A stretch of DNA of 64,000 nucleotides, from assembly GCF_009914755.1 (NCBI RefSeq), contig NC_060926.1. One strand, 5' to 3'. Source of the DNA: the human T2T-CHM13v2.0 reference genome, Homo sapiens. This document shows positions 1-64,000 of the stretch, piece after piece (position 1 is the first letter of the stretch; each line of letters starts with the position of its first letter). Below the pieces are notes generated by a model. The model did not search any database. It saw only the letters and a list, made by a program, of their open reading frames with translations, and was not told the origin of the DNA. The position numbers and the translations under genes were made by a program.

Positions 1-182
1 CATGAGCATTCCTCAAACTCTGCCTGAATGTCTCCAGAGCCCGAGAACTCACCGCTTCTTTGGTGGCCCCTTCCAGCTGGGGACAGTTCTGAAATAAAGC
101 TCTTCCTTCTCAGCACACCTGTCTCCTGTGACTGCTACCCACTTGTCCCCAGAGAAGAAAGAAGGCCCAGAGCCACCCTCTA

Positions 183-465
<283 letters not shown>

Positions 466-474
466 AACAACAGG

Positions 475-843
<369 letters not shown>

Positions 844-2329
844 TCAAGACTCTGAACAGTCAAGAAGTAACAGGGCTCATAGAATGCTGATCGGCTTCCC
901 ACCGGACCCAAAGGATCAGGCCCAGACCAGCTCTGACCCCAGCAGACAGGGTGTAATGGAAGGGATCATGGAGGCAGGCACCATATGCCAGGACTGATGG
1001 ATCAGCAGACATTTTCCTGCCTGTCTGTCCACTCCAGGTATATTTTCACCCCCGTCCCTTGAGGCCCCTGTCCTATTCTACTCATTCACCCCCTCCCTCC
1101 TTCCTCTCACCACAAGCTCACCCAAGGCACATCTGCAAATGCTTCAATAACCTTCGATTTAACACCTAAAACGTCAGCTACCTAAGGGTAGAATTTTAAT
1201 CCATTTTATTCACTATTGTATCCCAAGTGCCCAGAAGAATGCCTGGAAGAATAGTAGGTACTCATTAAATATTTAAATACTTAATGAATGAATACCTACT
1301 GCGCACTTTTACTTACTTTTCTCTAAATTAAATATTCACCAGGAAGGGCTGATGGCCCCCACTTTATTCACTGATTCAATGAACACTTACTGAGATTTTT
1401 CCCATGTGCCAGGCATGTGGTACATCATTATGGCTTAAGAAGTGCCCAGTGGCACCTCCAGAGAGGTAGGGTGACCTGCAAAGGTCACACAGCAGTCTGT
1501 AGCAAAGGAGGACTGGGCTCCAGGCTCCCTGGCCTCTGGAGCTCAGATCTCTTTCCATGACACCAGAGGCTTGTGATCGCAAGACAGGGCAGACTGGCAG
1601 CACACACACCCAGCTAGGCGCCAGGCTGCAGGGCACTGTGGGGCCCATGCTGAGGGACAGACGAGTGACTTGCAGCCAGCTGTCCCAAGTGCCTGGCCTG
1701 GCCTGGCCAGAGCCTGACGGCTTCCAGCTGTCACAGCTAGTTAGTGTGGGCTCCTCCCAGAAGAGGGCACCAGTGACTTGCATGGACTTGTGCCCTCCCT
1801 ACCCAGGCCCACAGACTCCTGCACGCAAATCAACGAATGCCCCAATTATGGATCTAGGAAGGCAGAAGGCAAGTCATGTTCCAGGCTCTGTGCCAGGCCC
1901 TTTTAAATAGTTAATCTTCATTTGAATATTTAATATAATAATTTAATGTCATTACTACAACGTAAGTCAGATCATGTAATTCTTCTGCTCAAAGCCCTAA
2001 GATGACTTCTCATTTCACCAGGAACAAAAGCGCCATGGCCTGCAAAATTCTAGGCCATCTGGCTTCTGCTGCCTGTCTGACCCATTTCCTTCCACTCTCC
2101 CCTTGCTCCCTCCATCCTCTCTGGCCTTCGTCTTGGAGCCCACCAGGCATATTCCCACCTCTGCCAGAAGCAGCCCTCCCCAGACATTTGCATCATTTGC
2201 TTTCTTACTCAAGATTGGCTCAAATGTTCCCAGTGGGGCCAACTCCAGCCACACCCTATTTGAAAGTGCAATCTCCCACCACACTCACATTTGCCTTAAG
2301 CTTTGTCCACAGTGCTTACCTCCTTGTAA

Positions 2330-2734
<405 letters not shown>

Positions 2735-3169
2735 TAAAAGCAGCATGGGAGCAGAAATCTTTGTCTGTTCACTGCTATATCCCTAGTCCCTAGCACAGTG
2801 CCAGTACATAGTAGAAACTCAAAAATATTTGTGGATGAATAAATAAAAAAATTATGGATGAATAAATAATTAAAACCCTGAGTTGTGCTACCTCCATTCT
2901 ATAGATGAGGAAACCGAGGCTTAGAGATGCTAGGTAACTTGCTTGAGATCGCATCGTTCATTTATTCAACCAACTTACTAACCAGCCAACATTTACAGTC
3001 TACCCACTGCATTCCACACACATTTAGAGGCACAGTGTTGGGTGGCTTTGGGTTATTTGTTTTTCGAAATACTCTCTATTCCTTTTTTCTTGATATACCA
3101 TCTGTTTGCAATGACTTCCCCCATATTGTCACCTTCTAGAATTCAATTTACACTTTAGAATTCGATTCA

Positions 3170-3350
3170 TCATCAGTGGTTGCCAGAGGTTGGTGGAGGG
3201 GGTCTATGGTAGAGTCTATGACTCCGAAGGGGGTACATGAGCTAGTATTTGGGGTGATGGAATTGTTTGCTCTGTATGGTCCTGGAGTGGCAGATACATG
3301 ATTCTATGCATTTGTCAAAACCCAGAGAACTGCACCTCATAAAAAAATAA
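3170..3350 (+). mobile_element. Old L1 (L1M-type) 3' fragment
   Basis: tcagtggttgccagagg...ggtgatggaa...catttgtcaaaaccca..gaactg motif. Confidence 0.65.
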
Positions 3351-3356
3351 ACTTTA

Positions 3357-3655
<299 letters not shown>

Positions 3656-3939
3656 TTAATGTATGCAAACTGTAAAAAAAATTATTCCTCAAGGTTCTTA
3701 ACCTCTATGGATGTAATTCAGTGTTTAAATGGTTCCTCCTATACCTTTTACACACTGTCTCTCGCGCTCTCTCTCTTTCTCTTTGACTTCAGTATCCCAG
3801 AATGAGGATGGGGAAGAGGAGGCAAGGGTAAGAGTAACATTCTCTGCCTCTGAATACTCATGGCTCCTCTCAGCCCTTCCTGGGTTTCATCCCTCAGGGC
3901 TCAAGGTCAGGCCTGGGTCTCCTACTTGGACTTCTTAAA

Positions 3940-4240
3940 AAATTTTTTACTTTATGATAACTGTAGATTCACAGGCAATTATAAGAAATAATGCAGAGAG
4001 ATCCTGAATTACCTTCACTTGGTTTCCTCCTAGGGTAACATCTTGTATGACTATAGTACAGCATCACAACCAGGAAAGGGGCATTGGTATAATCCACCTA
4101 CCTTCTGCAAGTTTTACCAGTGTTACATGTACTGTTAGTGTTGCGTACAAGTGCAAATGCACATTTAGTTCTATGCAACTTTATCACTTGTGTAGATCCA
4201 CATAACCACCACCATTACCACTGTCAAGATACAGAACTGT
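3940..4240 (-). mobile_element. Old L1 (L1MC-like) 3' fragment
   Basis: tgtagattcacagg..ttataagaaataat.cagagagatcc motif; AT-rich. Confidence 0.6.
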
Positions 4241-4243
4241 TCT

Positions 4244-4591
<348 letters not shown>

Positions 4592-5570
4592 TGATGTTTC
4601 TCAACGTGCAACACTTAGGCACATCAGAATCAGTTGAGTCATTTGTTAAATGTGCAGATTCCTCCCAGCTCAGCTGCTGAACCAGTGTGGGGCAAGGAGG
4701 CTGGGAATCTGGCCTTTACTTGAACTGGCCGTCATTTCTATCCATCCTCCACTTTGTGGCCGCCAAGAGGATCCTCCTAAGACACAGCTCCCACCGTGTT
4801 TTTTCTGCCGCTTAAAGCTGTGTAGTGGCGCCCCCTGCTTTCAGGGTAGAGAAACCAAAGCCTTAGCAAACAAAGCCTTCTCCAGGCCCCACCTCCCTTC
4901 TTCCACTCACCCCACCCACTACGCTTCAATCCCTCCAAACCTCTCTAATTCCCAGGACGCCTTTGTTTTCATCAGGCTCATTTTGTTCATGCCGTTCCCT
5001 CTGCCTGGAATGTCCTGCCCACTCTTTTCTGCCTATTGCAACCCTATTCCACCACCCATTCTTACAGATGAGGACTTGGAGGTTGAGAGAGGTTTGGTGT
5101 CACCCAGCAAGTAAGGGCAGGGCGCAGTGGAGGCCCCAATCCACCTGACTCCCAGGCTCCTGGTCTTACTGTTCGCCAGCTGTAATGGAGGCGCTGGGGG
5201 AGGCCATGGTCCCTCTTCGGAGCTGTCTGCTCACCTCCACTTGGGCCTGCCTCCCCATCCACCTCTCAGGCATCTCACCAGGACCGTTCCTCTTCTTCCC
5301 CTCCCAGCGAAGCCGGGCAGGGATGAGGGTTCTGAGATGAGGGAGGAAGGGAAATGGGATTGAGCCCAGGGGTAACCTGACTCCCTGCAGTGGGTCGTGT
5401 GGGGGCCAGGCACACTACGGAGGGGAAAGCCTGGAACAAATACCGAGGGACTCCCTTAAGCCGGGCCGGCGATGGGGGCTCCTGGAGGGAGAGAAGGAGC
5501 CAAGTGGAGTCAAGTCCCTCCCCTGCTGCCCCCTCCCTCCACGGCTCCCTCGCAACCCGAGCCGGGGGGC

Positions 5571-5580
5571 CTAAAAATAG
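5571..5580 (+). promoter_or_regulatory. MEF2 site CTAAAAATAG
   Basis: Exact match to CTA(A/T)4TAG ~180 nt upstream of the ATG of a muscle gene. Confidence 0.8.
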
Positions 5581-5757
5581 CCCCCAGGCGCAATCGCCTG
5601 CCGCCCCGGTGACCTTCTGGGTAGCACAGGCCGAAGGCGGGCGGGCAGCAGGAAGGCAGGCCGCCGGCCCCCCAGACTTGTCTCCTAGGGCACCGTCCCG
5701 CGGGTGCCCCCGTGGCCGCCCAGTTCCGGCGTCCCCCCAGCCCAGCTCTCAGTGGCC

Positions 5758-6145
5758 ATGCAGAAAGCCCGGGGCACGCGAGGCGAGGATGCGGGCACGA
5801 GGGCACCCCCCAGCCCCGGAGTGCCCCCGAAAAGGGCCAAGGTGGGGGCCGGCGGCGGGGCTCCTGTGGCCGTGGCCGGGGCGCCAGTCTTCCTGCGGCC
5901 CCTGAAGAACGCGGCGGTGTGCGCGGGCAGCGACGTGCGGCTGCGGGTGGTGGTGAGCGGGACGCCCCAGCCCAGCCTCCGCTGGTTCCGGGATGGGCAG
6001 CTCCTGCCCGCGCCGGCCCCCGAGCCCAGCTGCCTGTGGCTGCGGCGCTGCGGGGCGCAGGACGCCGGCGTGTACAGCTGCATGGCCCAGAACGAGCGGG
6101 GCCGGGCCTCCTGCGAGGCGGTGCTCACAGTGCTGGAGGTCGGAG
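5758..6145 (+). CDS. SPEG: SPEG exon 1 (N-terminus, first Ig domain)
   Basis: GCCATG start; PVFLRPLKN...DAGVYSC Ig I-set motif; donor G|GTAAAG, phase 1. Confidence 0.97.
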
Positions 6146-9100
6146 GTAAAGGGCAGGTGGGGGCCGCGCCCGGCAGGGGCGGGGTGCTCAGAGGTAGAAA
6201 AGGGCTGCCCAGGCCACGCGGGTAAGGTACTGGATACTGGTTCCGCCGCCTTCTTCCCAGGTGCCCTGGCTTCTCGGCTGCCCGGCCCCAGAAGTGAGAC
6301 GAAGAGCCAAGTGCAGGGAATGGGGTGTCAAGGTAGAGAGGCTCCCCACAGGAAGGTCAGAGGTCAAGGGGCAGCAAGCGGTTGATAAGCCAAGCCTGAG
6401 ACCCACTCCCACCTCTCAGGGAATTCTGGGGTGGAAGTTCTTCTCCTCCTGTGGAGAAAAGCCTCCTGGGGGAAAGGGTGTCCTTCAGTTCCATGATTTA
6501 AACTTGAGATTGACACTCCGATCAGCTCCTTAACAGGGGAGTCCATGTCCGAAGGAGGGGGCCAGCTCCTCTGGTCCAGGCTGCACTGTTGAAGGGATGG
6601 CTCAGAGCTCCCTGCAGGCCATTGCCGTGGCAGGGTTGATGTGGTCAGCTCTAGGTGGGGTGTGGAAGAGGCCTATGGTTGGCCACGTGTGAACAGGGTC
6701 CAGGGTAGGAGGAGGTGGAGCCCGAGCCAGGGCCCCATGGGCATGAATGGAGGTGAGTGCTTGAGAATCCACATGCAGGTGTGTGCCTGCATGGGTGCTG
6801 TGGAGGGCCCTGGATTCTGTGTGGTGGTGCAAACAGGTGAGGTATGGGCACGTGGAGCTGGAATGGGAAGCTCCTGGACCATGTCTACCTGAGCTTCCAG
6901 AGTGGATGTTTCCAGAGCATGGAAGGGGGATGCTATGGACCAGTGCTTGTCCCCCGCCCATAGATTTCCAGGTGCAGTGTGAAGAAAAGGCTGAGGGTCT
7001 GAGGCAGAAGGGGAGGGCAAGAGGCTGGGCCCAGTGCTCATGGTCCAGCTGGGGCTACCATGGAGGCCAGGCCAGGGCCGTTAGCCTTGGATCCATTTGG
7101 GGGCTTCCTTTTTGATTTCCTCAGTCCTTGAGTAAGCCAAGTGGTACTTCTCTAGCCAAAGGCAGAGCCTTGGGCAGGCTGCGCCTTGAGAAACAGAATT
7201 CTGAGGAAGTAGGCTACAGCTGGGAGAGATGGCAAGGAGCTGGGGGTTCACTCCCTTGGACGTTTCTAAGAGGGACATGTCACTCCCCTGGGTGCTGCTG
7301 TGTAGGGGTAAATCCTTGGAGGCTGGGGAGGAGGCACAGGGAGGAAAGCCCTCAGCAGCAGGTGGGCAAGAAGTCTCTAGGACACAGCCAAGTCAGGAGA
7401 GGGAGCCGGGCTGGCCTCCCTCCATCGGCATCTCCTCCCCCCAGCCCTGCTCTGCCCACCTTCCTGGAGTCTCTGTGGCCAGGCCTGGGCCAGAGAGGGC
7501 CAAGGCTGGCGTCTCCTGGTTGGCCTAGCACCTGGACAAGTACAGGCCTCCCGAGCCTGGGATCAGGGGATGGGGTGCATTCTAGCAGACTTCGGAGCTG
7601 GGGAAGGTGTGGACTCCTTGGGGATCTCAGCTCTGGTCCCCCCAGGGGCAAAGAGGGCTGAAAATAGAACATAGATCAAAGGGTAAGATAGATGAGTTGA
7701 TGAGAATATGACTGGGGGAGAGATTAGGGAAGGGAACGAAAGAGCTGACAAGGAGAGTAACAGTCATAATATAAGTTAAGGTTGGAAAGGACCACAGAGA
7801 ACTGCAGCTCCAAACACATCCTTTCACAGGCAAGGACACTGTGGGCCAAAGATCAGGGAGCTCTGCCTAAGACGTACTAGTCTAGTTAGAGACATAGCTA
7901 GTTATGGCCATCCCAGAACTAAGAACCCAGTCCTCCTGGTTTTGGTTCTGGGGGCCTTGTACTCCTCAAGAAGTTCTGGAGAGAGAGGAAAGAGCGAGAG
8001 AGGGAGGGAGAGTACTGGGAAAGTAGCTGTCACATGATTGGCCCAGGCCTGGCATTTCTCAAGATGGATGTCTCCTGGCCTGCCTTGGTCCCTCAAAGTG
8101 GTAAGTGGTGATGAGGTGTGAGAGCCCCCAGCAGGGCTGTTTGCTCAGCCTCTCTGCAGTCTTGGTGGTGTGGTCAGCAGCGCTGAGCCTGGCTGGGCGT
8201 ACCTAGACAGAGGCCAGGCTGACAGTGTGCAGGCTGGGCTGCTCTGGTGGAACAGCAGGCTTGAGAGGCTTGGGGTAAGAAAAGGGCCCTGGGTGTTGTG
8301 GGGCTGGATCAGGGGCCCTCTGACATTCATATGAGAATAGGAAGAGGACTGGGCTGCAGCAAATAACCTTTGAGAACATGTCCTGATTGTGTAGATAGAA
8401 GGTGGCAGAACAGGTGGAGGCCTCAGTCTGTCCCACTGCAAAGAACCATGTGTGTAACTATTACACCTATCCCACATGCTTTGGAGGAGGGAGGGGCTTT
8501 GCTTTGGTGATGCTGGGGGACTGACTGGGTGAATCTGGCTTCCTATCCCTTCTGTTGCCCACCCCCACCAGCCCCTGCCCAGTGATAGCTCCTGCTCCAG
8601 GGCAGCTGGGCAAGCAGCTCGGCATTGCTCAGACTTACTCATGGAAAACTTTCTTGGTTGGAAACAACAGCAGGAGGACTTCAGGGTACTCGAGGAAGCC
8701 AAGCAAGGACCTGGCTGCAGACGGAAGGACATGCTTTCCTGGCTGGGATTGCTGGCTCAATAAGACAAAGTGATGCTAGGTTCCTGGCACTCCTGAAGCC
8801 GGATATGTTAGCTCAAGGATGGAAGGATTTGGGCATGGCTCTGGAAAGTTGGGGTCATGAGAAGGCAAGTGGGCTACAGCCTGGAAAATTTGGAGGATGG
8901 GAAACTGGGGGTGGTGGTGCTGAGATTTGGGGGATGTAGAAATGAGGGAAGAATCGGAAACAAAGGAGGTGAAGATAGCAGAAATGCAGGATACTTGTAG
9001 AATCCTTAACATGCGTAAGTACCCTGTCTCATTTAATTATTTAATCTTCCAAACCCTAGGTTACTGTTATGACCATTATTCATATAGAAAAACTGGGGTT

Positions 9101-10880
9101 CAAAGAGGAAATTTACCTAAGTTCCCATGGCTAGTGAGGTGCCAGAGCCAGGTCTGAAAGCCAGGTATCTGAGTCTGGGTCCATACTGCTTGTCCACAGA
9201 AAGAGAAGTGTGGGAAGACTGTCAAGGATTTGTCATCGTCACCATCTTTCTCCGTCAATATCTCCAAATCCATCTCTGGCCTAGTCTCCAAGATAGGCAG
9301 GCATTCTTCTTTTTCAAAATATCAGGCTCCCACTTGCACAGGCTGAGGAGCCACATGCAAATCCAGAGACCACAGCAAGTGCTACCCTCAAAGCTGTGGG
9401 TGTGCGTGTGTGGCTGAAGAGCAGACCTGCACTAAAGGGCAGAGGGGAAGCAGGAGAAGGCACAGCCGAGAGAAGAGGTGAGCTGATGATGCTCACATGG
9501 TGTGTTAGTTGGAGCTTCATAGCTAGGGTCTGGAAGATTCTGGTGTTAATCAGAAGGGCCAAAGATCAAAACATGGTAATGAACCATCCTGGGGACTCAA
9601 AGGCTTGGAGAGGAGAGCTTAGAGATAGGGAGAGAGGGCCAACTTAGGCAAGGAAAGGGTAGAGGAATGTACCAGAACCTGTGTTGAGGAATATTCTGCA
9701 GTTATTCTTTTTCACCTGGAATTTAGAATGTCTGGCTAGAGAAGCCAGGTGGAAAGTAGTATGGAGCTGGGAATGGGTATGGGGAGTGTCAACATGCATG
9801 CATGCCAAGTGCTGACCAGTGAGCGGAGGAGAGGCCAGAGTGGGAGCAGAGAGGAGCTCTGGGACCCTCTCCAGGGGAATCCTGAGTGGAATGAGAGATG
9901 GTCACTTTTCTGGCTAAAGACCTCTGGGGACAGAATATGGGTTAGGACAGAGAAGGGGGAAGGCTGGATGAGTGGAAGCCGTTGCAGGAAGATTTACTGT
10001 CCCCGTTCCCATCACTGCTTACCCTCTCCACCTGCAGCTCTGCCACCCCCTCCCATATTTATTGAGTGCCTACTATGTGCTTTTGATACACGAGTCAGGG
10101 GGTTGAGGGAGACCAAAATTTATGTCCTCCAGGGGATAACTTTCTAGTGAGGGGAGACAGACAATACACAATAAACATAGTAAATAGGTAAATTACACAG
10201 TATGTCAGAAATACAGAGCAGGGTCGTAAATGAGAGAAGGGAGAAACTGAACTGAGGCAGGAAAGAGGAGACAAAAGGGAGGTGGGGTGGGAGCTTGTGG
10301 CATAGGATGGAGATTTGGATTTTCTCTGGTTGGAGGGAAATGCTGGCAGTGCAGAAATTGGAAGTCTGGGTTTGGGGGAGTGGCAGGGAGACACAGCTGC
10401 CCAGCTATGGGAGAAAAATGGGGCAATCTGGGGCCAGCTGGGGAGGCCCACCCAGAGAGCATGTTCCAGGCCAGCCCTTCAGGAGTGAGCAGTGCCGACC
10501 CAGAGCAGGAACACAGAATCCTGCCGGCCCCTCCTGGGCCCAGCTGTCCCGTCACTCACGCCCGCTGCCCATTGGTTATTTTTGCTACGGAATGTGCCAG
10601 CCCCTTGGATTCTCCTGGGGAACAGGGGCTCAAGTTACCCCCTCTCATCACTCAGCTCCCCATCTGTGAGTGGGTGTGTTTAGGGGTGTACATGGAAAGT
10701 GCCCATGGGTGTCCAGGGTCCTCTGGCTGGAACGAGTGTGGACACACATATGTGCCCTCTCAGCACACGTCCCTGTGCATGTGTCTGTACTTGTAATTTG
10801 CTTTGATGCTCTAGGAAACAAGAACACCTGTATGCACCCAGAATGTACAAGACATGACCTAAACTTTAGAATAAAAGAGC

Positions 10881-11195
10881 AGCCAGGTGCGGTGGCTCAT
10901 GCCTATCATCCCAGCATTTTGGAATGCCGAGGCAGGAGAATAGCTTGAGCCCAGGAGTTCGAGACCAGCTTGTGTAAGATAATAAGACTTCATCTCTACT
11001 TAATATTTTTTTAAAAATTAGCTGGGCATGATGGCATGCACCTGTAGTCTCAGGTACAAGGGGGGCTGAGGTGGGGGGAATCTCTTGAGCCCAGGTGGTC
11101 AAGGTTGCAGTGAGCCATGATGGCACCGCTGCACTCTAGCCTGGACAACAGAGTGAGACCTAGTCTCTAAAACAATAAAGAAATCTAAAATAAGA
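10881..11195 (+). mobile_element. Alu (J-type)
   Basis: Diverged dimer; ttgagcccaggagttcgag. Confidence 0.9.
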
Positions 11196-11329
11196 TAAAG
11201 GGGCCACAGACTCAAATAACTGCAGGGGTCAAGTAGAAACTGAAAATGAGGGAGGTGCGCTGAGCTCAGGCATGATTGCTCCAGCCCAAACATTGTGCAG
11301 GCTGAACAAAACTCATCAGTCTGTCCCTG

Positions 11330-11342
11330 TATTTATTTTATT

Positions 11343-11382
<40 letters not shown>

Positions 11383-11482
11383 AGCAGAGTCTTGCTCTGT
11401 CACCCAGGTTGGAGTACAGTGGTGCGATCTCTGCTCACTACAACCTCGCCTCCTGGGCATAAGTGATTCTCATGCATCTGCC
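11330..11482 (-). mobile_element. Partial Alu with (TTTA)n tail
   Basis: (ttta)n then cagagtcttgctctgtcacccagg. Confidence 0.85.
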
Positions 11483-11484
11483 TA

Positions 11485-11650
11485 GGTTGGAATTCTGGCT
11501 CCCTCAATTTATTGGCCATGTGACCTTGGGCAAGTAACCTCTCTGTGTCTCAGTCTTCCTCTTGTCGTGAGGATTAAATGAGCTCATTCACATAGAGTGC
11601 TTAGCACAATGCCTGGTACATACCAAACACGCAATAACTGTTAATAGTTA
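11485..11650 (+). mobile_element. MIR
   Basis: tgtgaccttgggcaagt..cctctctgtgtctcagt...gtgaggattaaatgag. Confidence 0.75.
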
Positions 11651-12634
11651 CTTAGTAGTCACAGCTCAGAAATCAGGATTGGCACTACCTGTGCTCACTG
11701 GGATGATAATTCCCATCTCCAGGACACATGGAGTCCTAGAACCTGTATGGCTTTGACTAAGTGATAGGACTTCTCTGAGACTCAGTCACTTGTCAGTTAA
11801 ATGGGTATAGGATTATTCATAAGGGTTTCCAGCTCATGGGGTTATTGTAAATGAGGTAACATTTGTAAAGTGCCTGGCACTTAGTAACTGCTAAACAAAC
11901 ATAGCTATAATGGTCATGGGGAGGATAGAATTTTGTGTATGCAAAGTGTGCATAGTGCTGAATAGGGCAGGGATCGGGTGGAACACACAAAATATTTGGT
12001 GAGTGTGCTTCCCTGTGATTGAGAACACTGGCCAACTTTGTGAATAATGGGGGTACCTCTGTGCACCTTTGCTTGTGTGTGTGAATGTACGGGGGTAGGG
12101 GGCCGCGCATGGGACAATCGCGAGGTAAGGCAAGATAAAGCCCTCTCTGGCTTTCTTGAGAAGCCTTAGGGTTTTCACAGTCTGAGTCCATGTTAACACG
12201 CAGTCCACACCCGCCAGGACCCTTGCCCTGCGTTTGACCTAGGCGCCCCCACCCGGCGCTGTGCCCTTCGGCGAGTTCGGTTCTGCCTGGCACAGTGTGT
12301 GTGCGCGCATGTTTGTGGAATGAGCAAGTCGAGATGCTGCTGACCTTCCAGAGAGGCCCCGCGGGAGGAGGTGAGGGTGGGAGGAGGCTGCGCTGGGCTG
12401 CCAGAAAGTGGCCTGAGCTAGAGGCCATTGCACCCCTTTCTGTGCCTCAGTTTCCTCATGTGCCTATGGCTCCGGAGGCAGATGCAGGGTGGGGGTCCGT
12501 GGCTCTCGGCGTTAGGAGGTGACCGGTGGTCGTGTAGGGAGGCAGGTGAGGGCCTCCCCGGGGGAAGTAGGGGGACAGGACAAGGAAGGGGCCCCAGGTG
12601 GGGTGCAGGCTGGCGAGGGAGGGGCGGACTCCAG

Positions 12635-12671
12635 CGCCGCCGCCGCCGCTGCTGCCGCCGCCGTCGCCGCC
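12635..12671 (+). repeat. Interrupted (GCC)n repeat in 5'UTR of alternative first exon
   Basis: cgccgccgccgccgctgctgccgccgccgtcgccgcc. Confidence 0.9.
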
Positions 12672-12826
12672 TTACCCCCACCCGGCTCCCGAGGCCCCAG
12701 GCTCCTTCCGCCACCCGCGCCGGCTCCCGCCCGCTCCCCAGCTCGCCCCCGGCCCCGCCTCCGACTCCGCCCCGCCCCCGCCCGTCCCCTCCTCGCCCGG
12801 CCGCCGGCCCGGCCCCCTCCCCCGCC

Positions 12827-12859
12827 ATGAAGAAGCTGTGGGTGAAGAAGCGTTTCCAG
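12827..12859 (+). CDS. SPEG: Alternative first coding exon (MKKLWVKKRFQ)
   Basis: Kozak CCGCCATGA; donor CAG|GTGAGG, phase 0. Confidence 0.85.
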
Positions 12860-13553
12860 GTGAGGGCTCCGGGGGCGGGCGGCGCCGGGAGGGGGCAGGG
12901 AGGCCTGGGCGCCCCGGAGGGAGGGCGGGTCACCGCAGCTGGGCCCGGTGGAGGGGGCGCTGGATCGGCGCCTGCCCCACCCGAGCCCCGCCGAGGGCGG
13001 CGGGCCGGGCGCGATCTAGGGGCGCCCGGGTCTGTGTCCTGAGCGCGCAGGCCCCTCCCCGCGCTGAAGGGCAGATCCCCCGCTCCCCGATCGCCCGCAA
13101 TCCCCGCGACCACCGGGGAAGGCCCCCGCTGCAGCGTTCGGCGTGGAGCGCCCACTTGCTTCTTTGCCACATCTTCTCTCTCCTCTGTCCAACCTCAACC
13201 CCGGGCCCCGGCCCCCCGCCCGGCCTGCCCCAGCCCCCCACTCTGAAGCTTTCCATCTTCCGGAGCTCCTGAAAGCAACGCACACGGATCCGCGCTGAGC
13301 TCAATACATTCCCCAAGCCCTGCCCTGTCCTCCGCGCACCTGGGCCTCCTGCATTCGTGAGGCTCTGGCCCTCTGCCCCCATCATCCCTCCCCCACCCCC
13401 TTGACACCTACCCAGGTTTCTGTCCTCCCCCCAGCAGGAATCTGTGCCCTCGTTCCTCCATCTCCCAGTCACTCAAGCACCCCGCCCCCCGCATCCCCAT
13501 CTTCTCCTTCTCCTCACTGAGCCTGACTACCTCGTCTTCTATCCTCTTTCTCT

Positions 13554-13599
13554 CGGGCTGTTGCCCTGGTCCCGGGCTGTTGCCCTGGTCCCGGGCTGT
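13554..13599. repeat. 19-bp tandem duplication (cgggctgttgccctggtcc x ~2.4)
   Basis: Perfect direct repeat read from sequence. Confidence 0.9.
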
Positions 13600-13883
13600 G
13601 AGCCTCTGTCCAGTGGGATGTTCCAGCTTCCACCTGCAGCCTGCAGTTCTCTCCTTCCTCCCCTGCTCCTCCCAAGAGCCCAGCTGGGTACCCTGGAAGA
13701 AGGCAGGGGAGTCATTCCCTACAGGGGAAGCTGGTCACTCTGGGTCTCTGCCCACCTCCCCTCTCACACACACACTGGCCAGGGAATGAGTTTCTGCTTG
13801 ATGTTGCAGGTCTGGATGGGAGGCACAGGGACCTTAGGAACAAGCCTCCCCCTCAACTACTCATTCTGGCTTTTCTCTTTCAG

Positions 13884-13926
13884 AAAACCGGCCATTCCCG
13901 CCGGGCCTTTGGCCGACTCACCCATG
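13884..13926 (+). CDS. SPEG: Alternative exon (KTGHSRRAFGRLTH) joining exon 2 in frame
   Basis: Acceptor ttttctctttcag|; donor ATG|GTGCGT; enters phase 0, exits phase 1, matching exon 2. Confidence 0.82.
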
Positions 13927-14520
13927 GTGCGTGGACCGTGGGCGTCCTTGCTCTAGCCCATGCCTACTCCTCCTCTTGGTCCCTGTCCCTCTGTGAGGCA
14001 TCGAGTTCCTGAAGACAGCCCATGAGATGTGGAACCCTCCCACTCACCCCCACACTTATCTACCACCCACCCGACCAGGCCCCCTGTGCCCTACAGCTGA
14101 GAGAGGACCCAGCAGAAGGGAGGGCGGCTCACTAGCACACCCCTGCATGGACTGGGTGCCCTGTTCTCCATGTGAGGCCTAATGGGAAGGAGTTCATTGC
14201 CATGCTTTGGCAACCAGTACGTGGCTCCTGCTTGTCATGGCAGCCAGAGGGAAACTGAGGCACAGAACCTGCTAGAATCTGGGAAAGTTGAAAATACTCC
14301 CAGGAACCTTTTCTCCTAACCTAACCACTGGGCATTTTTGAGGACGATTCAACAGTAGAAGGGAGGGACCTTGAGGAAGGTGCCTGTCACATCATGATGC
14401 AGACAGATAAGGGGTTGGTTTGCAAAGAGGGGTCAAAGCACAATGCAAATATTGTAATAGAGGGTGGGCCTGACTCCTAATGGGAGGCCCAGGTCTGCGG
14501 CTGGACTGGACACAAGCAGG

Positions 14521-14551
14521 TGTGTGTGTGTGTGTGTGCATGTGTGTGTGT
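14521..14551. repeat. (TG)n microsatellite
   Basis: tgtgtg...gcatgtgtgtgtg. Confidence 0.9.
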
Positions 14552-14805
14552 GGCCAGTGGCAGCACCAGTAAGTGCCAAGGATACCAGAACCACTGGGGC
14601 AGCTGGAATAACAAGCCCAAGTATGGGGGTCCCCCGTGCTGGGCACATCCCAGGTATCTCCCTCCCCACCCATTGCCACAGGACACCTCTGGGGACTGGG
14701 TGCCTCACGCCCCTTCTGTCTTGACTGCCCTCCATGCCCTGCCCCACAAACGCTCTGATAACAGTCTGTCCCTGTCTCTCTCCTGCTGCTCCTATGGAAG
14801 CGAAG

Positions 14806-14835
14806 TTTTCCGCTCCTGCAGAAAGCAAAGTTACG
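14806..14835 (+). CDS. SPEG: Candidate 30-nt cassette microexon (VFRSCRKQSY)
   Basis: Pyrimidine tract 14765-14793 with TGCTGC, AG at 14804-14805, donor ACG|GTAGGA; phase 1 to phase 1, no stop. Confidence 0.6.
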
Positions 14836-15428
14836 GTAGGAAACTGGCTCCTGCTCTAGCCCCCCGCATCCCCCCCTTTCCCACCCGGCCCCGGCCTCTC
14901 CTCACCCTGCCTCAGCTGCACCCGATGCCTTGCAGCTGGTTTGGGGTAGAGGACAGGCTGGCCCCGCGGTTGGTCGAGTGCCCTGGCAGTACGACTCTGA
15001 GGTGACTCCTCTTTGTTCCTGGGGTACTGGAACCCAGACTTTAGAGCCTTGGAACCTAGGACCTGATGATTTTGGGGCTGCACAGGGGCTTAAGCTTTCA
15101 CTGACAAGGGGAGGAGGGAGAAGGGAGGAGGCTCTGATAATCCATTAAGATATTGGCAGGCGGGGAGGGGGTGGCAGTTTGGAGGGCCCTACGGAGGTAA
15201 ACGTGAGTAACCAGGGGCCCAGAGATGGAGCCAGGGCACTGGCATGGGAGGGGTTATCCTGAGCAGCCCAGGCTGGGCAGGGGATGTGGGGAGCAAAAGA
15301 GAGGAGGTGCTGGCAGCCCTGCCAGTGATAAGATGGAGCCTGCTGTTGGCAGGGAGGCAGAAGGCAATAGGGAAGAGTTGGAGGCAGAGGGAGGAGGGCC
15401 CTGCCCACACAGACCCCTTCTTCTCCAG

Positions 15429-15518
15429 ACTCAGAGACGGCTGAGGATGACATCAGCGATGTGCAGGGAACCCAGCGCCTGGAGCTTCGGGATGACGGGG
15501 CCTTCAGCACCCCCACGG
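15429..15518 (+). CDS. SPEG: SPEG exon 2
   Basis: ttctccag| ... G|GTGAGC; [12 protein letters not shown]... Confidence 0.95.
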
Positions 15519-15600
15519 GTGAGCTCCTGGGGTGTACAAAGAGCAGGCAGGCGGGTTTTCCATAAGGGGTGCCTCAGTCTCACGGTGCTCCTTTCTCTAG

Positions 15601-15937
15601 GGGGTTCTGACACCCTGGTGGGCACCTCCCTGGACACACCCCCGACCTCCGTGACAGGCACCTCAGAGGAGCAAGTGAGCTGGTGGGGCAGCGGGCAGAC
15701 GGTCCTGGAGCAGGAAGCGGGCAGTGGGGGTGGCACCCGCCGCCTCCCGGGCAGCCCAAGGCAAGCACAGGCAACCGGGGCCGGGCCACGGCACCTGGGG
15801 GTGGAGCCGCTGGTGCGGGCATCTCGAGCTAATCTGGTGGGCGCAAGCTGGGGGTCAGAGGATAGCCTTTCCGTGGCCAGTGACCTGTACGGCAGCGCAT
15901 TCAGCCTGTACAGAGGACGGGCGCTCTCTATCCACGT
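15601..15937 (+). CDS. SPEG: SPEG exon 3
   Basis: ctttctctag| ... GT|GTAAGT; GSDTLVG...ALSIH. Confidence 0.93.
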
Positions 15938-17061
15938 GTAAGTAACGGCCTTACCTGGGCCTGAACTGCCCCATCTCACCACGCTGTCCTGCGCTGCCCT
16001 CACTGCTCAGTCAGCCTCCACCCATCACCCTGCCCCATCCATCTCTCTGTGCATTTCTTCACCCCCTGCTGCCACTCCATCTTCCCACACTGCTCCCTCC
16101 TCCTCCTGAGCCATCACCGCCCACATCCCCCTGCTCCCACCTGTCCTGGCTCACCATGCCATCTCCATGGTCTCCTGGACCCTGCTGTCCCTTCCTTGTC
16201 TCCTCCAAGATCTCCAGTTTCTCAGGGGCCCTCTTTTGCCTCACCCATTTGGGCTCCAGTTGTCCCCAGGATCCCTCCCCCGACCCGGGGGCCCCCTTGG
16301 TGCCTGCTGTCTCAGCAGCTGCTGCCTTTTCATCTCTCTGCACATTCCTGTTCCCATGTGGGCCTTTTTCTGGGAGGAACAGAACCTTTCCACACGGCAG
16401 CTCCCGGGAGAGCAGGAGAGAGCAGGGGAACAAGCCAGCAAGCAGGAGAGAGAAGAGAGTGAGGTGGCCAGGGGCAGATGGGGCAAGGGGCCTGTGAAAG
16501 CAGGAGGCCATGGGCTGGGGGTGGCAGGGGGCTGGGAAAGGGAGGGGCTGGAAATGGGGCCAGGCCAGAGGGAGAGGGCGGGAGTGATGGTGGCAGGGGG
16601 CTTGCAATGATTTCTCTCATGGGAAACCCCTAAGTCCCTGAGGGTGGGATTCAAGGTTGTCCCAGGAGGGGGTGTGAGGAGCGGAGGTGTTGGAGGCACT
16701 GGAGCCATTTTTGGAGATTTGGGGCTCGCAGATACAGGAGGGAGTGCTATAGTGGAAGAGGGGAGTGGCTGAGAATAGAGGGACTGGGGCATTTGGGGAG
16801 CTGAGGGGGGCCTGGTTTGTGATGGGTATGGGTGTGGGGGCAGCTACCACCGTGCAGGAGAAAGAAGGGGCCTGGTGGGGGAGGCTGCTTTGAGGGTGGT
16901 TAGAGCAGGGCTAGCGGTGGGCAGGGGAGAGGGCCAGGGCTGGGCCACGGCCAGGGGGAGGCTCCCTTGGCTTATCTTCTTGGCCTTACCCGGTGTTCCT
17001 GTGCCCTGGACTTGCCTTTCCCTTCCTGCCTTTCTTTACCAGGCCCCAGCCAGAGCCTGGA

Positions 17062-17075
17062 GTTGCTATGGCAAC
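17062..17075. promoter_or_regulatory. RFX X-box GTTGCTATGGCAAC
   Basis: Near-perfect palindromic match to GTTRCYATRGYAAC. Confidence 0.6.
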
Positions 17076-17469
17076 TTCGGAGGAACCCATTTCCTTAGTG
17101 ATGTCTATGGTACAGAGACTGGCCTGGAGCTCAGAGCTGCCGGCAAGAGGCCTCCTCTGCTGTCCTCAATTTCTCTCCAGGCCTCACCCACTTCCCAGAG
17201 GCTCTTCCCTGGGGACTCTGCGGCCCTTCCCCCAGAGAAGACACTTCCTCCCTGCAGGTGGCTGGCTGGGGTTTCTGTCTCTCAGGCCACTCTGCATTGC
17301 CACCACCCCTTTTAGCCCCAGTCAGAGGTGGGTCTGTCATGTGGGTGGCTGACTCAGGTAGGCTAAAACATCCTTAACTCGGGACCCCTAGAACTGCTCA
17401 TGGCTGGCACCCTACTACTTGTCCTCCCTTCTGTGCCCCTGGAAACCCAGACACTTTGGAGGAAATAAG

Positions 17470-17690
17470 GGCTCAGGATTCTGACTGCCTGGGTTTCAAT
17501 CCTAGCACCAATCATTTCCCAGCTGTGTCACCTTGGTAAGGCATTTAATCTTTTTTATGCCTCAGTTTCTTCATCTGTAAATGGGGGTGATCACAGTTCT
17601 TACCTCACAGGGCTGTTGTGAGTATTAAATGACTCAATGCATTTTAAGCACTTGGTACAAGCCTGGCACTCAGGAAATATTCAATGAGCC
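17470..17690 (+). mobile_element. MIR
   Basis: gcctcagtttcttcatctgtaaatggg...cctcacagggctgttgtgag core. Confidence 0.8.
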
Positions 17691-18750
17691 ATTTTACAGA
17701 TTTTTATTAAGCTCTCTCTGATGTGTCAGGTATGATAATACATTTAATTCCTTTTTTTTTTTTTTTTTTGCTTATCTTTATGTGTGATGTGCCCCCTCAC
17801 CCACCCCCTCCTCCCCGCAAGGGTCCAGATGGGGAAAACTGAGACCCAGCTCTTGGGCACCAAAGCTCTGTTAAGTGAAAGGGATACTCTGGGGTGACCG
17901 GCTCCTTCCCTCCTCCTTTTCTCCCACACTCCCTATTCAGGCCCACTTAGTAGCTATTTCTGAGCTGAGTTATTTCAGAGCATATCCCTGTGGGGGGGGC
18001 CTTCTGTACTTCTCAGGGGGGATTTCTAAGGACTCAAGGTAGCTTTGCCAGGGGAAGCACAAGTCAAAGGCCTATCGGGGGGCAGACTGAGCAAGGAGAG
18101 TAGGAGCCTGGGCATCCCGTTGCCACCTGCTGTGTCCCATCAGTGCTCGGGGTGGCGGCAGGTATAGGCTCAGGTCTACACAGCAGCTAGGGAATCCTAG
18201 GGATGGGGCACTGCCCCCCAAAAGGCTTGTGCCTGGTCCAGGAGGCTGTTGCTTGGCTTCCAGGGACCACTAGGAAGGGGTGTGCCCTGCTGATGATGGG
18301 CAGGGGTGTGGGGGCCAGCTGGGGGCTGGAATGAGTGGGTGGCTGCATTCCTGAGAACGCCCCTCCCCACCCCACCCTCTTGTCTTCCCTCCCCACTTCA
18401 TCCTTTGGGTCCTAAGCCTCATTCTTTTCTCTCCCTCATGCTCAGTTCTGTTTCCGCTGTTTCTCGGCTTCCAGGGCTGGGGGGAGGAGGCTGGCCCGAG
18501 TCCTGGGGCTGAGTCTGTACCAAGACCCAGCCATTAGCCCAATCTTGTGGTTCCAGAGCCGCCGGCCTCTCCCCAGCACCTGCTCTGGCTGTGCGCTCCT
18601 CGTGGGGGTGGGGGTGGGGGGCAGGAGGATCTGGCCCATGTCACCCCCAAGCCTGCCCAGCATGCCCACCACCCAATTCCTGTCACAAGCTAAGGGTCTA
18701 GGAGAGGAGGCCCCCTGAATCCTCTACCCTTCTCCATCTTGGTTCTGCAG

Positions 18751-20048
18751 CAGCGTCCCTCAGAGCGGGTTGCGCAGGGAGGAGCCCGACCTTCAGCCTC
18801 AACTGGCCAGCGAAGCCCCACGCCGCCCTGCCCAGCCGCCTCCTTCCAAATCCGCGCTGCTCCCCCCACCGTCCCCTCGGGTCGGGAAGCGGTCCCCGCC
18901 GGGACCCCCGGCCCAGCCCGCGGCCACCCCCACGTCGCCCCACCGTCGCACTCAGGAGCCTGTGCTGCCCGAGGACACCACCACCGAAGAGAAGCGAGGG
19001 AAGAAGTCCAAGTCGTCCGGGCCCTCCCTGGCGGGCACCGCGGAATCCCGACCCCAGACGCCACTGAGCGAGGCCTCAGGCCGCCTGTCGGCGTTGGGCC
19101 GATCGCCTAGGCTGGTGCGCGCCGGCTCCCGCATCCTGGACAAGCTGCAGTTCTTCGAGGAGCGACGGCGCAGCCTGGAGCGCAGCGACTCGCCGCCGGC
19201 GCCCCTGCGGCCCTGGGTGCCCCTGCGCAAGGCCCGCTCTCTGGAGCAGCCCAAGTCGGAGCGCGGCGCACCGTGGGGCACCCCCGGGGCCTCGCAGGAA
19301 GAACTGCGGGCGCCAGGCAGCGTGGCCGAGCGGCGCCGCCTGTTCCAGCAGAAAGCGGCCTCGCTGGACGAGCGCACGCGTCAGCGCAGCCCGGCCTCAG
19401 ACCTCGAGCTGCGCTTCGCCCAGGAGCTGGGCCGCATCCGCCGCTCCACGTCGCGGGAGGAGCTGGTGCGCTCGCACGAGTCCCTGCGCGCCACGCTGCA
19501 GCGTGCCCCATCCCCTCGAGAGCCCGGCGAGCCCCCGCTCTTCTCTCGGCCCTCCACCCCCAAGACATCGCGGGCCGTGAGCCCCGCCGCCGCCCAGCCG
19601 CCCTCTCCGAGCAGCGCGGAGAAGCCGGGGGACGAGCCTGGGAGGCCCAGGAGCCGCGGGCCGGCGGGCAGGACAGAGCCGGGGGAAGGCCCGCAGCAGG
19701 AGGTTAGGCGTCGGGACCAATTCCCGCTGACCCGGAGCAGAGCCATCCAGGAGTGCAGGAGCCCTGTGCCGCCCCCCGCCGCCGATCCCCCAGAGGCCAG
19801 GACGAAAGCACCCCCCGGTCGGAAGCGGGAGCCCCCGGCGCAGGCCGTGCGCTTCCTGCCCTGGGCCACGCCGGGCCTGGAGGGCGCTGCTGTACCCCAG
19901 ACCTTGGAGAAGAACAGGGCGGGGCCTGAGGCAGAGAAGAGGCTTCGCAGAGGGCCGGAGGAGGACGGTCCCTGGGGGCCCTGGGACCGCCGAGGGGCCC
20001 GCAGCCAGGGCAAAGGTCGCCGGGCCCGGCCCACCTCCCCTGAGCTCG
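18751..20048 (+). CDS. SPEG: SPEG exon 4 (large Pro/Arg/Ser-rich linker; exonic CpG island)
   Basis: ttctgcag| ... G|GTAAGG; 1298 nt open frame (ORF 18770..20221). Confidence 0.97.
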
Positions 20049-21912
20049 GTAAGGCCTCAGGGAGGGCTGACAAGGTGCCTGAACCCCCGTCGGGGGGCGT
20101 TTGTGGAGAGCAAGACTGCTCAGCAGGAGCCGGGGGGTCGGGGGTTTCGCCTGGGGCTGCTAGCCAGCTGCAAGGGTGGGTTTGCCAAAGAAGGCACAGA
20201 CACAGGCTCGACTTTGAGTGAAGGATTGTCAAAGTCCTTGTGCTAGGACTGCTACTGGTGAGGCAGAGCGTGAGTGTTGTGATGGAGGCTAGGTGAGGCT
20301 GAGATGTGAGCTAAGACTGGTGCCCAGATGCCCGCCATAGCTCCCCTGGGTCCAGTGGCCTGCTAGGCTGTTGGATCAAGAACCACTACTGGGGGGATGC
20401 ACTGGTGGGAACCTAAGGACCCCCCTCCATACCCCCAATCCCTCTGTTGGGGAGAGATGGTAGATGGTCTGAAATAATTTTCAAATCCCTGTTACAGACA
20501 CGCTTTGTGCCAGATAACTCTTTACTCTGCCTCTCCCACCCGGGCACCATCCCCTGACCCATGTGTGGCCACCCAGCCTGCCCTTCTAGCCTCCTCACCT
20601 CAGGCTTACACCCCGCATGGCTGAGCTCACTGTGGTCCCTACACAATGCCTGCCTGTGTGTTGTCTCCCAACCTTCCCATGGATGATGACCAACACCACC
20701 AACAGGAGAATGGCTCTGCACCCCACCCCTCATCCTGCACATCAACTCGAGGCCCACTCCTGGAGAGAGGCAGAGGAAGGCGTCCTTGACCCACTTCCAC
20801 TGCTCCTCCAGAATAGATGCCTCTACCTGCTGCTCCTGGGAGACCCTGCCAGGATCTCTTTCATTGCACTTACCATACTGTATTTTTCTTCATCAAAATT
20901 ATTTTGCATTTAAGTATTACCACCTTAGAATCTTTAGAGATAATTAGGCCCCTGTCCATCATCCTCCTGGACACCATTATTGCAAACACACAACTATGTG
21001 CCAGCATTGTGTTAACTAGGCCCTTACAGATGTTATTTCATTTCAGCCTATATGTCAGTTTCAGAGGGTCTTTTCCCCTCCATCTTACAGATAACAAAAC
21101 TGAGGCTCAGAGAGGCTAATTTGCCCAAGGTTTTGTAGCTAGGAAACAGCAGAATTGGGATTTTCACTGCTTTTTTGGCTATGTACATTGTCCTTTATCT
21201 AGCTTATGGAATGTCAGAGTTGGAGAATGCCCAGAGACCCATGACAGTGGAGTTTGTCATCTCTCTGTATGTATGAGCTTCCTGTAAGCAGGGACCACTG
21301 GTCCTTCCTCTAGTGTTCTTGGTACCCATACAGTACTCAGTATGCCGGGAGTACAGGGTCACTATTTGGTGAACGGATGAAATCAAATCTGATCTTCGTA
21401 GGCCTCTCAGACTGCCTACCATTCACTCTTTTGAATCTGACGGCTTCACACATTTGACAATTCACCTCGTGTTGCTCTGTGACACCGCTGTTATTGCTTA
21501 AGTCTTGGGTTGCTTTTAGCTTGTTCTTTGTCTGTTTGAAAGCTTGTGCCCCTCCAGGTGCCTTGCATAGGGCCTGGTATGCCATACATGATGGCTGACG
21601 TGTTAAAGACATACACAGTGCAGTCCTGTCTTTCTCCAGAAGCCAACGCTCTAATTGTGGATGAAGTTGAGGAACGGCCACACTAACATGGAGTCAAGGC
21701 TGCCCTGACCTGTTTCGAGAATGCTCCTTCTGACTTCCTTTTTTCCCTAAGGACATTCAGGAGGCAGACCCTCTTCTCCCCAAGTCCCTGCTTTCTAGAA
21801 GCCCCTCTGTCTGGGTTTGGCTTTCTAGGATGCAGGCCACCAGGACTCTCTCTCCCGCTGTCATCCCTGCAGGGATCATGGCCCCTTACCCCGTTATTCC
21901 TGTGTCCGGCAG

Positions 21913-22056
21913 AGTCTTCGGATGACTCCTACGTGTCCGCTGGAGAAGAGCCCCTAGAGGCCCCTGTGTTTGAGATCCCCCTGCAGAATGTGGTGGTGGC
22001 ACCAGGGGCAGATGTGCTGCTCAAATGTATCATCACTGCCAACCCCCCGCCCCAAG
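21913..22056 (+). CDS. SPEG: SPEG exon 5 (Ig, first half)
   Basis: ggcag| ... G|GTGAGC; ESSDDSYV...[10 protein letters not shown]. Confidence 0.95.
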
Positions 22057-22401
22057 GTGAGCTCCAGCACTGGGCCAAGGTGCGGTCGAGGTTGGGAGGG
22101 GGTGTGTGAGAAGGGAAGGGGAGGTTCCCCCGGACTCCTCCAAGGGAGGGGTGGGAAAGAGGGGAATTATCCCCTCCACGGGGGCTGCCCTGACTTGGGT
22201 GTGTGTTCAGGGACATTTCTCAGGACCCCCGAGAGAAGGGAGGGCAACCTGAGCTTCCCAAAATGAGGGCGGACTCTTCCAGATTCCCTGGGGTGCTGAG
22301 AGGAGAGGTTTGGTCTCCTGTGTGGTGTGTGGGGTAGGAGTAGAGATTCTCAGTGGGCGCCTGTGGGCCGTGGCGAGCCGGGTCCCTGTGCCTCCCCACA
22401 G

Positions 22402-22584
22402 TGTCCTGGCACAAGGATGGGTCAGCGCTGCGCAGCGAGGGCCGCCTCCTCCTCCGGGCTGAGGGTGAGCGGCACACCCTGCTGCTCAGGGAGGCCAGGG
22501 CAGCAGATGCCGGGAGCTATATGGCCACCGCCACCAACGAGCTGGGCCAGGCCACCTGTGCCGCCTCACTGACCGTGAGACCCG
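22402..22584 (+). CDS. SPEG: SPEG exon 6 (Ig, second half)
   Basis: ccccacag| ... G|GTAGGG; VSWHKDG...DAGSY. Confidence 0.96.
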
Positions 22585-25557
22585 GTAGGGAGCCCATCAA
22601 CCCTGGGGCTGGGTGGGGGCAAGCCGTGACTCTTCCCTGGCCCAGGCCCCAGTCCACCTCCCTTCCCACTCTCAGCCTTGAGCTTGGGCACCCCGCCAGC
22701 ATACTTAGTCCATGCAGTCCCTTCTGGGTGTCGGCAGCTTTGGTGAAAGCGTTTTAAATGGCCCTGGCCTCAGGGCAGGGGCCAAATCCCCAAGGCGCAC
22801 AGAAGGCTGGCCAATTCATGAAGTCAGTGAAATTTGTGTTTAGCCATCCTCTAAATGCCATCCTCCCATGGCATTTCCCTGAACAGGGTCCTATGGGGAA
22901 AGCAAATTGTCCTTGAGTTTCCGAGAAGAAGAATCTCTCCGCTCACAGGGTTTAAGAGCCACCACAAGCCTTCTGAAGTCATTTCCCCTGTAAGACAGTC
23001 CCCCCTCCCAGTAAAAAGAGATGCTTTCGAGTGCCACAAGCCACTTCCCCCCTACTTTTCTTGAACCCAAAGTTGTAAAAAGGGTACAGCCAAGAGCACT
23101 TCTTGGGCTGGCAGTGCCGAGGCTGCCTTGTTTTCTATTTTTGTGAAAGCCCTTACTTGGTGTCAGACTACTTTCTTTGGGATTCAGCCCAGTTTCTTTC
23201 TGGTTCAGCTGGATCAGTGTCGGTGTACATGGCCAGTTCAGCTCATTCAGCTTGCGGGGCCTGACAATGCACTGACCCCGGGCCTGGGGTTCGGGGAGGT
23301 GAGGATGGTCAGGGGGTATTACAGAAGGAAAACACACTCAACCCTCAAGGGGGTTCCCACTGGGTGACCAGACCTGGATCAGAGGACCTAGGTTGGGGGA
23401 CAGTGCGGAGCAGATGGATCTAGTGCCGAGGACATCCGAGCCGTTGCTTAGTGTTCTGGGATGCCTGCGCTGAGAGACGTTGGTGCCCTGAAGGAGGCTG
23501 GGATTTTAGACCGGCACGGGGAAGGCGGGACATGCCAAGAGGGGGAACAGCACATGGTGTTCTGTCCCTTCCTTCCATGAAGTGCTGCAGGAGACAAGAT
23601 GGCAGAGCCTGTGTGCCCATCCCAGGGCCTCAGCACCTGAGCAGTGAGGGAGTTCTTGATGCATCTGATCATAGTCTCGTGCTCCAGTAGAGCCTTTGGT
23701 TGCACGGTCTGGCTTGTGCCACTGCAGGTCTTCATCCTCCTTAGCTGCATATCCCTCCCGGGGCCCATTTTCCAGGCTTTCTCCTCCTCCTACCCCTCCT
23801 ACCCCGCTGAATCATGCCCGTCCCTCCACCACATGCTTCTGTCCTTCCATCACCTCCGGGATCTGGCTTCTGACTCAGCTCCCAGCTCCCCTGAGGGGGC
23901 CCAGGCCTGGCTCCAGGACTCCAGTCAATACCTGGCTTGGGCTGAAATTTGGCGAGGGGTGGGATGGGGGTGCCCCGATACTGGCTCAGGGCCATTTGGG
24001 AGCCTTTTATGGTTGGAAAGGCAGCTTGGGGCGAGGCAGTTGTCAGCCCTTGACTGAGAGTTCTGTATTTGCGGCATAGAACCTCCTGAGCTTCAGTTTC
24101 CTCATTTGTAAACCGGAGATAATGACACCGTCCTCACGGATGAAAGCGAATGTGTGAACGAGCTTTATGAACTGTAAAGCTGTAGACAAATGTTAGTTGT
24201 TAGCGTTATTAACGGGTGCTGTTGTGTAGAAGAGCTCAGGTTTCTACAAGGATCTGGGAAGTGCCTTATCCTTCTCTGTCCCTTTCTTCAGCCCATCTGT
24301 GCCTTAGGGACTCCACCTCTCCCCTTGGAAGGCCCATATCCTGCAGACCCTCTGTATTTCCCAGCCCCTGTGTCCTCAGCTCATCACAGCATCTCGGCAC
24401 CTCTGCCCTGGGGAGCCAGAAAGCCTTCATTGCATTAGTCTGTTGCATCAGGCATTACAGCAAGACAGCCACCTCCTTAAGTCAGGCTGGCTCGGGGGCC
24501 CCAGGGCCTGGGGGGCAGGCATGTGGGTCCAGACTTGGCTCTGGCTGTTGTGGAGCAAGCTGACTTTCTTACCCTACAAGGCACTGTTTAGTCCAGAGTG
24601 GCTGGATGGGGGCCAGTGGACTTGAGAGCAGCAAAAGTGGGTGGAACCTGGGGATGGCACAGACATCTGGCAAGGGGTGGTCCCAGGCCTGGAGTCTGCA
24701 GGCAGTGAGGGGTGGGGCCAGGGGAGGGAGTCCAGCAGTTTGCCCGTAGGCCTGGTGGGGAGCAGGTAGAGGGAGGCAGTGGGCAGTGTATTGTGGGAAG
24801 AGGCCTGCGTGCAGCCACCGCCCTCTCTTGCTCCTTCCCCTCCCCCTCTTGCTCTTCACGCTGCCCCTGCCCAGTGCTATGGTAACCAGGGCTGGCTGCC
24901 CAGTTCCCTCTTGGGGTCCACCCCAACAGGGCCTGCTTTTGAGGACCCACAGATCTCAATTCCTGGTTGGGAGCCATGGTAACCAGGGAATGGATAACTA
25001 GAGAATGCGGCCCCATGGACCATGGTTTAGGGGCAGGGTCTGTGCGGAAAGGAGCTGGTCCTCACCAGCTCCCCTGGTCCCTCCCACCCTTTCCACCCCA
25101 CTGAATCATTCTGTTGAGACCACAGCCATTCTCCCAAAGCGGATGTGTGGATGGGGGCAGGTGGCTTGGGAGTGTGAGAAGTGTGCTTAACCAAAGCATT
25201 CCCCACCGCTGCCCACATCCATCACACAAGTATTTATTGAGTGCCAACCAGGTGCCAAGTGCTACAGCTCTCTAAACAGTTTCTTCTGTTTGGACAGTGT
25301 CATAGACTTTCCCAAGCCCTTTCACGTCTCTTCCCTGGCGATAACATTGTGCCATACATATCCCTTGGAGGGACGTGTGGCAGGTGGGGACATTCCCATT
25401 TTATGGATGAGAAGACAAAAATGTGAATTGAAAAGTGAGGTAGAGCTAGCACCAGGCCAGCAGCCTTTATTTAGCACTTGCCATCTGCCTAGGGATGTTT
25501 TCAGCAACAACTGATTTAGGGTGATGGAAATAACTGCCCATGAAGCAAATAAACTTA

Positions 25558-25995
<438 letters not shown>

Positions 25996-26105
25996 CTATT
26001 ATTATGCCTATGTTACGAATGAGGAAACTGAGACTTGGAAAACTTTAGCCAATTGCTCTCTGGACACAGTGGCTGACACCTGTAATCCCAGCAGTTTTAT
26101 CTGGA

Positions 26106-26312
26106 GCAGCATTGATCAATAGACATTTCTGTGATGATGGAGATGCTCTATATGTGTGTGGTCCAGTATGGTAGCCCTAGCTACATGTGGTTAGTGAGCA
26201 CTTGAAATGCAGCTGCGGTGACTGAGGAACTGCATTTTAAATTTAATTTCATTTTAATAACTGCTTTTAAATAGTCTCAGGTGGCTAGTGGCTGCCTTCT
26301 TGGGATGGTCAG
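26106..26312. mobile_element. MER3 (hAT-Charlie) DNA transposon relic
   Basis: caatagacatttctgtgatgatgga...gagcacttgaaatg...gactgaggaactg...gtggctagtggct. Confidence 0.8.
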
Positions 26313-27404
26313 CTCTAGGAGCTTAGGGCCAGCTGGAGGCTGGAGCTATGATTTGAAACCCTGTCTCGGTCTCTCAAGCCTACACTCCTAACCATGACAC
26401 TATCCCACCCCCCTTTCCTGTTGCTCTGAAGAAGTTCGAGGTTGAGGTAGAACTGAGCTCATGAGCTCACTGGGAGGGCACTGGTGATGCCCTCTGTGGG
26501 TGGGTCCGACTGGGGGCTTTCTCTTCTTCCTCTATTGACTCCCCACCTCCAGCACAGCTGTGGTCCTTCTGTTTCCTTGCATGCCTGATGTGAGCACACC
26601 CAGCTTCCCCACCGTGCGCCCCGAGAGGAGGCCCTCTGGGTGCTGGGCAGGAGGAAGTGGGAGTATGGGAGGCCCCATGGGCCTGGGCCTCATCCTCCCC
26701 ACCTCCAGTCCTTCCCTCAACTACAGGTCTCCTATATTTGAGCCCAGGATTCTTGCATTTTCCAGCCAAGACCTTGGCCTCTTCATTGTACCTTAGCTGG
26801 TCATGGTTTTCTTGGCTGTAAAGTGAGGATCTTCACACCAGCCAGGCCACCTACTTGGTGAGATTCCTGAGGGTCTGTGAGGAGGGCAAGTTGGACACTT
26901 GGGACAGAGGATATATAGCTCATCGAAGCCCATTCTGGTCCCACTCATAGAATCAACATGACCACAGCAGAAAATAGGTTGTTTATTGGGGGCCATGAAA
27001 ACAAAAACAAGGAAGAAAACCTTAGCATCCATGTCAGTCCCTGTCTTCTCTTGCCCCTGGTCTCTGGCCACCTGTGGCATAGTTGCAGATTCTCCCTTGT
27101 GATGGCAGTGGCTGCCGTTGGGGAGGATGCCACATGGCCCCCATCGTCAGTCCTCGATGGGGGTTTGGACAACACCAGACAAAGCAGTGTGGCATGGTCC
27201 CCTTGCCCAAACTCAGCCCTTCCTCTACCCTCCTGTCTGCCAGAAACAGGCCTGCCTGACAGGTGGCCTCCCCGAAGCTGGTACCTAGAACGGGGGCCAT
27301 CACTCACAGCCTGTCAGAAGAATTGAGAGCTCATTTACTGTTGTTGCAGCCACTTTTCCTCACCTGGAGCAAACTAACATAGTCATATATAAGAAATTCA
27401 TCAT

Positions 27405-27670
27405 GACCGGGTGCGGTGGCTCACGCCTGTAATCCCAGCACTTTGGGAGGCCAAGCAGGGTGGATCATGAGGTCAGGAGTATGAGACCAGCCTGACCAAC
27501 ATAGTGAAACCCTGTCTCTACCAAAAATACAAAAAATTAGCCGGGTGTGGTGATGGACGTCTCTAATTCCAGCTACTTGGGAGGCTGAGACAGGAGAATC
27601 ACTTGAATCTGGGAGGCAGAGGTCTCAGTGAGCTGAGATCGTAACATTGCACTCCGGCCTGGGCGACAGT
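27405..27670 (+). mobile_element. Alu, 3'-truncated (no A tail)
   Basis: Dimer ends abruptly at gggcgacag. Confidence 0.9.
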
Positions 27671-28009
27671 ATTAATCACTTCTGGGGCTAGGTCAGGCTG
27701 ACCATGTGAAATGATCTGTTGGCTTGTACATTTTGAACTAAGCCTGAAACATTCTCAGTCCAAGGGGAAACATTCATGTCAGCACCCTGTGGAAATGCCC
27801 ACCTCCTGGCCAGCCGTGTCCTCCCTTTCCCTGACTTTTCCGCAGTGGGGTTACCACAGCAGACATTTCAAGAACTGCCTGTGGAGGACCTACTGAAACA
27901 GCACATGTGGAGGGCCAGCTGGGAAGGGCCAAGCCACAGGCAAATGCTTGCTAACCTGCAGCCTATCACTCCCTTCCTCAAGAATCATAAGGAGGAAAAA
28001 CCGTTTATG

Positions 28010-28320
28010 GACTGGGTGCCGTGGCTCACACCTGTAATCCTAGCACTTTGGGAGGCCAAGGCAGGTGGAACACTTGAGACCAGGAGTTTGAGACCAGCCT
28101 GGCCAACATAATGAAACCCCGTCTCTACTAAGAATACAAAAATTAGCCAGGTGTGGTTGTGGGAGCCTGTAATCCCAGCTACTGAGGGAGGCCGAGCCAG
28201 GAGAATCGCTTGAACTTCGGAGGTGGAGGTTGCAGTGAGCTGAGATTACACCAGTGCTTTCCAGCCTGGATGACAGACTGAGACTGTCTCAAAACAAAAG
28301 CAAAAACAAACAAACAAAAG
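28010..28320 (+). mobile_element. Alu (S-type)
   Basis: Full dimer with (CAAA)n tail. Confidence 0.9.
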
Positions 28321-29029
28321 AATTGTAAAGAGTCCGCCTTGCCTACAGAGTAAAGGCTGCACACCTTTGTGTGGCCTCTACCATCTGCACCCATAGGGCA
28401 AAAGGAGCCAGAGGCCTGAGGCTGGCCCTCGGGTGGCAGTGGGAGGCACCTGCTTGAACAGTGGATGCTCCACTCCTTACTTCTTTACCCAGTTTATAGA
28501 CAGACAGTTGAGCTATAGTCCTCTGCACACATGGCTTTTGCTTCAAACTTTTCCGCATGCACTTTCCTCTGCCTGGAATACTTTTCCCTTTTTCCTGCAA
28601 ACTGCAATTCCAATACTGCCTCTTCCTTCAGTTCTCTCTTTTTCCCTGGGCCAAAAGTCATCTCCCGCCTTCTATACTCCCACGCCCCTTACCTGCTGCT
28701 CTCTTGCTACCTCATACTTCCTGCTTGCTCTTGTAGTCACTTGTGTATCTGGTTTGTCTTCCCCACCACCCAGAAGGCTCCTGAGGACATGACCATGTCT
28801 TTGCCACTCCTTAGCACTGGCAGCTGTGCCTGGGGGCCCTCCTGGACAGTTAGGGGCTGTGTGGACTGCAGAGCTGTATGTGAGGTGGCAGTGAGTAGGC
28901 AGAGAGCCCCATGACTTTTCAAGCCCTTGAGCAACGTGGGTGACACACAGAGGTGAGGCTAGGCATGACACCCAGCCACAAGGGTCATGAGGCTCTGCCT
29001 ATGAGGGGAGCTTGGCAAAGAGACCATGG

Positions 29030-29270
29030 AGCGGTGGTCCTCAGAGTGAGGCCCCCAGACCAGCAGCATCAGCATCACCTGAGTATGTGTTAGAAATGCA
29101 GTTTCTTTTTTTTTTTTTCCCAATAAGCGTTTTGCACTCTTAAGAAATGCAGATTATTGGCCCCAGCCCCGACCTACTGAATCGGAAATTCCGTGGGTGG
29201 GGCCCAGCACTCTATGGTCTAAGGAGCCCTCCAGGTGATTCCGATGCACAGAAAACCTTGAGAACCACTG
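29030..29270. mobile_element. MER5A DNA transposon relic, interrupted
   Basis: gaccagcagcatcagcatcacctg...ttagaaatgca...cctactgaatc...ccctccaggtgattc...ttgagaaccactg. Confidence 0.82.
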
Positions 29271-29443
29271 CCATAGAGTTAGAGATTGTGCCCAAGATGG
29301 GAGACCAGGTCATGCCAGGGGAAGCACATGGGCTGTGTAGCCAAACCTCCTAGGTTCAAAGCTCTGCTCTGAGGTTGAATGGCCCAGTGAAGGGGGCTTA
29401 GTGATACCACCTCTTAGGGCTGTCCTCCTCCCATAAAGATCAG

Positions 29444-29628
29444 CAGTGGTCCCTAAGCTTTCATGTGCCTAAGAGTCATCTGGGGTGCTTTTTAAAATGC
29501 AGTTTCCTGACATCTCATTTCAGAAAATCTAATTCTGCAGGCTGGAGTAAGGTTGAGGAATCTATATTTTAAATAAGCCCGAGGTGGTCCTGATGTGAGT
29601 AGGTCAAGTAACATTCTGAGAAGCCCTG
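29444..29628. mobile_element. MER5-family relic
   Basis: cagtggt...tcatctggggtgctt..taaaatgcag...ggaatct.tattttaa. Confidence 0.6.
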
Positions 29629-31339
29629 AAGCAAAGGGCTGTGTGCGACACCTTTTATGTACTAGATAATTCGCAGTGGTGGCTGCAACTCTGTCTATTG
29701 TGAGAACACATCAGGGGACGCTGAAACAGTTGGGGTCGGTGGATGTGCTGGTCTGAGGAGAGGGAGTTCCCTGTGTGCTTCCTAACGCCAGTATTTTCAT
29801 CAAATGAGTTTGACCTGAGAGTGATGTTGAAAGGGCAGACATGAGCATGGGGTCAGCGTGGGGGATTGGGAGCCAGTGTGAAGGGGCGGTACTTCCGTGG
29901 TGGGTTGTTCGGGGCCATTGAGTGTATGTGCCTATTAGGTTTAGGGGGGCACCTGCCCCCTCCTTCCTGGCTGGTGTAACTGTGTTTGCCACAGTGAGAG
30001 TTGGGCTTGTGGGTGCAGCAGGGCTGGGATGTCAGGGACTGGTTCCAAAGATGGTTTTTGCTATGTGGCCAGGGAAAAAACTAGGTGGCACCGGATTCTG
30101 GTATGGAGCCTCAGGAATCCTCGATCAGCTTCCTTGGTCACTCACTTTTGGAGGTATGGAGGGGCAGAGGCTACTGCCTTGTCTGGAAGAGGCCTGGGCT
30201 GCTCTGACAGTCTGTCTCTCCAAGGGGCTTGAGGATGGGGGTCTGCTTCATGGCTAGATGCCCTCCAGCATGCTGTTCCCCTGGGCACCACCAGGGGTCT
30301 CTGAGGCTCCCTGCAAACCTTGACCATCTGGCCTTCAGCTCTGCTTCCGTTCCCAGTCCCTGGGCCCGTGAGCCTCCTCAGTACTGTCCAGCCTGGAGGT
30401 GACCCTGGGGCAGGACTCCAGGCTCCATAGAGGGGTAGGACCGCCCACCTGCGGAGCCATGCCTGTGATCTCAGCATCAAATGCCTTAAGCACCAAATGC
30501 CATTCTGACTTCCCTCCCCAACCCTACCTCAAGACAGCCAGCCTGAACCGTGGGCCCCTCCTCTGCCCGGCCCCCAGCCCTCCTTCCTTACTGGCCATGC
30601 TGGGAAACACAGGTCATGGCTTGGGAATGTGGCCCCGGGTTGCGGGGTGAGGTGATAGGAAGAGGGAGAAGGACATGTGACCCCTGCTCAACAGCCCCCT
30701 TCTCTCAGGTTCTGTGTCCAAACCCTTTCCCCATCCCAGATACAAATGGGTTCTCATGATAAGGGGCCATTTGGGGGAGGCAGCCCCCGCTGTCCTCTTT
30801 AGCGGGGCTAAGGTGGGTGGCGGGCAAGTTGCCAACAGGTGCCCTGGCGGTTTGGGTAGGAAGGCTGGATGTGGGCTTAGGCCCTGTGGTGGCTGCTGGC
30901 CAGACCTTCCATGGCAGGGATGAGGGGGCAGAGGTGGGATTCTGGGCCCCCTCAGATTCTTCCCCCACCTCTGTGAAGGAGGGCAAAGATCTTGACAGTT
31001 CTCCGATTTTCGGGGCCAAAGAAAACAGGTATGCCCTGGCTCTGTAGTATTTGAGGCTCGTTAGCGCATTCCCCGGTCAGGGATCTTGGTGGTTCCGTCA
31101 GAGCAAGGGGCAACACAGGGAACATTTCCCACGGGCACCTTCTTTGGTGGACGTGTCAGAACAAATGGGTCAGGGCAAGTGTCCCTATTGGCACAGCGCA
31201 GTGCCACCCCTCCCCTGTCTTGCTCGGGGACGGAGGCCCCACACCTTGAGTCAAGGCACCGCAGAGCGGGCTTTGCTCTTGTCAGGGTCTGAAGCTGTAA
31301 GGAGAAGAAAGGCAGATCCCGCGGCTTGGGAGTGAGCAG

Positions 31340-31554
31340 AGTGGCTAAATCCAGACGGCCGCGCTCCGCCCTCCCTCCCCTCTCCCCTCTCCTCCTCCTC
31401 CACACCAGGGCCCAGGCTGCCTGTGGTCTCGGCAGGCACCACCTTCCTAGCCAGCTGCCTGCCGGCCTGCCATCCAACCTCCTCCTTCCCCTCCTCAGGC
31501 GCCTTCCCCTCCCCCAGGGCCTTCTCCGTGCAGGGCCTCAGCTGGGTCAGCCGA
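31340..31554 (+). other. SPEG: Probable non-coding first exon/promoter of SPEG-alpha and APEG-1 isoforms
   Basis: GC-rich proximal elements, two CAGCTG E-boxes (31452, 31539), donor CGA|GTGAGT 1 kb upstream of exon 7, which holds the internal ATG; start position approximate. Confidence 0.6.
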
Positions 31555-32590
31555 GTGAGTGGGGCTGGGCAGGCTGGACAGGCTGGGCTCCTGCTCCCTG
31601 GGGAGCCACGCTGGGGTGGGCAGTGGGCAGGCAGCAGGAGGGCCTGGTGCCAGGGCAGAGCCTTCAGGACAGGCACAGGCTGGGGTCTGTGTGCAGAGCC
31701 TCGGGGTGAGTTGGGGTACAGCCCTGCTGGGGGCTTGGGGTGGGGGGACCCTGGGGAGAACCTAGGGGGCTGTGGCAGTTTCATGTCTGTATTTGGCAGT
31801 CGGATAGGAGCCAGCTCAGCGAGACTGGGACCCTGGCCAGTTGCAGGGGAGGGCGTCAGGGCCCTGGGGACACCCCTCCCCCAAGGCTGACTCTGGTGCC
31901 CCCCTCCTCTTCCCCCAGGCTGAGCTGCCCTTTTTGGTGGATGACTCCAGCTCTGCTTTCCTATCCCTCGAGCGTTTGGGGGTGCAAGCTGTAGGGCTGT
32001 GGCCAACAGGTGCCCCTGGGGTTTGCACGGCAGGAAGCTGAGAAGGGAAAGGGGGAGGGGCAGGCTAGATAGTGCCGCCTCATTGGCCCTGGACCGAGGT
32101 CGGGATGTGACTTGTCTGCGGTGTGTGTTCCTCTGCACCAGGCCCAGCTCACCCAAGAAATGGGCGTCCTAGCCATGCTGCTCCAGGGTTCCATAGACCT
32201 GCTTCCCCTGCTTTTGGAGCCTGCAGTTGGTAGTTTAGGTCTCTAGTCCATGTCAGGAATGTGGGTGCCCTGCTCCAGTGGAATTCTCCCACCAGGCCCA
32301 GGAGTGGCCCCTCTGCTGCCCGAACCCTTTGCCCCAGGCCTTTCCCTATGGTGTCCCCTCCTGGGAGGATCAGCAGGGTCGGTGTTGGCAGAGCCAGTGG
32401 CAGAGGAGGTTCCAGGGGCTCAGGGAGGGGAAGAAGCTGGGCGAGGTCGCAGGAGCCTGGGGGTGAAGTCAGGGCAGGGCCGGCCTGCGGGGAGCTGCCG
32501 CAACTCCTGGGCTCTGGGCGACATTCCAGCCAGCTCTCCCAGGCTCTCTGCTCGCCTTCCTCCCTGGTAGCTATCTCTGTCTCTCTCCAG

Positions 32591-32766
32591 GTGGGTCTAC
32601 ATCCCCTTTCAGCAGCCCCATCACCTCCGACGAGGAATACCTGAGCCCCCCAGAGGAGTTCCCAGAGCCTGGGGAGACCTGGCCGCGAACCCCCACCATG
32701 AAGCCCAGTCCCAGCCAGAACCGCCGTTCTTCTGACACTGGCTCCAAGGCACCCCCCACCTTCAAG
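32591..32766 (+). CDS. SPEG: SPEG exon 7; contains internal ATG 32698 (MKPSPSQN..., APEG-1/SPEG-alpha start)
   Basis: ctctccag| ... AAG|GTCAGA; CCACCATGA Kozak. Confidence 0.96.
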
Positions 32767-33006
32767 GTCAGACCCCTGAGGCTGGGGCCTAGCCTCCTGT
32801 GTGCCCCCGTTCCTTTGGGTGCCCCCTTGTTCTTGGGGCCATGCCTAGGCAACATCAAGACCTGGAACTTTGCTCCCATTCAAACCCTCTTACCCAGAGC
32901 CAGTCTCAGCCTGGCTGTGGAAGAGTCCTCCGTCTCAGATTCCACAGCCCCCAGGACCCAAGGCTCTGCCCTGTCTTCCCCTGACACTTTGGGGTACCCC
33001 CTTCAG

Positions 33007-33095
33007 GTCTCACTTATGGACCAGTCAGTAAGAGAAGGCCAAGATGTCATCATGAGCATCCGCGTGCAGGGGGAGCCCAAGCCTGTGGTCTCCTG
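33007..33095 (+). CDS. SPEG: SPEG exon 8 (Ig)
   Basis: cttcag| ... TG|GTGAGT; [11 protein letters not shown]... Confidence 0.96.
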
Positions 33096-33343
33096 GTGAG
33101 TAGCCGCACTTTCCACCACCCACCAGCGACTCTATGCCAGGCCTGGCTCTGGGAGGTCTGGCTTTGGGTGGAAGGAAATGGAATCTTGGTGGGCTTCCCC
33201 ATGATCTGCCTCAGGGGCCTCATCTCAGGGACAGCAGTGTACTCCCCCTGGCACCCTGTCCCTTGCCCCATGTTCCAGGCTTATTTAGGGCTTCCCCTTC
33301 TGGGGAGGGGTTTGGGTCTCATGTCTGTCCATTTGGGATAAAT

Positions 33344-33930
<587 letters not shown>

Positions 33931-34098
33931 ACATGCAACAATTTGTTTCTGAGCTGCCAGCAGCCCCGAGTTAAATGTGGGTCTAAGCAGAGGGGCCTCG
34001 CTCATCCCAGGTGCCTGGAAGATGGATTACTCAGCTTGCTAATTTTTTATGGTTTGAATTCTGTTTTTCATTTTTAATTGATTGTCTGGTCCCCACTG

Positions 34099-34427
<329 letters not shown>

Positions 34428-34541
34428 TGATTTTTTTTTTTAACATTGTAAGTTTTTTCATATCCCTTTTGGGAAGTGGGAAAGCTATCTGTCCATTATA
34501 AATAAATAAAAATAAGACATGGGGAAGTTTAAGAATTATTA

Positions 34542-34862
<321 letters not shown>

Positions 34863-35147
34863 AAGAGCTAAATAGCACGGCTCCACTCTGAATGCAGCAG
34901 GGTTCCGAGAAGGGAGAGCTGCAGGCAGTTAGAAGTGACCTGGAAGCTCCTAGAGGTGGGTGGGATGGCAGAGTGGGGGTAAAAACCTAGCCCTGGAAAC
35001 CAGGGATGCCCACGGTCAGTGGGACAGATCTGGGGACTGGGCAAACTGCACAGGGAAGGAGAGGCCTGCACAGTGCTGCAGCCCCAGTTCCTGTGCACGC
35101 ACATCAGGCCCCTGGGCCCTGGGACTGAGTTCTTGCCCCTCTGACAG

Positions 35148-35323
35148 GCTGAGAAACCGCCAGCCCGTGCGCCCAGACCAGCGGCGCTTTGCGGAGGAGG
35201 CTGAGGGTGGGCTGTGCCGGCTGCGGATCCTGGCTGCAGAGCGTGGCGATGCTGGTTTCTACACTTGCAAAGCGGTCAATGAGTATGGTGCTCGGCAGTG
35301 CGAGGCCCGCTTGGAGGTCCGAG
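35148..35323 (+). CDS. SPEG: SPEG exon 9 (Ig with RGD at 35242-35250)
   Basis: ctgacag| ... G|GTGAGT; [11 protein letters not shown]. Confidence 0.96.
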
Positions 35324-36504
35324 GTGAGTACCTGATTTCTCCATGAATGCCCACCTGGCCCTGGCCCCTTCCTTCCCCCACTGTCTGCTCTCACACAGCC
35401 TCAGTTAGAGGATGCCACCACTGAAAGGGCCTTAAGGGGCCCCTAGTCCAGCTGCTTATATTATTGTTGAGTGAACCAAAGCCCAGAGACAGGAAGTGAC
35501 CTGCCCAAAGCTGCACAGCACATTGTTCCGTGCTCAGCTTACTACACAACACCACCTTCCCTGTTGCTCCATCACGGAGCCCTGGCGGCAGCCAGAGACC
35601 CTGCACCTGCCACTGGCCAAGCTCTCTCTACACTCTTCTGAGCCTTTGTCACCCTGCTCTGCCCAGGACCCTCCCTCATCCCCCTCCCCTTCTCCTCTCG
35701 CCCCTTTGCCCACCCTCCCATCCCATTGCTGTGCAGAAGCTACTGTGAGGTAGCGGTGGGGAGAGTCTGGTGGCTGGACCCGTTCGGAGGGGCCCTTGGG
35801 GTGGCTTAGGCTTGGAGCATCACAGGGACCCTAGGGTGCCAGGGTGAGCACAGCTGTGACGTGTGAAGAGGCCTGGGCCCCCAGAGCCTGGGGCATATGT
35901 GCAGGGGCCCTCTCAGGCAGCAGAAATGCCAGGCCCTGGCTAGGGGGCCCTCGAGGGCCATGGGTTTTCCTCCCCAAAGGCCACAACCGTTTATCTTGCC
36001 TTCCACCTCACCCTTCGCCTCAATGGCTCCTCGCTTCCTCTCCTCGCTTCTCACTCAGCCCCCAGCCCCTGACCTTCCCCAAGGCTCAGAGCTCAGACCC
36101 TGACAGTCATGGTCCCTCTGCTGGCCCCCCTGCCTCAGTTCCCCTCCTCTGTGCCTGCCGTTCCTGTAGTTGCCACTTCCTTGGTCTCCAGATTCTTCAG
36201 CCCTCCTCCCCGGCCTGCTTTCTCTCCAGGGCCTGGCTCTGCCTCGCTTCTCTGTATTAACCCATGTCTTGGTGCTTCTTTCTCTTGGGGATTCCTTCCG
36301 ACACCCCCAGGCTTTGGGGTGCTCCTGATCCCATGAATGCCTGGTTGCCCGGGGTCTCTGCCTGCCCAGGAACCCCGAGGAACCAGTCTCTGGCTAGCTG
36401 CCGGCCCTCGCAGCCCAGAGCTGTCCTTGGGGGAGCCAAGAGTGGCAGTGCTGCCCTGACGGTGTGAGAGGCAGCCCTCTATGCAGAAGGGCCCTAGCCA
36501 GGTC

Positions 36505-36725
36505 TGCGTGCCTGTGCGTGCATGTGTGCGTGTGCGTGCGCATGCGTGCGTGTATGTGCATGCATGTGTGTGCATGTGTGTGCGTGTGTGCGTGCGTGTG
36601 CATGTGTGCGTATGGGTGTGTGCATGCGTGTGTGTGTGTGCGCGTGTGCGTGCGCGTGTGCGTGCATGTGTGCGTGTGCATGCGTGTGTGTGCATGTGTG
36701 TGTGTGCGCGTGCGTGTGCGTATGC
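36505..36725. repeat. Complex (TG/CG/CA) alternating purine-pyrimidine repeat
   Basis: ~220 nt of gtgtgcgtgcatgt-type units. Confidence 0.95.
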
Positions 36726-36771
36726 TGCACTAACCTGCCGCTTGCTGACTGAGGTTTTTGTCTGTACACAG

Positions 36772-37580
36772 GCGAGTGAGCTCAGGGGGCCACCTGCGCT
36801 CCCCCCGCTACCCTCCGAGCCGCGCCCCTGTCTCAGGCACCTCTCGGACCTCGCTGTGTTTCACTGCCTCCTGCCCACAGACCCAGGCCTGCCGGCCCGG
36901 ACCCGTCCCAGCCTCCCCTCCCCACCCCATGCAGCCCCCAGGGGGATAGCCCATGGGCCCCTGTGGACCCTCCCTCCCCAAGTGGACACATGGCTGTGCA
37001 GGCCAGGAGGCCCACAGATGGACTGAGTGCTGGGAAGGGGCGGCTGCGAGGGGTATCAACCCCCCGAGTCTCTCCCTGAAGGGGAGCACCGGGCGAGTGC
37101 ATGTGCTACTGCTGCTACAGGCCTGTCTATCTGTTTGTCTGTCTGTGTGTCTGTGACAGTCAGGGAAGGATGCCTCGGAGCTGAGGTGGGGTGAGACAGA
37201 GTGGGAGAGATTACGGCATGGCATGGAGGGGCCCAAGGAGCAGGGGCTGTTGACAAAGGCCTTACCAGGAAGGGTTAGGACACTGACCATTCTAGAAATG
37301 GGTTTCGAATGGCACAACACTTTCTATTTCACAAAAGACCAAAAGCCAGAGGCCCCAGGCTCTGTGCTGATGAACAGCCTGGCTGAGCCCTGGCCCTGGC
37401 AGGTTTAGGGCCCATTTGGGGCCCCCTCCTTCTCTGTCAGGGCTGGGGTGCTCTGTCTGGGAATGAGGGAGTTAACCAAGTTTGGTGCAGGAGCAGGGGC
37501 AGGGGGCCACTGTAGTGAGCGTGGAGAAATTTGGAAACACCTATTTCTTAACTCAAATAAAGTCCAGTTTGTACCTATCT
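36772..37580 (+). other. SPEG: Alternative internal terminal exon (adds GE*, TGA 36777-36779) of short kinase-less isoforms APEG-1/BPEG
   Basis: Branch CACTAAC 36728-36734, acceptor tacacag|, phase-1 join gives RLEVRGE*; ATG 32698 to this stop = 113 aa. Confidence 0.85.
37556..37561 (+). terminator. Internal polyadenylation signal AATAAA
   Basis: Followed ~20 nt later by a GU/U-rich element (ggtgtgttgtgttttttttt). Confidence 0.85.
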
Positions 37581-37889
37581 GGTGTGTTGTGTTTTTTTTT
37601 TCCCCCGCCGATGTCTCTGCCACCACGTGGCCCTCTCAGTTTCCCCTCCCTCAGTTCCCTCTTGCCTCCATGAATCACCCTCCCTGGCCCAGCTTGGATT
37701 GCCATCTCAAAGCCAGGTCTGGGCATGCCTTGCTGTCCTGGCCAGGTGGGTGGGCTTTCCCCATCTCCAGAGAACAAAATGCATCTCTCTCTCTGTGTCT
37801 GTCTGTCTCTCTGTGCGTGCGTATGTGTGTCTCCCTCACCCTGTGTGTCTCTGCTCTGTGCGTGGCCCCCGTGGCTGCTTTCCCCTCAG

Positions 37890-38150
37890 CACACCCTGAA
37901 AGCCGGTCCCTGGCCGTGCTGGCCCCCCTGCAGGACGTGGACGTGGGGGCCGGGGAGATGGCGCTGTTTGAGTGCCTGGTGGCGGGGCCCACTGACGTGG
38001 AGGTGGATTGGCTGTGCCGTGGCCGCCTGCTGCAGCCTGCACTGCTCAAATGCAAGATGCATTTCGATGGCCGCAAATGCAAGCTGCTACTTACATCTGT
38101 ACATGAGGACGACAGTGGCGTCTACACCTGCAAGCTCAGCACGGCCAAAG
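37890..38150 (+). CDS. SPEG: SPEG exon 10 (Ig)
   Basis: cccctcag| ... AAG|GTAACT; AHPESRS...DDSGVYTC. Confidence 0.96.
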
Positions 38151-38399
38151 GTAACTCCCCACTCAGGCATTGGGCTGCCGTGGGTGCCCAAGAGCTGGAG
38201 GGAGGGGACTGGGGGTGTACAGTAAGATGCCTGGGAAACAGAGCTCCAACCCCGAGGGGAAGCGGGGGAGGGTGGGAGCTAGTACATTGCCTTGGCCTCA
38301 ATAAAATAAGCACTTAGAATAGTGCATAGCACAAAGGAAAGGCCGCAACAGGGTTAACTGTTCCTAGGAGGGAGTGCATCTGCTGAGGTGAACGTGGGT

Positions 38400-38665
38400 T
38401 CCCACGCCTGCCCTGCAAGTCACCAGCCATATAACTTTGAACAAGTCAGTTCATCTCTCTGAGCTTTAGCCTGTTCATCTGTAGAACAGGGATGGTGATC
38501 ATTCCTCCTCTGTAGAGGGATTGGCAGGATTAATGAGATAGTTTATGTGAAGAACAAAGCACAGGGCCTGTCAAAGGGCCTTTCCAGGAGAGGGTAGGGC
38601 ACTGAGCATTCCAGAAATGGGTTTCAAATGGCACACCTGCCTAATAAATGCCAGCCATTGTTACC
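38400..38665 (+). mobile_element. MIR, interrupted by a local duplication
   Basis: ctctctgagc...ttcatctgta..ac.gggatg...aggattaatgagat...agcacagggcc[...]tggcaca...aataaatg. Confidence 0.7.
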
Positions 38666-39293
38666 ACTGATGCTATCTCTGACCTGGGCCTGCCCACATG
38701 GAAGGGCAGAGATTATGGCACCTGCCTTGCTACGTTGTGGGTGATGAAGACCTAAGCGGAAGCTGGAGGGGCTTTAGAAGCAGGAGGGTGCATCGGGTCA
38801 ACATAAGGGACCCTTATCTCCTCCAGAAGCTTCTTTGAGGGTTGGTAGGTGGGGCCAAGGGGCATCTGCTCTGGGTCTGGGGAAGGTGGCTAGGAGCATG
38901 GGCATGACCCCAGCACAGAGGAGAATTCTGAGAAGTAGATGGAGGAGGGGTGGGCTTGGCTTCTAGGACCCTATCAGAGCTGGGCTGTGCTTCATCCAGG
39001 GTGGGCAGGGTGAGGGGAGGAGGGGGGAGCTGGGGCCAGGCCCTGGGCTCAGGCCCTGGGCTCCTATGGAGTCCCCAGCCCACCATGGCAGTCTGCACCC
39101 ACCCTTGCTGACCTCCACCCTCTCGAGGTCTAGTCTCTGGATCTGTGCCCACTTCCTCCCCTGAGTACCCAGAGCCTTTGCTGGGCTCTGCCCAGGCTCC
39201 AGCTTCCTGCTCAGCCTTAGGTCAGGAGTGGTGGGTTGGGATGCCTGGGCCTCCTTAGCCTTCCCTATCTCTGAGCTGCCCCCTGCCCCACAG

Positions 39294-39452
39294 ATGAGCT
39301 GACCTGCAGTGCCCGGCTGACCGTGCGGCCCTCGTTGGCACCCCTGTTCACACGGCTGCTGGAAGATGTGGAGGTGTTGGAGGGCCGAGCTGCCCGTTTC
39401 GACTGCAAGATCAGTGGCACCCCGCCCCCTGTTGTTACCTGGACTCATTTTG
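39294..39452 (+). CDS. SPEG: SPEG exon 11 (Ig)
   Basis: ccacag| ... G|GTACGG; DELTCSARL...[10 protein letters not shown]. Confidence 0.96.
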
Positions 39453-39574
39453 GTACGGCCCCTGTGCTGCAGGTGTTGAGGGCCCCCCCAAGGGCCCAGG
39501 CGGCGATGGGGTGCACCCAGAGGGCAGGGCCCCTCACTGTGCCTGCTCTGCATTCCCACCCCTCCTTTCTGCAG

Positions 39575-39764
39575 GCTGCCCCATGGAGGAGAGTGAGAAC
39601 TTGCGGCTGCGGCAGGACGGGGGTCTGCACTCACTGCACATTGCCCATGTGGGCAGCGAGGACGAGGGGCTCTATGCGGTCAGTGCTGTTAACACCCATG
39701 GCCAGGCCCACTGCTCAGCCCAGCTGTATGTAGAAGAGCCCCGGACAGCCGCCTCAGGCCCCAG
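39575..39764 (+). CDS. SPEG: SPEG exon 12 (Ig)
   Basis: ttctgcag| ... AG|GTACCA; EDEGLYAV. Confidence 0.96.
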
Positions 39765-39871
39765 GTACCACCGGGGCCCCAAATGATGCTGGGGCTGCCT
39801 GTGAGGGGCCAGCCCAGCCCTGGGGTGGGAGGCACGGCCCTGGGCCTGTGGGCAGCTGTGTGGTCTTGCAG

Positions 39872-40095
39872 CTCGAAGCTGGAGAAGATGCCATCCATTC
39901 CCGAGGAGCCAGAGCAGGGTGAGCTGGAGCGGCTGTCCATTCCCGACTTCCTGCGGCCACTGCAGGACCTGGAGGTGGGACTGGCCAAGGAGGCCATGCT
40001 AGAGTGCCAGGTGACCGGCCTGCCCTACCCCACCATCAGCTGGTTCCACAATGGCCACCGCATCCAGAGCAGCGACGACCGGCGCATGACACAGT
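39872..40095 (+). CDS. SPEG: SPEG exon 13 (Ig)
   Basis: cttgcag| ... T|GTACGT; PDFLRPLQD. Confidence 0.95.
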
Positions 40096-42583
40096 GTACG
40101 TGTCTGGGAAGTTCCCCGGGAGTGTCCCCTGCAGCACCCACTTGGCTTGCAATGCCCTGCCCCTCTCCCCAGCTCTCCCCAGGCCTTTCCTCTGTAGCCT
40201 GACCAGGGACAGGGTGCCTGGGGGAAGGGAACCCGGAGGGACTGTGAGGTCATTGCCTCCCCTGCAAGCCCACACAGCACTCATCTGCTGAGTCACCCCT
40301 CAGTGCCCGTTAGCACTGACTGGGCAGGCAGTACTGCCTGCTACTAACCCGCATCGGGCCCATGAGCAAGTTACAGAAGCCCTCTGTGCCTCAGTTTCTC
40401 ATCTGTAATTGGGTTGTTACGAGACTAAATCAGTTAATGCATATAAGCCCCAGAGCAGGGCCTGGCACCTGGCAAGCAGCTGGGAGGTGTGAAGTCTCAG
40501 TATTCTTGTTTTAGTAGCCATTATCATCAGCGGTGGTACTTCCTGGAGACATTGCAATGAAAAAGCAGGTGTGGGCAGTGTCTGGCATGGAAGGGATGCT
40601 CTGTCCAGGGTTGCTAACAAATAGCAAATAACGAAGAAGGGGCCAGGGGAGACACAGAGGAACGTATTTGGGTTGGTGTCCTCTTAGCCTGGGATACTTT
40701 CTTATGGGAGCATCTCAGTTCCATCCTTGAAGGAATCTGAGTCTTGTGTGAGAAGGTCTGCCCCCCTCCCATAAGACAGTGCCCACTCTTTGACCCACGA
40801 TGATTTCCTCTTATGGCTGCAACATGACAAAGATCACCTTCATTAAGTGCTTTCTAAGTGCCAGGTCCTGAGAGCTAAAGGTATGACAAGGACCATCTTA
40901 CCTTGCCACAGGCCTATAAGGCGGATACTATTAGCCCCATTTACAGATGGGGAAACTGAGGCTTAGAGAGATACAGGAAGCTGCCAAGAGGCAAGAAAGG
41001 ACTGTCTGACCCTGGTGCCCAGCTCTTAACCAGGATGTCCCTGTCACCCATGCTACATCCTCCCTGCCCACCCGCCTGCCCATCTCCAGTGATACCACCC
41101 CGGCTCCAACCCCTGCCCACAGCCTCCCATGACTGTCATTCTCAGCAGCAGGCCTCCCTGTCTCCCAGTCTGCTCTGAGGCCCTGGGTGAGTGTCTGTCT
41201 CAGGATCTAAGCTGGCGTCTCCGCTTCTGCCTGTATCTGGGGTCACTGGCAGCCCTTGGCTTCTCTTCTCTTATAAATAGTGTCAGCAGAGATAAATGAA
41301 TGGGTGACTGTTCTATGCAGAGATAACTGCAAAGAGAAGGGAAGGGTGTCTAGGGACAGCCCTGACATGAAGGAGGACAGTGCAGGCCTCCTCTCTGTGT
41401 CTTCGCCAGAGACAGCCTCCTTATCATCCAGGGAGCAGGGAGTAGGGAAAGAGCTTTGGAATCACATGGTACCAAGGTCAAACTATCATTTATTAGCCGT
41501 GGGACCTTGAACAAGTCAATATCTCTGACCTCATTGGTAAAATGGGGATAATTTTGTAGAGTTGTTGCAAGGATTCACGAGGGGGAAAGCATGTCAGGTA
41601 CCTGGTATAGGCTGGGCACAGAGCAGGCAACTCTTGTAATATATCATAGAATGTATTTGGTACTTACTGTGTGTGAGGTTCTGGGTCTGGTGGGACAAGC
41701 AGATCTGACAACGTCAGCCCTCTCTTTAAGGAGCTTGCAGACCAGGTCAGGAGCTATGACTGATGCAAGAGGAAGAGCCCCCGCCCATGAAAAGCAGCGT
41801 GGGCCAGTGCCCATCGATGTGCAGGCGAGAGGGTTGGGGTCCTGGGAGGAGTCAGAGGATGAGGGGTAGAGAGCGGGCCAGGGGCAGGGGGGCTTCATGG
41901 GCTGTACCCACTTAAACTATGTCTTGAAGGACAAGGAAGCCTTAGGTAAGAGGAGAGCATTCCCCAAGGGAGGAATGTTGTGAGCAATGACCTGCAGATG
42001 GAACTCGGTGTCTCGTTCAGGGGCCTGATAGTTAGCCAGCATCAAGATGCAGAGGAGCAACAGAGACGTGGCTGGCAGGGAGTTTGGGTTGAGGGCTTTG
42101 CTGTCCTCCTGGAGGGCTTCCCTGCAGCTGTGCTGGAGACAGAATGGCAGTGGCCTTGGGGATGGAGAAGAAGGGCTTAGGGGAGGGGCCTTGGGAACAA
42201 AGCTTTGTTCGAGTTTTGACATAGAGGTTGTGACCATGCAGAGGTGGGAAGACGAGGGGCCAGTCAACAGAGGCAGGGACCCCAGAGGGTGGCCCAGTGT
42301 AGGAGGAAGAGAAGATGATAAGTTGCCTGGCCTGACACACTGGAGGGACAGACCAGAGGGGCCAGGGCAGATGTAGACTTGGAAGCCAGCCCGGGCCCAG
42401 ACCCAGACTTTGCTGCACCATGGATGCACTTCTTGCTGCCTGCCCCATCCTTGCCCCATCCTTGCCCACTCGCCTCCTCCCTGCAGTGGATGGGGGTGAG
42501 GGACCAGGCCCGGGATGGCATGGGCCTACCCCTCAAGGTATCCTCCGGGCTCAGGCCCAGTGTCACTGTCCCTCCCCTCCCAG

Positions 42584-42703
42584 ACAGGGATGTCCATCGC
42601 TTGGTGTTCCCTGCCGTGGGGCCTCAGCACGCCGGTGTCTACAAGAGCGTCATTGCCAACAAGCTGGGCAAAGCTGCCTGCTATGCCCACCTGTATGTCA
42701 CAG
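42584..42703 (+). CDS. SPEG: SPEG exon 14 (Ig)
   Basis: ctcccag| ... G|GTGAGG; HAGVYKS. Confidence 0.95.
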
Positions 42704-42942
42704 GTGAGGCAGGCACCCTCGTGGTCAGCTGCACGCACAGCCTGGCCTCTGGCACTACGTGGGGGCTCAGGGAAAGGGGCCTCCACCCAGCTCCCTTCCC
42801 CTCCATCCCCTGGGGACCCTCTTGCCTTGCCCCTGCCCCTGCGGCTGAGCCCCCAGGCCCTAGCCTCCTGCCCTGAGGCTCGGTGATCCTGTGGGGCTGT
42901 TGGGCCCTTGGACCCAGCAGACATTCGAACTGCGGCTTTCAG

Positions 42943-43047
42943 ATGTGGTCCCAGGCCCTCCAGATGGCGCCCCGCAGGTGGTGGCTGTGACGGGGAGGAT
43001 GGTCACACTCACATGGAACCCCCCCAGGAGTCTGGACATGGCCATCG
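42943..43047 (+). CDS. SPEG: SPEG exon 15 (FN3)
   Basis: ctttcag| ... G|GTGGGT; DVVPGPPDG...VTLTWNPP. Confidence 0.95.
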
Positions 43048-43605
43048 GTGGGTCAGGGCTGCACAGGGCCATGGGTGGGGAAGGGGTGTGGAGAAGGCAG
43101 GCTCAGGCAGGACACCATGGGGGCCAGGCCCCAGAAGCGGATGGGCAGGGGCAGGAGCTGATGGAATGCTGGTGGGACCAGCTTTGCCCGTCTTCTCTCC
43201 ACGTTGCATGGGGCTCTTGCTCTGGGTGAGGAGAGGAGGCACGGGGCACTGCCACATTCCCTTCCCATCCTCAGAGTGGGTGCCTGGGTCAGGACTTGCA
43301 AATGCCCTCTCCTCGTCTTGTCCAGGATCTCCTCCCGCTCTGCCTCAGTTTCCCTACCTCAGGTATCAAGGAATTAGAGTTCAATTCCAGCCCCATCTGT
43401 GCCTGTACTGGTACCTTGTTGGCTCTTAACCTCCCAGGGAAGTGGCTGGGCAAGAGCAGATGGGGGGACAGGCAGGAAGCAACAGCAGAGACTGAGGCAC
43501 GTCATCAGAGCAGACTAATGATGAGTTCCAGGGTCCCGGGCCAGCTGGATGGGGAGGGGTTACTGCTCCTGCAACAGCAGCCTCTAGTAGCTCCTCTCCC
43601 GCCAG

Positions 43606-43812
43606 ACCCGGACTCCCTGACGTACACAGTGCAGCACCAGGTGCTGGGCTCGGACCAGTGGACGGCACTGGTCACAGGCCTGCGGGAGCCAGGGTGGGCA
43701 GCCACAGGGCTGCGTAAGGGGGTCCAGCACATCTTCCGGGTCCTCAGCACCACTGTCAAGAGCAGCAGCAAGCCCTCACCCCCTTCTGAGCCTGTGCAGC
43801 TGCTGGAGCACG
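43606..43812 (+). CDS. SPEG: SPEG exon 16 (FN3)
   Basis: cgccag| ... G|GTGAGC; YTVQ...FRV...SPPSEPV. Confidence 0.95.
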
Positions 43813-44219
43813 GTGAGCCTGGGTGCTCCTGTCGGGTGGGGGTGGGAGCTGCTGGGATGGGGAATGGGGGCCCTGTGGTGGAGGCTCAAGGGATGGCCTG
43901 GACATGGTAACTGGCAGGAGCAGCCTAGCCGGGCGGGACCTTGGCCCATCTGTACACTTCCTTCTCCCTCCTGAAAGCAGCAGGGCACGGTGGCTGAAGC
44001 TCAGGCTTTGGGATCGGGCCTGCTGGGGTCCAACCCCACAACCTCAGCTTTGCTGCTCCCTGGCTGTGTTCCCCTGACAAATCGCTAAACCTCTCTGAGC
44101 TTCAGCTTTCCCATCTGTAAAAACGGAACTCAAGTGTTGATGAGGGGTGTTAGAGGAGTGGTGGGTGCTGAGGACCTGATGTCAAGCCCAGCACAGAGCC
44201 TGCGCTCTCCTCCTCCCAG

Positions 44220-44343
44220 GCCCAACCCTGGAGGAGGCCCCTGCCATGCTGGACAAACCAGACATCGTGTATGTGGTGGAGGGACAGCCTGCCAGCGTCA
44301 CCGTCACATTCAACCATGTGGAGGCCCAGGTCGTCTGGAGGAG
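44220..44343 (+). CDS. SPEG: SPEG exon 17 (Ig)
   Basis: ctcccag| ... AG|GTGGGC. Confidence 0.94.
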
Positions 44344-44443
44344 GTGGGCCCCTTTCCCACATGTGGCAGCCCAGGTCTGGCCCAGCCTGGCCGGAATGCC
44401 CTGGGGCAAGATCTGGGTGACCTCCCTGTCATGTGTCCCCTAG

Positions 44444-44619
44444 CTGCCGAGGGGCCCTCCTAGAGGCACGGGCCGGTGTGTACGAGCTGAGCCAGCCAGA
44501 TGATGACCAGTACTGTCTTCGGATCTGCCGGGTGAGCCGCCGGGACATGGGGGCCCTCACCTGCACCGCCCGAAACCGTCACGGCACACAGACCTGCTCG
44601 GTCACATTGGAGCTGGCAG
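44444..44619 (+). CDS. SPEG: SPEG exon 18 (Ig)
   Basis: cccctag| ... G|GTGGGT; [11 protein letters not shown]. Confidence 0.95.
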
Positions 44620-44759
44620 GTGGGTGACAGCGGGCCTTCTTCCTAGCCTCCCTCCAAGGCCCAAAGCTCTCTACTCACACCCCCAGGTACACAACCTGCC
44701 TGACACTGCTGCAGATCCAAACCCATGTCCTCTGGTCAGGCCTGTCCATGTCATGGCTA

Positions 44760-45113
<354 letters not shown>

Positions 45114-45114
45114 G

Positions 45115-45335
45115 ATGTATTGAGCCTAGTATGTGCCAGTCTCAGTACTAAGCACTTTACATGTATTGCCTCATTTAATGTTTACATCAGCCTTGTGAGT
45201 TGGGGTTGGTTATTATCCCCATTTTACAGATGAGGAGACTGAGGCCGAGGCTAAGAGTAACTGGCCCAAGTTCACAGAACCTAATAAGTACAGGAGCTGG
45301 GTTCAAGTGTGGCTGCCTGACTCCTAGCTCCTGTG
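45115..45335 (-). mobile_element. MIR
   Basis: ttattatccccattttacagatgaggagactgagg core. Confidence 0.8.
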
Positions 45336-45510
45336 TTAAACATAATAGGAAATAGTATCTCAGATATAACAAACATGGGAAGACCAAGTTGGTTTTTAAA
45401 GAAACCCATGGGCACATCTTATCACCGAACTGCCAGCCCTGAGAATCCTGGCCGCCCTTCGGCACAAGCCTGTTTGACAGAGCCTCCCAATGTTTGCAGC
45501 AGCAAGGATT

Positions 45511-45800
45511 CTTTTTTTTTTTTTTTTTTTTGAGACAGTCATCTCACTCTGTCACCCACACCATCTCGGCTCACTGCAACCTCCACCTCCCAGGTTCGAG
45601 TGATTCTTGTGCCTCAGGCTGCCAAGTAGCTGGGACTACAGGCTTGCACAACCACGCCCAGCAAATTTTTTGTATTTTTTAGTAGAGATGGGGTTTTGCT
45701 ATGTTGGCCAGGCTGGTCTGGAACTCCTGGCCTCAAGTAATCCGTCCACCTCGGCTTCCCAAAGTGCTGAGATTATAGATGTGAGCCACCGCCTCGGGCC
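45511..45800 (-). mobile_element. Alu with small internal deletion
   Basis: Reverse dimer lacking ggctggagtgcagtgg; flanks aggattctttt. Confidence 0.9.
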
Positions 45801-47589
45801 TTAGGATTCTTTTTATAATTTTTCCTTTAAAGATGTAGTTTCTCAAACTAGTTACTACCTAATGCATTAGGTAGTAACTGTTTGGTTTTCTAATTTGTTA
45901 ATTAACTCTAGACATATGTAACCGCCACTCAGAACTCCTGATCAACATGGGCTAAACAGGGTTACCTGCTGAGTAAATACAATTCCAACCAAAAGCAAAG
46001 AAAGTGACATTTTACTTAGCACAGGCAATCTTATCATGGGTAAATGGACATTTTCTGGTGCTTTCAAAAAACCATTGAAGCTCACTTGAAACTTTCCGGT
46101 GCTTTGACCTTCATAGACTGCCCCCACCACCTCCCAGCCCATGGGGGACAGGATTCCTAGAGGCGAGGGGAGGCGTCTGTGAAGTGGAAGATAAGTGGCA
46201 ATAGGGTGTGTAACAAAGAGACAGGGAACGCTTCTGGCCGTGCTGTGAAGATGGTGGGGGTGCTGGGCGCTCTTTTAAGTGTCTCCCTCCTTGCCTGCCC
46301 TGTCCCTAGCACTCTCCACTCAGTCACCACTTTACTCCTTGACAGTCCATCTTCAGGACTCACCTTTCTTCCCAGATATAGGAGGAGCCCTGAAGTTTGG
46401 GGAGCCCCTGGCCCTGAGAGCCCTGCAGCACAGCCTAGCTGGAACAGTGACCGATGGAGCCCCATTTGAGCCCAGCCAGTCAGGGCTCTGATGGGGCTGG
46501 GGCTTGCACTGACACCCCTATTCCACTAGACCCCACCCAGCCACACCCAGACAGGGCAAGTGGAGTGGTGGCCCCCCTTCCTCCACGTCAACCTCACTGC
46601 AGTGTCTTCCCCACCCCCGGGATGGCCTCCCCCGTTGTCTGTGTGCCTGTGAAGGGTGGGGGTCCACACCCGGCCGCCCTGCCTTCCCAAGTGCCTGACT
46701 CATCCTACTTCTCCTCAGTCTGAGATGCTCAAACACGCTGGGGTGGGGGGTGGGGGCTGGCGGGGGACACCTGGAAGTCACAGGCTCCTTTGCAAAGCAC
46801 ATTGCAATGTGTATTTAATTCCATCATGAGAATTAGAAGCTGCTTTACCAGGAAATCATATGACCATGTGATATGTATGGAGAATGAAATCACAACCACA
46901 TGTGGGAGATACTGAGAGTCCATTTCTAGATGGTTTGGTTAGTATTTGGGGGTTACTTGTTTGTTCATCTTGCCATCTCCCAGATGCTATTAATAGAAGC
47001 CCCTCTAAACATTTTTCAAAGATTCAGTGAAAAAACTTCAAGGTAGAGGCAATGCCATCCATGAGCTTAATTCAGGGTCACAGGCTGAGCCACCTGCAGG
47101 GGCCAAGTTCAGGTAGTCAGAAGCCAGCGGGTGGCCCTGTGAAGAAGGGCGGCCACCCACAGGGGGCAGCATTGGGCCACTCCTCTCCCGCGGATTCATG
47201 CAGCGAGGGGAGCGACTCAGGATGGCCAGTCCTGATTTTTCAAGAGAGGCAGGAAATCCAGATTTCTTTTGTGTGTGAAAATCTCCTAATTTCAAAGCTG
47301 CCAAATTAATACAGAAGGTCAAACAAAGCAAGCCTGCACCTTGTGCCAGGTTTCCTCAGATTTGGAGAACATCACGTTTGGATTTACGGGGCGGGGCGGG
47401 GCTTGGTCCAGGCAGGGAACTCTGTTGTCCCAGTTGGTGGGGGTGGGGGGTGGTGGCTTGCAGGGAGGCGGGGGTCTAGCGTTCTGACTGAGCCAGTCAC
47501 TGATGGGGGATCTTGGGAGGGGCTGAGGAGGCAGGGTAAAGCCAGCCCCTAGCCCCTTCTCTTCCCACCCCTATCCCCATGTGTTTCAG

Positions 47590-47702
47590 AGGCCCCTCGG
47601 TTTGAGTCCATCATGGAGGACGTGGAGGTGGGGGCTGGGGAAACTGCTCGCTTTGCGGTGGTGGTCGAGGGAAAACCACTGCCGGACATCATGTGGTACA
47701 AG
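47590..47702 (+). CDS. SPEG: SPEG exon 19 (Ig)
   Basis: tttcag| ... AAG|GTCAGA; [11 protein letters not shown]...WYK. Confidence 0.96.
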
Positions 47703-48016
47703 GTCAGAGTGTGCTGCTGGCTGAGCCTGGGGGAGGGAGGAGGGGCTCCCTGGGGGCGTGGGAGGGTCCTGGAAGGCCTTAGGAGGGCGGAGCCCGGGCA
47801 GAGGCGTGGTTAGGAGGAGGAAAGGGGCTGCAGAGGACTGACTAGCTGAGGGGTGCAGGGCTTTCTGTGGGAGATAAGGGAGGAGCTGACTCTGGGTCCT
47901 GGTGAGAGATGCGCTGCCCAGAGTAGGAGATGAGGGCGGGGCCTGGTACAGCGGCTCCTGGCCCCAAGGTAGAGATGAGGCCAGGCCCAGGCTGAAGGTG
48001 AGACCCCACTCTGCAG

Positions 48017-48185
48017 GACGAAGTGCTGCTGACCGAGAGCAGCCATGTGAGCTTCGTGTACGAGGAGAATGAGTGCTCCCTGGTGGTGCTCAGCACGGGG
48101 GCCCAGGATGGAGGCGTCTACACCTGCACCGCCCAGAACCTGGCGGGTGAGGTCTCCTGCAAAGCAGAGTTGGCTGTGCATTCAG
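48017..48185 (+). CDS. SPEG: SPEG exon 20 (Ig)
   Basis: ctgcag| ... G|GTAGGC; [11 protein letters not shown]. Confidence 0.96.
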
Positions 48186-48428
48186 GTAGGCAGGAGTTCC
48201 GGAGAAAGGTAAAGCGCACACCCCCTGGAATCTGATGTGACCCTCCATGCTCTGCCCAGGAAGCAGCCAGCCCTGGACTCGAGCCACCACACCCCCAGCC
48301 CAGCACCCCGCCTTGAGCCCCCAACATTCTTGCACCTCTTCTCTCTTCTTCTTCTGTCCACCTGTCCCAGTCTCTGGCCTGCTTGCTTTCTTCCCCTCCC
48401 ACCTAACACCATGACATCTCTGCCCCAG

Positions 48429-48525
48429 CTCAGACAGCTATGGAGGTCGAGGGGGTCGGGGAGGATGAGGACCATCGAGGAAGGAGACTCAGCGACTTTT
48501 ATGACATCCACCAGGAGATCGGCAG
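48429..48525 (+). CDS. SPEG: SPEG exon 21 (start of kinase 1)
   Basis: ccccag| ... AG|GTGTGG; [10 protein letters not shown]. Confidence 0.96.
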
Positions 48526-48644
48526 GTGTGGGGCTAGGAGGGAAGCCAGTGGGGGCCGAGAGAGGCTGCTGGGTCTGAGGGTTGGGAGGGGTGGAGAGGG
48601 CCACAGTGATGGCTGATCTCTGACCCCCTCCCTGTGTCAACCAG

Positions 48645-48845
48645 GGGTGCTTTCTCCTACTTGCGGCGCATAGTGGAGCGTAGCTCCGGCCTGGAGTTTG
48701 CGGCCAAGTTCATCCCCAGCCAGGCCAAGCCAAAGGCATCAGCGCGTCGGGAGGCCCGGCTGCTGGCCAGGCTCCAGCACGACTGTGTCCTCTACTTCCA
48801 TGAGGCCTTCGAGAGGCGCCGGGGACTGGTCATTGTCACCGAGCT
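48645..48845 (+). CDS. SPEG: SPEG exon 22 (kinase 1 N-lobe)
   Basis: accag| GAFS...FAAKFI...VIVTE; ends CT|GTATCCT. Confidence 0.94.
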
Positions 48846-49883
48846 GTATCCTGGGACAGGCTGGGGGCTAGGGGGATCCATGCCTAAATGACTGGTCCTT
48901 GTAACATCCAATAGGCAACATGTTTTACAGTTTACAAAGTAGTCCCAATTGACAATTGGGAGGGATACATCTGGAGACTTCTATGAAAACCAACAGTTTT
49001 AAGCCCATTGTTAGCTTAAATTTTCATAGCATTTAATGTGTGTGCCTGGCAGTGTTCTAAGAGTTTTACAAATATTAACCTATTTAATCCCATATATTCC
49101 TATCTCCTGGAATTTTATTATTAACTTGTATTATCCCCATTTTACAGATGAAGAGACAGGCATGGAGAGGTTAAATAACTTGCCCAAGGTCACAGAGCTA
49201 GCACATGGCCTATGCTTTTCATCATGAAATGCAGTACAATGCATCTGCATATTTGTAGTGACCCCATTTCAGATCAATACTTGGCTTTATTTAGAGGCTG
49301 TTTTCATAAGGAACAGATTTTACCCTTTCATGAAGGCTGTGGTTAAGCAAAGGCACATTGAGGTAAGGATGCTGGGTGATTGGCTCATCACCCCAGTAGC
49401 AGGGTGACCGTAACCTGCACATGAGCCTCCTGCCTGCACTGTTTGAATTCAAACCTCAGCAAAATGACAAATTATTCCATGTCATGGATCTTCTAGGTCA
49501 TTCTCAAATAGAGTCAAGAAGTTCCATCCACAGTCAACAAAATTCTGCTGTAATTTGATCCCTATAAATGCTTTACAGGGTGGGCAGGAAAGGAAATGTT
49601 ATTCCCATATTACTCCTGGGAGAACCTAGGCTCAGAGAAGTGAAGTGACTTGTCTGAGATCCCATAGAAAGTGGGAGTTCAAGCAGGGATGACCCACCTG
49701 TGCCCTCAGAGGACAGGAGGTGGGGAGGGGGTACACGTGGAGGAGCGGAGAGGCAGTCTCTGGCTAGTATCAAGCATTCTGTAAGGGGAAGGAGAACCCC
49801 GTGCTGAGCTGGGACCTGCCCTGAGCGCTGGGCTGGGCCGGGCAGTTGGCACTGGGCACTGTTCTCCTTGATCTGGGATGTAG
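48846..49883 (+). other. U12-type (minor spliceosome) GT-AG intron
   Basis: 5' GTATCCTG; branch TTCTCCTTGAT 49862-49872; no pyrimidine tract before TAG; junction restores VTEL-CTEEL. Confidence 0.85.
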
Positions 49884-49941
49884 CTGCACAGAGGAGCTGC
49901 TGGAGCGAATCGCCAGGAAACCCACCGTGTGTGAGTCTGAG
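49884..49941 (+). CDS. SPEG: SPEG exon 23 (kinase 1)
   Basis: tgtag| [13 protein letters not shown]...ESE |GTGAGG. Confidence 0.92.
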
Positions 49942-50522
49942 GTGAGGGCAGTGGGTGGCAGGGGCCAGGTTGGGCACCAGCCTTCACCCACCTGAGCTTT
50001 GAGAACCAACAAATGGGTCCTGAGTGTGCCATCTGTGCCCACAGGAAGCCAGGGGTGGAGGTGGAGAGCACTGTTAGGTAGGCAGCAGAGTCCCCACCCA
50101 ATGATACCAGACCCCCATCTATCTGAGACTTGTGCTATTCTCTCTAAATCTCAGCAAACCCACCCCAGCTCCTAACTGTTGTTTCCCACTCTTCATCACA
50201 TAAACATCCCCCAAACATTTCTCCTGGAAGGAGCCCCACCTAGATTTTATTGATCTCACTGCAGTCCTGCCACGTCAGGCTGTACATGTTGTGCACTGCA
50301 CAATTCTACTTATTACCACGCAATGGCTCCTCCCTATAATTGTGCTGTACCCTCCGGTGCATATGGTAGCCTTGGATCTTTGCAACCCCAAACCTGTTTC
50401 AGCCCCTTCCACGAGCCATCTGAAGGCTACTCCACAGGCACAGCCGGACCGCTTGCCGCCCTGGAGGTGTTCAGACATACACCACCCTTCCCCCTCAGAC
50501 TCTGGGCCCACTATTTCCACAG

Positions 50523-50600
50523 ATCCGGGCCTATATGCGGCAGGTGCTAGAGGGAATACACTACCTGCACCAGAGCCACGTGCTGCACCTCGATGTCAAG
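50523..50600 (+). CDS. SPEG: SPEG exon 24 (kinase 1 catalytic loop HLDVK)
   Basis: ccacag| ... AAG|GTGAGG. Confidence 0.97.
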
Positions 50601-50701
50601 GTGAGGTGGGGACTGGAGAGCAGACAGCCCCTGTGGGAGCCAGGAGGTGAAGCATCCTTCCTTGTTCATTTGGCCCGCACACCTCGCCTTGTGTCTTCCA
50701 G

Positions 50702-50880
50702 CCTGAGAACCTGCTGGTGTGGGATGGTGCTGCGGGCGAGCAGCAGGTGCGGATCTGTGACTTTGGGAATGCCCAGGAGCTGACTCCAGGAGAGCCCCAG
50801 TACTGCCAGTATGGCACACCTGAGTTTGTAGCACCCGAGATTGTCAATCAGAGCCCCGTGTCTGGAGTCACTGACATCTG
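50702..50880 (+). CDS. SPEG: SPEG exon 25 (kinase 1 PEN, DFG, APE)
   Basis: ttccag| ... TG|GTAAGG. Confidence 0.97.
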
Positions 50881-51410
50881 GTAAGGCTGGCATGCTGGGC
50901 TGGGCCGACCAGGGCAGCTGCCCTTGGGGCTGTGCTGGGGACGCGCTCACTGGCAGGGAGATTTACCGAGCCTGAATTCCTCCTGAAGGTGGGCTGGAGG
51001 CATTGTTTGCAGGGTCTCCTGCCCATGTTACTCCTTGCCCCTTGTGAGTCAGGGCTGCCCCATTCTCTCAAGGCCTCAGCCCTGTTAGTCCTTGACTCCT
51101 TGTCTCCCCTGGAAGCCGGGCCTTCCCCTCAGCAGCCAGCCTGCCTCCTCCAGTAAGGCAGGCATGGTCCCATTGGTTCCCAGGCTTCCCTGGGCTTCCT
51201 GGGCCAGCCCTGCCATGACCCTGGACTTCTCCAGGCATATCTGGACCTGTAGGTTCAGGGTCCTCCCTGAAGAAGCCACTCCTGTGCCCATTGTCCATGG
51301 CAGTGTTCCCAGGGAGGTAACAGCTCACTCAGGTCAGCAGTAGCAAAGAACTGCTCCCTTCCAGTCAGAGAGGGGCGGTCCTCTTACCTATCACTCTCCT
51401 TTTCCCACAG

Positions 51411-51437
51411 GCCTGTGGGTGTTGTTGCCTTCCTCTG
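51411..51437 (+). CDS. SPEG: SPEG exon 26, 27-nt microexon (PVGVVAFL, helix F)
   Basis: tttcccacag| ... TG|GTAAGG; completes DIW-xxG motif. Confidence 0.93.
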
Positions 51438-52043
51438 GTAAGGACCCCTCTGCAATGTCCCAGCAGTCTCCTGGCAGGTCTACCCCTAACCTTTGCAGGG
51501 CTGCAGCCCACCCCCTTCTCTTCCGCACCCCCCACTCCTTCTTGCACTGCAAGGAGCCTCATGTGCATGAAGGTGGACACCCCTGTCTGCATGCCCACAC
51601 TCTGCCTGTCCCCACACCCCTCCATAAGAGGTGGGCACCCTAGATGGAGAGAGCCCAGCGCAGGCTCAGGGCCATGGAGGCAGGGAACTCCTTGGCTCTG
51701 AGTGTCCAAAACTTGGACTAGATGGGAGTGGAGCTCAGGGTGGGCACATCCCCTTGGCACAGACTCTTCACTCATGGAGAGGCCACACTGGAGGAGGGAT
51801 GGAACAGGTCCTCTAAAGCACAGGCCACTAGGCCCCAAGGCAGCACCACCTCCCTGCCCATCAGGGGGGCTGGGGAGGGGACAGGGCAGGAGAGAGTCCG
51901 CAGCCTCACCTCTTACCCACATTTGCCCAGCCTCTGTCATCCTCACAACCCCAGAGCCTCCATCTGTCCCCAGCCCTGTGCCCCCACTGACATTCCCCTT
52001 TGTCCCCGCCTGCCCCTCATGACAGCCCTCTTCACCCCTGCAG

Positions 52044-52196
52044 TCTGACAGGAATCTCCCCGTTTGTTGGGGAAAATGACCGGACAACATTGATGAACAT
52101 CCGAAACTACAACGTGGCCTTCGAGGAGACCACATTCCTGAGCCTGAGCAGGGAGGCCCGGGGCTTCCTCATCAAAGTGTTGGTGCAGGACCGGCT
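52044..52196 (+). CDS. SPEG: SPEG exon 27 (kinase 1)
   Basis: ctgcag| LTGISPFVG... CT|GTGAGT. Confidence 0.96.
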
Positions 52197-52377
52197 GTGA
52201 GTACAAGGCCCTGGGAGCCCCCACCTGCAGGGTCACCCTCATACCACCTGCCTGCTACTCCCAAACTCCTGCCCCTCGACATGCAAGCCCCCAACTCCTT
52301 AGGAGCCCTGTTTGCTCAGTTATTGACTCACTGATGACTGAACGATAAATCCCTTCTTAATCCTCATTCATTCACAG

Positions 52378-52420
52378 GAGACCTACCGCAGAAGAGACCC
52401 TAGAACATCCTTGGTTCAAA
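52378..52420 (+). CDS. SPEG: SPEG exon 28 (end of kinase 1, RPTAEETLEHPWFK)
   Basis: tcacag| ... AAA|GTGAGT. Confidence 0.95.
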
Positions 52421-53523
52421 GTGAGTCTAGTCTGCAAAGTGGTGGCACAAAAGGTGGAGGGAGAGAGAATGTTACTAACAGCTCTATTTATTGAGTACCT
52501 ACTGTGTGCAGTAACCACGTTAGGCATTGTATGTACATATGACGTATTAGCCTCACAATAGCTTTGCAAAGGAAGGCATTATTAGTCCCATTTTGTTGAC
52601 AAGGAAACAGGCTCTAATCAGTGATGGAGTTGGGGGTATACATACTGGACTCCAGGGCATACGTCTGGACCTCTCCATCCTGGGCGTCCTCAGTGGAGTT
52701 CTCCCCCATGCTTGAGACCAGACCCTGGTCTTCCTGACTTCTGTCTGTCCATCTCTGTCCTGCACTGGTCCCACACAATAGCGTTGGGGGTGACCAGGCA
52801 GTCTCAGCCCCTTGGTTATGAGCTTCATGTGGGCAGGTTCTCGGTTCTCACTCATTCATCTTCAAACCCCAGTGCCTCAGGGCACAGTGCCAGGCATTGA
52901 TGGGGTCTTGGGGATTTGGGAGGGGGGGTTCAGCAAATGAGTCTGGAAAGAGCGCCTGAATAAACTGTTCATGGAGGGTTGTGCCAGGTCACTTGAAGGC
53001 TGAGGTCATTCGGGTATCAGGAGTTGAATTAAGAGCCTTCTTTCTCAGACCGGAAATGAGCTCCAGAAGAGAGAGCCTGGGTGGGTAGCTGAGGGAAGCA
53101 TCCGTCTTGGTCTGGACCACCAAGGCTCCAGATGTCTGGGGTGTTGGCCCTACATGGAGACAGAGGGGAGCTGGGGAGCCAGGACCCGGGTAAAGGGCCT
53201 AAGATCACAGGCCTCCCAGGGCAGCTGGTTTACCAGGACAGGGCCATGAGCCCTGGTGGAAGCTCAGAAGCCTACCTAGGGGAGCCACCAGTTTCCTGCC
53301 TCTCCCCTGGGGGGTTCAGGGGATTTGTCTTTAGGTGTGCATCTTGGCTGTAGGCATTGTCCTGACAGACCCAGGGGGAAGGGGACCCCCAGGAGCCCAG
53401 ACTCAGTGCTGCTCGATCCACTCTCTCCTGCCACCCCGCCCCATGGACTTTGTCTCTCTGTTGCCAAACCTGGAGGGTCTAGGTTGACAGCTTTCCCTCA
53501 AGCCCTCTTTCCTGGGTTTGCAG

Positions 53524-53592
53524 ACTCAGGCAAAGGGCGCAGAGGTGAGCACGGATCACCTGAAGCTATTCCTCTCCCGGCGGAGGTGGCAG
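53524..53592 (+). CDS. SPEG: SPEG exon 29 (kinase 1 regulatory tail, [11 protein letters not shown])
   Basis: ttgcag| ... CAG|GTAAGT. Confidence 0.95.
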
Positions 53593-53837
53593 GTAAGTGT
53601 GGCAGGCCAGCCTCTGTGCTTTCCACCTTCTCCTTTTCTCTAGCACTGCCTTCCCCCTCCCGTGGGCCTTCATCTCCTGCTCCTGTCTTCTCGCTTTCAC
53701 TGGCTCCATGCCTAGCTTCCTGCCTGTTCCCTGACCCTCTGCATGCTCAGGCCTCTTCCCCAGGGCTGAGGTGGGCCTGGGGGGGACAATCCTGCCCCAG
53801 GGGTCCCTCAGGTCTGACTCCAGTACCCTGTCTCCAG

Positions 53838-55812
53838 CGCTCCCAGATCAGCTACAAATGCCACCTGGTGCTGCGCCCCATCCCCGAGCTGCTGCGGGCC
53901 CCCCCAGAGCGGGTGTGGGTGACCATGCCCAGAAGGCCACCCCCCAGTGGGGGGCTCTCATCCTCCTCGGATTCTGAAGAGGAAGAGCTGGAAGAGCTGC
54001 CCTCAGTGCCCCGCCCACTGCAGCCCGAGTTCTCTGGCTCCCGGGTGTCCCTCACAGACATTCCCACTGAGGATGAGGCCCTGGGGACCCCAGAGACTGG
54101 GGCTGCCACCCCCATGGACTGGCAGGAGCAGGGAAGGGCTCCCTCTCAGGACCAGGAGGCTCCCAGCCCAGAGGCCCTCCCCTCCCCAGGCCAGGAGCCC
54201 GCAGCTGGGGCTAGCCCCAGGCGGGGAGAGCTCCGCAGGGGCAGCTCGGCTGAGAGCGCCCTGCCCCGGGCCGGGCCGCGGGAGCTGGGCCGGGGCCTGC
54301 ACAAGGCGGCGTCTGTGGAGCTGCCGCAGCGCCGGAGCCCCAGCCCGGGAGCCACCCGCCTGGCCCGGGGAGGCCTGGGTGAGGGCGAGTATGCCCAGAG
54401 GCTGCAGGCCCTGCGCCAGCGGCTGCTGCGGGGAGGCCCCGAGGATGGCAAGGTCAGCGGCCTCAGGGGTCCCCTGCTGGAGAGCCTGGGGGGCCGTGCT
54501 CGGGACCCCCGGATGGCACGAGCTGCCTCCAGCGAGGCAGCGCCCCACCACCAGCCCCCACTCGAGAACCGGGGCCTGCAAAAGAGCAGCAGCTTCTCCC
54601 AGGGTGAGGCGGAGCCCCGGGGCCGGCACCGCCGAGCGGGGGCGCCCCTCGAGATCCCCGTGGCCAGGCTTGGGGCCCGTAGGCTACAGGAGTCTCCTTC
54701 CCTGTCTGCCCTCAGCGAGGCCCAGCCATCCAGCCCTGCACGGCCCAGCGCCCCCAAACCCAGTACCCCTAAGTCTGCAGAACCTTCTGCCACCACACCT
54801 AGTGATGCTCCGCAGCCCCCCGCACCCCAGCCTGCCCAAGACAAGGCTCCAGAGCCCAGGCCAGAACCAGTCCGAGCCTCCAAGCCTGCACCACCCCCCC
54901 AGGCCCTGCAAACCCTAGCGCTGCCCCTCACACCCTATGCTCAGATCATTCAGTCCCTCCAGCTGTCAGGCCACGCCCAGGGCCCCTCGCAGGGCCCTGC
55001 CGCGCCGCCTTCAGAGCCCAAGCCCCACGCTGCTGTCTTTGCCAGGGTGGCCTCCCCACCTCCGGGAGCCCCCGAGAAGCGCGTGCCCTCAGCCGGGGGT
55101 CCCCCGGTGCTAGCCGAGAAAGCCCGAGTTCCCACGGTGCCCCCCAGGCCAGGCAGCAGTCTCAGTAGCAGCATCGAAAACTTGGAGTCGGAGGCCGTGT
55201 TCGAGGCCAAGTTCAAGCGCAGCCGCGAGTCGCCCCTGTCGCTGGGGCTGCGGCTGCTGAGCCGTTCGCGCTCGGAGGAGCGCGGCCCCTTCCGTGGGGC
55301 CGAGGAGGAGGATGGCATATACCGGCCCAGCCCGGCGGGGACCCCGCTGGAGCTGGTGCGACGGCCTGAGCGCTCACGCTCGGTGCAGGACCTCAGGGCT
55401 GTCGGAGAGCCTGGCCTCGTCCGCCGCCTCTCGCTGTCACTGTCCCAGCGGCTGCGGCGGACCCCTCCCGCGCAGCGCCACCCGGCCTGGGAGGCCCGCG
55501 GCGGGGACGGAGAGAGCTCGGAGGGCGGGAGCTCGGCGCGGGGCTCCCCGGTGCTGGCGATGCGCAGGCGGCTGAGCTTCACCCTGGAGCGGCTGTCCAG
55601 CCGATTGCAGCGCAGTGGCAGCAGCGAGGACTCGGGGGGCGCGTCGGGCCGCAGCACGCCGCTGTTCGGACGGCTTCGCAGGGCCACGTCCGAGGGCGAG
55701 AGTCTGCGGCGCCTTGGCCTTCCGCACAACCAGTTGGCCGCCCAGGCCGGCGCCACCACGCCTTCCGCCGAGTCCCTGGGCTCCGAGGCCAGCGCCACGT
55801 CGGGCTCCTCAG
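53838..55812 (+). CDS. SPEG: SPEG exon 30 (1975-nt inter-kinase linker; exonic CpG island)
   Basis: ctccag| ... G|GTGAGG; within ORF 53325..55832. Confidence 0.97.
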
Positions 55813-56085
55813 GTGAGGAGGGGCAGGGGTAGGGCAGCAGGTGCAGAGGAGGGTGGGGTGCGCTGGAGAGAGGCTGTGGGAGGAGCAGAGGGCTGGGGAC
55901 ACCCACCAGGGGCAGGCTGAGGCCCCGAGGGTGGAATCAGCAGGGCTGGAGGGGAGGAAAGCAGGAATGGCGGCAGGGCTGGGTGGGCTAGGGGTTCCTT
56001 CTGGTTCTCTGGGCTGAGGGCTGCAGAGAGGTGGGAACTTGCTGGTACTGACTGAACAAATACTCACGGGCCTGAGTCTTCACAG

Positions 56086-56217
56086 CCCCAGGGGAAAGCC
56101 GAAGCCGGCTCCGCTGGGGCTTCTCTCGGCCGCGGAAGGACAAGGGGTTATCGCCACCAAACCTCTCTGCCAGCGTCCAGGAGGAGTTGGGTCACCAGTA
56201 CGTGCGCAGTGAGTCAG
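56086..56217 (+). CDS. SPEG: SPEG exon 31
   Basis: tcacag| [12 protein letters not shown]... G|GTAATA. Confidence 0.93.
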
Positions 56218-58933
56218 GTAATAAGAGGCCTGCTGGGTGAGGACCCTCCTCCCCTCCTGCCCTCCCCTACCCCCATCAGGGAGCAGTCATGGCTGGTGAG
56301 AGGTGGGCCACCTTGACAAACCTAGTGGAAGGGGTCTGCTCAGACAACTATAACAATAGCAGTAGCTGACATTCATTAGATAAGCTGAGTGTTCTATTAA
56401 ACACTTTACAAGCACTGCCTCATTCAATCCTGCAGCACTGTTTGGGAAATATTAGTATCATTGTCTCTACTGTACAGGTGAGGAAACGGGCTTAGTGATG
56501 CTAAGGATCTGTCCAAGTCACAGGGCTAGTAAGTGGAGCAGCTGAAGTTGGACTGTGTGACCTTCTGCAGCCAGGTCCCTGAAACGGCTTCAGGACACCA
56601 CTTACGTCTGTCGGGCTGGCCTCCTCTCTCCTGGGAGACCCTAGAATGTTTCTGTAACTGGCTGTACTTTTCAAGGAGCTCAAGATATAGGGCCCTCCTG
56701 CCTCCACAGTCCCCCTTTAGATGTGTGTGTGCTTGGGTGTGTACCCAAAGACACTCACTTTCTCTCCAGCCTAGAGGACCACGACCTGGATTGTGCCCCC
56801 TAAGTCTCCATTGCTCTGCAGCTCCGAACACCTGACTGCCCCTCCCTGACCCTTCTGCACAGAAAAGCAGCCTTTGGAGCTCTTTGCTAGCTCTTTGCCC
56901 TCTTCTGTTTCTCTGCCTGAGTGTCCTGGAGCTCCAGATAGGGAGGCATTCCCCATGTGGGGTCACCCCATCCCCCCTGAAAAAGGGGCATTACTCAAGG
57001 ACGACAAGCAAAGGCTTCGGGAGGTTGGGTTTTCCAGGCCAGCATGCAGGAAGGGAGCGAGTCCATGAAGCCAGGCTGTGTGCAGGATCTTGACAAGCCA
57101 CCAGTCCTGTTCTTCCCCCATTTCCTGGTAAAACTCAGAATAGAGTGGCTGTCGAGTCTTGCCTCAGCTGGGCTTATAGGGATTGTGTCCAGCCTTGGCC
57201 AGGGCAAAGGGGGCTGCAGTGAGAGAAAAGGATGGAGGGAAGGGCTGCTGGTGGGGAGGGGAGGGTGGAGAGTGAGGGGGAAAGAAAGCGATCAGCCAGC
57301 AGAGAGGCCTGGGGACAGCTGATCCCTTCCCACCTGGGGCCTCCCTCCCGGCCCAGTTTTGCTTATGCAGCTGATTTCCTGCTGAGGCAGTGTCCCCTTA
57401 CCTCATCCGCTCCCCGTTCCCTGCAGAAACAAGGCTGTCCCAGGCTACTTTAACAACCAGGGCTGGCACCTAGGAATGGGGGTGGGGCTGGCGGGGCTGG
57501 CAGGGCTGGGCCCGGGTCACTTTCACCTCTGAGAGAGGTGGCCTCTCTCTCTCTCTCCCTGCTACCCAGTACCCTCACTTGGCCTGGAGGCAGCCATTGA
57601 GAAACTGTGTTCACATTGCCTTGTTGGAACCTCAGTGTGGGACCCCTCCTTGGGGAGCAGTGGGGTACAGCGGGAAGGGGGCACACTGCCATCCTGATCA
57701 CCACACCTGCTGAGTACTCCTCTTCTGCCTGGCTCATCCCCACTCCCAGTCCCCCACAATTCTTCAGACAGGCAGCAGCTGGGGCTCACAAGGCTCCTCA
57801 GCTTTCTCTTCCCAGGTGAATAAAATCCACCCCCAAGTCCTCCCCTATCCCCACCCTTCACCCACCACCCCCATGGCCCAGCTGGGATTCTTCTAAAGGG
57901 ACATTCCCAGGGATCATGCACTCAAATCCTCAGGGCACTAAAGAGGCACAGGCTGGCTACATTGGAGGAAGGAAAACTGGTCGCATCCCTAGCCCTGCAT
58001 GTGCACAGCCACCAGCTAGCTGTGAAGGCAGCTTCTCTGCTTTGCTGAAACAGCCTTTCTCTGGGGGTCTGTCTGCTCCAGGCTTCTCTGCTGGCCATAT
58101 TATTGAGATAATGATAACAACAAGAGAAGTTAGTATTTATGATCAGTTACTCTATGGCAGACACTTTACATGCCTCGTAATTGTCACAGCAAGCATCCTG
58201 TGGGCGTGGGATTATTTTCCTTGATTTACAGATTAGAAATGGAGCTTCTGAGAGAGTAAATGACTTGCCCAAGGTCAGGCAGATACTGTCTCTTGCCCCT
58301 TCAAAAGCTCTCACCACTTAATTGACCTGAAGGAGTATACAGAAGACCTACGACCCTGTCCCCCGATGGCAGGTGGGAAGAGGGGCCAGGAAGCCGACAC
58401 GCTTCCAGGGTCTGCCCACAGTTTTCCTAGACTGCAGCTCTTTTGAGACTGCACATTCTGATAGAACATTCCTCATTTGGTCCCATCTCAGCTCGGGTCA
58501 CTAACTCATCTCAATTCTCTTCTCACTTGCCCTGTGGTGCCCCAGAGAGGGTAGGTCTTGCAGGATCTTAACCATTATAGTTTTTCAGTATTTGTTTGCT
58601 TTTATTTTATTTAACAAATGCTTATAGACCACTTACTTAGTGCCAGGCCCTGCTCTAAGTGATTTACAAACCCATGACATAAGTAGCATTGTCAGCAGTC
58701 AGTGCAAGGAAAAAGCAGTTCTGCACACAGTGAGGGCCTGGGGAAAGTGATGCTTGCCCCAAAGAAAATTATCGAAGGCATGGCGTGGGGTTCCACTTTC
58801 CACATCTGCCTGGGAAGAGACAAAGTTTCATGCTGCTTCCTGATGGCTGTTTGCAGGCCTTCTCCACCCCTCCCTCAGCAGTAAGTGGGCCAGGGTCCCT
58901 ACAGATAGATGGCTGTCTCTGCTTTTCCTCCAG

Positions 58934-59050
58934 ACTTCCCCCCAGTCTTCCACATCAAACTCAAGGACCAGGTGCTGCTGGAGGGGGAGGCAGCCACCCT
59001 GCTCTGCCTGCCAGCGGCCTGCCCTGCACCGCACATCTCCTGGATGAAAG
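58934..59050 (+). CDS. SPEG: SPEG exon 32 (Ig)
   Basis: ctccag| [12 protein letters not shown]... G|GTAAGG. Confidence 0.96.
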
Positions 59051-59237
59051 GTAAGGAGACTCTGTCTCCCACAGAGAGGGAGGCCAGCAAGTGGCCCTGA
59101 GCCCAGGGGATGGGAGGGGCTAGGCCGGAGTGGGGACTGAGCACGGTTAGGGGGGATGCTGGAGTGGGGAGTGAGTGACGGGGCCTGGACATGTGCTGCC
59201 TCACTCAGCAGCAACTCCTGCTCCTCCCTGTCCCCAG

Positions 59238-59405
59238 ACAAGAAGTCCTTGAGGTCAGAGCCCTCAGTGATCATCGTGTCCTGCAAAGATGGGCGGCAGC
59301 TGCTCAGCATCCCCCGGGCGGGCAAGCGGCACGCCGGTCTCTATGAGTGCTCGGCCACCAACGTACTGGGCAGCATCACCAGCTCCTGTACCGTGGCTGT
59401 GGCCC
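59238..59405 (+). CDS. SPEG: SPEG exon 33 (Ig)
   Basis: ccccag| ...[11 protein letters not shown]... C|GTGAGC. Confidence 0.96.
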
Positions 59406-59517
59406 GTGAGCCTGGGGCAGGGCCCCAGGGGGGTAGTGATGGGGATGGTGGGACAGGTCTTGAGGGGTTCTTAGCTAGGGTATAGGGGCTCACTGGGACT
59501 CTTCTTTCTCTTGCCAG

Positions 59518-59640
59518 GAGTCCCAGGAAAGCTAGCTCCTCCAGAGGTACCCCAGACCTACCAGGACACGGCGCTGGTGCTGTGGAAGCCGGGAGACAGC
59601 CGGGCACCTTGCACGTATACGCTGGAGCGGCGAGTGGATG
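59518..59640 (+). CDS. SPEG: SPEG exon 34 (FN3)
   Basis: tgccag| ... G|GTGAGG; LVLWKPG...YTLE. Confidence 0.95.
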
Positions 59641-59793
59641 GTGAGGATGGGGCAGCTGGAGGGTTGGGGGAGCGGCAGGGGGAGGGTAGAGGAGTCTGGT
59701 AAGGCCAGTGCCCTCCCAGGCTCCACAGATAGCACCGTGGGAGCTGGGGCCACCGCTTCTGTGACCTCAGCCCCTCCCCCATACTGCCTATAG

Positions 59794-59961
59794 GGGAGTC
59801 TGTGTGGCACCCTGTGAGCTCAGGCATCCCCGACTGTTACTACAACGTGACCCACCTGCCAGTTGGCGTGACTGTGAGGTTCCGTGTGGCCTGTGCCAAC
59901 CGTGCTGGGCAGGGGCCCTTCAGCAACTCTTCTGAGAAGGTCTTTGTCAGGGGTACTCAAG
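59794..59961 (+). CDS. SPEG: SPEG exon 35 (FN3)
   Basis: ctatag| ... G|GTCAGT; [15 protein letters not shown]. Confidence 0.95.
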
Positions 59962-60075
59962 GTCAGTGCAATGGTATGGGGTGGGAGGAGGAAGGGGGCT
60001 CTGAGCCTAGGGTTCTTGTGGAGCACCATGGCCTTGCCCCAAGGCACCACGGTGATGATTTTCTCTCTCTCTTAG

Positions 60076-60679
60076 ATTCTTCAGCTGTGCCATCTGCTGC
60101 CCACCAAGAGGCCCCTGTCACCTCAGGGCCAGCCAGGGCCCGGCCTCCTGACTCTCCTACCTCACTGGCCCCACCCCTAGCTCCTGCTGCCCCCACACCC
60201 CCGTCAGTCACTGTCAGCCCCTCATCTCCCCCCACACCTCCTAGCCAGGCCTTGTCCTCGCTCAAGGCTGTGGGTCCACCACCCCAAACCCCTCCACGAA
60301 GACACAGGGGCCTGCAGGCTGCCCGGCCAGCGGAGCCCACCCTACCCAGTACCCACGTCACCCCAAGTGAGCCCAAGCCTTTCGTCCTTGACACTGGGAC
60401 CCCGATCCCAGCCTCCACTCCTCAAGGGGTTAAACCAGTGTCTTCCTCTACTCCTGTGTATGTGGTGACTTCCTTTGTGTCTGCACCACCAGCCCCTGAG
60501 CCCCCAGCCCCTGAGCCCCCTCCTGAGCCTACCAAGGTGACTGTGCAGAGCCTCAGCCCAGCCAAGGAGGTGGTCAGCTCCCCTGGGAGCAGTCCCCGAA
60601 GCTCTCCCAGGCCTGAGGGTACCACTCTTCGACAGGGTCCCCCTCAGAAACCCTACACCTTCCTGGAGGAGAAAGCCAG
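60076..60679 (+). CDS. SPEG: SPEG exon 36 (Pro-rich linker, start of kinase 2); ends in GC donor
   Basis: tcttag| ... CAG|GCAAGC; junction gives [13 protein letters not shown]. Confidence 0.93.
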
Positions 60680-61148
60680 GCAAGCAGGGCTGGGGAAGGG
60701 AAGAGGACAGAGGGGAGTGGGCCAAATGTCTGGAGCACATGGCTTCGGAGAGAAGACCAGACTGTCCTGGCTGGCGTGGGGGGAGGTGCTGAGACCTGGG
60801 TTATTAGAATGATTGCGTTCAAATGTGCCAGACACTGCACTGCGTGCTTTAGCCATATGATCTCATCAAATCTTCACAACTCTGAGAGACACTGCGCTAT
60901 TAGCATCACCCATTTCACAGGTGGCAAAGCTGAGGTTAGAGAAGCTATGGGATTTACCTAAGGTACAGAGCCAGTGAGTGGCGAAGGTGGGACTCGAACC
61001 CTGGTTTCTAGGATTGAACTCTGGAGCCCACACTGGAACCACTGCATTCTTGCCCCTAGGGGTCCCTGCTCTCCTCCGTTAGCCCTCACTATGGAAGTGT
61101 CCCCCTCCTCTCCTCTGAGCCGGTGGTGTCCCTCCCCCCGACACACAG

Positions 61149-61388
61149 GGGCCGCTTTGGTGTTGTGCGAGCGTGCCGGGAGAATGCCACGGGGCGAACG
61201 TTCGTGGCCAAGATCGTGCCCTATGCTGCCGAGGGCAAGCGGCGGGTCCTGCAGGAGTACGAGGTGCTGCGGACCCTGCACCACGAGCGGATCATGTCCC
61301 TGCACGAGGCCTACATCACCCCTCGGTACCTCGTGCTCATTGCTGAGAGCTGTGGCAACCGGGAACTCCTCTGTGGGCTCAGTGACAG
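61149..61388 (+). CDS. SPEG: SPEG exon 37 (kinase 2 N-lobe)
   Basis: acacag| GRFGVV...FVAKIV... AG|GTAGCT. Confidence 0.96.
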
Positions 61389-61472
61389 GTAGCTGGGAAT
61401 TCTAGGGGAGTAGGGAGGAAGAGGTAGGGGAGGCTGGGCCGGGTATCATCTGCTCCATCCCTGCCCTCCCAG

Positions 61473-61696
61473 GTTCCGGTATTCTGAGGATGACGTGGCC
61501 ACTTACATGGTGCAGCTGCTACAAGGCCTGGACTACCTCCACGGCCGCCACGTGCTCCACCTAGACATCAAGCCAGACAACCTGCTGCTGGCCCCTGACA
61601 ATGCCCTCAAGATTGTGGACTTTGGCAGTGCCCAGCCCTACAACCCCCAGGCCCTTAGGCCCCTTGGCCACCGCACGGGCACGCTGGAGTTCATGG
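61473..61696 (+). CDS. SPEG: SPEG exon 38 (kinase 2 [11 protein letters not shown])
   Basis: ctcccag| ... G|GTGAGG. Confidence 0.97.
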
Positions 61697-62533
61697 GTGA
61701 GGGGACCAGCTGCCAGCCAGGGTGGGGACAGGGCCCTGCCAGAGAGGCAGCAGCCAGGGCTCACCCCACTTCACTTACATATGTGCCACTTATTGAGTGA
61801 TTACTGTATTCAAGCAATGAACGAAGTATGTGGATTGATCTTTACAATAACCCTGGAGTGTGGCATAATATTAGCCCCCTTTTACAGATGAGGAAACTGA
61901 GGGGTACTGATGTTAGGGATTTGTGCAATCAGACAATTATAAATGCTAGAGGCAGGATTCACTACAGCCAAAAAGACAGGAGAATCAATTATTATTTTAT
62001 TTAAATAAGGAGAACCAGCTACCATCGAGCACCCTGCTAAATGCTTGACGTTCATGATCTCTCTTCCTTGGTGTGGTTCTACAGGCCACACTTTACGGAT
62101 GAGGCTGTGGAGAGCCAGGCAGGTTTAGTAAATCGCCCAGGGTCCCATAGCTAGAAGGGGCAGGTCTGGGATTAGAGCCAGCCAGGCTGATTTTGAAGGC
62201 TTTTAATCTTGGTGTCAGCCACACTCTTTGTGAATGGGAGCCATACCTTGGAGCCGATCCAAGGGAGCTTGTCACCCTGCTTCTCAGCCCCTCTGGAGTT
62301 CTGGGGACCCCGCCATTTTGTGCCTGGGTTAATTCCTCAGGTGACCCATATGTCTCTTGGGGTATGCCACCACCTCTGTCCTGCCTACTGGCCTTCAGGG
62401 CCTGCCACTCTGGACATTCCCATGGTCTGGTGACCAGGACATTGTCCTGCTGCTCAAGCACCCAGGCACCTCCCCCGCCCCCACTTCCCTGCCACCAGGA
62501 AGCTGGGTCAGCTTGGCCTCTGTCTCCTGTCAG

Positions 62534-62609
62534 CTCCGGAGATGGTGAAGGGAGAACCCATCGGCTCTGCCACGGACATCTGGGGAGCGGGTGTGCTCAC
62601 TTACATTAT
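62534..62609 (+). CDS. SPEG: SPEG exon 39 (kinase 2 APE, DIWGAG)
   Basis: tgtcag| ... AT|GTGAGT. Confidence 0.96.
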
Positions 62610-62850
62610 GTGAGTGTCCCCTACCCCACCGCAGCCCTCTCTGCCCATATAGTGAGCTCCCGGACTCACCTTCTGCCAACACCCTCTCCCCCGTGCCCCA
62701 CCTCCCCTGTACACACATCCACACTGCACACTCACACTCAGGTGCACAGTAGCATGGCCCTGAGCACTGTGCACCTGACACTAATGTCCTTCTGGGTCTG
62801 GGTGTTGGCCTCCGGTCTGCATATGTCAATCAAGCTATCTTCCCCAACAG

Positions 62851-63000
62851 GCTCAGTGGACGCTCCCCGTTCTATGAGCCAGACCCCCAGGAAACGGAGG
62901 CTCGGATTGTGGGGGGCCGCTTTGATGCCTTCCAGCTGTACCCCAATACATCCCAGAGCGCCACCCTCTTCTTGCGAAAGGTTCTCTCTGTACATCCCTG
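62851..63000 (+). CDS. SPEG: SPEG exon 40 (kinase 2)
   Basis: caacag| LSGRSPFY... TG|GTGAGT. Confidence 0.96.
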
Positions 63001-63333
63001 GTGAGTGAGCCCCACACCTGCTATCCCCCAGTGTTACCTGCCCCTGGCCTGGCCTGTGCCAGAGATCTCCCAGCTCCTCCCCTGCTCCTAGGAAGAAGTC
63101 TGCTGCTTCTACTAAATGGTCATACTACCCACCATTTAAAGCCTGAGGCAGCCCCGTGCAAGGCAGACTCACTGTCCCCATTCCGGAGACTGGGGAACTG
63201 AGCTCTTGAGCTGCCCAAGATCACACATGTAGGGGTGGGATCCAGGACTGGGACATGGGTCTGCGGGAGGACAGAGCCCCGGCAGCTCCCAGAGCTTCCT
63301 TCCAGGTTCATCATCCCTGGCTCTGCCTGGCAG

Positions 63334-63526
63334 GAGCCGGCCCTCCCTGCAGGACTGCCTGGCCCACCCATGGTTGCAGGACGCCTACCTGATGAAGCTG
63401 CGCCGCCAGACGCTCACCTTCACCACCAACCGGCTCAAGGAGTTCCTGGGCGAGCAGCGGCGGCGCCGGGCTGAGGCTGCCACCCGCCACAAGGTGCTGC
63501 TGCGCTCCTACCCTGGCGGCCCCTAG
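63334..63526 (+). CDS. SPEG: SPEG exon 41, coding part (stop TAG)
   Basis: ggcag| [14 protein letters not shown]...SYPGGP*. Confidence 0.97.
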
Positions 63527-64000
63527 AGGCACGGACCACAGCCAGGCCTCGGGCTTCAACTGGGGTTCCCACCAATGCCACGGGACATTCCAGGGCCCAC
63601 GCTGAGCCAGGAGGGCCTGGGGCTTCGGTTACCACCAGCAGCAACATCTGGCTGGGCTCTTACCTCATAGACCTTCAAGGACAGAGACCCCAGGGCCTGG
63701 ACCTGATGCCACCCCAGGCCAAAGCCAGAGTGGGAGACCCATTGGTCAGGCTCAGCAGGGTGGGAACAGGCAGAGGGACAAGAGGGGAATGGAGAAGTGG
63801 AGAGGAAAAGGAATCGAGGGACAGGAAGGGGGAGGCTCTAGGAAGGTTCTGGGTTGGGGGTCAGTGCATCTCAGGGAGAACCAAGGAAGGTGGGCATGGC
63901 TGGAGAGGAGGAAAAGGAAGGAGCCCCAGGTGTCAGGGCAGTAGGCTGGGAGTCAGTGTGGCAAAGCGGGGGCAGGACACAGATACAGTGGCAGGGGCCC
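63527..64000 (+). other. SPEG: SPEG 3'UTR (continues beyond window)
   Basis: Follows stop codon; no AATAAA seen before window end. Confidence 0.8.

What the first reader, a model, noticed from the sequence alone, without database searches (positions are those of the whole stretch)
12827..13926. Alternative N-terminus looks like an orphan MLCK autoinhibitory/calmodulin-binding module with no adjacent kinase
Seen: two small exons (12827-12859, 13884-13926) from an internal CpG promoter encode MKKLWVKKRFQ|KTGHSRRAFGRLTH and splice in frame to exon 2, replacing Ig1. Known (recalled): the smooth-muscle MLCK pseudosubstrate/CaM-binding segment is MKKYMARRKWQKTG(H/N)AVRAIGRLSS. The ungapped alignment has 12-13 of 25 identities and keeps the basic cluster and the 1 and 14 hydrophobic anchors (F...L); anchor 8 is V->R. 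The phase-0 intron after 'FQ' is at the same position as the intron after 'RRRWQ' in SPEG's own kinase-1 tail (exon 29/30), which suggests an exon-shuffled regulatory tail. Inference: the promoter switch adds a Ca2+/CaM sensor or trans-acting pseudosubstrate, either to a kinase-less isoform (via the terminal exon at 36772) or ~1500 aa upstream of kinase 1. The isoform is probably the known BPEG, but I am not aware of this motif having been characterised.
Basis: partly seen in the sequence, partly recalled or inferred. Interest (0 to 1): 0.82.

Follow-up and report, generated by a model that had tools for sequence, protein, structure and literature searches.

The report
MLCK-like calmodulin motif heads kinase-less SPEG

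Summary
Exons 12827-12859 and 13884-13926 have an ATG, GT/AG sites and the right phase into exon 15429. They sit in a CpG island and are annotated.

The 25-mer aligns without gaps to human MYLK read from the genome: 12 of 25 identical, 19 of 25 positive, and 0 of 200,000 shuffles reach the score. In PDB searches, the significant hits are all smMLCK calmodulin-binding peptides.

New here:
- MYLK has the same phase-0 intron after W-Q, as do MYLK2, MYLK3, SPEG kinase 1 and OBSCN kinase 1.
- The second exon is MYLK-type, not SPEG/OBSCN-type.
- The module is nearly invariant in mammals and also present in birds, a lizard and teleosts. It is better conserved than the next exon.
- It heads kinase-less proteins that end at the APEG-1 stop, which is BPEG-like. 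One unnamed 2811-residue fish-like model with a kinase domain also carries it.

Homology is well supported. Calmodulin binding is only inferred. Against it: anchor 8 is hydrophilic, amphipathicity is half that of MYLK, and sauropsids lack one residue. I found no description of the motif in print.

The parts
12100..13300 (.). CpG island around the alternative transcription starts
   Evidence: G+C 0.71, CpG observed/expected 0.71, 109 CpG. G+C reaches 0.75-0.84 in 200-base windows between 12500 and 13099. The hub table lists first exons that start at 12769-12819. Promoter activity was not tested here.
12769..12826 (+). 5'UTR of the alternative first exon (longest annotated form)
   Evidence: No ATG inside. 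The start context is GCC ATG A.
12827..12859 (+). Coding exon a: MKKLWVKKRFQ, ending in phase 0
   Evidence: It aligns to MYLK MKKYMARRKWQ (4 of 11 identical, score 25). All five basic positions stay basic, and the start Met falls on an internal Met of MYLK.
12860..13883 (+). Phase-0 intron that splits the motif right after the aromatic anchor and Q
   Evidence: gtgagg...tttcag. The same place and phase are seen in MYLK, MYLK2 and MYLK3, SPEG-K1 and OBSCN-K1.
13884..13926 (+). Coding exon b: KTGHSRRAFGRLTH plus 1 base, ending in phase 1
   Evidence: It matches MYLK KTGNAVRAIGRLSS at 8 of 14 positions (score 39; BLASTP E 0.002 against the 807-residue isoform). The MYLK exon also starts in phase 0 and ends in phase 1 (130 bases).
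14806..14835 (+). Optional 30-base mini-exon VFRSCRKQSY; an alternative acceptor at 14801 shifts the frame
   Evidence: Sequence. It follows the module in 22 of 37 module-bearing proteins held. It is 10 of 10 identical between human and each of 5 teleost-type proteins and a lizard.
15429..15518 (+). Shared SPEG exon 2, entered in frame from exon b or from the mini-exon
36772..36779 (+). Start of the APEG-1/BPEG terminal exon: completes Gly, then Glu and stop
   Evidence: ag|GC GAG TGA. The proteins end ...[10 protein letters not shown].
53524..53879 (+). For comparison: SPEG kinase-1 tail ...[11 protein letters not shown] | [14 protein letters not shown] with its phase-0 intron (53593-53837)
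   Evidence: Against the alternative N-terminus it has only 5 of 25 identical residues, score 11.

Best explanation
The two mini-exons are a genuine alternative translation start of SPEG, conserved across bony vertebrates and driven from an internal CpG-island promoter. They replace the first Ig domain with a 25-residue basic peptide. With the optional mini-exon the peptide is 35 residues. This peptide is homologous to the autoinhibitory/calmodulin-binding segment that follows the catalytic domain of smooth-muscle-type myosin light-chain kinase (MYLK). It has the same ungapped register, the same basic cluster, the same aromatic anchor, the Q-K-T-G-H core and G-R-L end, and the same phase-0 intron after the anchor. 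An ancestor of bony vertebrates therefore acquired or kept a MYLK-type regulatory tail at the genomic level, intron included, without its kinase. SPEG uses it as the head of kinase-less, BPEG-type proteins of about 740-870 residues that end at the APEG-1 stop, and possibly of long kinase-bearing forms. Up to here the account is shown or strongly supported; I put the homology at about 0.8. The rest is inferred, at about 0.5. The peptide would be disordered when free and would bind Ca2+/calmodulin as a basic amphipathic helix through the F10 and L23 (positions 1 and 14) anchors and the invariant G-R. That would make the localisation or interactions of the kinase-less isoform depend on calcium.
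For: - **Exons and frame:** they read as described. The exons are in the RefSeq table given by the hub. NCBI names human isoforms 8, 9, 11 and 13 that carry this start.
- **Similarity to MYLK from the genome:** 12 of 25 identical, 19 of 25 positive, score 64. 0 of 200,000 shuffles reach it.
- **PDB search with the 25-mer:** 8 of 8 hits at E up to 10 are smMLCK peptides (6) or calcium sensors named WHaloCaMP1a and RCaMP (2). The best E is 0.0046.
- **PDB search with a profile of 9 vertebrate N-termini:** the best E improves to 0.0007 and the top 7 of 15 hits are the same kind. The other 8 have E above 1. The positions conserved within SPEG are thus the ones shared with MLCK.
- **Intron:** a phase-0 intron directly after W/F-Q/K is present in MYLK, MYLK2 and MYLK3, SPEG-K1 and OBSCN-K1. 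That is 5 of 5 tails in which the exon was found.
- **Second exon:** MYLK-type (8 of 14, score 39), against -5 for both SPEG-K1 and OBSCN-K1.
- **Conservation:** 37 of 154 proteins held carry the start. 23 have the human 25-mer, 1 monkey differs at one site, 5 birds are identical to each other, and there are 1 lizard and 7 teleost-type sequences. Human against teleost: 18-20 of 25 in the module, 10 of 10 in the mini-exon, and only 7-10 of 31 in the next exon.
- **Invariant positions in 14 aligned orthologues:** M1 K2 K3 W5 K7 K8 R9 Q11 G14 H15 F20 G21 R22 H25.
- **Kinase-less architecture:** Pfam finds only Ig domains and SPEG_u2 in the human isoforms, and the stop is made by the 36772 exon.
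- **From memory, not tested:** the Trp anchor and the Arg-Leu near the end are the residues reported as essential for calmodulin binding in smMLCK.
Against: - **Binding was not measured.** Nothing here measures calmodulin binding.
- **Anchor 8:** it is R in mammals and S, T or N in teleosts, so the 1-8-14 pattern is not kept.
- **Spacing:** birds and the lizard lack one residue between the anchors, and the lizard has L for F10 and G for T13. The MLCK spacing is therefore not strictly preserved.
- **Amphipathicity:** the hydrophobic moment of the equivalent 18-mer is 0.30, against 0.60 for MYLK.
- **Structure prediction:** AlphaFold2 with 14 orthologues gives no helix and pLDDT 33-38 for residues 1-45. 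This is uninformative if the segment folds only on binding.
- **Context:** the segment is not next to any kinase domain. The defining context of the family is missing, and strong conservation could serve another partner.
- **Isoform evidence:** it consists of database models. I saw no reads, CAGE data or peptides.
- **Long isoforms:** proteins over 2000 residues were outside both word-index searches. Linkage to long human isoforms is unknown.
Confidence: 0.55

Rival explanations
1. The peptide is a true relic of a MYLK-type tail, but its conserved function is not calmodulin binding. As a basic, aromatic-rich, disordered N-terminus it would bind acidic membranes, actin or some other partner. 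Alternatively, together with the invariant mini-exon, it would form a different docking or phosphorylation site.
For: There are two invariant blocks (residues 1-16 and FGR[LF][TA]H plus VFRSCRKQSY) joined by a variable stretch of 3-4 residues with an indel in sauropsids. The strongest amphipathic window (0.57) is residues 15-34, which runs into the mini-exon and is not the MLCK-like window. Position 8 is hydrophilic. Net charge is +9 with no acidic residue in 25. The mini-exon has no counterpart in the MYLK exon.
Against: The positions conserved within SPEG orthologues are those shared with the calmodulin-binding core of MLCK. Calmodulin accepts several anchor spacings (general knowledge). No other partner is indicated by any result.
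Confidence: 0.22
2. The peptide acts mainly as a pseudosubstrate. It would inhibit MLCK-family kinases either in trans, from the kinase-less isoform, or in cis on SPEG kinase 1 in long isoforms.
For: The aligned MYLK stretch includes the basic cluster of its autoinhibitory region, and all five basic positions of exon a are kept. One unnamed 2811-residue model joins the module to a protein with a kinase domain at 1564-1815.
Against: In the named human, primate, rodent and bird models seen, the module heads kinase-less proteins. At 1500 residues from the kinase there is no intrasteric geometry. SPEG-K1 has its own, different tail. No assay was done.
Confidence: 0.1
3. The likeness to MLCK is chance or convergence between two basic peptides. 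On this view the exons are simply an alternative start with no MLCK ancestry.
For: The segment is short, and the best database E-values are only 0.0007-0.005. Exon a alone is no closer to MYLK (4 of 11) than to MYLK2 or OBSCN-K1 (4 of 11 each). The backwards control of the genome pattern also gave one hit.
Against: 0 of 200,000 shuffles reach the score. Every PDB hit with E below 1, out of 177,635 distinct sequences, is an smMLCK peptide or a sensor carrying it. The intron place and phase are identical, and both second exons end in phase 1. SPEG itself is an MLCK-family gene.
Confidence: 0.08
4. The peptide is an N-terminal sorting signal, either a mitochondrial presequence or a nuclear signal.
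For: It is N-terminal and basic, has no acidic residues, and is followed by an acidic stretch.
Against: It is rich in Lys and poor in Ala, Leu and Ser. Reading the sequence finds no K-K/R-x-K/R box (consensus recalled). No predictor was available, and nothing links SPEG products to mitochondria in the passages read.
Confidence: 0.03

Closest known systems
[quoted passage not shown]
   Same: Ungapped 25-residue alignment with 12 identical and 19 positive positions. Basic cluster, aromatic anchor, Q-K-T-G-H core and G-R-L end are shared. Both have the phase-0 intron after the anchor and Q, and the second exon ends in phase 1 in both.
   Different: It stands at the very N-terminus behind a promoter, not behind a catalytic domain. 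It has F for W at anchor 1, R for V at anchor 8 and half the hydrophobic moment. Its second exon is 43 bases, against 130 in MYLK. Binding and inhibition are untested.
Telokin (kinase-related protein), the kinase-less product of an internal MYLK promoter
   Same: Both are kinase-less proteins made from an internal promoter of an MLCK-family gene, and both end in an I-set Ig domain. The likeness of APEG-1 to telokin (33% identity, rmsd 0.9 A) is in print (PMC1352370, passages read).
   Different: The telokin start (MAMISG...) lies in the same MYLK exon just after the calmodulin segment, so telokin lacks the segment. The SPEG product begins with it. In a PDB search with the APEG-1 Ig domain, telokin was not among the best 60 of 99 hits, so no special kinship of the Ig domains was seen.
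Predicted calmodulin-binding motifs after SPEG kinase 1 and obscurin kinase 1
   Same: Same gene family and the same intron after R-W-Q. These motifs are predicted in the literature to bind calmodulin (PMC7957886, passages read).
   Different: They are a different sequence type (RSQISYK.../RSLMSYK...). Against the N-terminal module they have 5 of 25 identical residues for SPEG-K1, with second-exon scores of -5 for both. They follow a kinase domain.

Membership tests
smMLCK (MYLK)-type autoinhibitory/calmodulin-binding regulatory segment | Sequence: basic cluster, aromatic anchor, Q-K-T-G-H...R-A-x-G-R-L core, alignable without gaps | tested here: met
   12 of 25 identical and 19 of 25 positive; 0 of 200,000 shuffles reach the score. 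PDB E is 0.0046 for the single sequence and 0.0007 for the profile, and every hit with E below 1 is an smMLCK peptide or a sensor carrying it.
smMLCK (MYLK)-type autoinhibitory/calmodulin-binding regulatory segment | Gene structure: phase-0 intron directly after the aromatic anchor and Q/K | tested here: met
   Seen in SPEG exons a/b, MYLK, MYLK2 and MYLK3, SPEG-K1 and OBSCN-K1. The MYLK4 tail exon was not inside the locus fetched.
smMLCK (MYLK)-type autoinhibitory/calmodulin-binding regulatory segment | Lies directly C-terminal to a CaMK-group catalytic domain | tested here: not met
   It is the first 25 residues behind a 5'UTR. Pfam finds no kinase domain in human isoforms P0005 and P0014.
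smMLCK (MYLK)-type autoinhibitory/calmodulin-binding regulatory segment | Hydrophobic anchors at positions 1, 8 and 14 | tested here: not met
   Positions 1 (F) and 14 (L or F) are kept in mammals and teleosts. Position 8 is R, S, T or N. Sauropsids lack one residue between the anchors.
smMLCK (MYLK)-type autoinhibitory/calmodulin-binding regulatory segment | Ca2+-dependent binding of calmodulin | not testable with these tools
   Needs ITC, fluorescence or pull-down.
smMLCK (MYLK)-type autoinhibitory/calmodulin-binding regulatory segment | Inhibits a kinase as pseudosubstrate | not testable with these tools
   Needs kinase assays.
BPEG (brain preferentially expressed) isoform of SPEG | Kinase-less product that shares the APEG-1 exons and 3' end | tested here: met
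   The proteins are 738-807 residues and end ...[10 protein letters not shown]. The stop comes from the splice 35323>36772. Only Ig and SPEG_u2 domains are found.
BPEG (brain preferentially expressed) isoform of SPEG | 4-kb mRNA in brain and aorta with its published 5' end | not testable with these tools
   Size and tissues come from the review PMC8199188 (passages). The original paper is not held, so the published 5' end could not be compared.
IQ motif | I/L-Q-x3-R-G-x3-R consensus (recalled) | tested here: not met
   Reading the 35 residues finds no such pattern.

The most novel reading that the evidence does not exclude
For over 400 million years, kinase-less SPEG (BPEG) has begun with a free-standing copy of the smMLCK calmodulin-binding/pseudosubstrate segment. 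That would make it a Ca2+/calmodulin-regulated scaffold, or an endogenous calmodulin or MLCK decoy, in brain and vascular smooth muscle. The invariant mini-exon with its R-K-x-S site would act as a splice- and phosphorylation-controlled switch. The shared intron would also record an ancient genomic transfer of a regulatory tail, without its kinase, from a MYLK-type gene into SPEG.
Probability: 0.4. Interest if true: 0.7.

Novelty: new variant of a known kind. Interest (0 to 1): 0.58.

Why it matters
BPEG has had no proposed biochemical activity since it was named. The reviews I read describe it only as a kinase-less brain and aorta isoform. A conserved MLCK-type calmodulin site at its head gives it a concrete hypothesis that can be tested at the bench. 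It also ties a SPEG product to calcium signalling, which is the process disturbed in SPEG disease. It would be an unusual case of a kinase regulatory tail that survives and is conserved apart from any kinase. Finally, it mirrors MYLK and telokin: one gene starts its kinase-less product just after the segment, the other starts with it. If long isoforms also use this start, it bears on how SPEG kinase 1 is regulated.

Tried and rejected
- **Complex prediction:** I ran residues 1-45 of human isoform 8 against the intronless calmodulin-like ORF on chromosome 10 (L005 1255-1701). The verdict was 'no answer' (score 0.01, controls not run), so it counts neither for nor against binding.
- **AlphaFold2 of the 807-residue isoform with 14 orthologues:** the N-terminus is unstructured at low confidence, which is uninformative.
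- **Ig-domain kinship:** in a PDB search with the APEG-1 Ig domain, telokin was not in the best 60 of 99 hits. The idea that the whole BPEG unit is a MYLK C-terminal relic gained no support.
- **BLASTP of the 43-residue MYLK exon against isoform 8:** the alignment stops at residue 26, so the mini-exon shows no MYLK homology.
- **Genome-wide degenerate pattern for K-T-G-[HN]-x2-R-A-x-G-R-L:** it hit only SPEG and MYLK. The pattern was written from that very alignment and its backwards control also gave one hit. It shows only that the human genome has no third copy.
- **Second tail exons of MYLK2 and MYLK3, and the MYLK4 tail:** they lay outside the loci fetched.
- **Genome searches with the 22-residue and 23-residue exon translations:** they found only themselves.
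- **Length limit of the word-index searches:** they covered proteins up to 2000 residues, so long human isoforms with this start were not examined.
- **Sources not available:** Hsieh et al. 2000 and Herring et al. 2006 are not held. No supplements were consulted.
- **Searches for prior description:** the two peptide strings gave 0 papers. 'BPEG' with 'SPEG' gave 16, 'SPEG' with 'calmodulin-binding' gave 24, and 'BPEG' with 'calmodulin' gave 4. In the passages read, only the predicted site after kinase 1 is mentioned.

Full report
**What is in the sequence**

Exon a (12827-12859) opens with ATG in the context GCC ATG A, encodes MKKLWVKKRFQ and is followed by gtgagg. Exon b (13884-13926) follows tttcag. 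It encodes KTGHSRRAFGRLTH plus one base and is followed by gtgcgt. The extra G joins AC of exon 15429 to give Asp and the normal SPEG frame. The longest annotated 5'UTR (12769-12826) holds no ATG.

The exons lie in a CpG island: 12100-13300 is 71% G+C with CpG observed/expected 0.71. Canonical exon 1, which this start replaces, encodes an I-set Ig domain (Pfam E 9e-16). The hub's RefSeq table lists both exons among 'exons of other transcripts'.

**Is the likeness to MLCK real?**

A degenerate pattern for the exon-b core found two places in the 3.1-Gb assembly: this exon and chr3:126340428-126340462 on the minus strand. Reading that locus gives ccag|KTGNAVRAIGRLSSMAMISG.... About 6.5 kb upstream it gives ...DRMKKYMARRKWQ|gtaatg, which is MYLK.

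- **Alignment.** The ungapped 25-residue alignment has 12 identical and 19 positive positions, BLOSUM62 score 64. None of 200,000 composition-preserving shuffles reaches it (mean -13.9, sd 10.3, maximum 38).
- **PDB, single sequence.** The 25-mer was searched against 177,635 distinct PDB sequences. All 8 hits at E up to 10 are smMLCK calmodulin-binding peptides (6) or engineered calcium sensors (2). The best E is 0.0046. An earlier search with a 22-residue contiguous translation gave 6 of 6 such hits.
- **PDB, profile.** A profile of nine vertebrate SPEG N-termini improves the best E to 0.0007. The top 7 of 15 hits are of the same kind and the other 8 have E above 1.
- **BLASTP.** The MYLK exon against the 807-residue isoform aligns only residues 12-26, E 0.002.
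- **Caveat.** The pattern search was built from the alignment and its backwards control also gave one hit. It shows only that there is no third copy.

**Gene structure**

The SPEG module is split by a phase-0 intron right after F-Q. MYLK is split at the identical place after W-Q. So are:
- MYLK2...LMKRRWK|gtaccg
- MYLK3...IAQRKWK|gtattt
- SPEG kinase 1...LSRRRWQ|gtaagt
- OBSCN kinase 1...LARSRWQ|gtgagc, next exon RSLMSYKSILVMRS

That is 5 of 5 family tails in which I found the exon. The MYLK4 exon was outside the locus fetched. The MYLK second exon (130 bases) and SPEG exon b (43 bases) both end in phase 1. The intron thus marks the module as a kinase tail copied at the genomic level.

Exon a is generic for the family: 4 of 11 identical to MYLK, MYLK2 and OBSCN-K1, and 3 of 11 to SPEG-K1. 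Exon b is specifically MYLK-like: 8 of 14 identical and score 39, against -5 for both SPEG-K1 and OBSCN-K1.

**Conservation and isoforms**

The protein database holds NCBI human 'isoform 8, 9, 11 and 13' (738-807 residues) that start with the module and end ...[10 protein letters not shown].

Of the 154 proteins gathered, 37 carry an exon-a-type start:
- 23 have the human 25-mer. These are primates, five rodents, dog, mole, tenrec, sloth and yak, plus one unnamed sequence.
- One owl monkey differs at one site.
- Five birds share MKKIWVKKRFQKTGHSRRFGRFTH.
- One lizard has MKKIWVKKRLQKGGHSRRFGRFTH.
- Seven teleost-type sequences keep the mammalian length.

Partial models were not counted. They begin inside exon b or with other 5' ends: P0003, P0025, P0029-P0031, P0074, P0075 and P0128.

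Human against teleost identity is 18-20 of 25 in the module, 10 of 10 in the mini-exon and 7-10 of 31 in the next exon. The module is therefore under stronger constraint than the neighbouring constitutive coding sequence.

The kinase-less stop is made by splicing 35323 to 36772. Pfam finds only Ig and SPEG_u2 domains. This fits the review description of BPEG as a 4-kb, kinase-less transcript of brain and aorta (PMC8199188, passages). The original paper is not held, so identity with BPEG remains likely but unproven.

One unnamed 2811-residue representative begins with the teleost module. It has a protein kinase domain at 1564-1815 and a ...SRRKWQ|RSLISYK-type tail. Long forms with this head may therefore exist, at least as gene models.

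**How it probably works**

Shown: the start is conserved, it is homologous to the MYLK regulatory segment, and it has no adjacent kinase.

Inferred: it binds Ca2+/calmodulin.

For this:
- The aromatic anchor, the basic cluster and the G-R-(L/F) end are invariant or nearly so.
- The conserved positions are the ones shared with the calmodulin-binding peptides of the PDB.

Against this:
- Position 8 is hydrophilic in all lineages.
- Sauropsids lack one residue between the anchors.
- The hydrophobic moment is 0.30, against 0.60 for MYLK.
- AlphaFold2 predicts no helix.

I put homology at about 0.8 and calmodulin binding at about 0.5. The rivals are another partner for a basic, aromatic-rich disordered head, a pseudosubstrate role, chance resemblance, and a sorting signal.

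**What is known**

The literature I could search knows a predicted calmodulin site after SPEG kinase 1 and after obscurin kinase 1 (PMC7957886, passages; PMC3114093, passages). It also knows the APEG-1/telokin parallel (PMC1352370, passages).

No paper holds either peptide string. None of the passages read in the BPEG or SPEG-calmodulin search results mentions an N-terminal motif. Subscription papers, the 1.7 million unsearched PMC articles and all supplements were not covered.

**Verdict**

The exons and isoforms are already annotated. Their nature as a detached MYLK-type regulatory tail, with shared intron and fish-to-human conservation, appears to be new. It is a new variant of a known kind and gives BPEG a testable function.

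Noticed in passing
window 14801-14835: The 30-base mini-exon (VFRSCRKQSY) is identical in all 10 residues from teleosts to man and holds an invariant R-K-Q-S basophilic-kinase-type site. An acceptor 5 bases upstream (14801) shifts the frame and gives truncated models in chimpanzee (P0001) and in a fish-like sequence (P0121), both with the same AKFSAPAESK read-out. Read-through models in fish and mammals also share ...LSCC[HS]YGSE just upstream, so the intron flank seems conserved too. Together with the tgctgc just before the acceptor, this resembles regulated neuronal micro-exons (recalled, untested).
   Followed up: partly
window 13884-13926 with 14801-14835: Several predicted models (P0035, P0043, P0055, P0082) read exon b in another frame (ENRP[FL]PPGLWPT[HY]P). 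The 35-base form of the mini-exon then restores the SPEG frame (43 + 35 = 78 bases). The same exon may thus be used in two frames, depending on the upstream exon.
   Followed up: partly
window 35324-35347: Reading through the donor at 35323 gives GEYLISP-stop. This C-terminus appears in two database models (P0003, P0029) instead of the spliced ...RGE-stop.
   Followed up: partly
window 13553-13600: There is a tandem duplication of about 21 bases (gggctgttgccctggtccc, two copies plus a partial third) inside the intron between exons a and b.
   Followed up: no
window 12636-12676: A GCC/GCT triplet run lies just upstream of the annotated alternative transcription starts.
   Followed up: no
P0014 residues 304-322 and 369-428 (window exon 18751-20048): AlphaFold2 predicts long helices with pLDDT up to 78 in the otherwise disordered region shared by BPEG and SPEG-beta. 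They fall in the well-conserved ...[16 protein letters not shown]... and ...[13 protein letters not shown]... stretches.
   Followed up: no
L003 1407-1535 (chr3, MYLK): The MYLK exon that begins with the second half of the calmodulin site also holds the telokin start (MAMISG...). The kinase-less MYLK product therefore begins 14 residues after the point where the kinase-less SPEG product's homologous exon begins.
   Followed up: partly

What the first reader, a model, noticed from the sequence alone, without database searches (positions are those of the whole stretch)
36505..36771. Microsatellite-built RBFOX/QKI/MBNL switch in front of the internal terminal exon
Seen: the ~220-nt TG/CG repeat ends at the branch point of the APEG-1/BPEG terminal exon. 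It holds nine TGCATG hexamers (36519, 36557, 36561, 36571, 36599, 36621, 36663, 36677, 36691). The branch point CACTAAC (36728) is also a QKI motif (ACUAAY), flanked by YGCY motifs, and the pyrimidine tract is weak. Known: RBFOX, QKI and MBNL bound upstream of an exon generally repress it, and UG runs bind TDP-43/CELF/RBM24. Inference: this element decides between short kinase-less isoforms and full-length kinase, and repeat-length variation could tune the ratio. Caveat: neurons also express RBFOX, so the logic must be combinatorial.
Basis: partly seen in the sequence, partly recalled or inferred. Interest (0 to 1): 0.7.

Follow-up and report, generated by a model that had tools for sequence, protein, structure and literature searches.

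The report
UG repeat before SPEG short-isoform exon
A 212-base TG-rich microsatellite sits just in front of the early stop exon that makes the kinase-less SPEG forms; its nine RBFOX motifs are largely what such repeats carry anyway, and it likely works as a TDP-43 landing pad that favours, rather than silences, this exon.

Summary
In detail: nine TGCATG lie in a 212-nt alternating TG/CG/CA repeat (36513-36724) ending 47 nt before the acceptor of SPEG's internal last exon (36772-37577). TGCATG clusters are common in human TG repeats (12 of 19 control repeats carry them; 1,470 genome matches to a triple-motif pattern), and the excess here is about twofold (p 0.003-0.13 by null). The QKI and MBNL motifs lie outside the repeat. 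A second branch candidate (CTGAC, -24) fits better than CACTAAC (-39). The repeat has at most six pure TG units, and the intron has the same length in GRCh38 and CHM13. The new evidence is in two published TDP-43 knockdown tables: use of this exon falls (by 6-18 points in five experiments; 98% to 90% by 3'-end sequencing) and read-through rises 5-9-fold in three datasets, the opposite of repression. The repeat is by far the gene's strongest TDP-43 motif block. That TDP-43 acts through it is untested; a UG tract at the distal acceptor is a near-equal rival. RBFOX, QKI and MBNL effects on this exon remain untested.

The parts
35148..35323 (+). Last exon shared by short and long isoforms; its donor is spliced either to 36772 or to 37890
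   Evidence: Hub annotation; donor GTGAGT at 35324
36513..36724 (+). Degenerate alternating microsatellite, 106 dinucleotide units (69 TG, 23 CG, 10 CA, 3 TA, 1 GG); 174 of 212 nt covered by TDP-43-preferred YG hexamers; nine TGCATG; longest pure TG run 6
36519..36696 (+). Span of the nine TGCATG (RBFOX motif); each is a CA unit between two TG units; predicted paired in naked RNA
36723..36746 (+). Four YGCY (MBNL-type motifs): the first at the repeat's edge, three in unique sequence over the branch region
36728..36734 (+). CACTAAC: QKI/SF1-type motif and distal branch candidate (A at -39); single copy, no UAAY half-site within about 20 nt
   Evidence: criteria from PMC13004596
36745..36749 (+). 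CTGAC: proximal branch candidate (A at -24), likely the one used for the annotated acceptor
   Evidence: inference from AG-scanning rules (recalled)
36755..36771 (+). U-rich tract and acceptor CAG of the internal last exon
36772..37577 (+). Internal last exon (APEG1/BPEG end): completes ...EVRGE-stop, then 3' UTR; AATAAA 37556-37561; cleavage near 37576-37577
   Evidence: GRCh38 chr2:219466057-219466862 mapped to the window
37773..37889 (+). Long AG-free UC/UG-rich tract of the distal acceptor (exon 37890, full-length route); 30 of 110 nt covered by TDP-43 YG hexamers; 200-310 nt downstream of the cleavage site; rival site of action

Best explanation
The stretch is an ordinary, interrupted TG/CG/CA microsatellite ending 47 nt upstream of the acceptor of SPEG's internal last exon, and it likely acts as a long TDP-43 landing pad that helps that exon be chosen, so that transcripts stop early and encode the kinase-less APEG1/BPEG forms. 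Shown: the anatomy; the repeat's dominance in TDP-43 motif content; the drop in use of this exon, with 5-9-fold more read-through in three datasets, when TDP-43 is depleted. Inferred: that TDP-43 binds this repeat; that bound TDP-43 keeps the self-pairing repeat open and keeps repressors (RBFOX, CELF, RBM24 types) off the branch region; that the TGCATG copies arose by CpG decay (CG to CA between TG units) and are at most a secondary RBFOX site; that skipping in striated muscle is imposed mainly by the QKI and MBNL motifs over the branch region, which are not part of the repeat.
For: TDP-43 knockdown lowers use of exactly this exon in five experiments (0.87->0.81, 0.94->0.86, 0.89->0.71, 0.89->0.72, 0.94->0.85; padj 0.02 to 9e-16; PMC12586162 Supp. 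Table 3) and, independently, by 3'-end sequencing in iNeurons (0.980->0.903; full-length site 0.020->0.097; padj 1.3e-9; PMC12586192 S3/S4). Coordinates map to 36772-37577. Read-through share rises 9.4-, 8.9- and 5.0-fold (for SH-SY5Y a downstream last exon at about 43606 is the proxy). The repeat is the top 200-nt window of the gene for the six YG hexamers listed as TDP-43-preferred: 166 of 200 nt against 32 and 30 for the next two. TGCATG is generic in such repeats: 12 of 19 controls picked by a CA-free pattern carry it, 33 of their 48 CA units sit between TG units; 1,470 overlapping genome matches to a triple-motif pattern against 88 for the reversed pattern. Speg mRNA also falls on TDP-43 knockdown in mouse C2C12 and NSC34 (log2 -0.51, -0.35).
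Against: No CLIP peak, minigene or deletion was seen. The usual rule runs the other way: TDP-43 near acceptors represses last exons, and promotes polyadenylation from downstream of proximal sites, which fits the distal UG tract (37773-37889) better. Weaker TDP-43 sites are reported to respond more to its loss. Much of the fall is a gain of an upstream intronic end: in one SK-N-DZ experiment -0.071 is matched by +0.071 upstream, and in one SH-SY5Y experiment +0.126 of -0.177. The shift is modest; the exon stays at 71-90%. No Speg splicing event appears in the mouse knockdown tables (9 of 10 files searched; MAJIQ cut-off 0.2, rMATS has no last-exon class). TGCATG density is about twice the control mean (token shuffle p 0.003, Poisson p 0.02), so selection for RBFOX sites is not excluded. 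Conservation could not be tested.
Confidence: 0.38

Rival explanations
1. The repeat is a bystander. TDP-43 favours the short forms from the UC/UG tract at 37773-37889, where it would repress the distal acceptor and promote the poly(A) site 200-310 nt upstream; tissue choice is set by the branch-region motifs and this distal tract.
For: Fits the reported position rules (binding at acceptors represses; binding downstream of proximal poly(A) sites enhances). The tract is the third-ranked TDP-43 motif window in the gene, surrounds a branch candidate at -52 and has the longest AG-free zone (117 nt) of the 40 annotated acceptors. Repeats of this kind are common in the genome.
Against: Motif coverage is far lower (30 of 110 nt against 174 of 212). 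A 212-nt UG block 9-24 nt from both branch candidates is unlikely to be inert (inference).
Confidence: 0.3
2. One reading: RBFOX on the nine UGCAUG, with QKI on ACUAAC and MBNL on YGCY, represses the internal last exon in striated muscle, releasing full-length kinase.
For: Nine motifs 75-250 nt upstream of the acceptor; 1 of 40 other SPEG acceptors has even one within 300 nt. About twofold excess over control repeats. ACUAA in the -63..-20 zone marks QKI-repressed, SF1-activated exons (PMC13004596). Four YGCY (0 of 40 others). SPEG is on the DM1 polyadenylation list. RBFOX binds the motif however it arose (recalled).
Against: Neuronal cells keep the exon at 87-98%. Strong QKI repression at RAI14 needed two ACUAAC; here there is one and no half-site. 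The motifs are predicted paired (hexamer unpaired probability at most 0.003). No last-exon change for Speg in RBFOX2 knockdown H9c2 (gene 'NC', no exon-level row, low counts) or in Rbfox2-null hearts (only a 3-nt acceptor shift at another exon; last exons not mentioned in the text).
Confidence: 0.2
3. The TDP-43 effect is indirect or post-splicing: TDP-43 loss activates an upstream intronic end and destabilises the short mRNA, so the exon's share falls without any role for local UG elements in splice choice.
For: Upstream intronic end gains +0.07 and +0.13; total Speg mRNA falls in two mouse lines.
Against: An upstream end removes short and long forms alike and cannot raise read-through 5-9-fold; a 30% loss of the short mRNA would raise a 2% share to about 3%, not 10% (arithmetic).
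Confidence: 0.08
4. The repeat acts at DNA level: 102 + 110 nt of strict purine-pyrimidine alternation could form Z-DNA and slow polymerase just before the exon, giving its acceptor and poly(A) site time to be used.
For: The two longest strictly alternating tracts in the window (next 33 nt). Z-DNA propensity of TG/CG repeats is recalled knowledge.
Against: No data; does not explain TDP-43 dependence or tissue pattern.
Confidence: 0.04

Closest known systems
TDP-43-bound (UG)n repeats at 3' splice sites (CFTR exon 9 TG tract, APOA2 exon 3 GT tract: recalled; cryptic last exons in PMC12586162)
   Same: Long UG-rich intronic block next to an acceptor; exon use responds to TDP-43 loss.
   Different: There TDP-43 represses and the repeat lies at the pyrimidine tract (recalled); here the repeat lies upstream of both branch candidates, is interrupted by CG/CA units, and TDP-43 loss lowers use of the exon.
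RBFOX UGCAUG-repeat elements (fibronectin EIIIB; only reference titles seen)
   Same: Several UGCAUG in an intron flanking a tissue-regulated exon.
   Different: Those are described as conserved elements near tissue-specific exons; here the hexamers are embedded in a microsatellite class that generates them, conservation is untested and no RBFOX effect was found.
QKI/SF1-competed ACUAA branch points (RAI14 exon 11; PMC13004596, passages read)
   Same: ACUAAC 39 nt upstream of the acceptor of an exon skipped in muscle.
   Different: One copy instead of two, no half-site, and a non-QKI branch candidate (CUGAC) at -24.
SPEG APEG1/BPEG versus SPEG-alpha/beta isoform switch (PMC8199188, PMC1352370; passages read)
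   Same: This is the last-exon choice behind the four known isoforms.
   Different: The passages read give no cis-element or splicing factor for the choice.

Membership tests
Alternative last exon (splicing-coupled polyadenylation) | Own acceptor, in-frame stop, poly(A) signal and measured use | tested here: met
TDP-43 UG-repeat acceptor silencer | Long UG-rich block near the acceptor | tested here: met
   174 of 212 nt covered by YG hexamers; top window in gene
TDP-43 UG-repeat acceptor silencer | Exon is de-repressed when TDP-43 is lost | tested here: not met
   Use falls in 5 experiments and in an independent 3'-end dataset
TDP-43 UG-repeat acceptor silencer | Direct binding (CLIP) on the repeat | not testable with these tools
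   No CLIP tracks available
RBFOX upstream intronic silencer | UGCAUG within about 300 nt upstream of the exon | tested here: met
   Nine copies at -253..-76
RBFOX upstream intronic silencer | Motif excess beyond local composition | tested here: inconclusive
   p 0.11-0.13, 0.10, 0.003, 0.02 under four nulls; 3 of 19 control repeats reach 4.0 or more per 100 nt against 4.25 here
RBFOX upstream intronic silencer | Motifs accessible (single-stranded) | tested here: inconclusive
   Predicted paired, but 53 of 98 pairs are G-U and shuffled repeats fold nearly as well
RBFOX upstream intronic silencer | Motifs conserved across mammals | not testable with these tools
   No related genomes held
RBFOX upstream intronic silencer | Exon use rises on RBFOX loss | tested here: inconclusive
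   Two rodent datasets gave no usable last-exon test
QKI/SF1-competed branch point | ACUAA 20-63 nt upstream of the acceptor | tested here: met
   1 of 41 acceptors, this one
QKI/SF1-competed branch point | Second ACUAAC or UAAY half-site nearby | tested here: not met
   None within about 20 nt either side
QKI/SF1-competed branch point | ACUAAC is the branch point actually used | tested here: inconclusive
   Competing CUGAC at -24 and an intervening AG; no lariat data
QKI/SF1-competed branch point | Exon use rises on QKI loss | not tested
   The large knockdown tables of PMC13004596 could not be read
MBNL upstream YGCY silencer | Cluster of YGCY just upstream of the acceptor | tested here: met
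   4 in last 60 nt; 0 of 40 other acceptors reach 4; none inside 36513-36722
MBNL upstream YGCY silencer | Exon use rises in myotonic dystrophy or MBNL loss | tested here: inconclusive
   SPEG is on a DM1 list; event and direction not seen
Length-variable splicing microsatellite | Long pure run or length difference between haplotypes | tested here: not met
   Longest pure TG run 6; intron 1,448 nt in both GRCh38 and CHM13; only two haplotypes compared

The most novel reading that the evidence does not exclude
TDP-43 bound to a UG microsatellite upstream of the branch point activates, rather than represses, SPEG's internal last exon and so keeps neurons and smooth muscle on the kinase-less forms; muscle RBFOX competes for the same repeat through its embedded UGCAUG; TDP-43 loss in ALS/FTD neurons therefore leaks full-length muscle-type SPEG kinase mRNA 5-9-fold.
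Probability: 0.2. Interest if true: 0.62.

Novelty: new member of a known kind. Interest (0 to 1): 0.36.

Why it matters
SPEG mutations cause centronuclear myopathy and cardiomyopathy, and the switch from APEG1 to the kinase forms accompanies heart maturation (PMC8199188, passages), yet the papers searched name no element or factor for this last-exon choice. The work gives a first factor with a measured direction (TDP-43 favours the short forms) and two candidate sites that one minigene can separate. If the repeat is the site, it is an example of TDP-43 activating an exon from upstream, against its usual rule. It also warns that UGCAUG clusters inside TG repeats are common by-products and should not be read as RBFOX elements on count alone.

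Tried and rejected
Whole-window shuffle for TGCATG: no excess overall (43 against 45), and not the right null for a repeat. The first token shuffle lost frame after the GG unit and was redone; only the latter is used. Similarity-picked repeats (L002-L008; 2 of 7 reach nine or more motifs per 212 nt) are biased toward the query and were not used as the null; from the 21 pattern matches, the repeat itself and a second match in one chr1 array were dropped, leaving 19. RNA hairpin as the function: the repeat folds (-120.9 kcal/mol; 0 of 60 token shuffles as stable, mean -112.3) but so does any such repeat; kept only as a modifier. Repeat-length tuning: downgraded. The mouse Speg event in Rbfox2-null hearts is a 3-nt acceptor shift at a different exon. 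Literature: no paper for SPEG + RBFOX + last exon or SPEG + alternative polyadenylation + RBFOX2; listings for SPEG with QKI (2 papers), RBFOX (9), TDP-43 (2), polyadenylation (20 of 22 listed) and MBNL1/RBM24/RBPMS/PTBP1 (40 of 69 listed, none holding SPEG) showed none about this element; a search for TDP-43 activating from upstream of a branch point gave nothing usable (20 of 21 listed). The primary DM1 polyadenylation paper, a DM1 muscle and heart transcriptome paper and an Rbfox CLIP paper were not held, so the DM1 direction and RBFOX binding stay open. Supplements not seen that may bear on claims: files 3, 11-13, 15, 17-20 and two oversized tables of PMC13004596.

Full report
Observation. 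The window is human SPEG (hub annotation). The nine TGCATG are at the stated positions inside a tract of alternating pyrimidine-purine units, 36513-36724: 69 TG, 23 CG, 10 CA, 3 TA and one GG (TRF array 36505-36721). After it come CACTAAC (36728-34), CTGAC (36745-49), a GAG (36751-53), a U-rich tract and the acceptor AG (36770-71). Splicing exon 35148-35323 to 36772 ends the frame at ...EVRGE-stop; the only AATAAA in the intron is at 37556. A published table lists an annotated last exon at GRCh38 chr2:219466057-219466862, which maps to window 36772-37577 with the donor, acceptor and poly(A) signal in register. That this exon ends the kinase-less APEG1 and BPEG forms follows from the isoform descriptions in PMC8199188 and PMC1352370 (passages).

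Is the TGCATG array more than chance? Every copy is a CA unit between two TG units. CG-to-CA is the expected decay product of a methylated CpG (established knowledge). Dinucleotide shuffles of the tract give a mean of 6.8-7.0 (p 0.11-0.13); keeping C-unit positions and re-dealing which are CA gives 7.0 (p 0.10); shuffling units freely gives 4.2 (p 0.003). As an outside control I took human repeats matching a CA-free 22-base pattern (21 matches; the repeat itself and one duplicate dropped). Of 19, 12 carry TGCATG; pooled, 33 in 1,734 nt (1.9 per 100 nt against 4.25 here; Poisson p 0.02), and 3 of 19 reach 4.0 or more. A triple-motif pattern has 1,470 overlapping matches in the genome against 88 for the reversed pattern, and a DNA search found 103 similar stretches from only 40 of 2,527 candidates scored. 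So the array is a common by-product of this repeat class, with this copy at the upper end. That lowers the surprise but does not stop RBFOX binding it.

The neighbouring motifs. The repeat holds no YGCY (36513-36722) and no ACTAAY; the four YGCY and the ACUAAC lie at its edge and in the unique sequence after it. Both are unusual for the gene: 0 of 40 other acceptors have four YGCY in their last 60 nt or ACTAA at -63..-20. PMC13004596 (passages) shows QKI competing with SF1 at ACUAA branch points, but strong repression at RAI14 needed two ACUAAC; here there is one and no half-site. The branch A of CACTAAC would be at -39 with an AG 19-20 nt downstream, whereas CTGAC at -24 has that AG too close to use (scanning rule recalled), so CTGAC is the likelier branch point and ACUAAC a possible upstream QKI site. 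The pyrimidine tract is low in total pyrimidines (5 of 40 as low) but U-rich, so 'weak' is only partly right.

Length variation. The longest pure TG run is six units, and the intron is 1,448 nt in both the GRCh38 coordinates of the table and this CHM13 window. Two haplotypes are a thin test, but interrupted repeats slip little (recalled).

Perturbation data. TDP-43: in PMC12586162 (Supplementary Table 3 rows and text passages) use of this exon falls on knockdown in five experiments in i3Neurons, SK-N-DZ and SH-SY5Y (-0.06, -0.07, -0.18, -0.16, -0.09 from 0.87-0.94; the number of experiments tested was not seen). In PMC12586192 (tables S3, S4 and passages) the same poly(A) site falls from 0.980 to 0.903 and the full-length site rises from 0.020 to 0.097. 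Read-through share rises 9.4-, 8.9- and 5.0-fold. Against a local effect: an upstream intronic end takes the whole loss in one SK-N-DZ experiment and most of it in one SH-SY5Y experiment. In mouse C2C12 and NSC34, Speg mRNA falls but no Speg splicing event is listed, under cut-offs that would miss a shift of this size (PMC8983780, supplements and passages). RBFOX2: H9c2 knockdown lists Speg as unchanged with no exon-level row and low counts (PMC8600936 supplements); Rbfox2-null embryonic hearts show only a 3-nt acceptor shift at another exon, and the text does not mention last exons (PMC8881802). MBNL: SPEG is among 80 genes with altered polyadenylation in myotonic dystrophy muscle, seen only as a gene list in bioRxiv 10.1101/728881 (passages). 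QKI: untested. One paper (PMC13478751, passages) states the reverse tissue pattern (proximal end in ventricle, kinase form in cerebellum); this conflicts with the review and with the neuronal values above and was not resolved.

Mechanism. The six YG hexamers listed as TDP-43-preferred cover 174 of the repeat's 212 nt; it is the top 200-nt window of the gene (166) against 32 and 30 for the next two, the latter being the distal acceptor tract. Naked RNA is predicted to fold into a long hairpin, over half G-U pairs, that buries the UGCAUG. I therefore read the repeat as first a TDP-43 site. Since TDP-43 loss lowers use of the exon, the simplest local model is that TDP-43 on the repeat keeps the branch region open and free of repressors, making early termination the default, while muscle-rich QKI and MBNL (expression recalled) act on the branch region and RBFOX may compete on the repeat (confidence 0.38). 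The chief rival (0.30) is that TDP-43 works from the UC/UG tract at 37773-37889, which fits its reported position rules better, leaving the repeat a bystander.

Comparison and novelty. It works like known UG-repeat splicing elements but fails the defining test of a TDP-43 silencer (the direction is reversed) and cannot be filed as an RBFOX silencer or a QKI-competed branch point on present evidence. The isoforms are long known; the searches (open-access library only) found no description of this element, and the TDP-43 effect was found only in supplementary rows. It is a candidate new member of a known kind, of moderate interest, with a clear deciding experiment.

Noticed in passing
window 37773-37889: The distal acceptor has a 117-nt AG-free UC/UG-rich tract (longest of the 40 annotated acceptors) with UCUC runs of PTBP1 type (recalled) and TDP-43 motifs around a branch candidate at -52; it may be the real switch.
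   Followed up: partly
window about 15938-16490: TDP-43 knockdown raises a 'novel' intronic end after exon 15601-15937 (0.06->0.13, 0.10->0.23). None of 12 poly(A) signal hexamers was found in 15938-16700 and the sequence is AG-rich, so the predicted end may be imprecise or an artefact.
   Followed up: partly
window 36751-36753: A GAG 18 nt upstream of the annotated acceptor would add six residues in frame before the stop; it follows an AG-free zone of about 250 nt made by the repeat.
   Followed up: partly
window 37095-37159: Inside the 3' UTR of the internal last exon: a TGCATG (37098), three YGCY and a UGUC repeat ending in CAG, which resembles a further acceptor or a regulatory patch.
   Followed up: no
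window 18748-18753: Tandem CAG-CAG acceptor; a 3-nt acceptor shift at a mouse Speg exon of similar size (1,307 nt against 1,298) changes by 0.65 in Rbfox2-null hearts on few informative reads. The match of exons is inferred from size.
   Followed up: partly
window 15938-35324: The GRCh38-to-window offset differs by 61 nt across this stretch, implying a length difference between the two references (assumes the table's start is the first intronic base).
   Followed up: no
L004 (G000:C6:169725085-169728326) and L006 (G000:C8:9106036-9109257): Similar repeats with 17 and 9 TGCATG per 212 nt; L006's repeat runs into a T-run and CAG that looks like an acceptor. Gene context unknown.
   Followed up: no
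window 13554-13599 and 14520-14552: A perfect 19-nt tandem duplication, and a short GT repeat with one TGCATG, in the region of alternative first exons.
   Followed up: no
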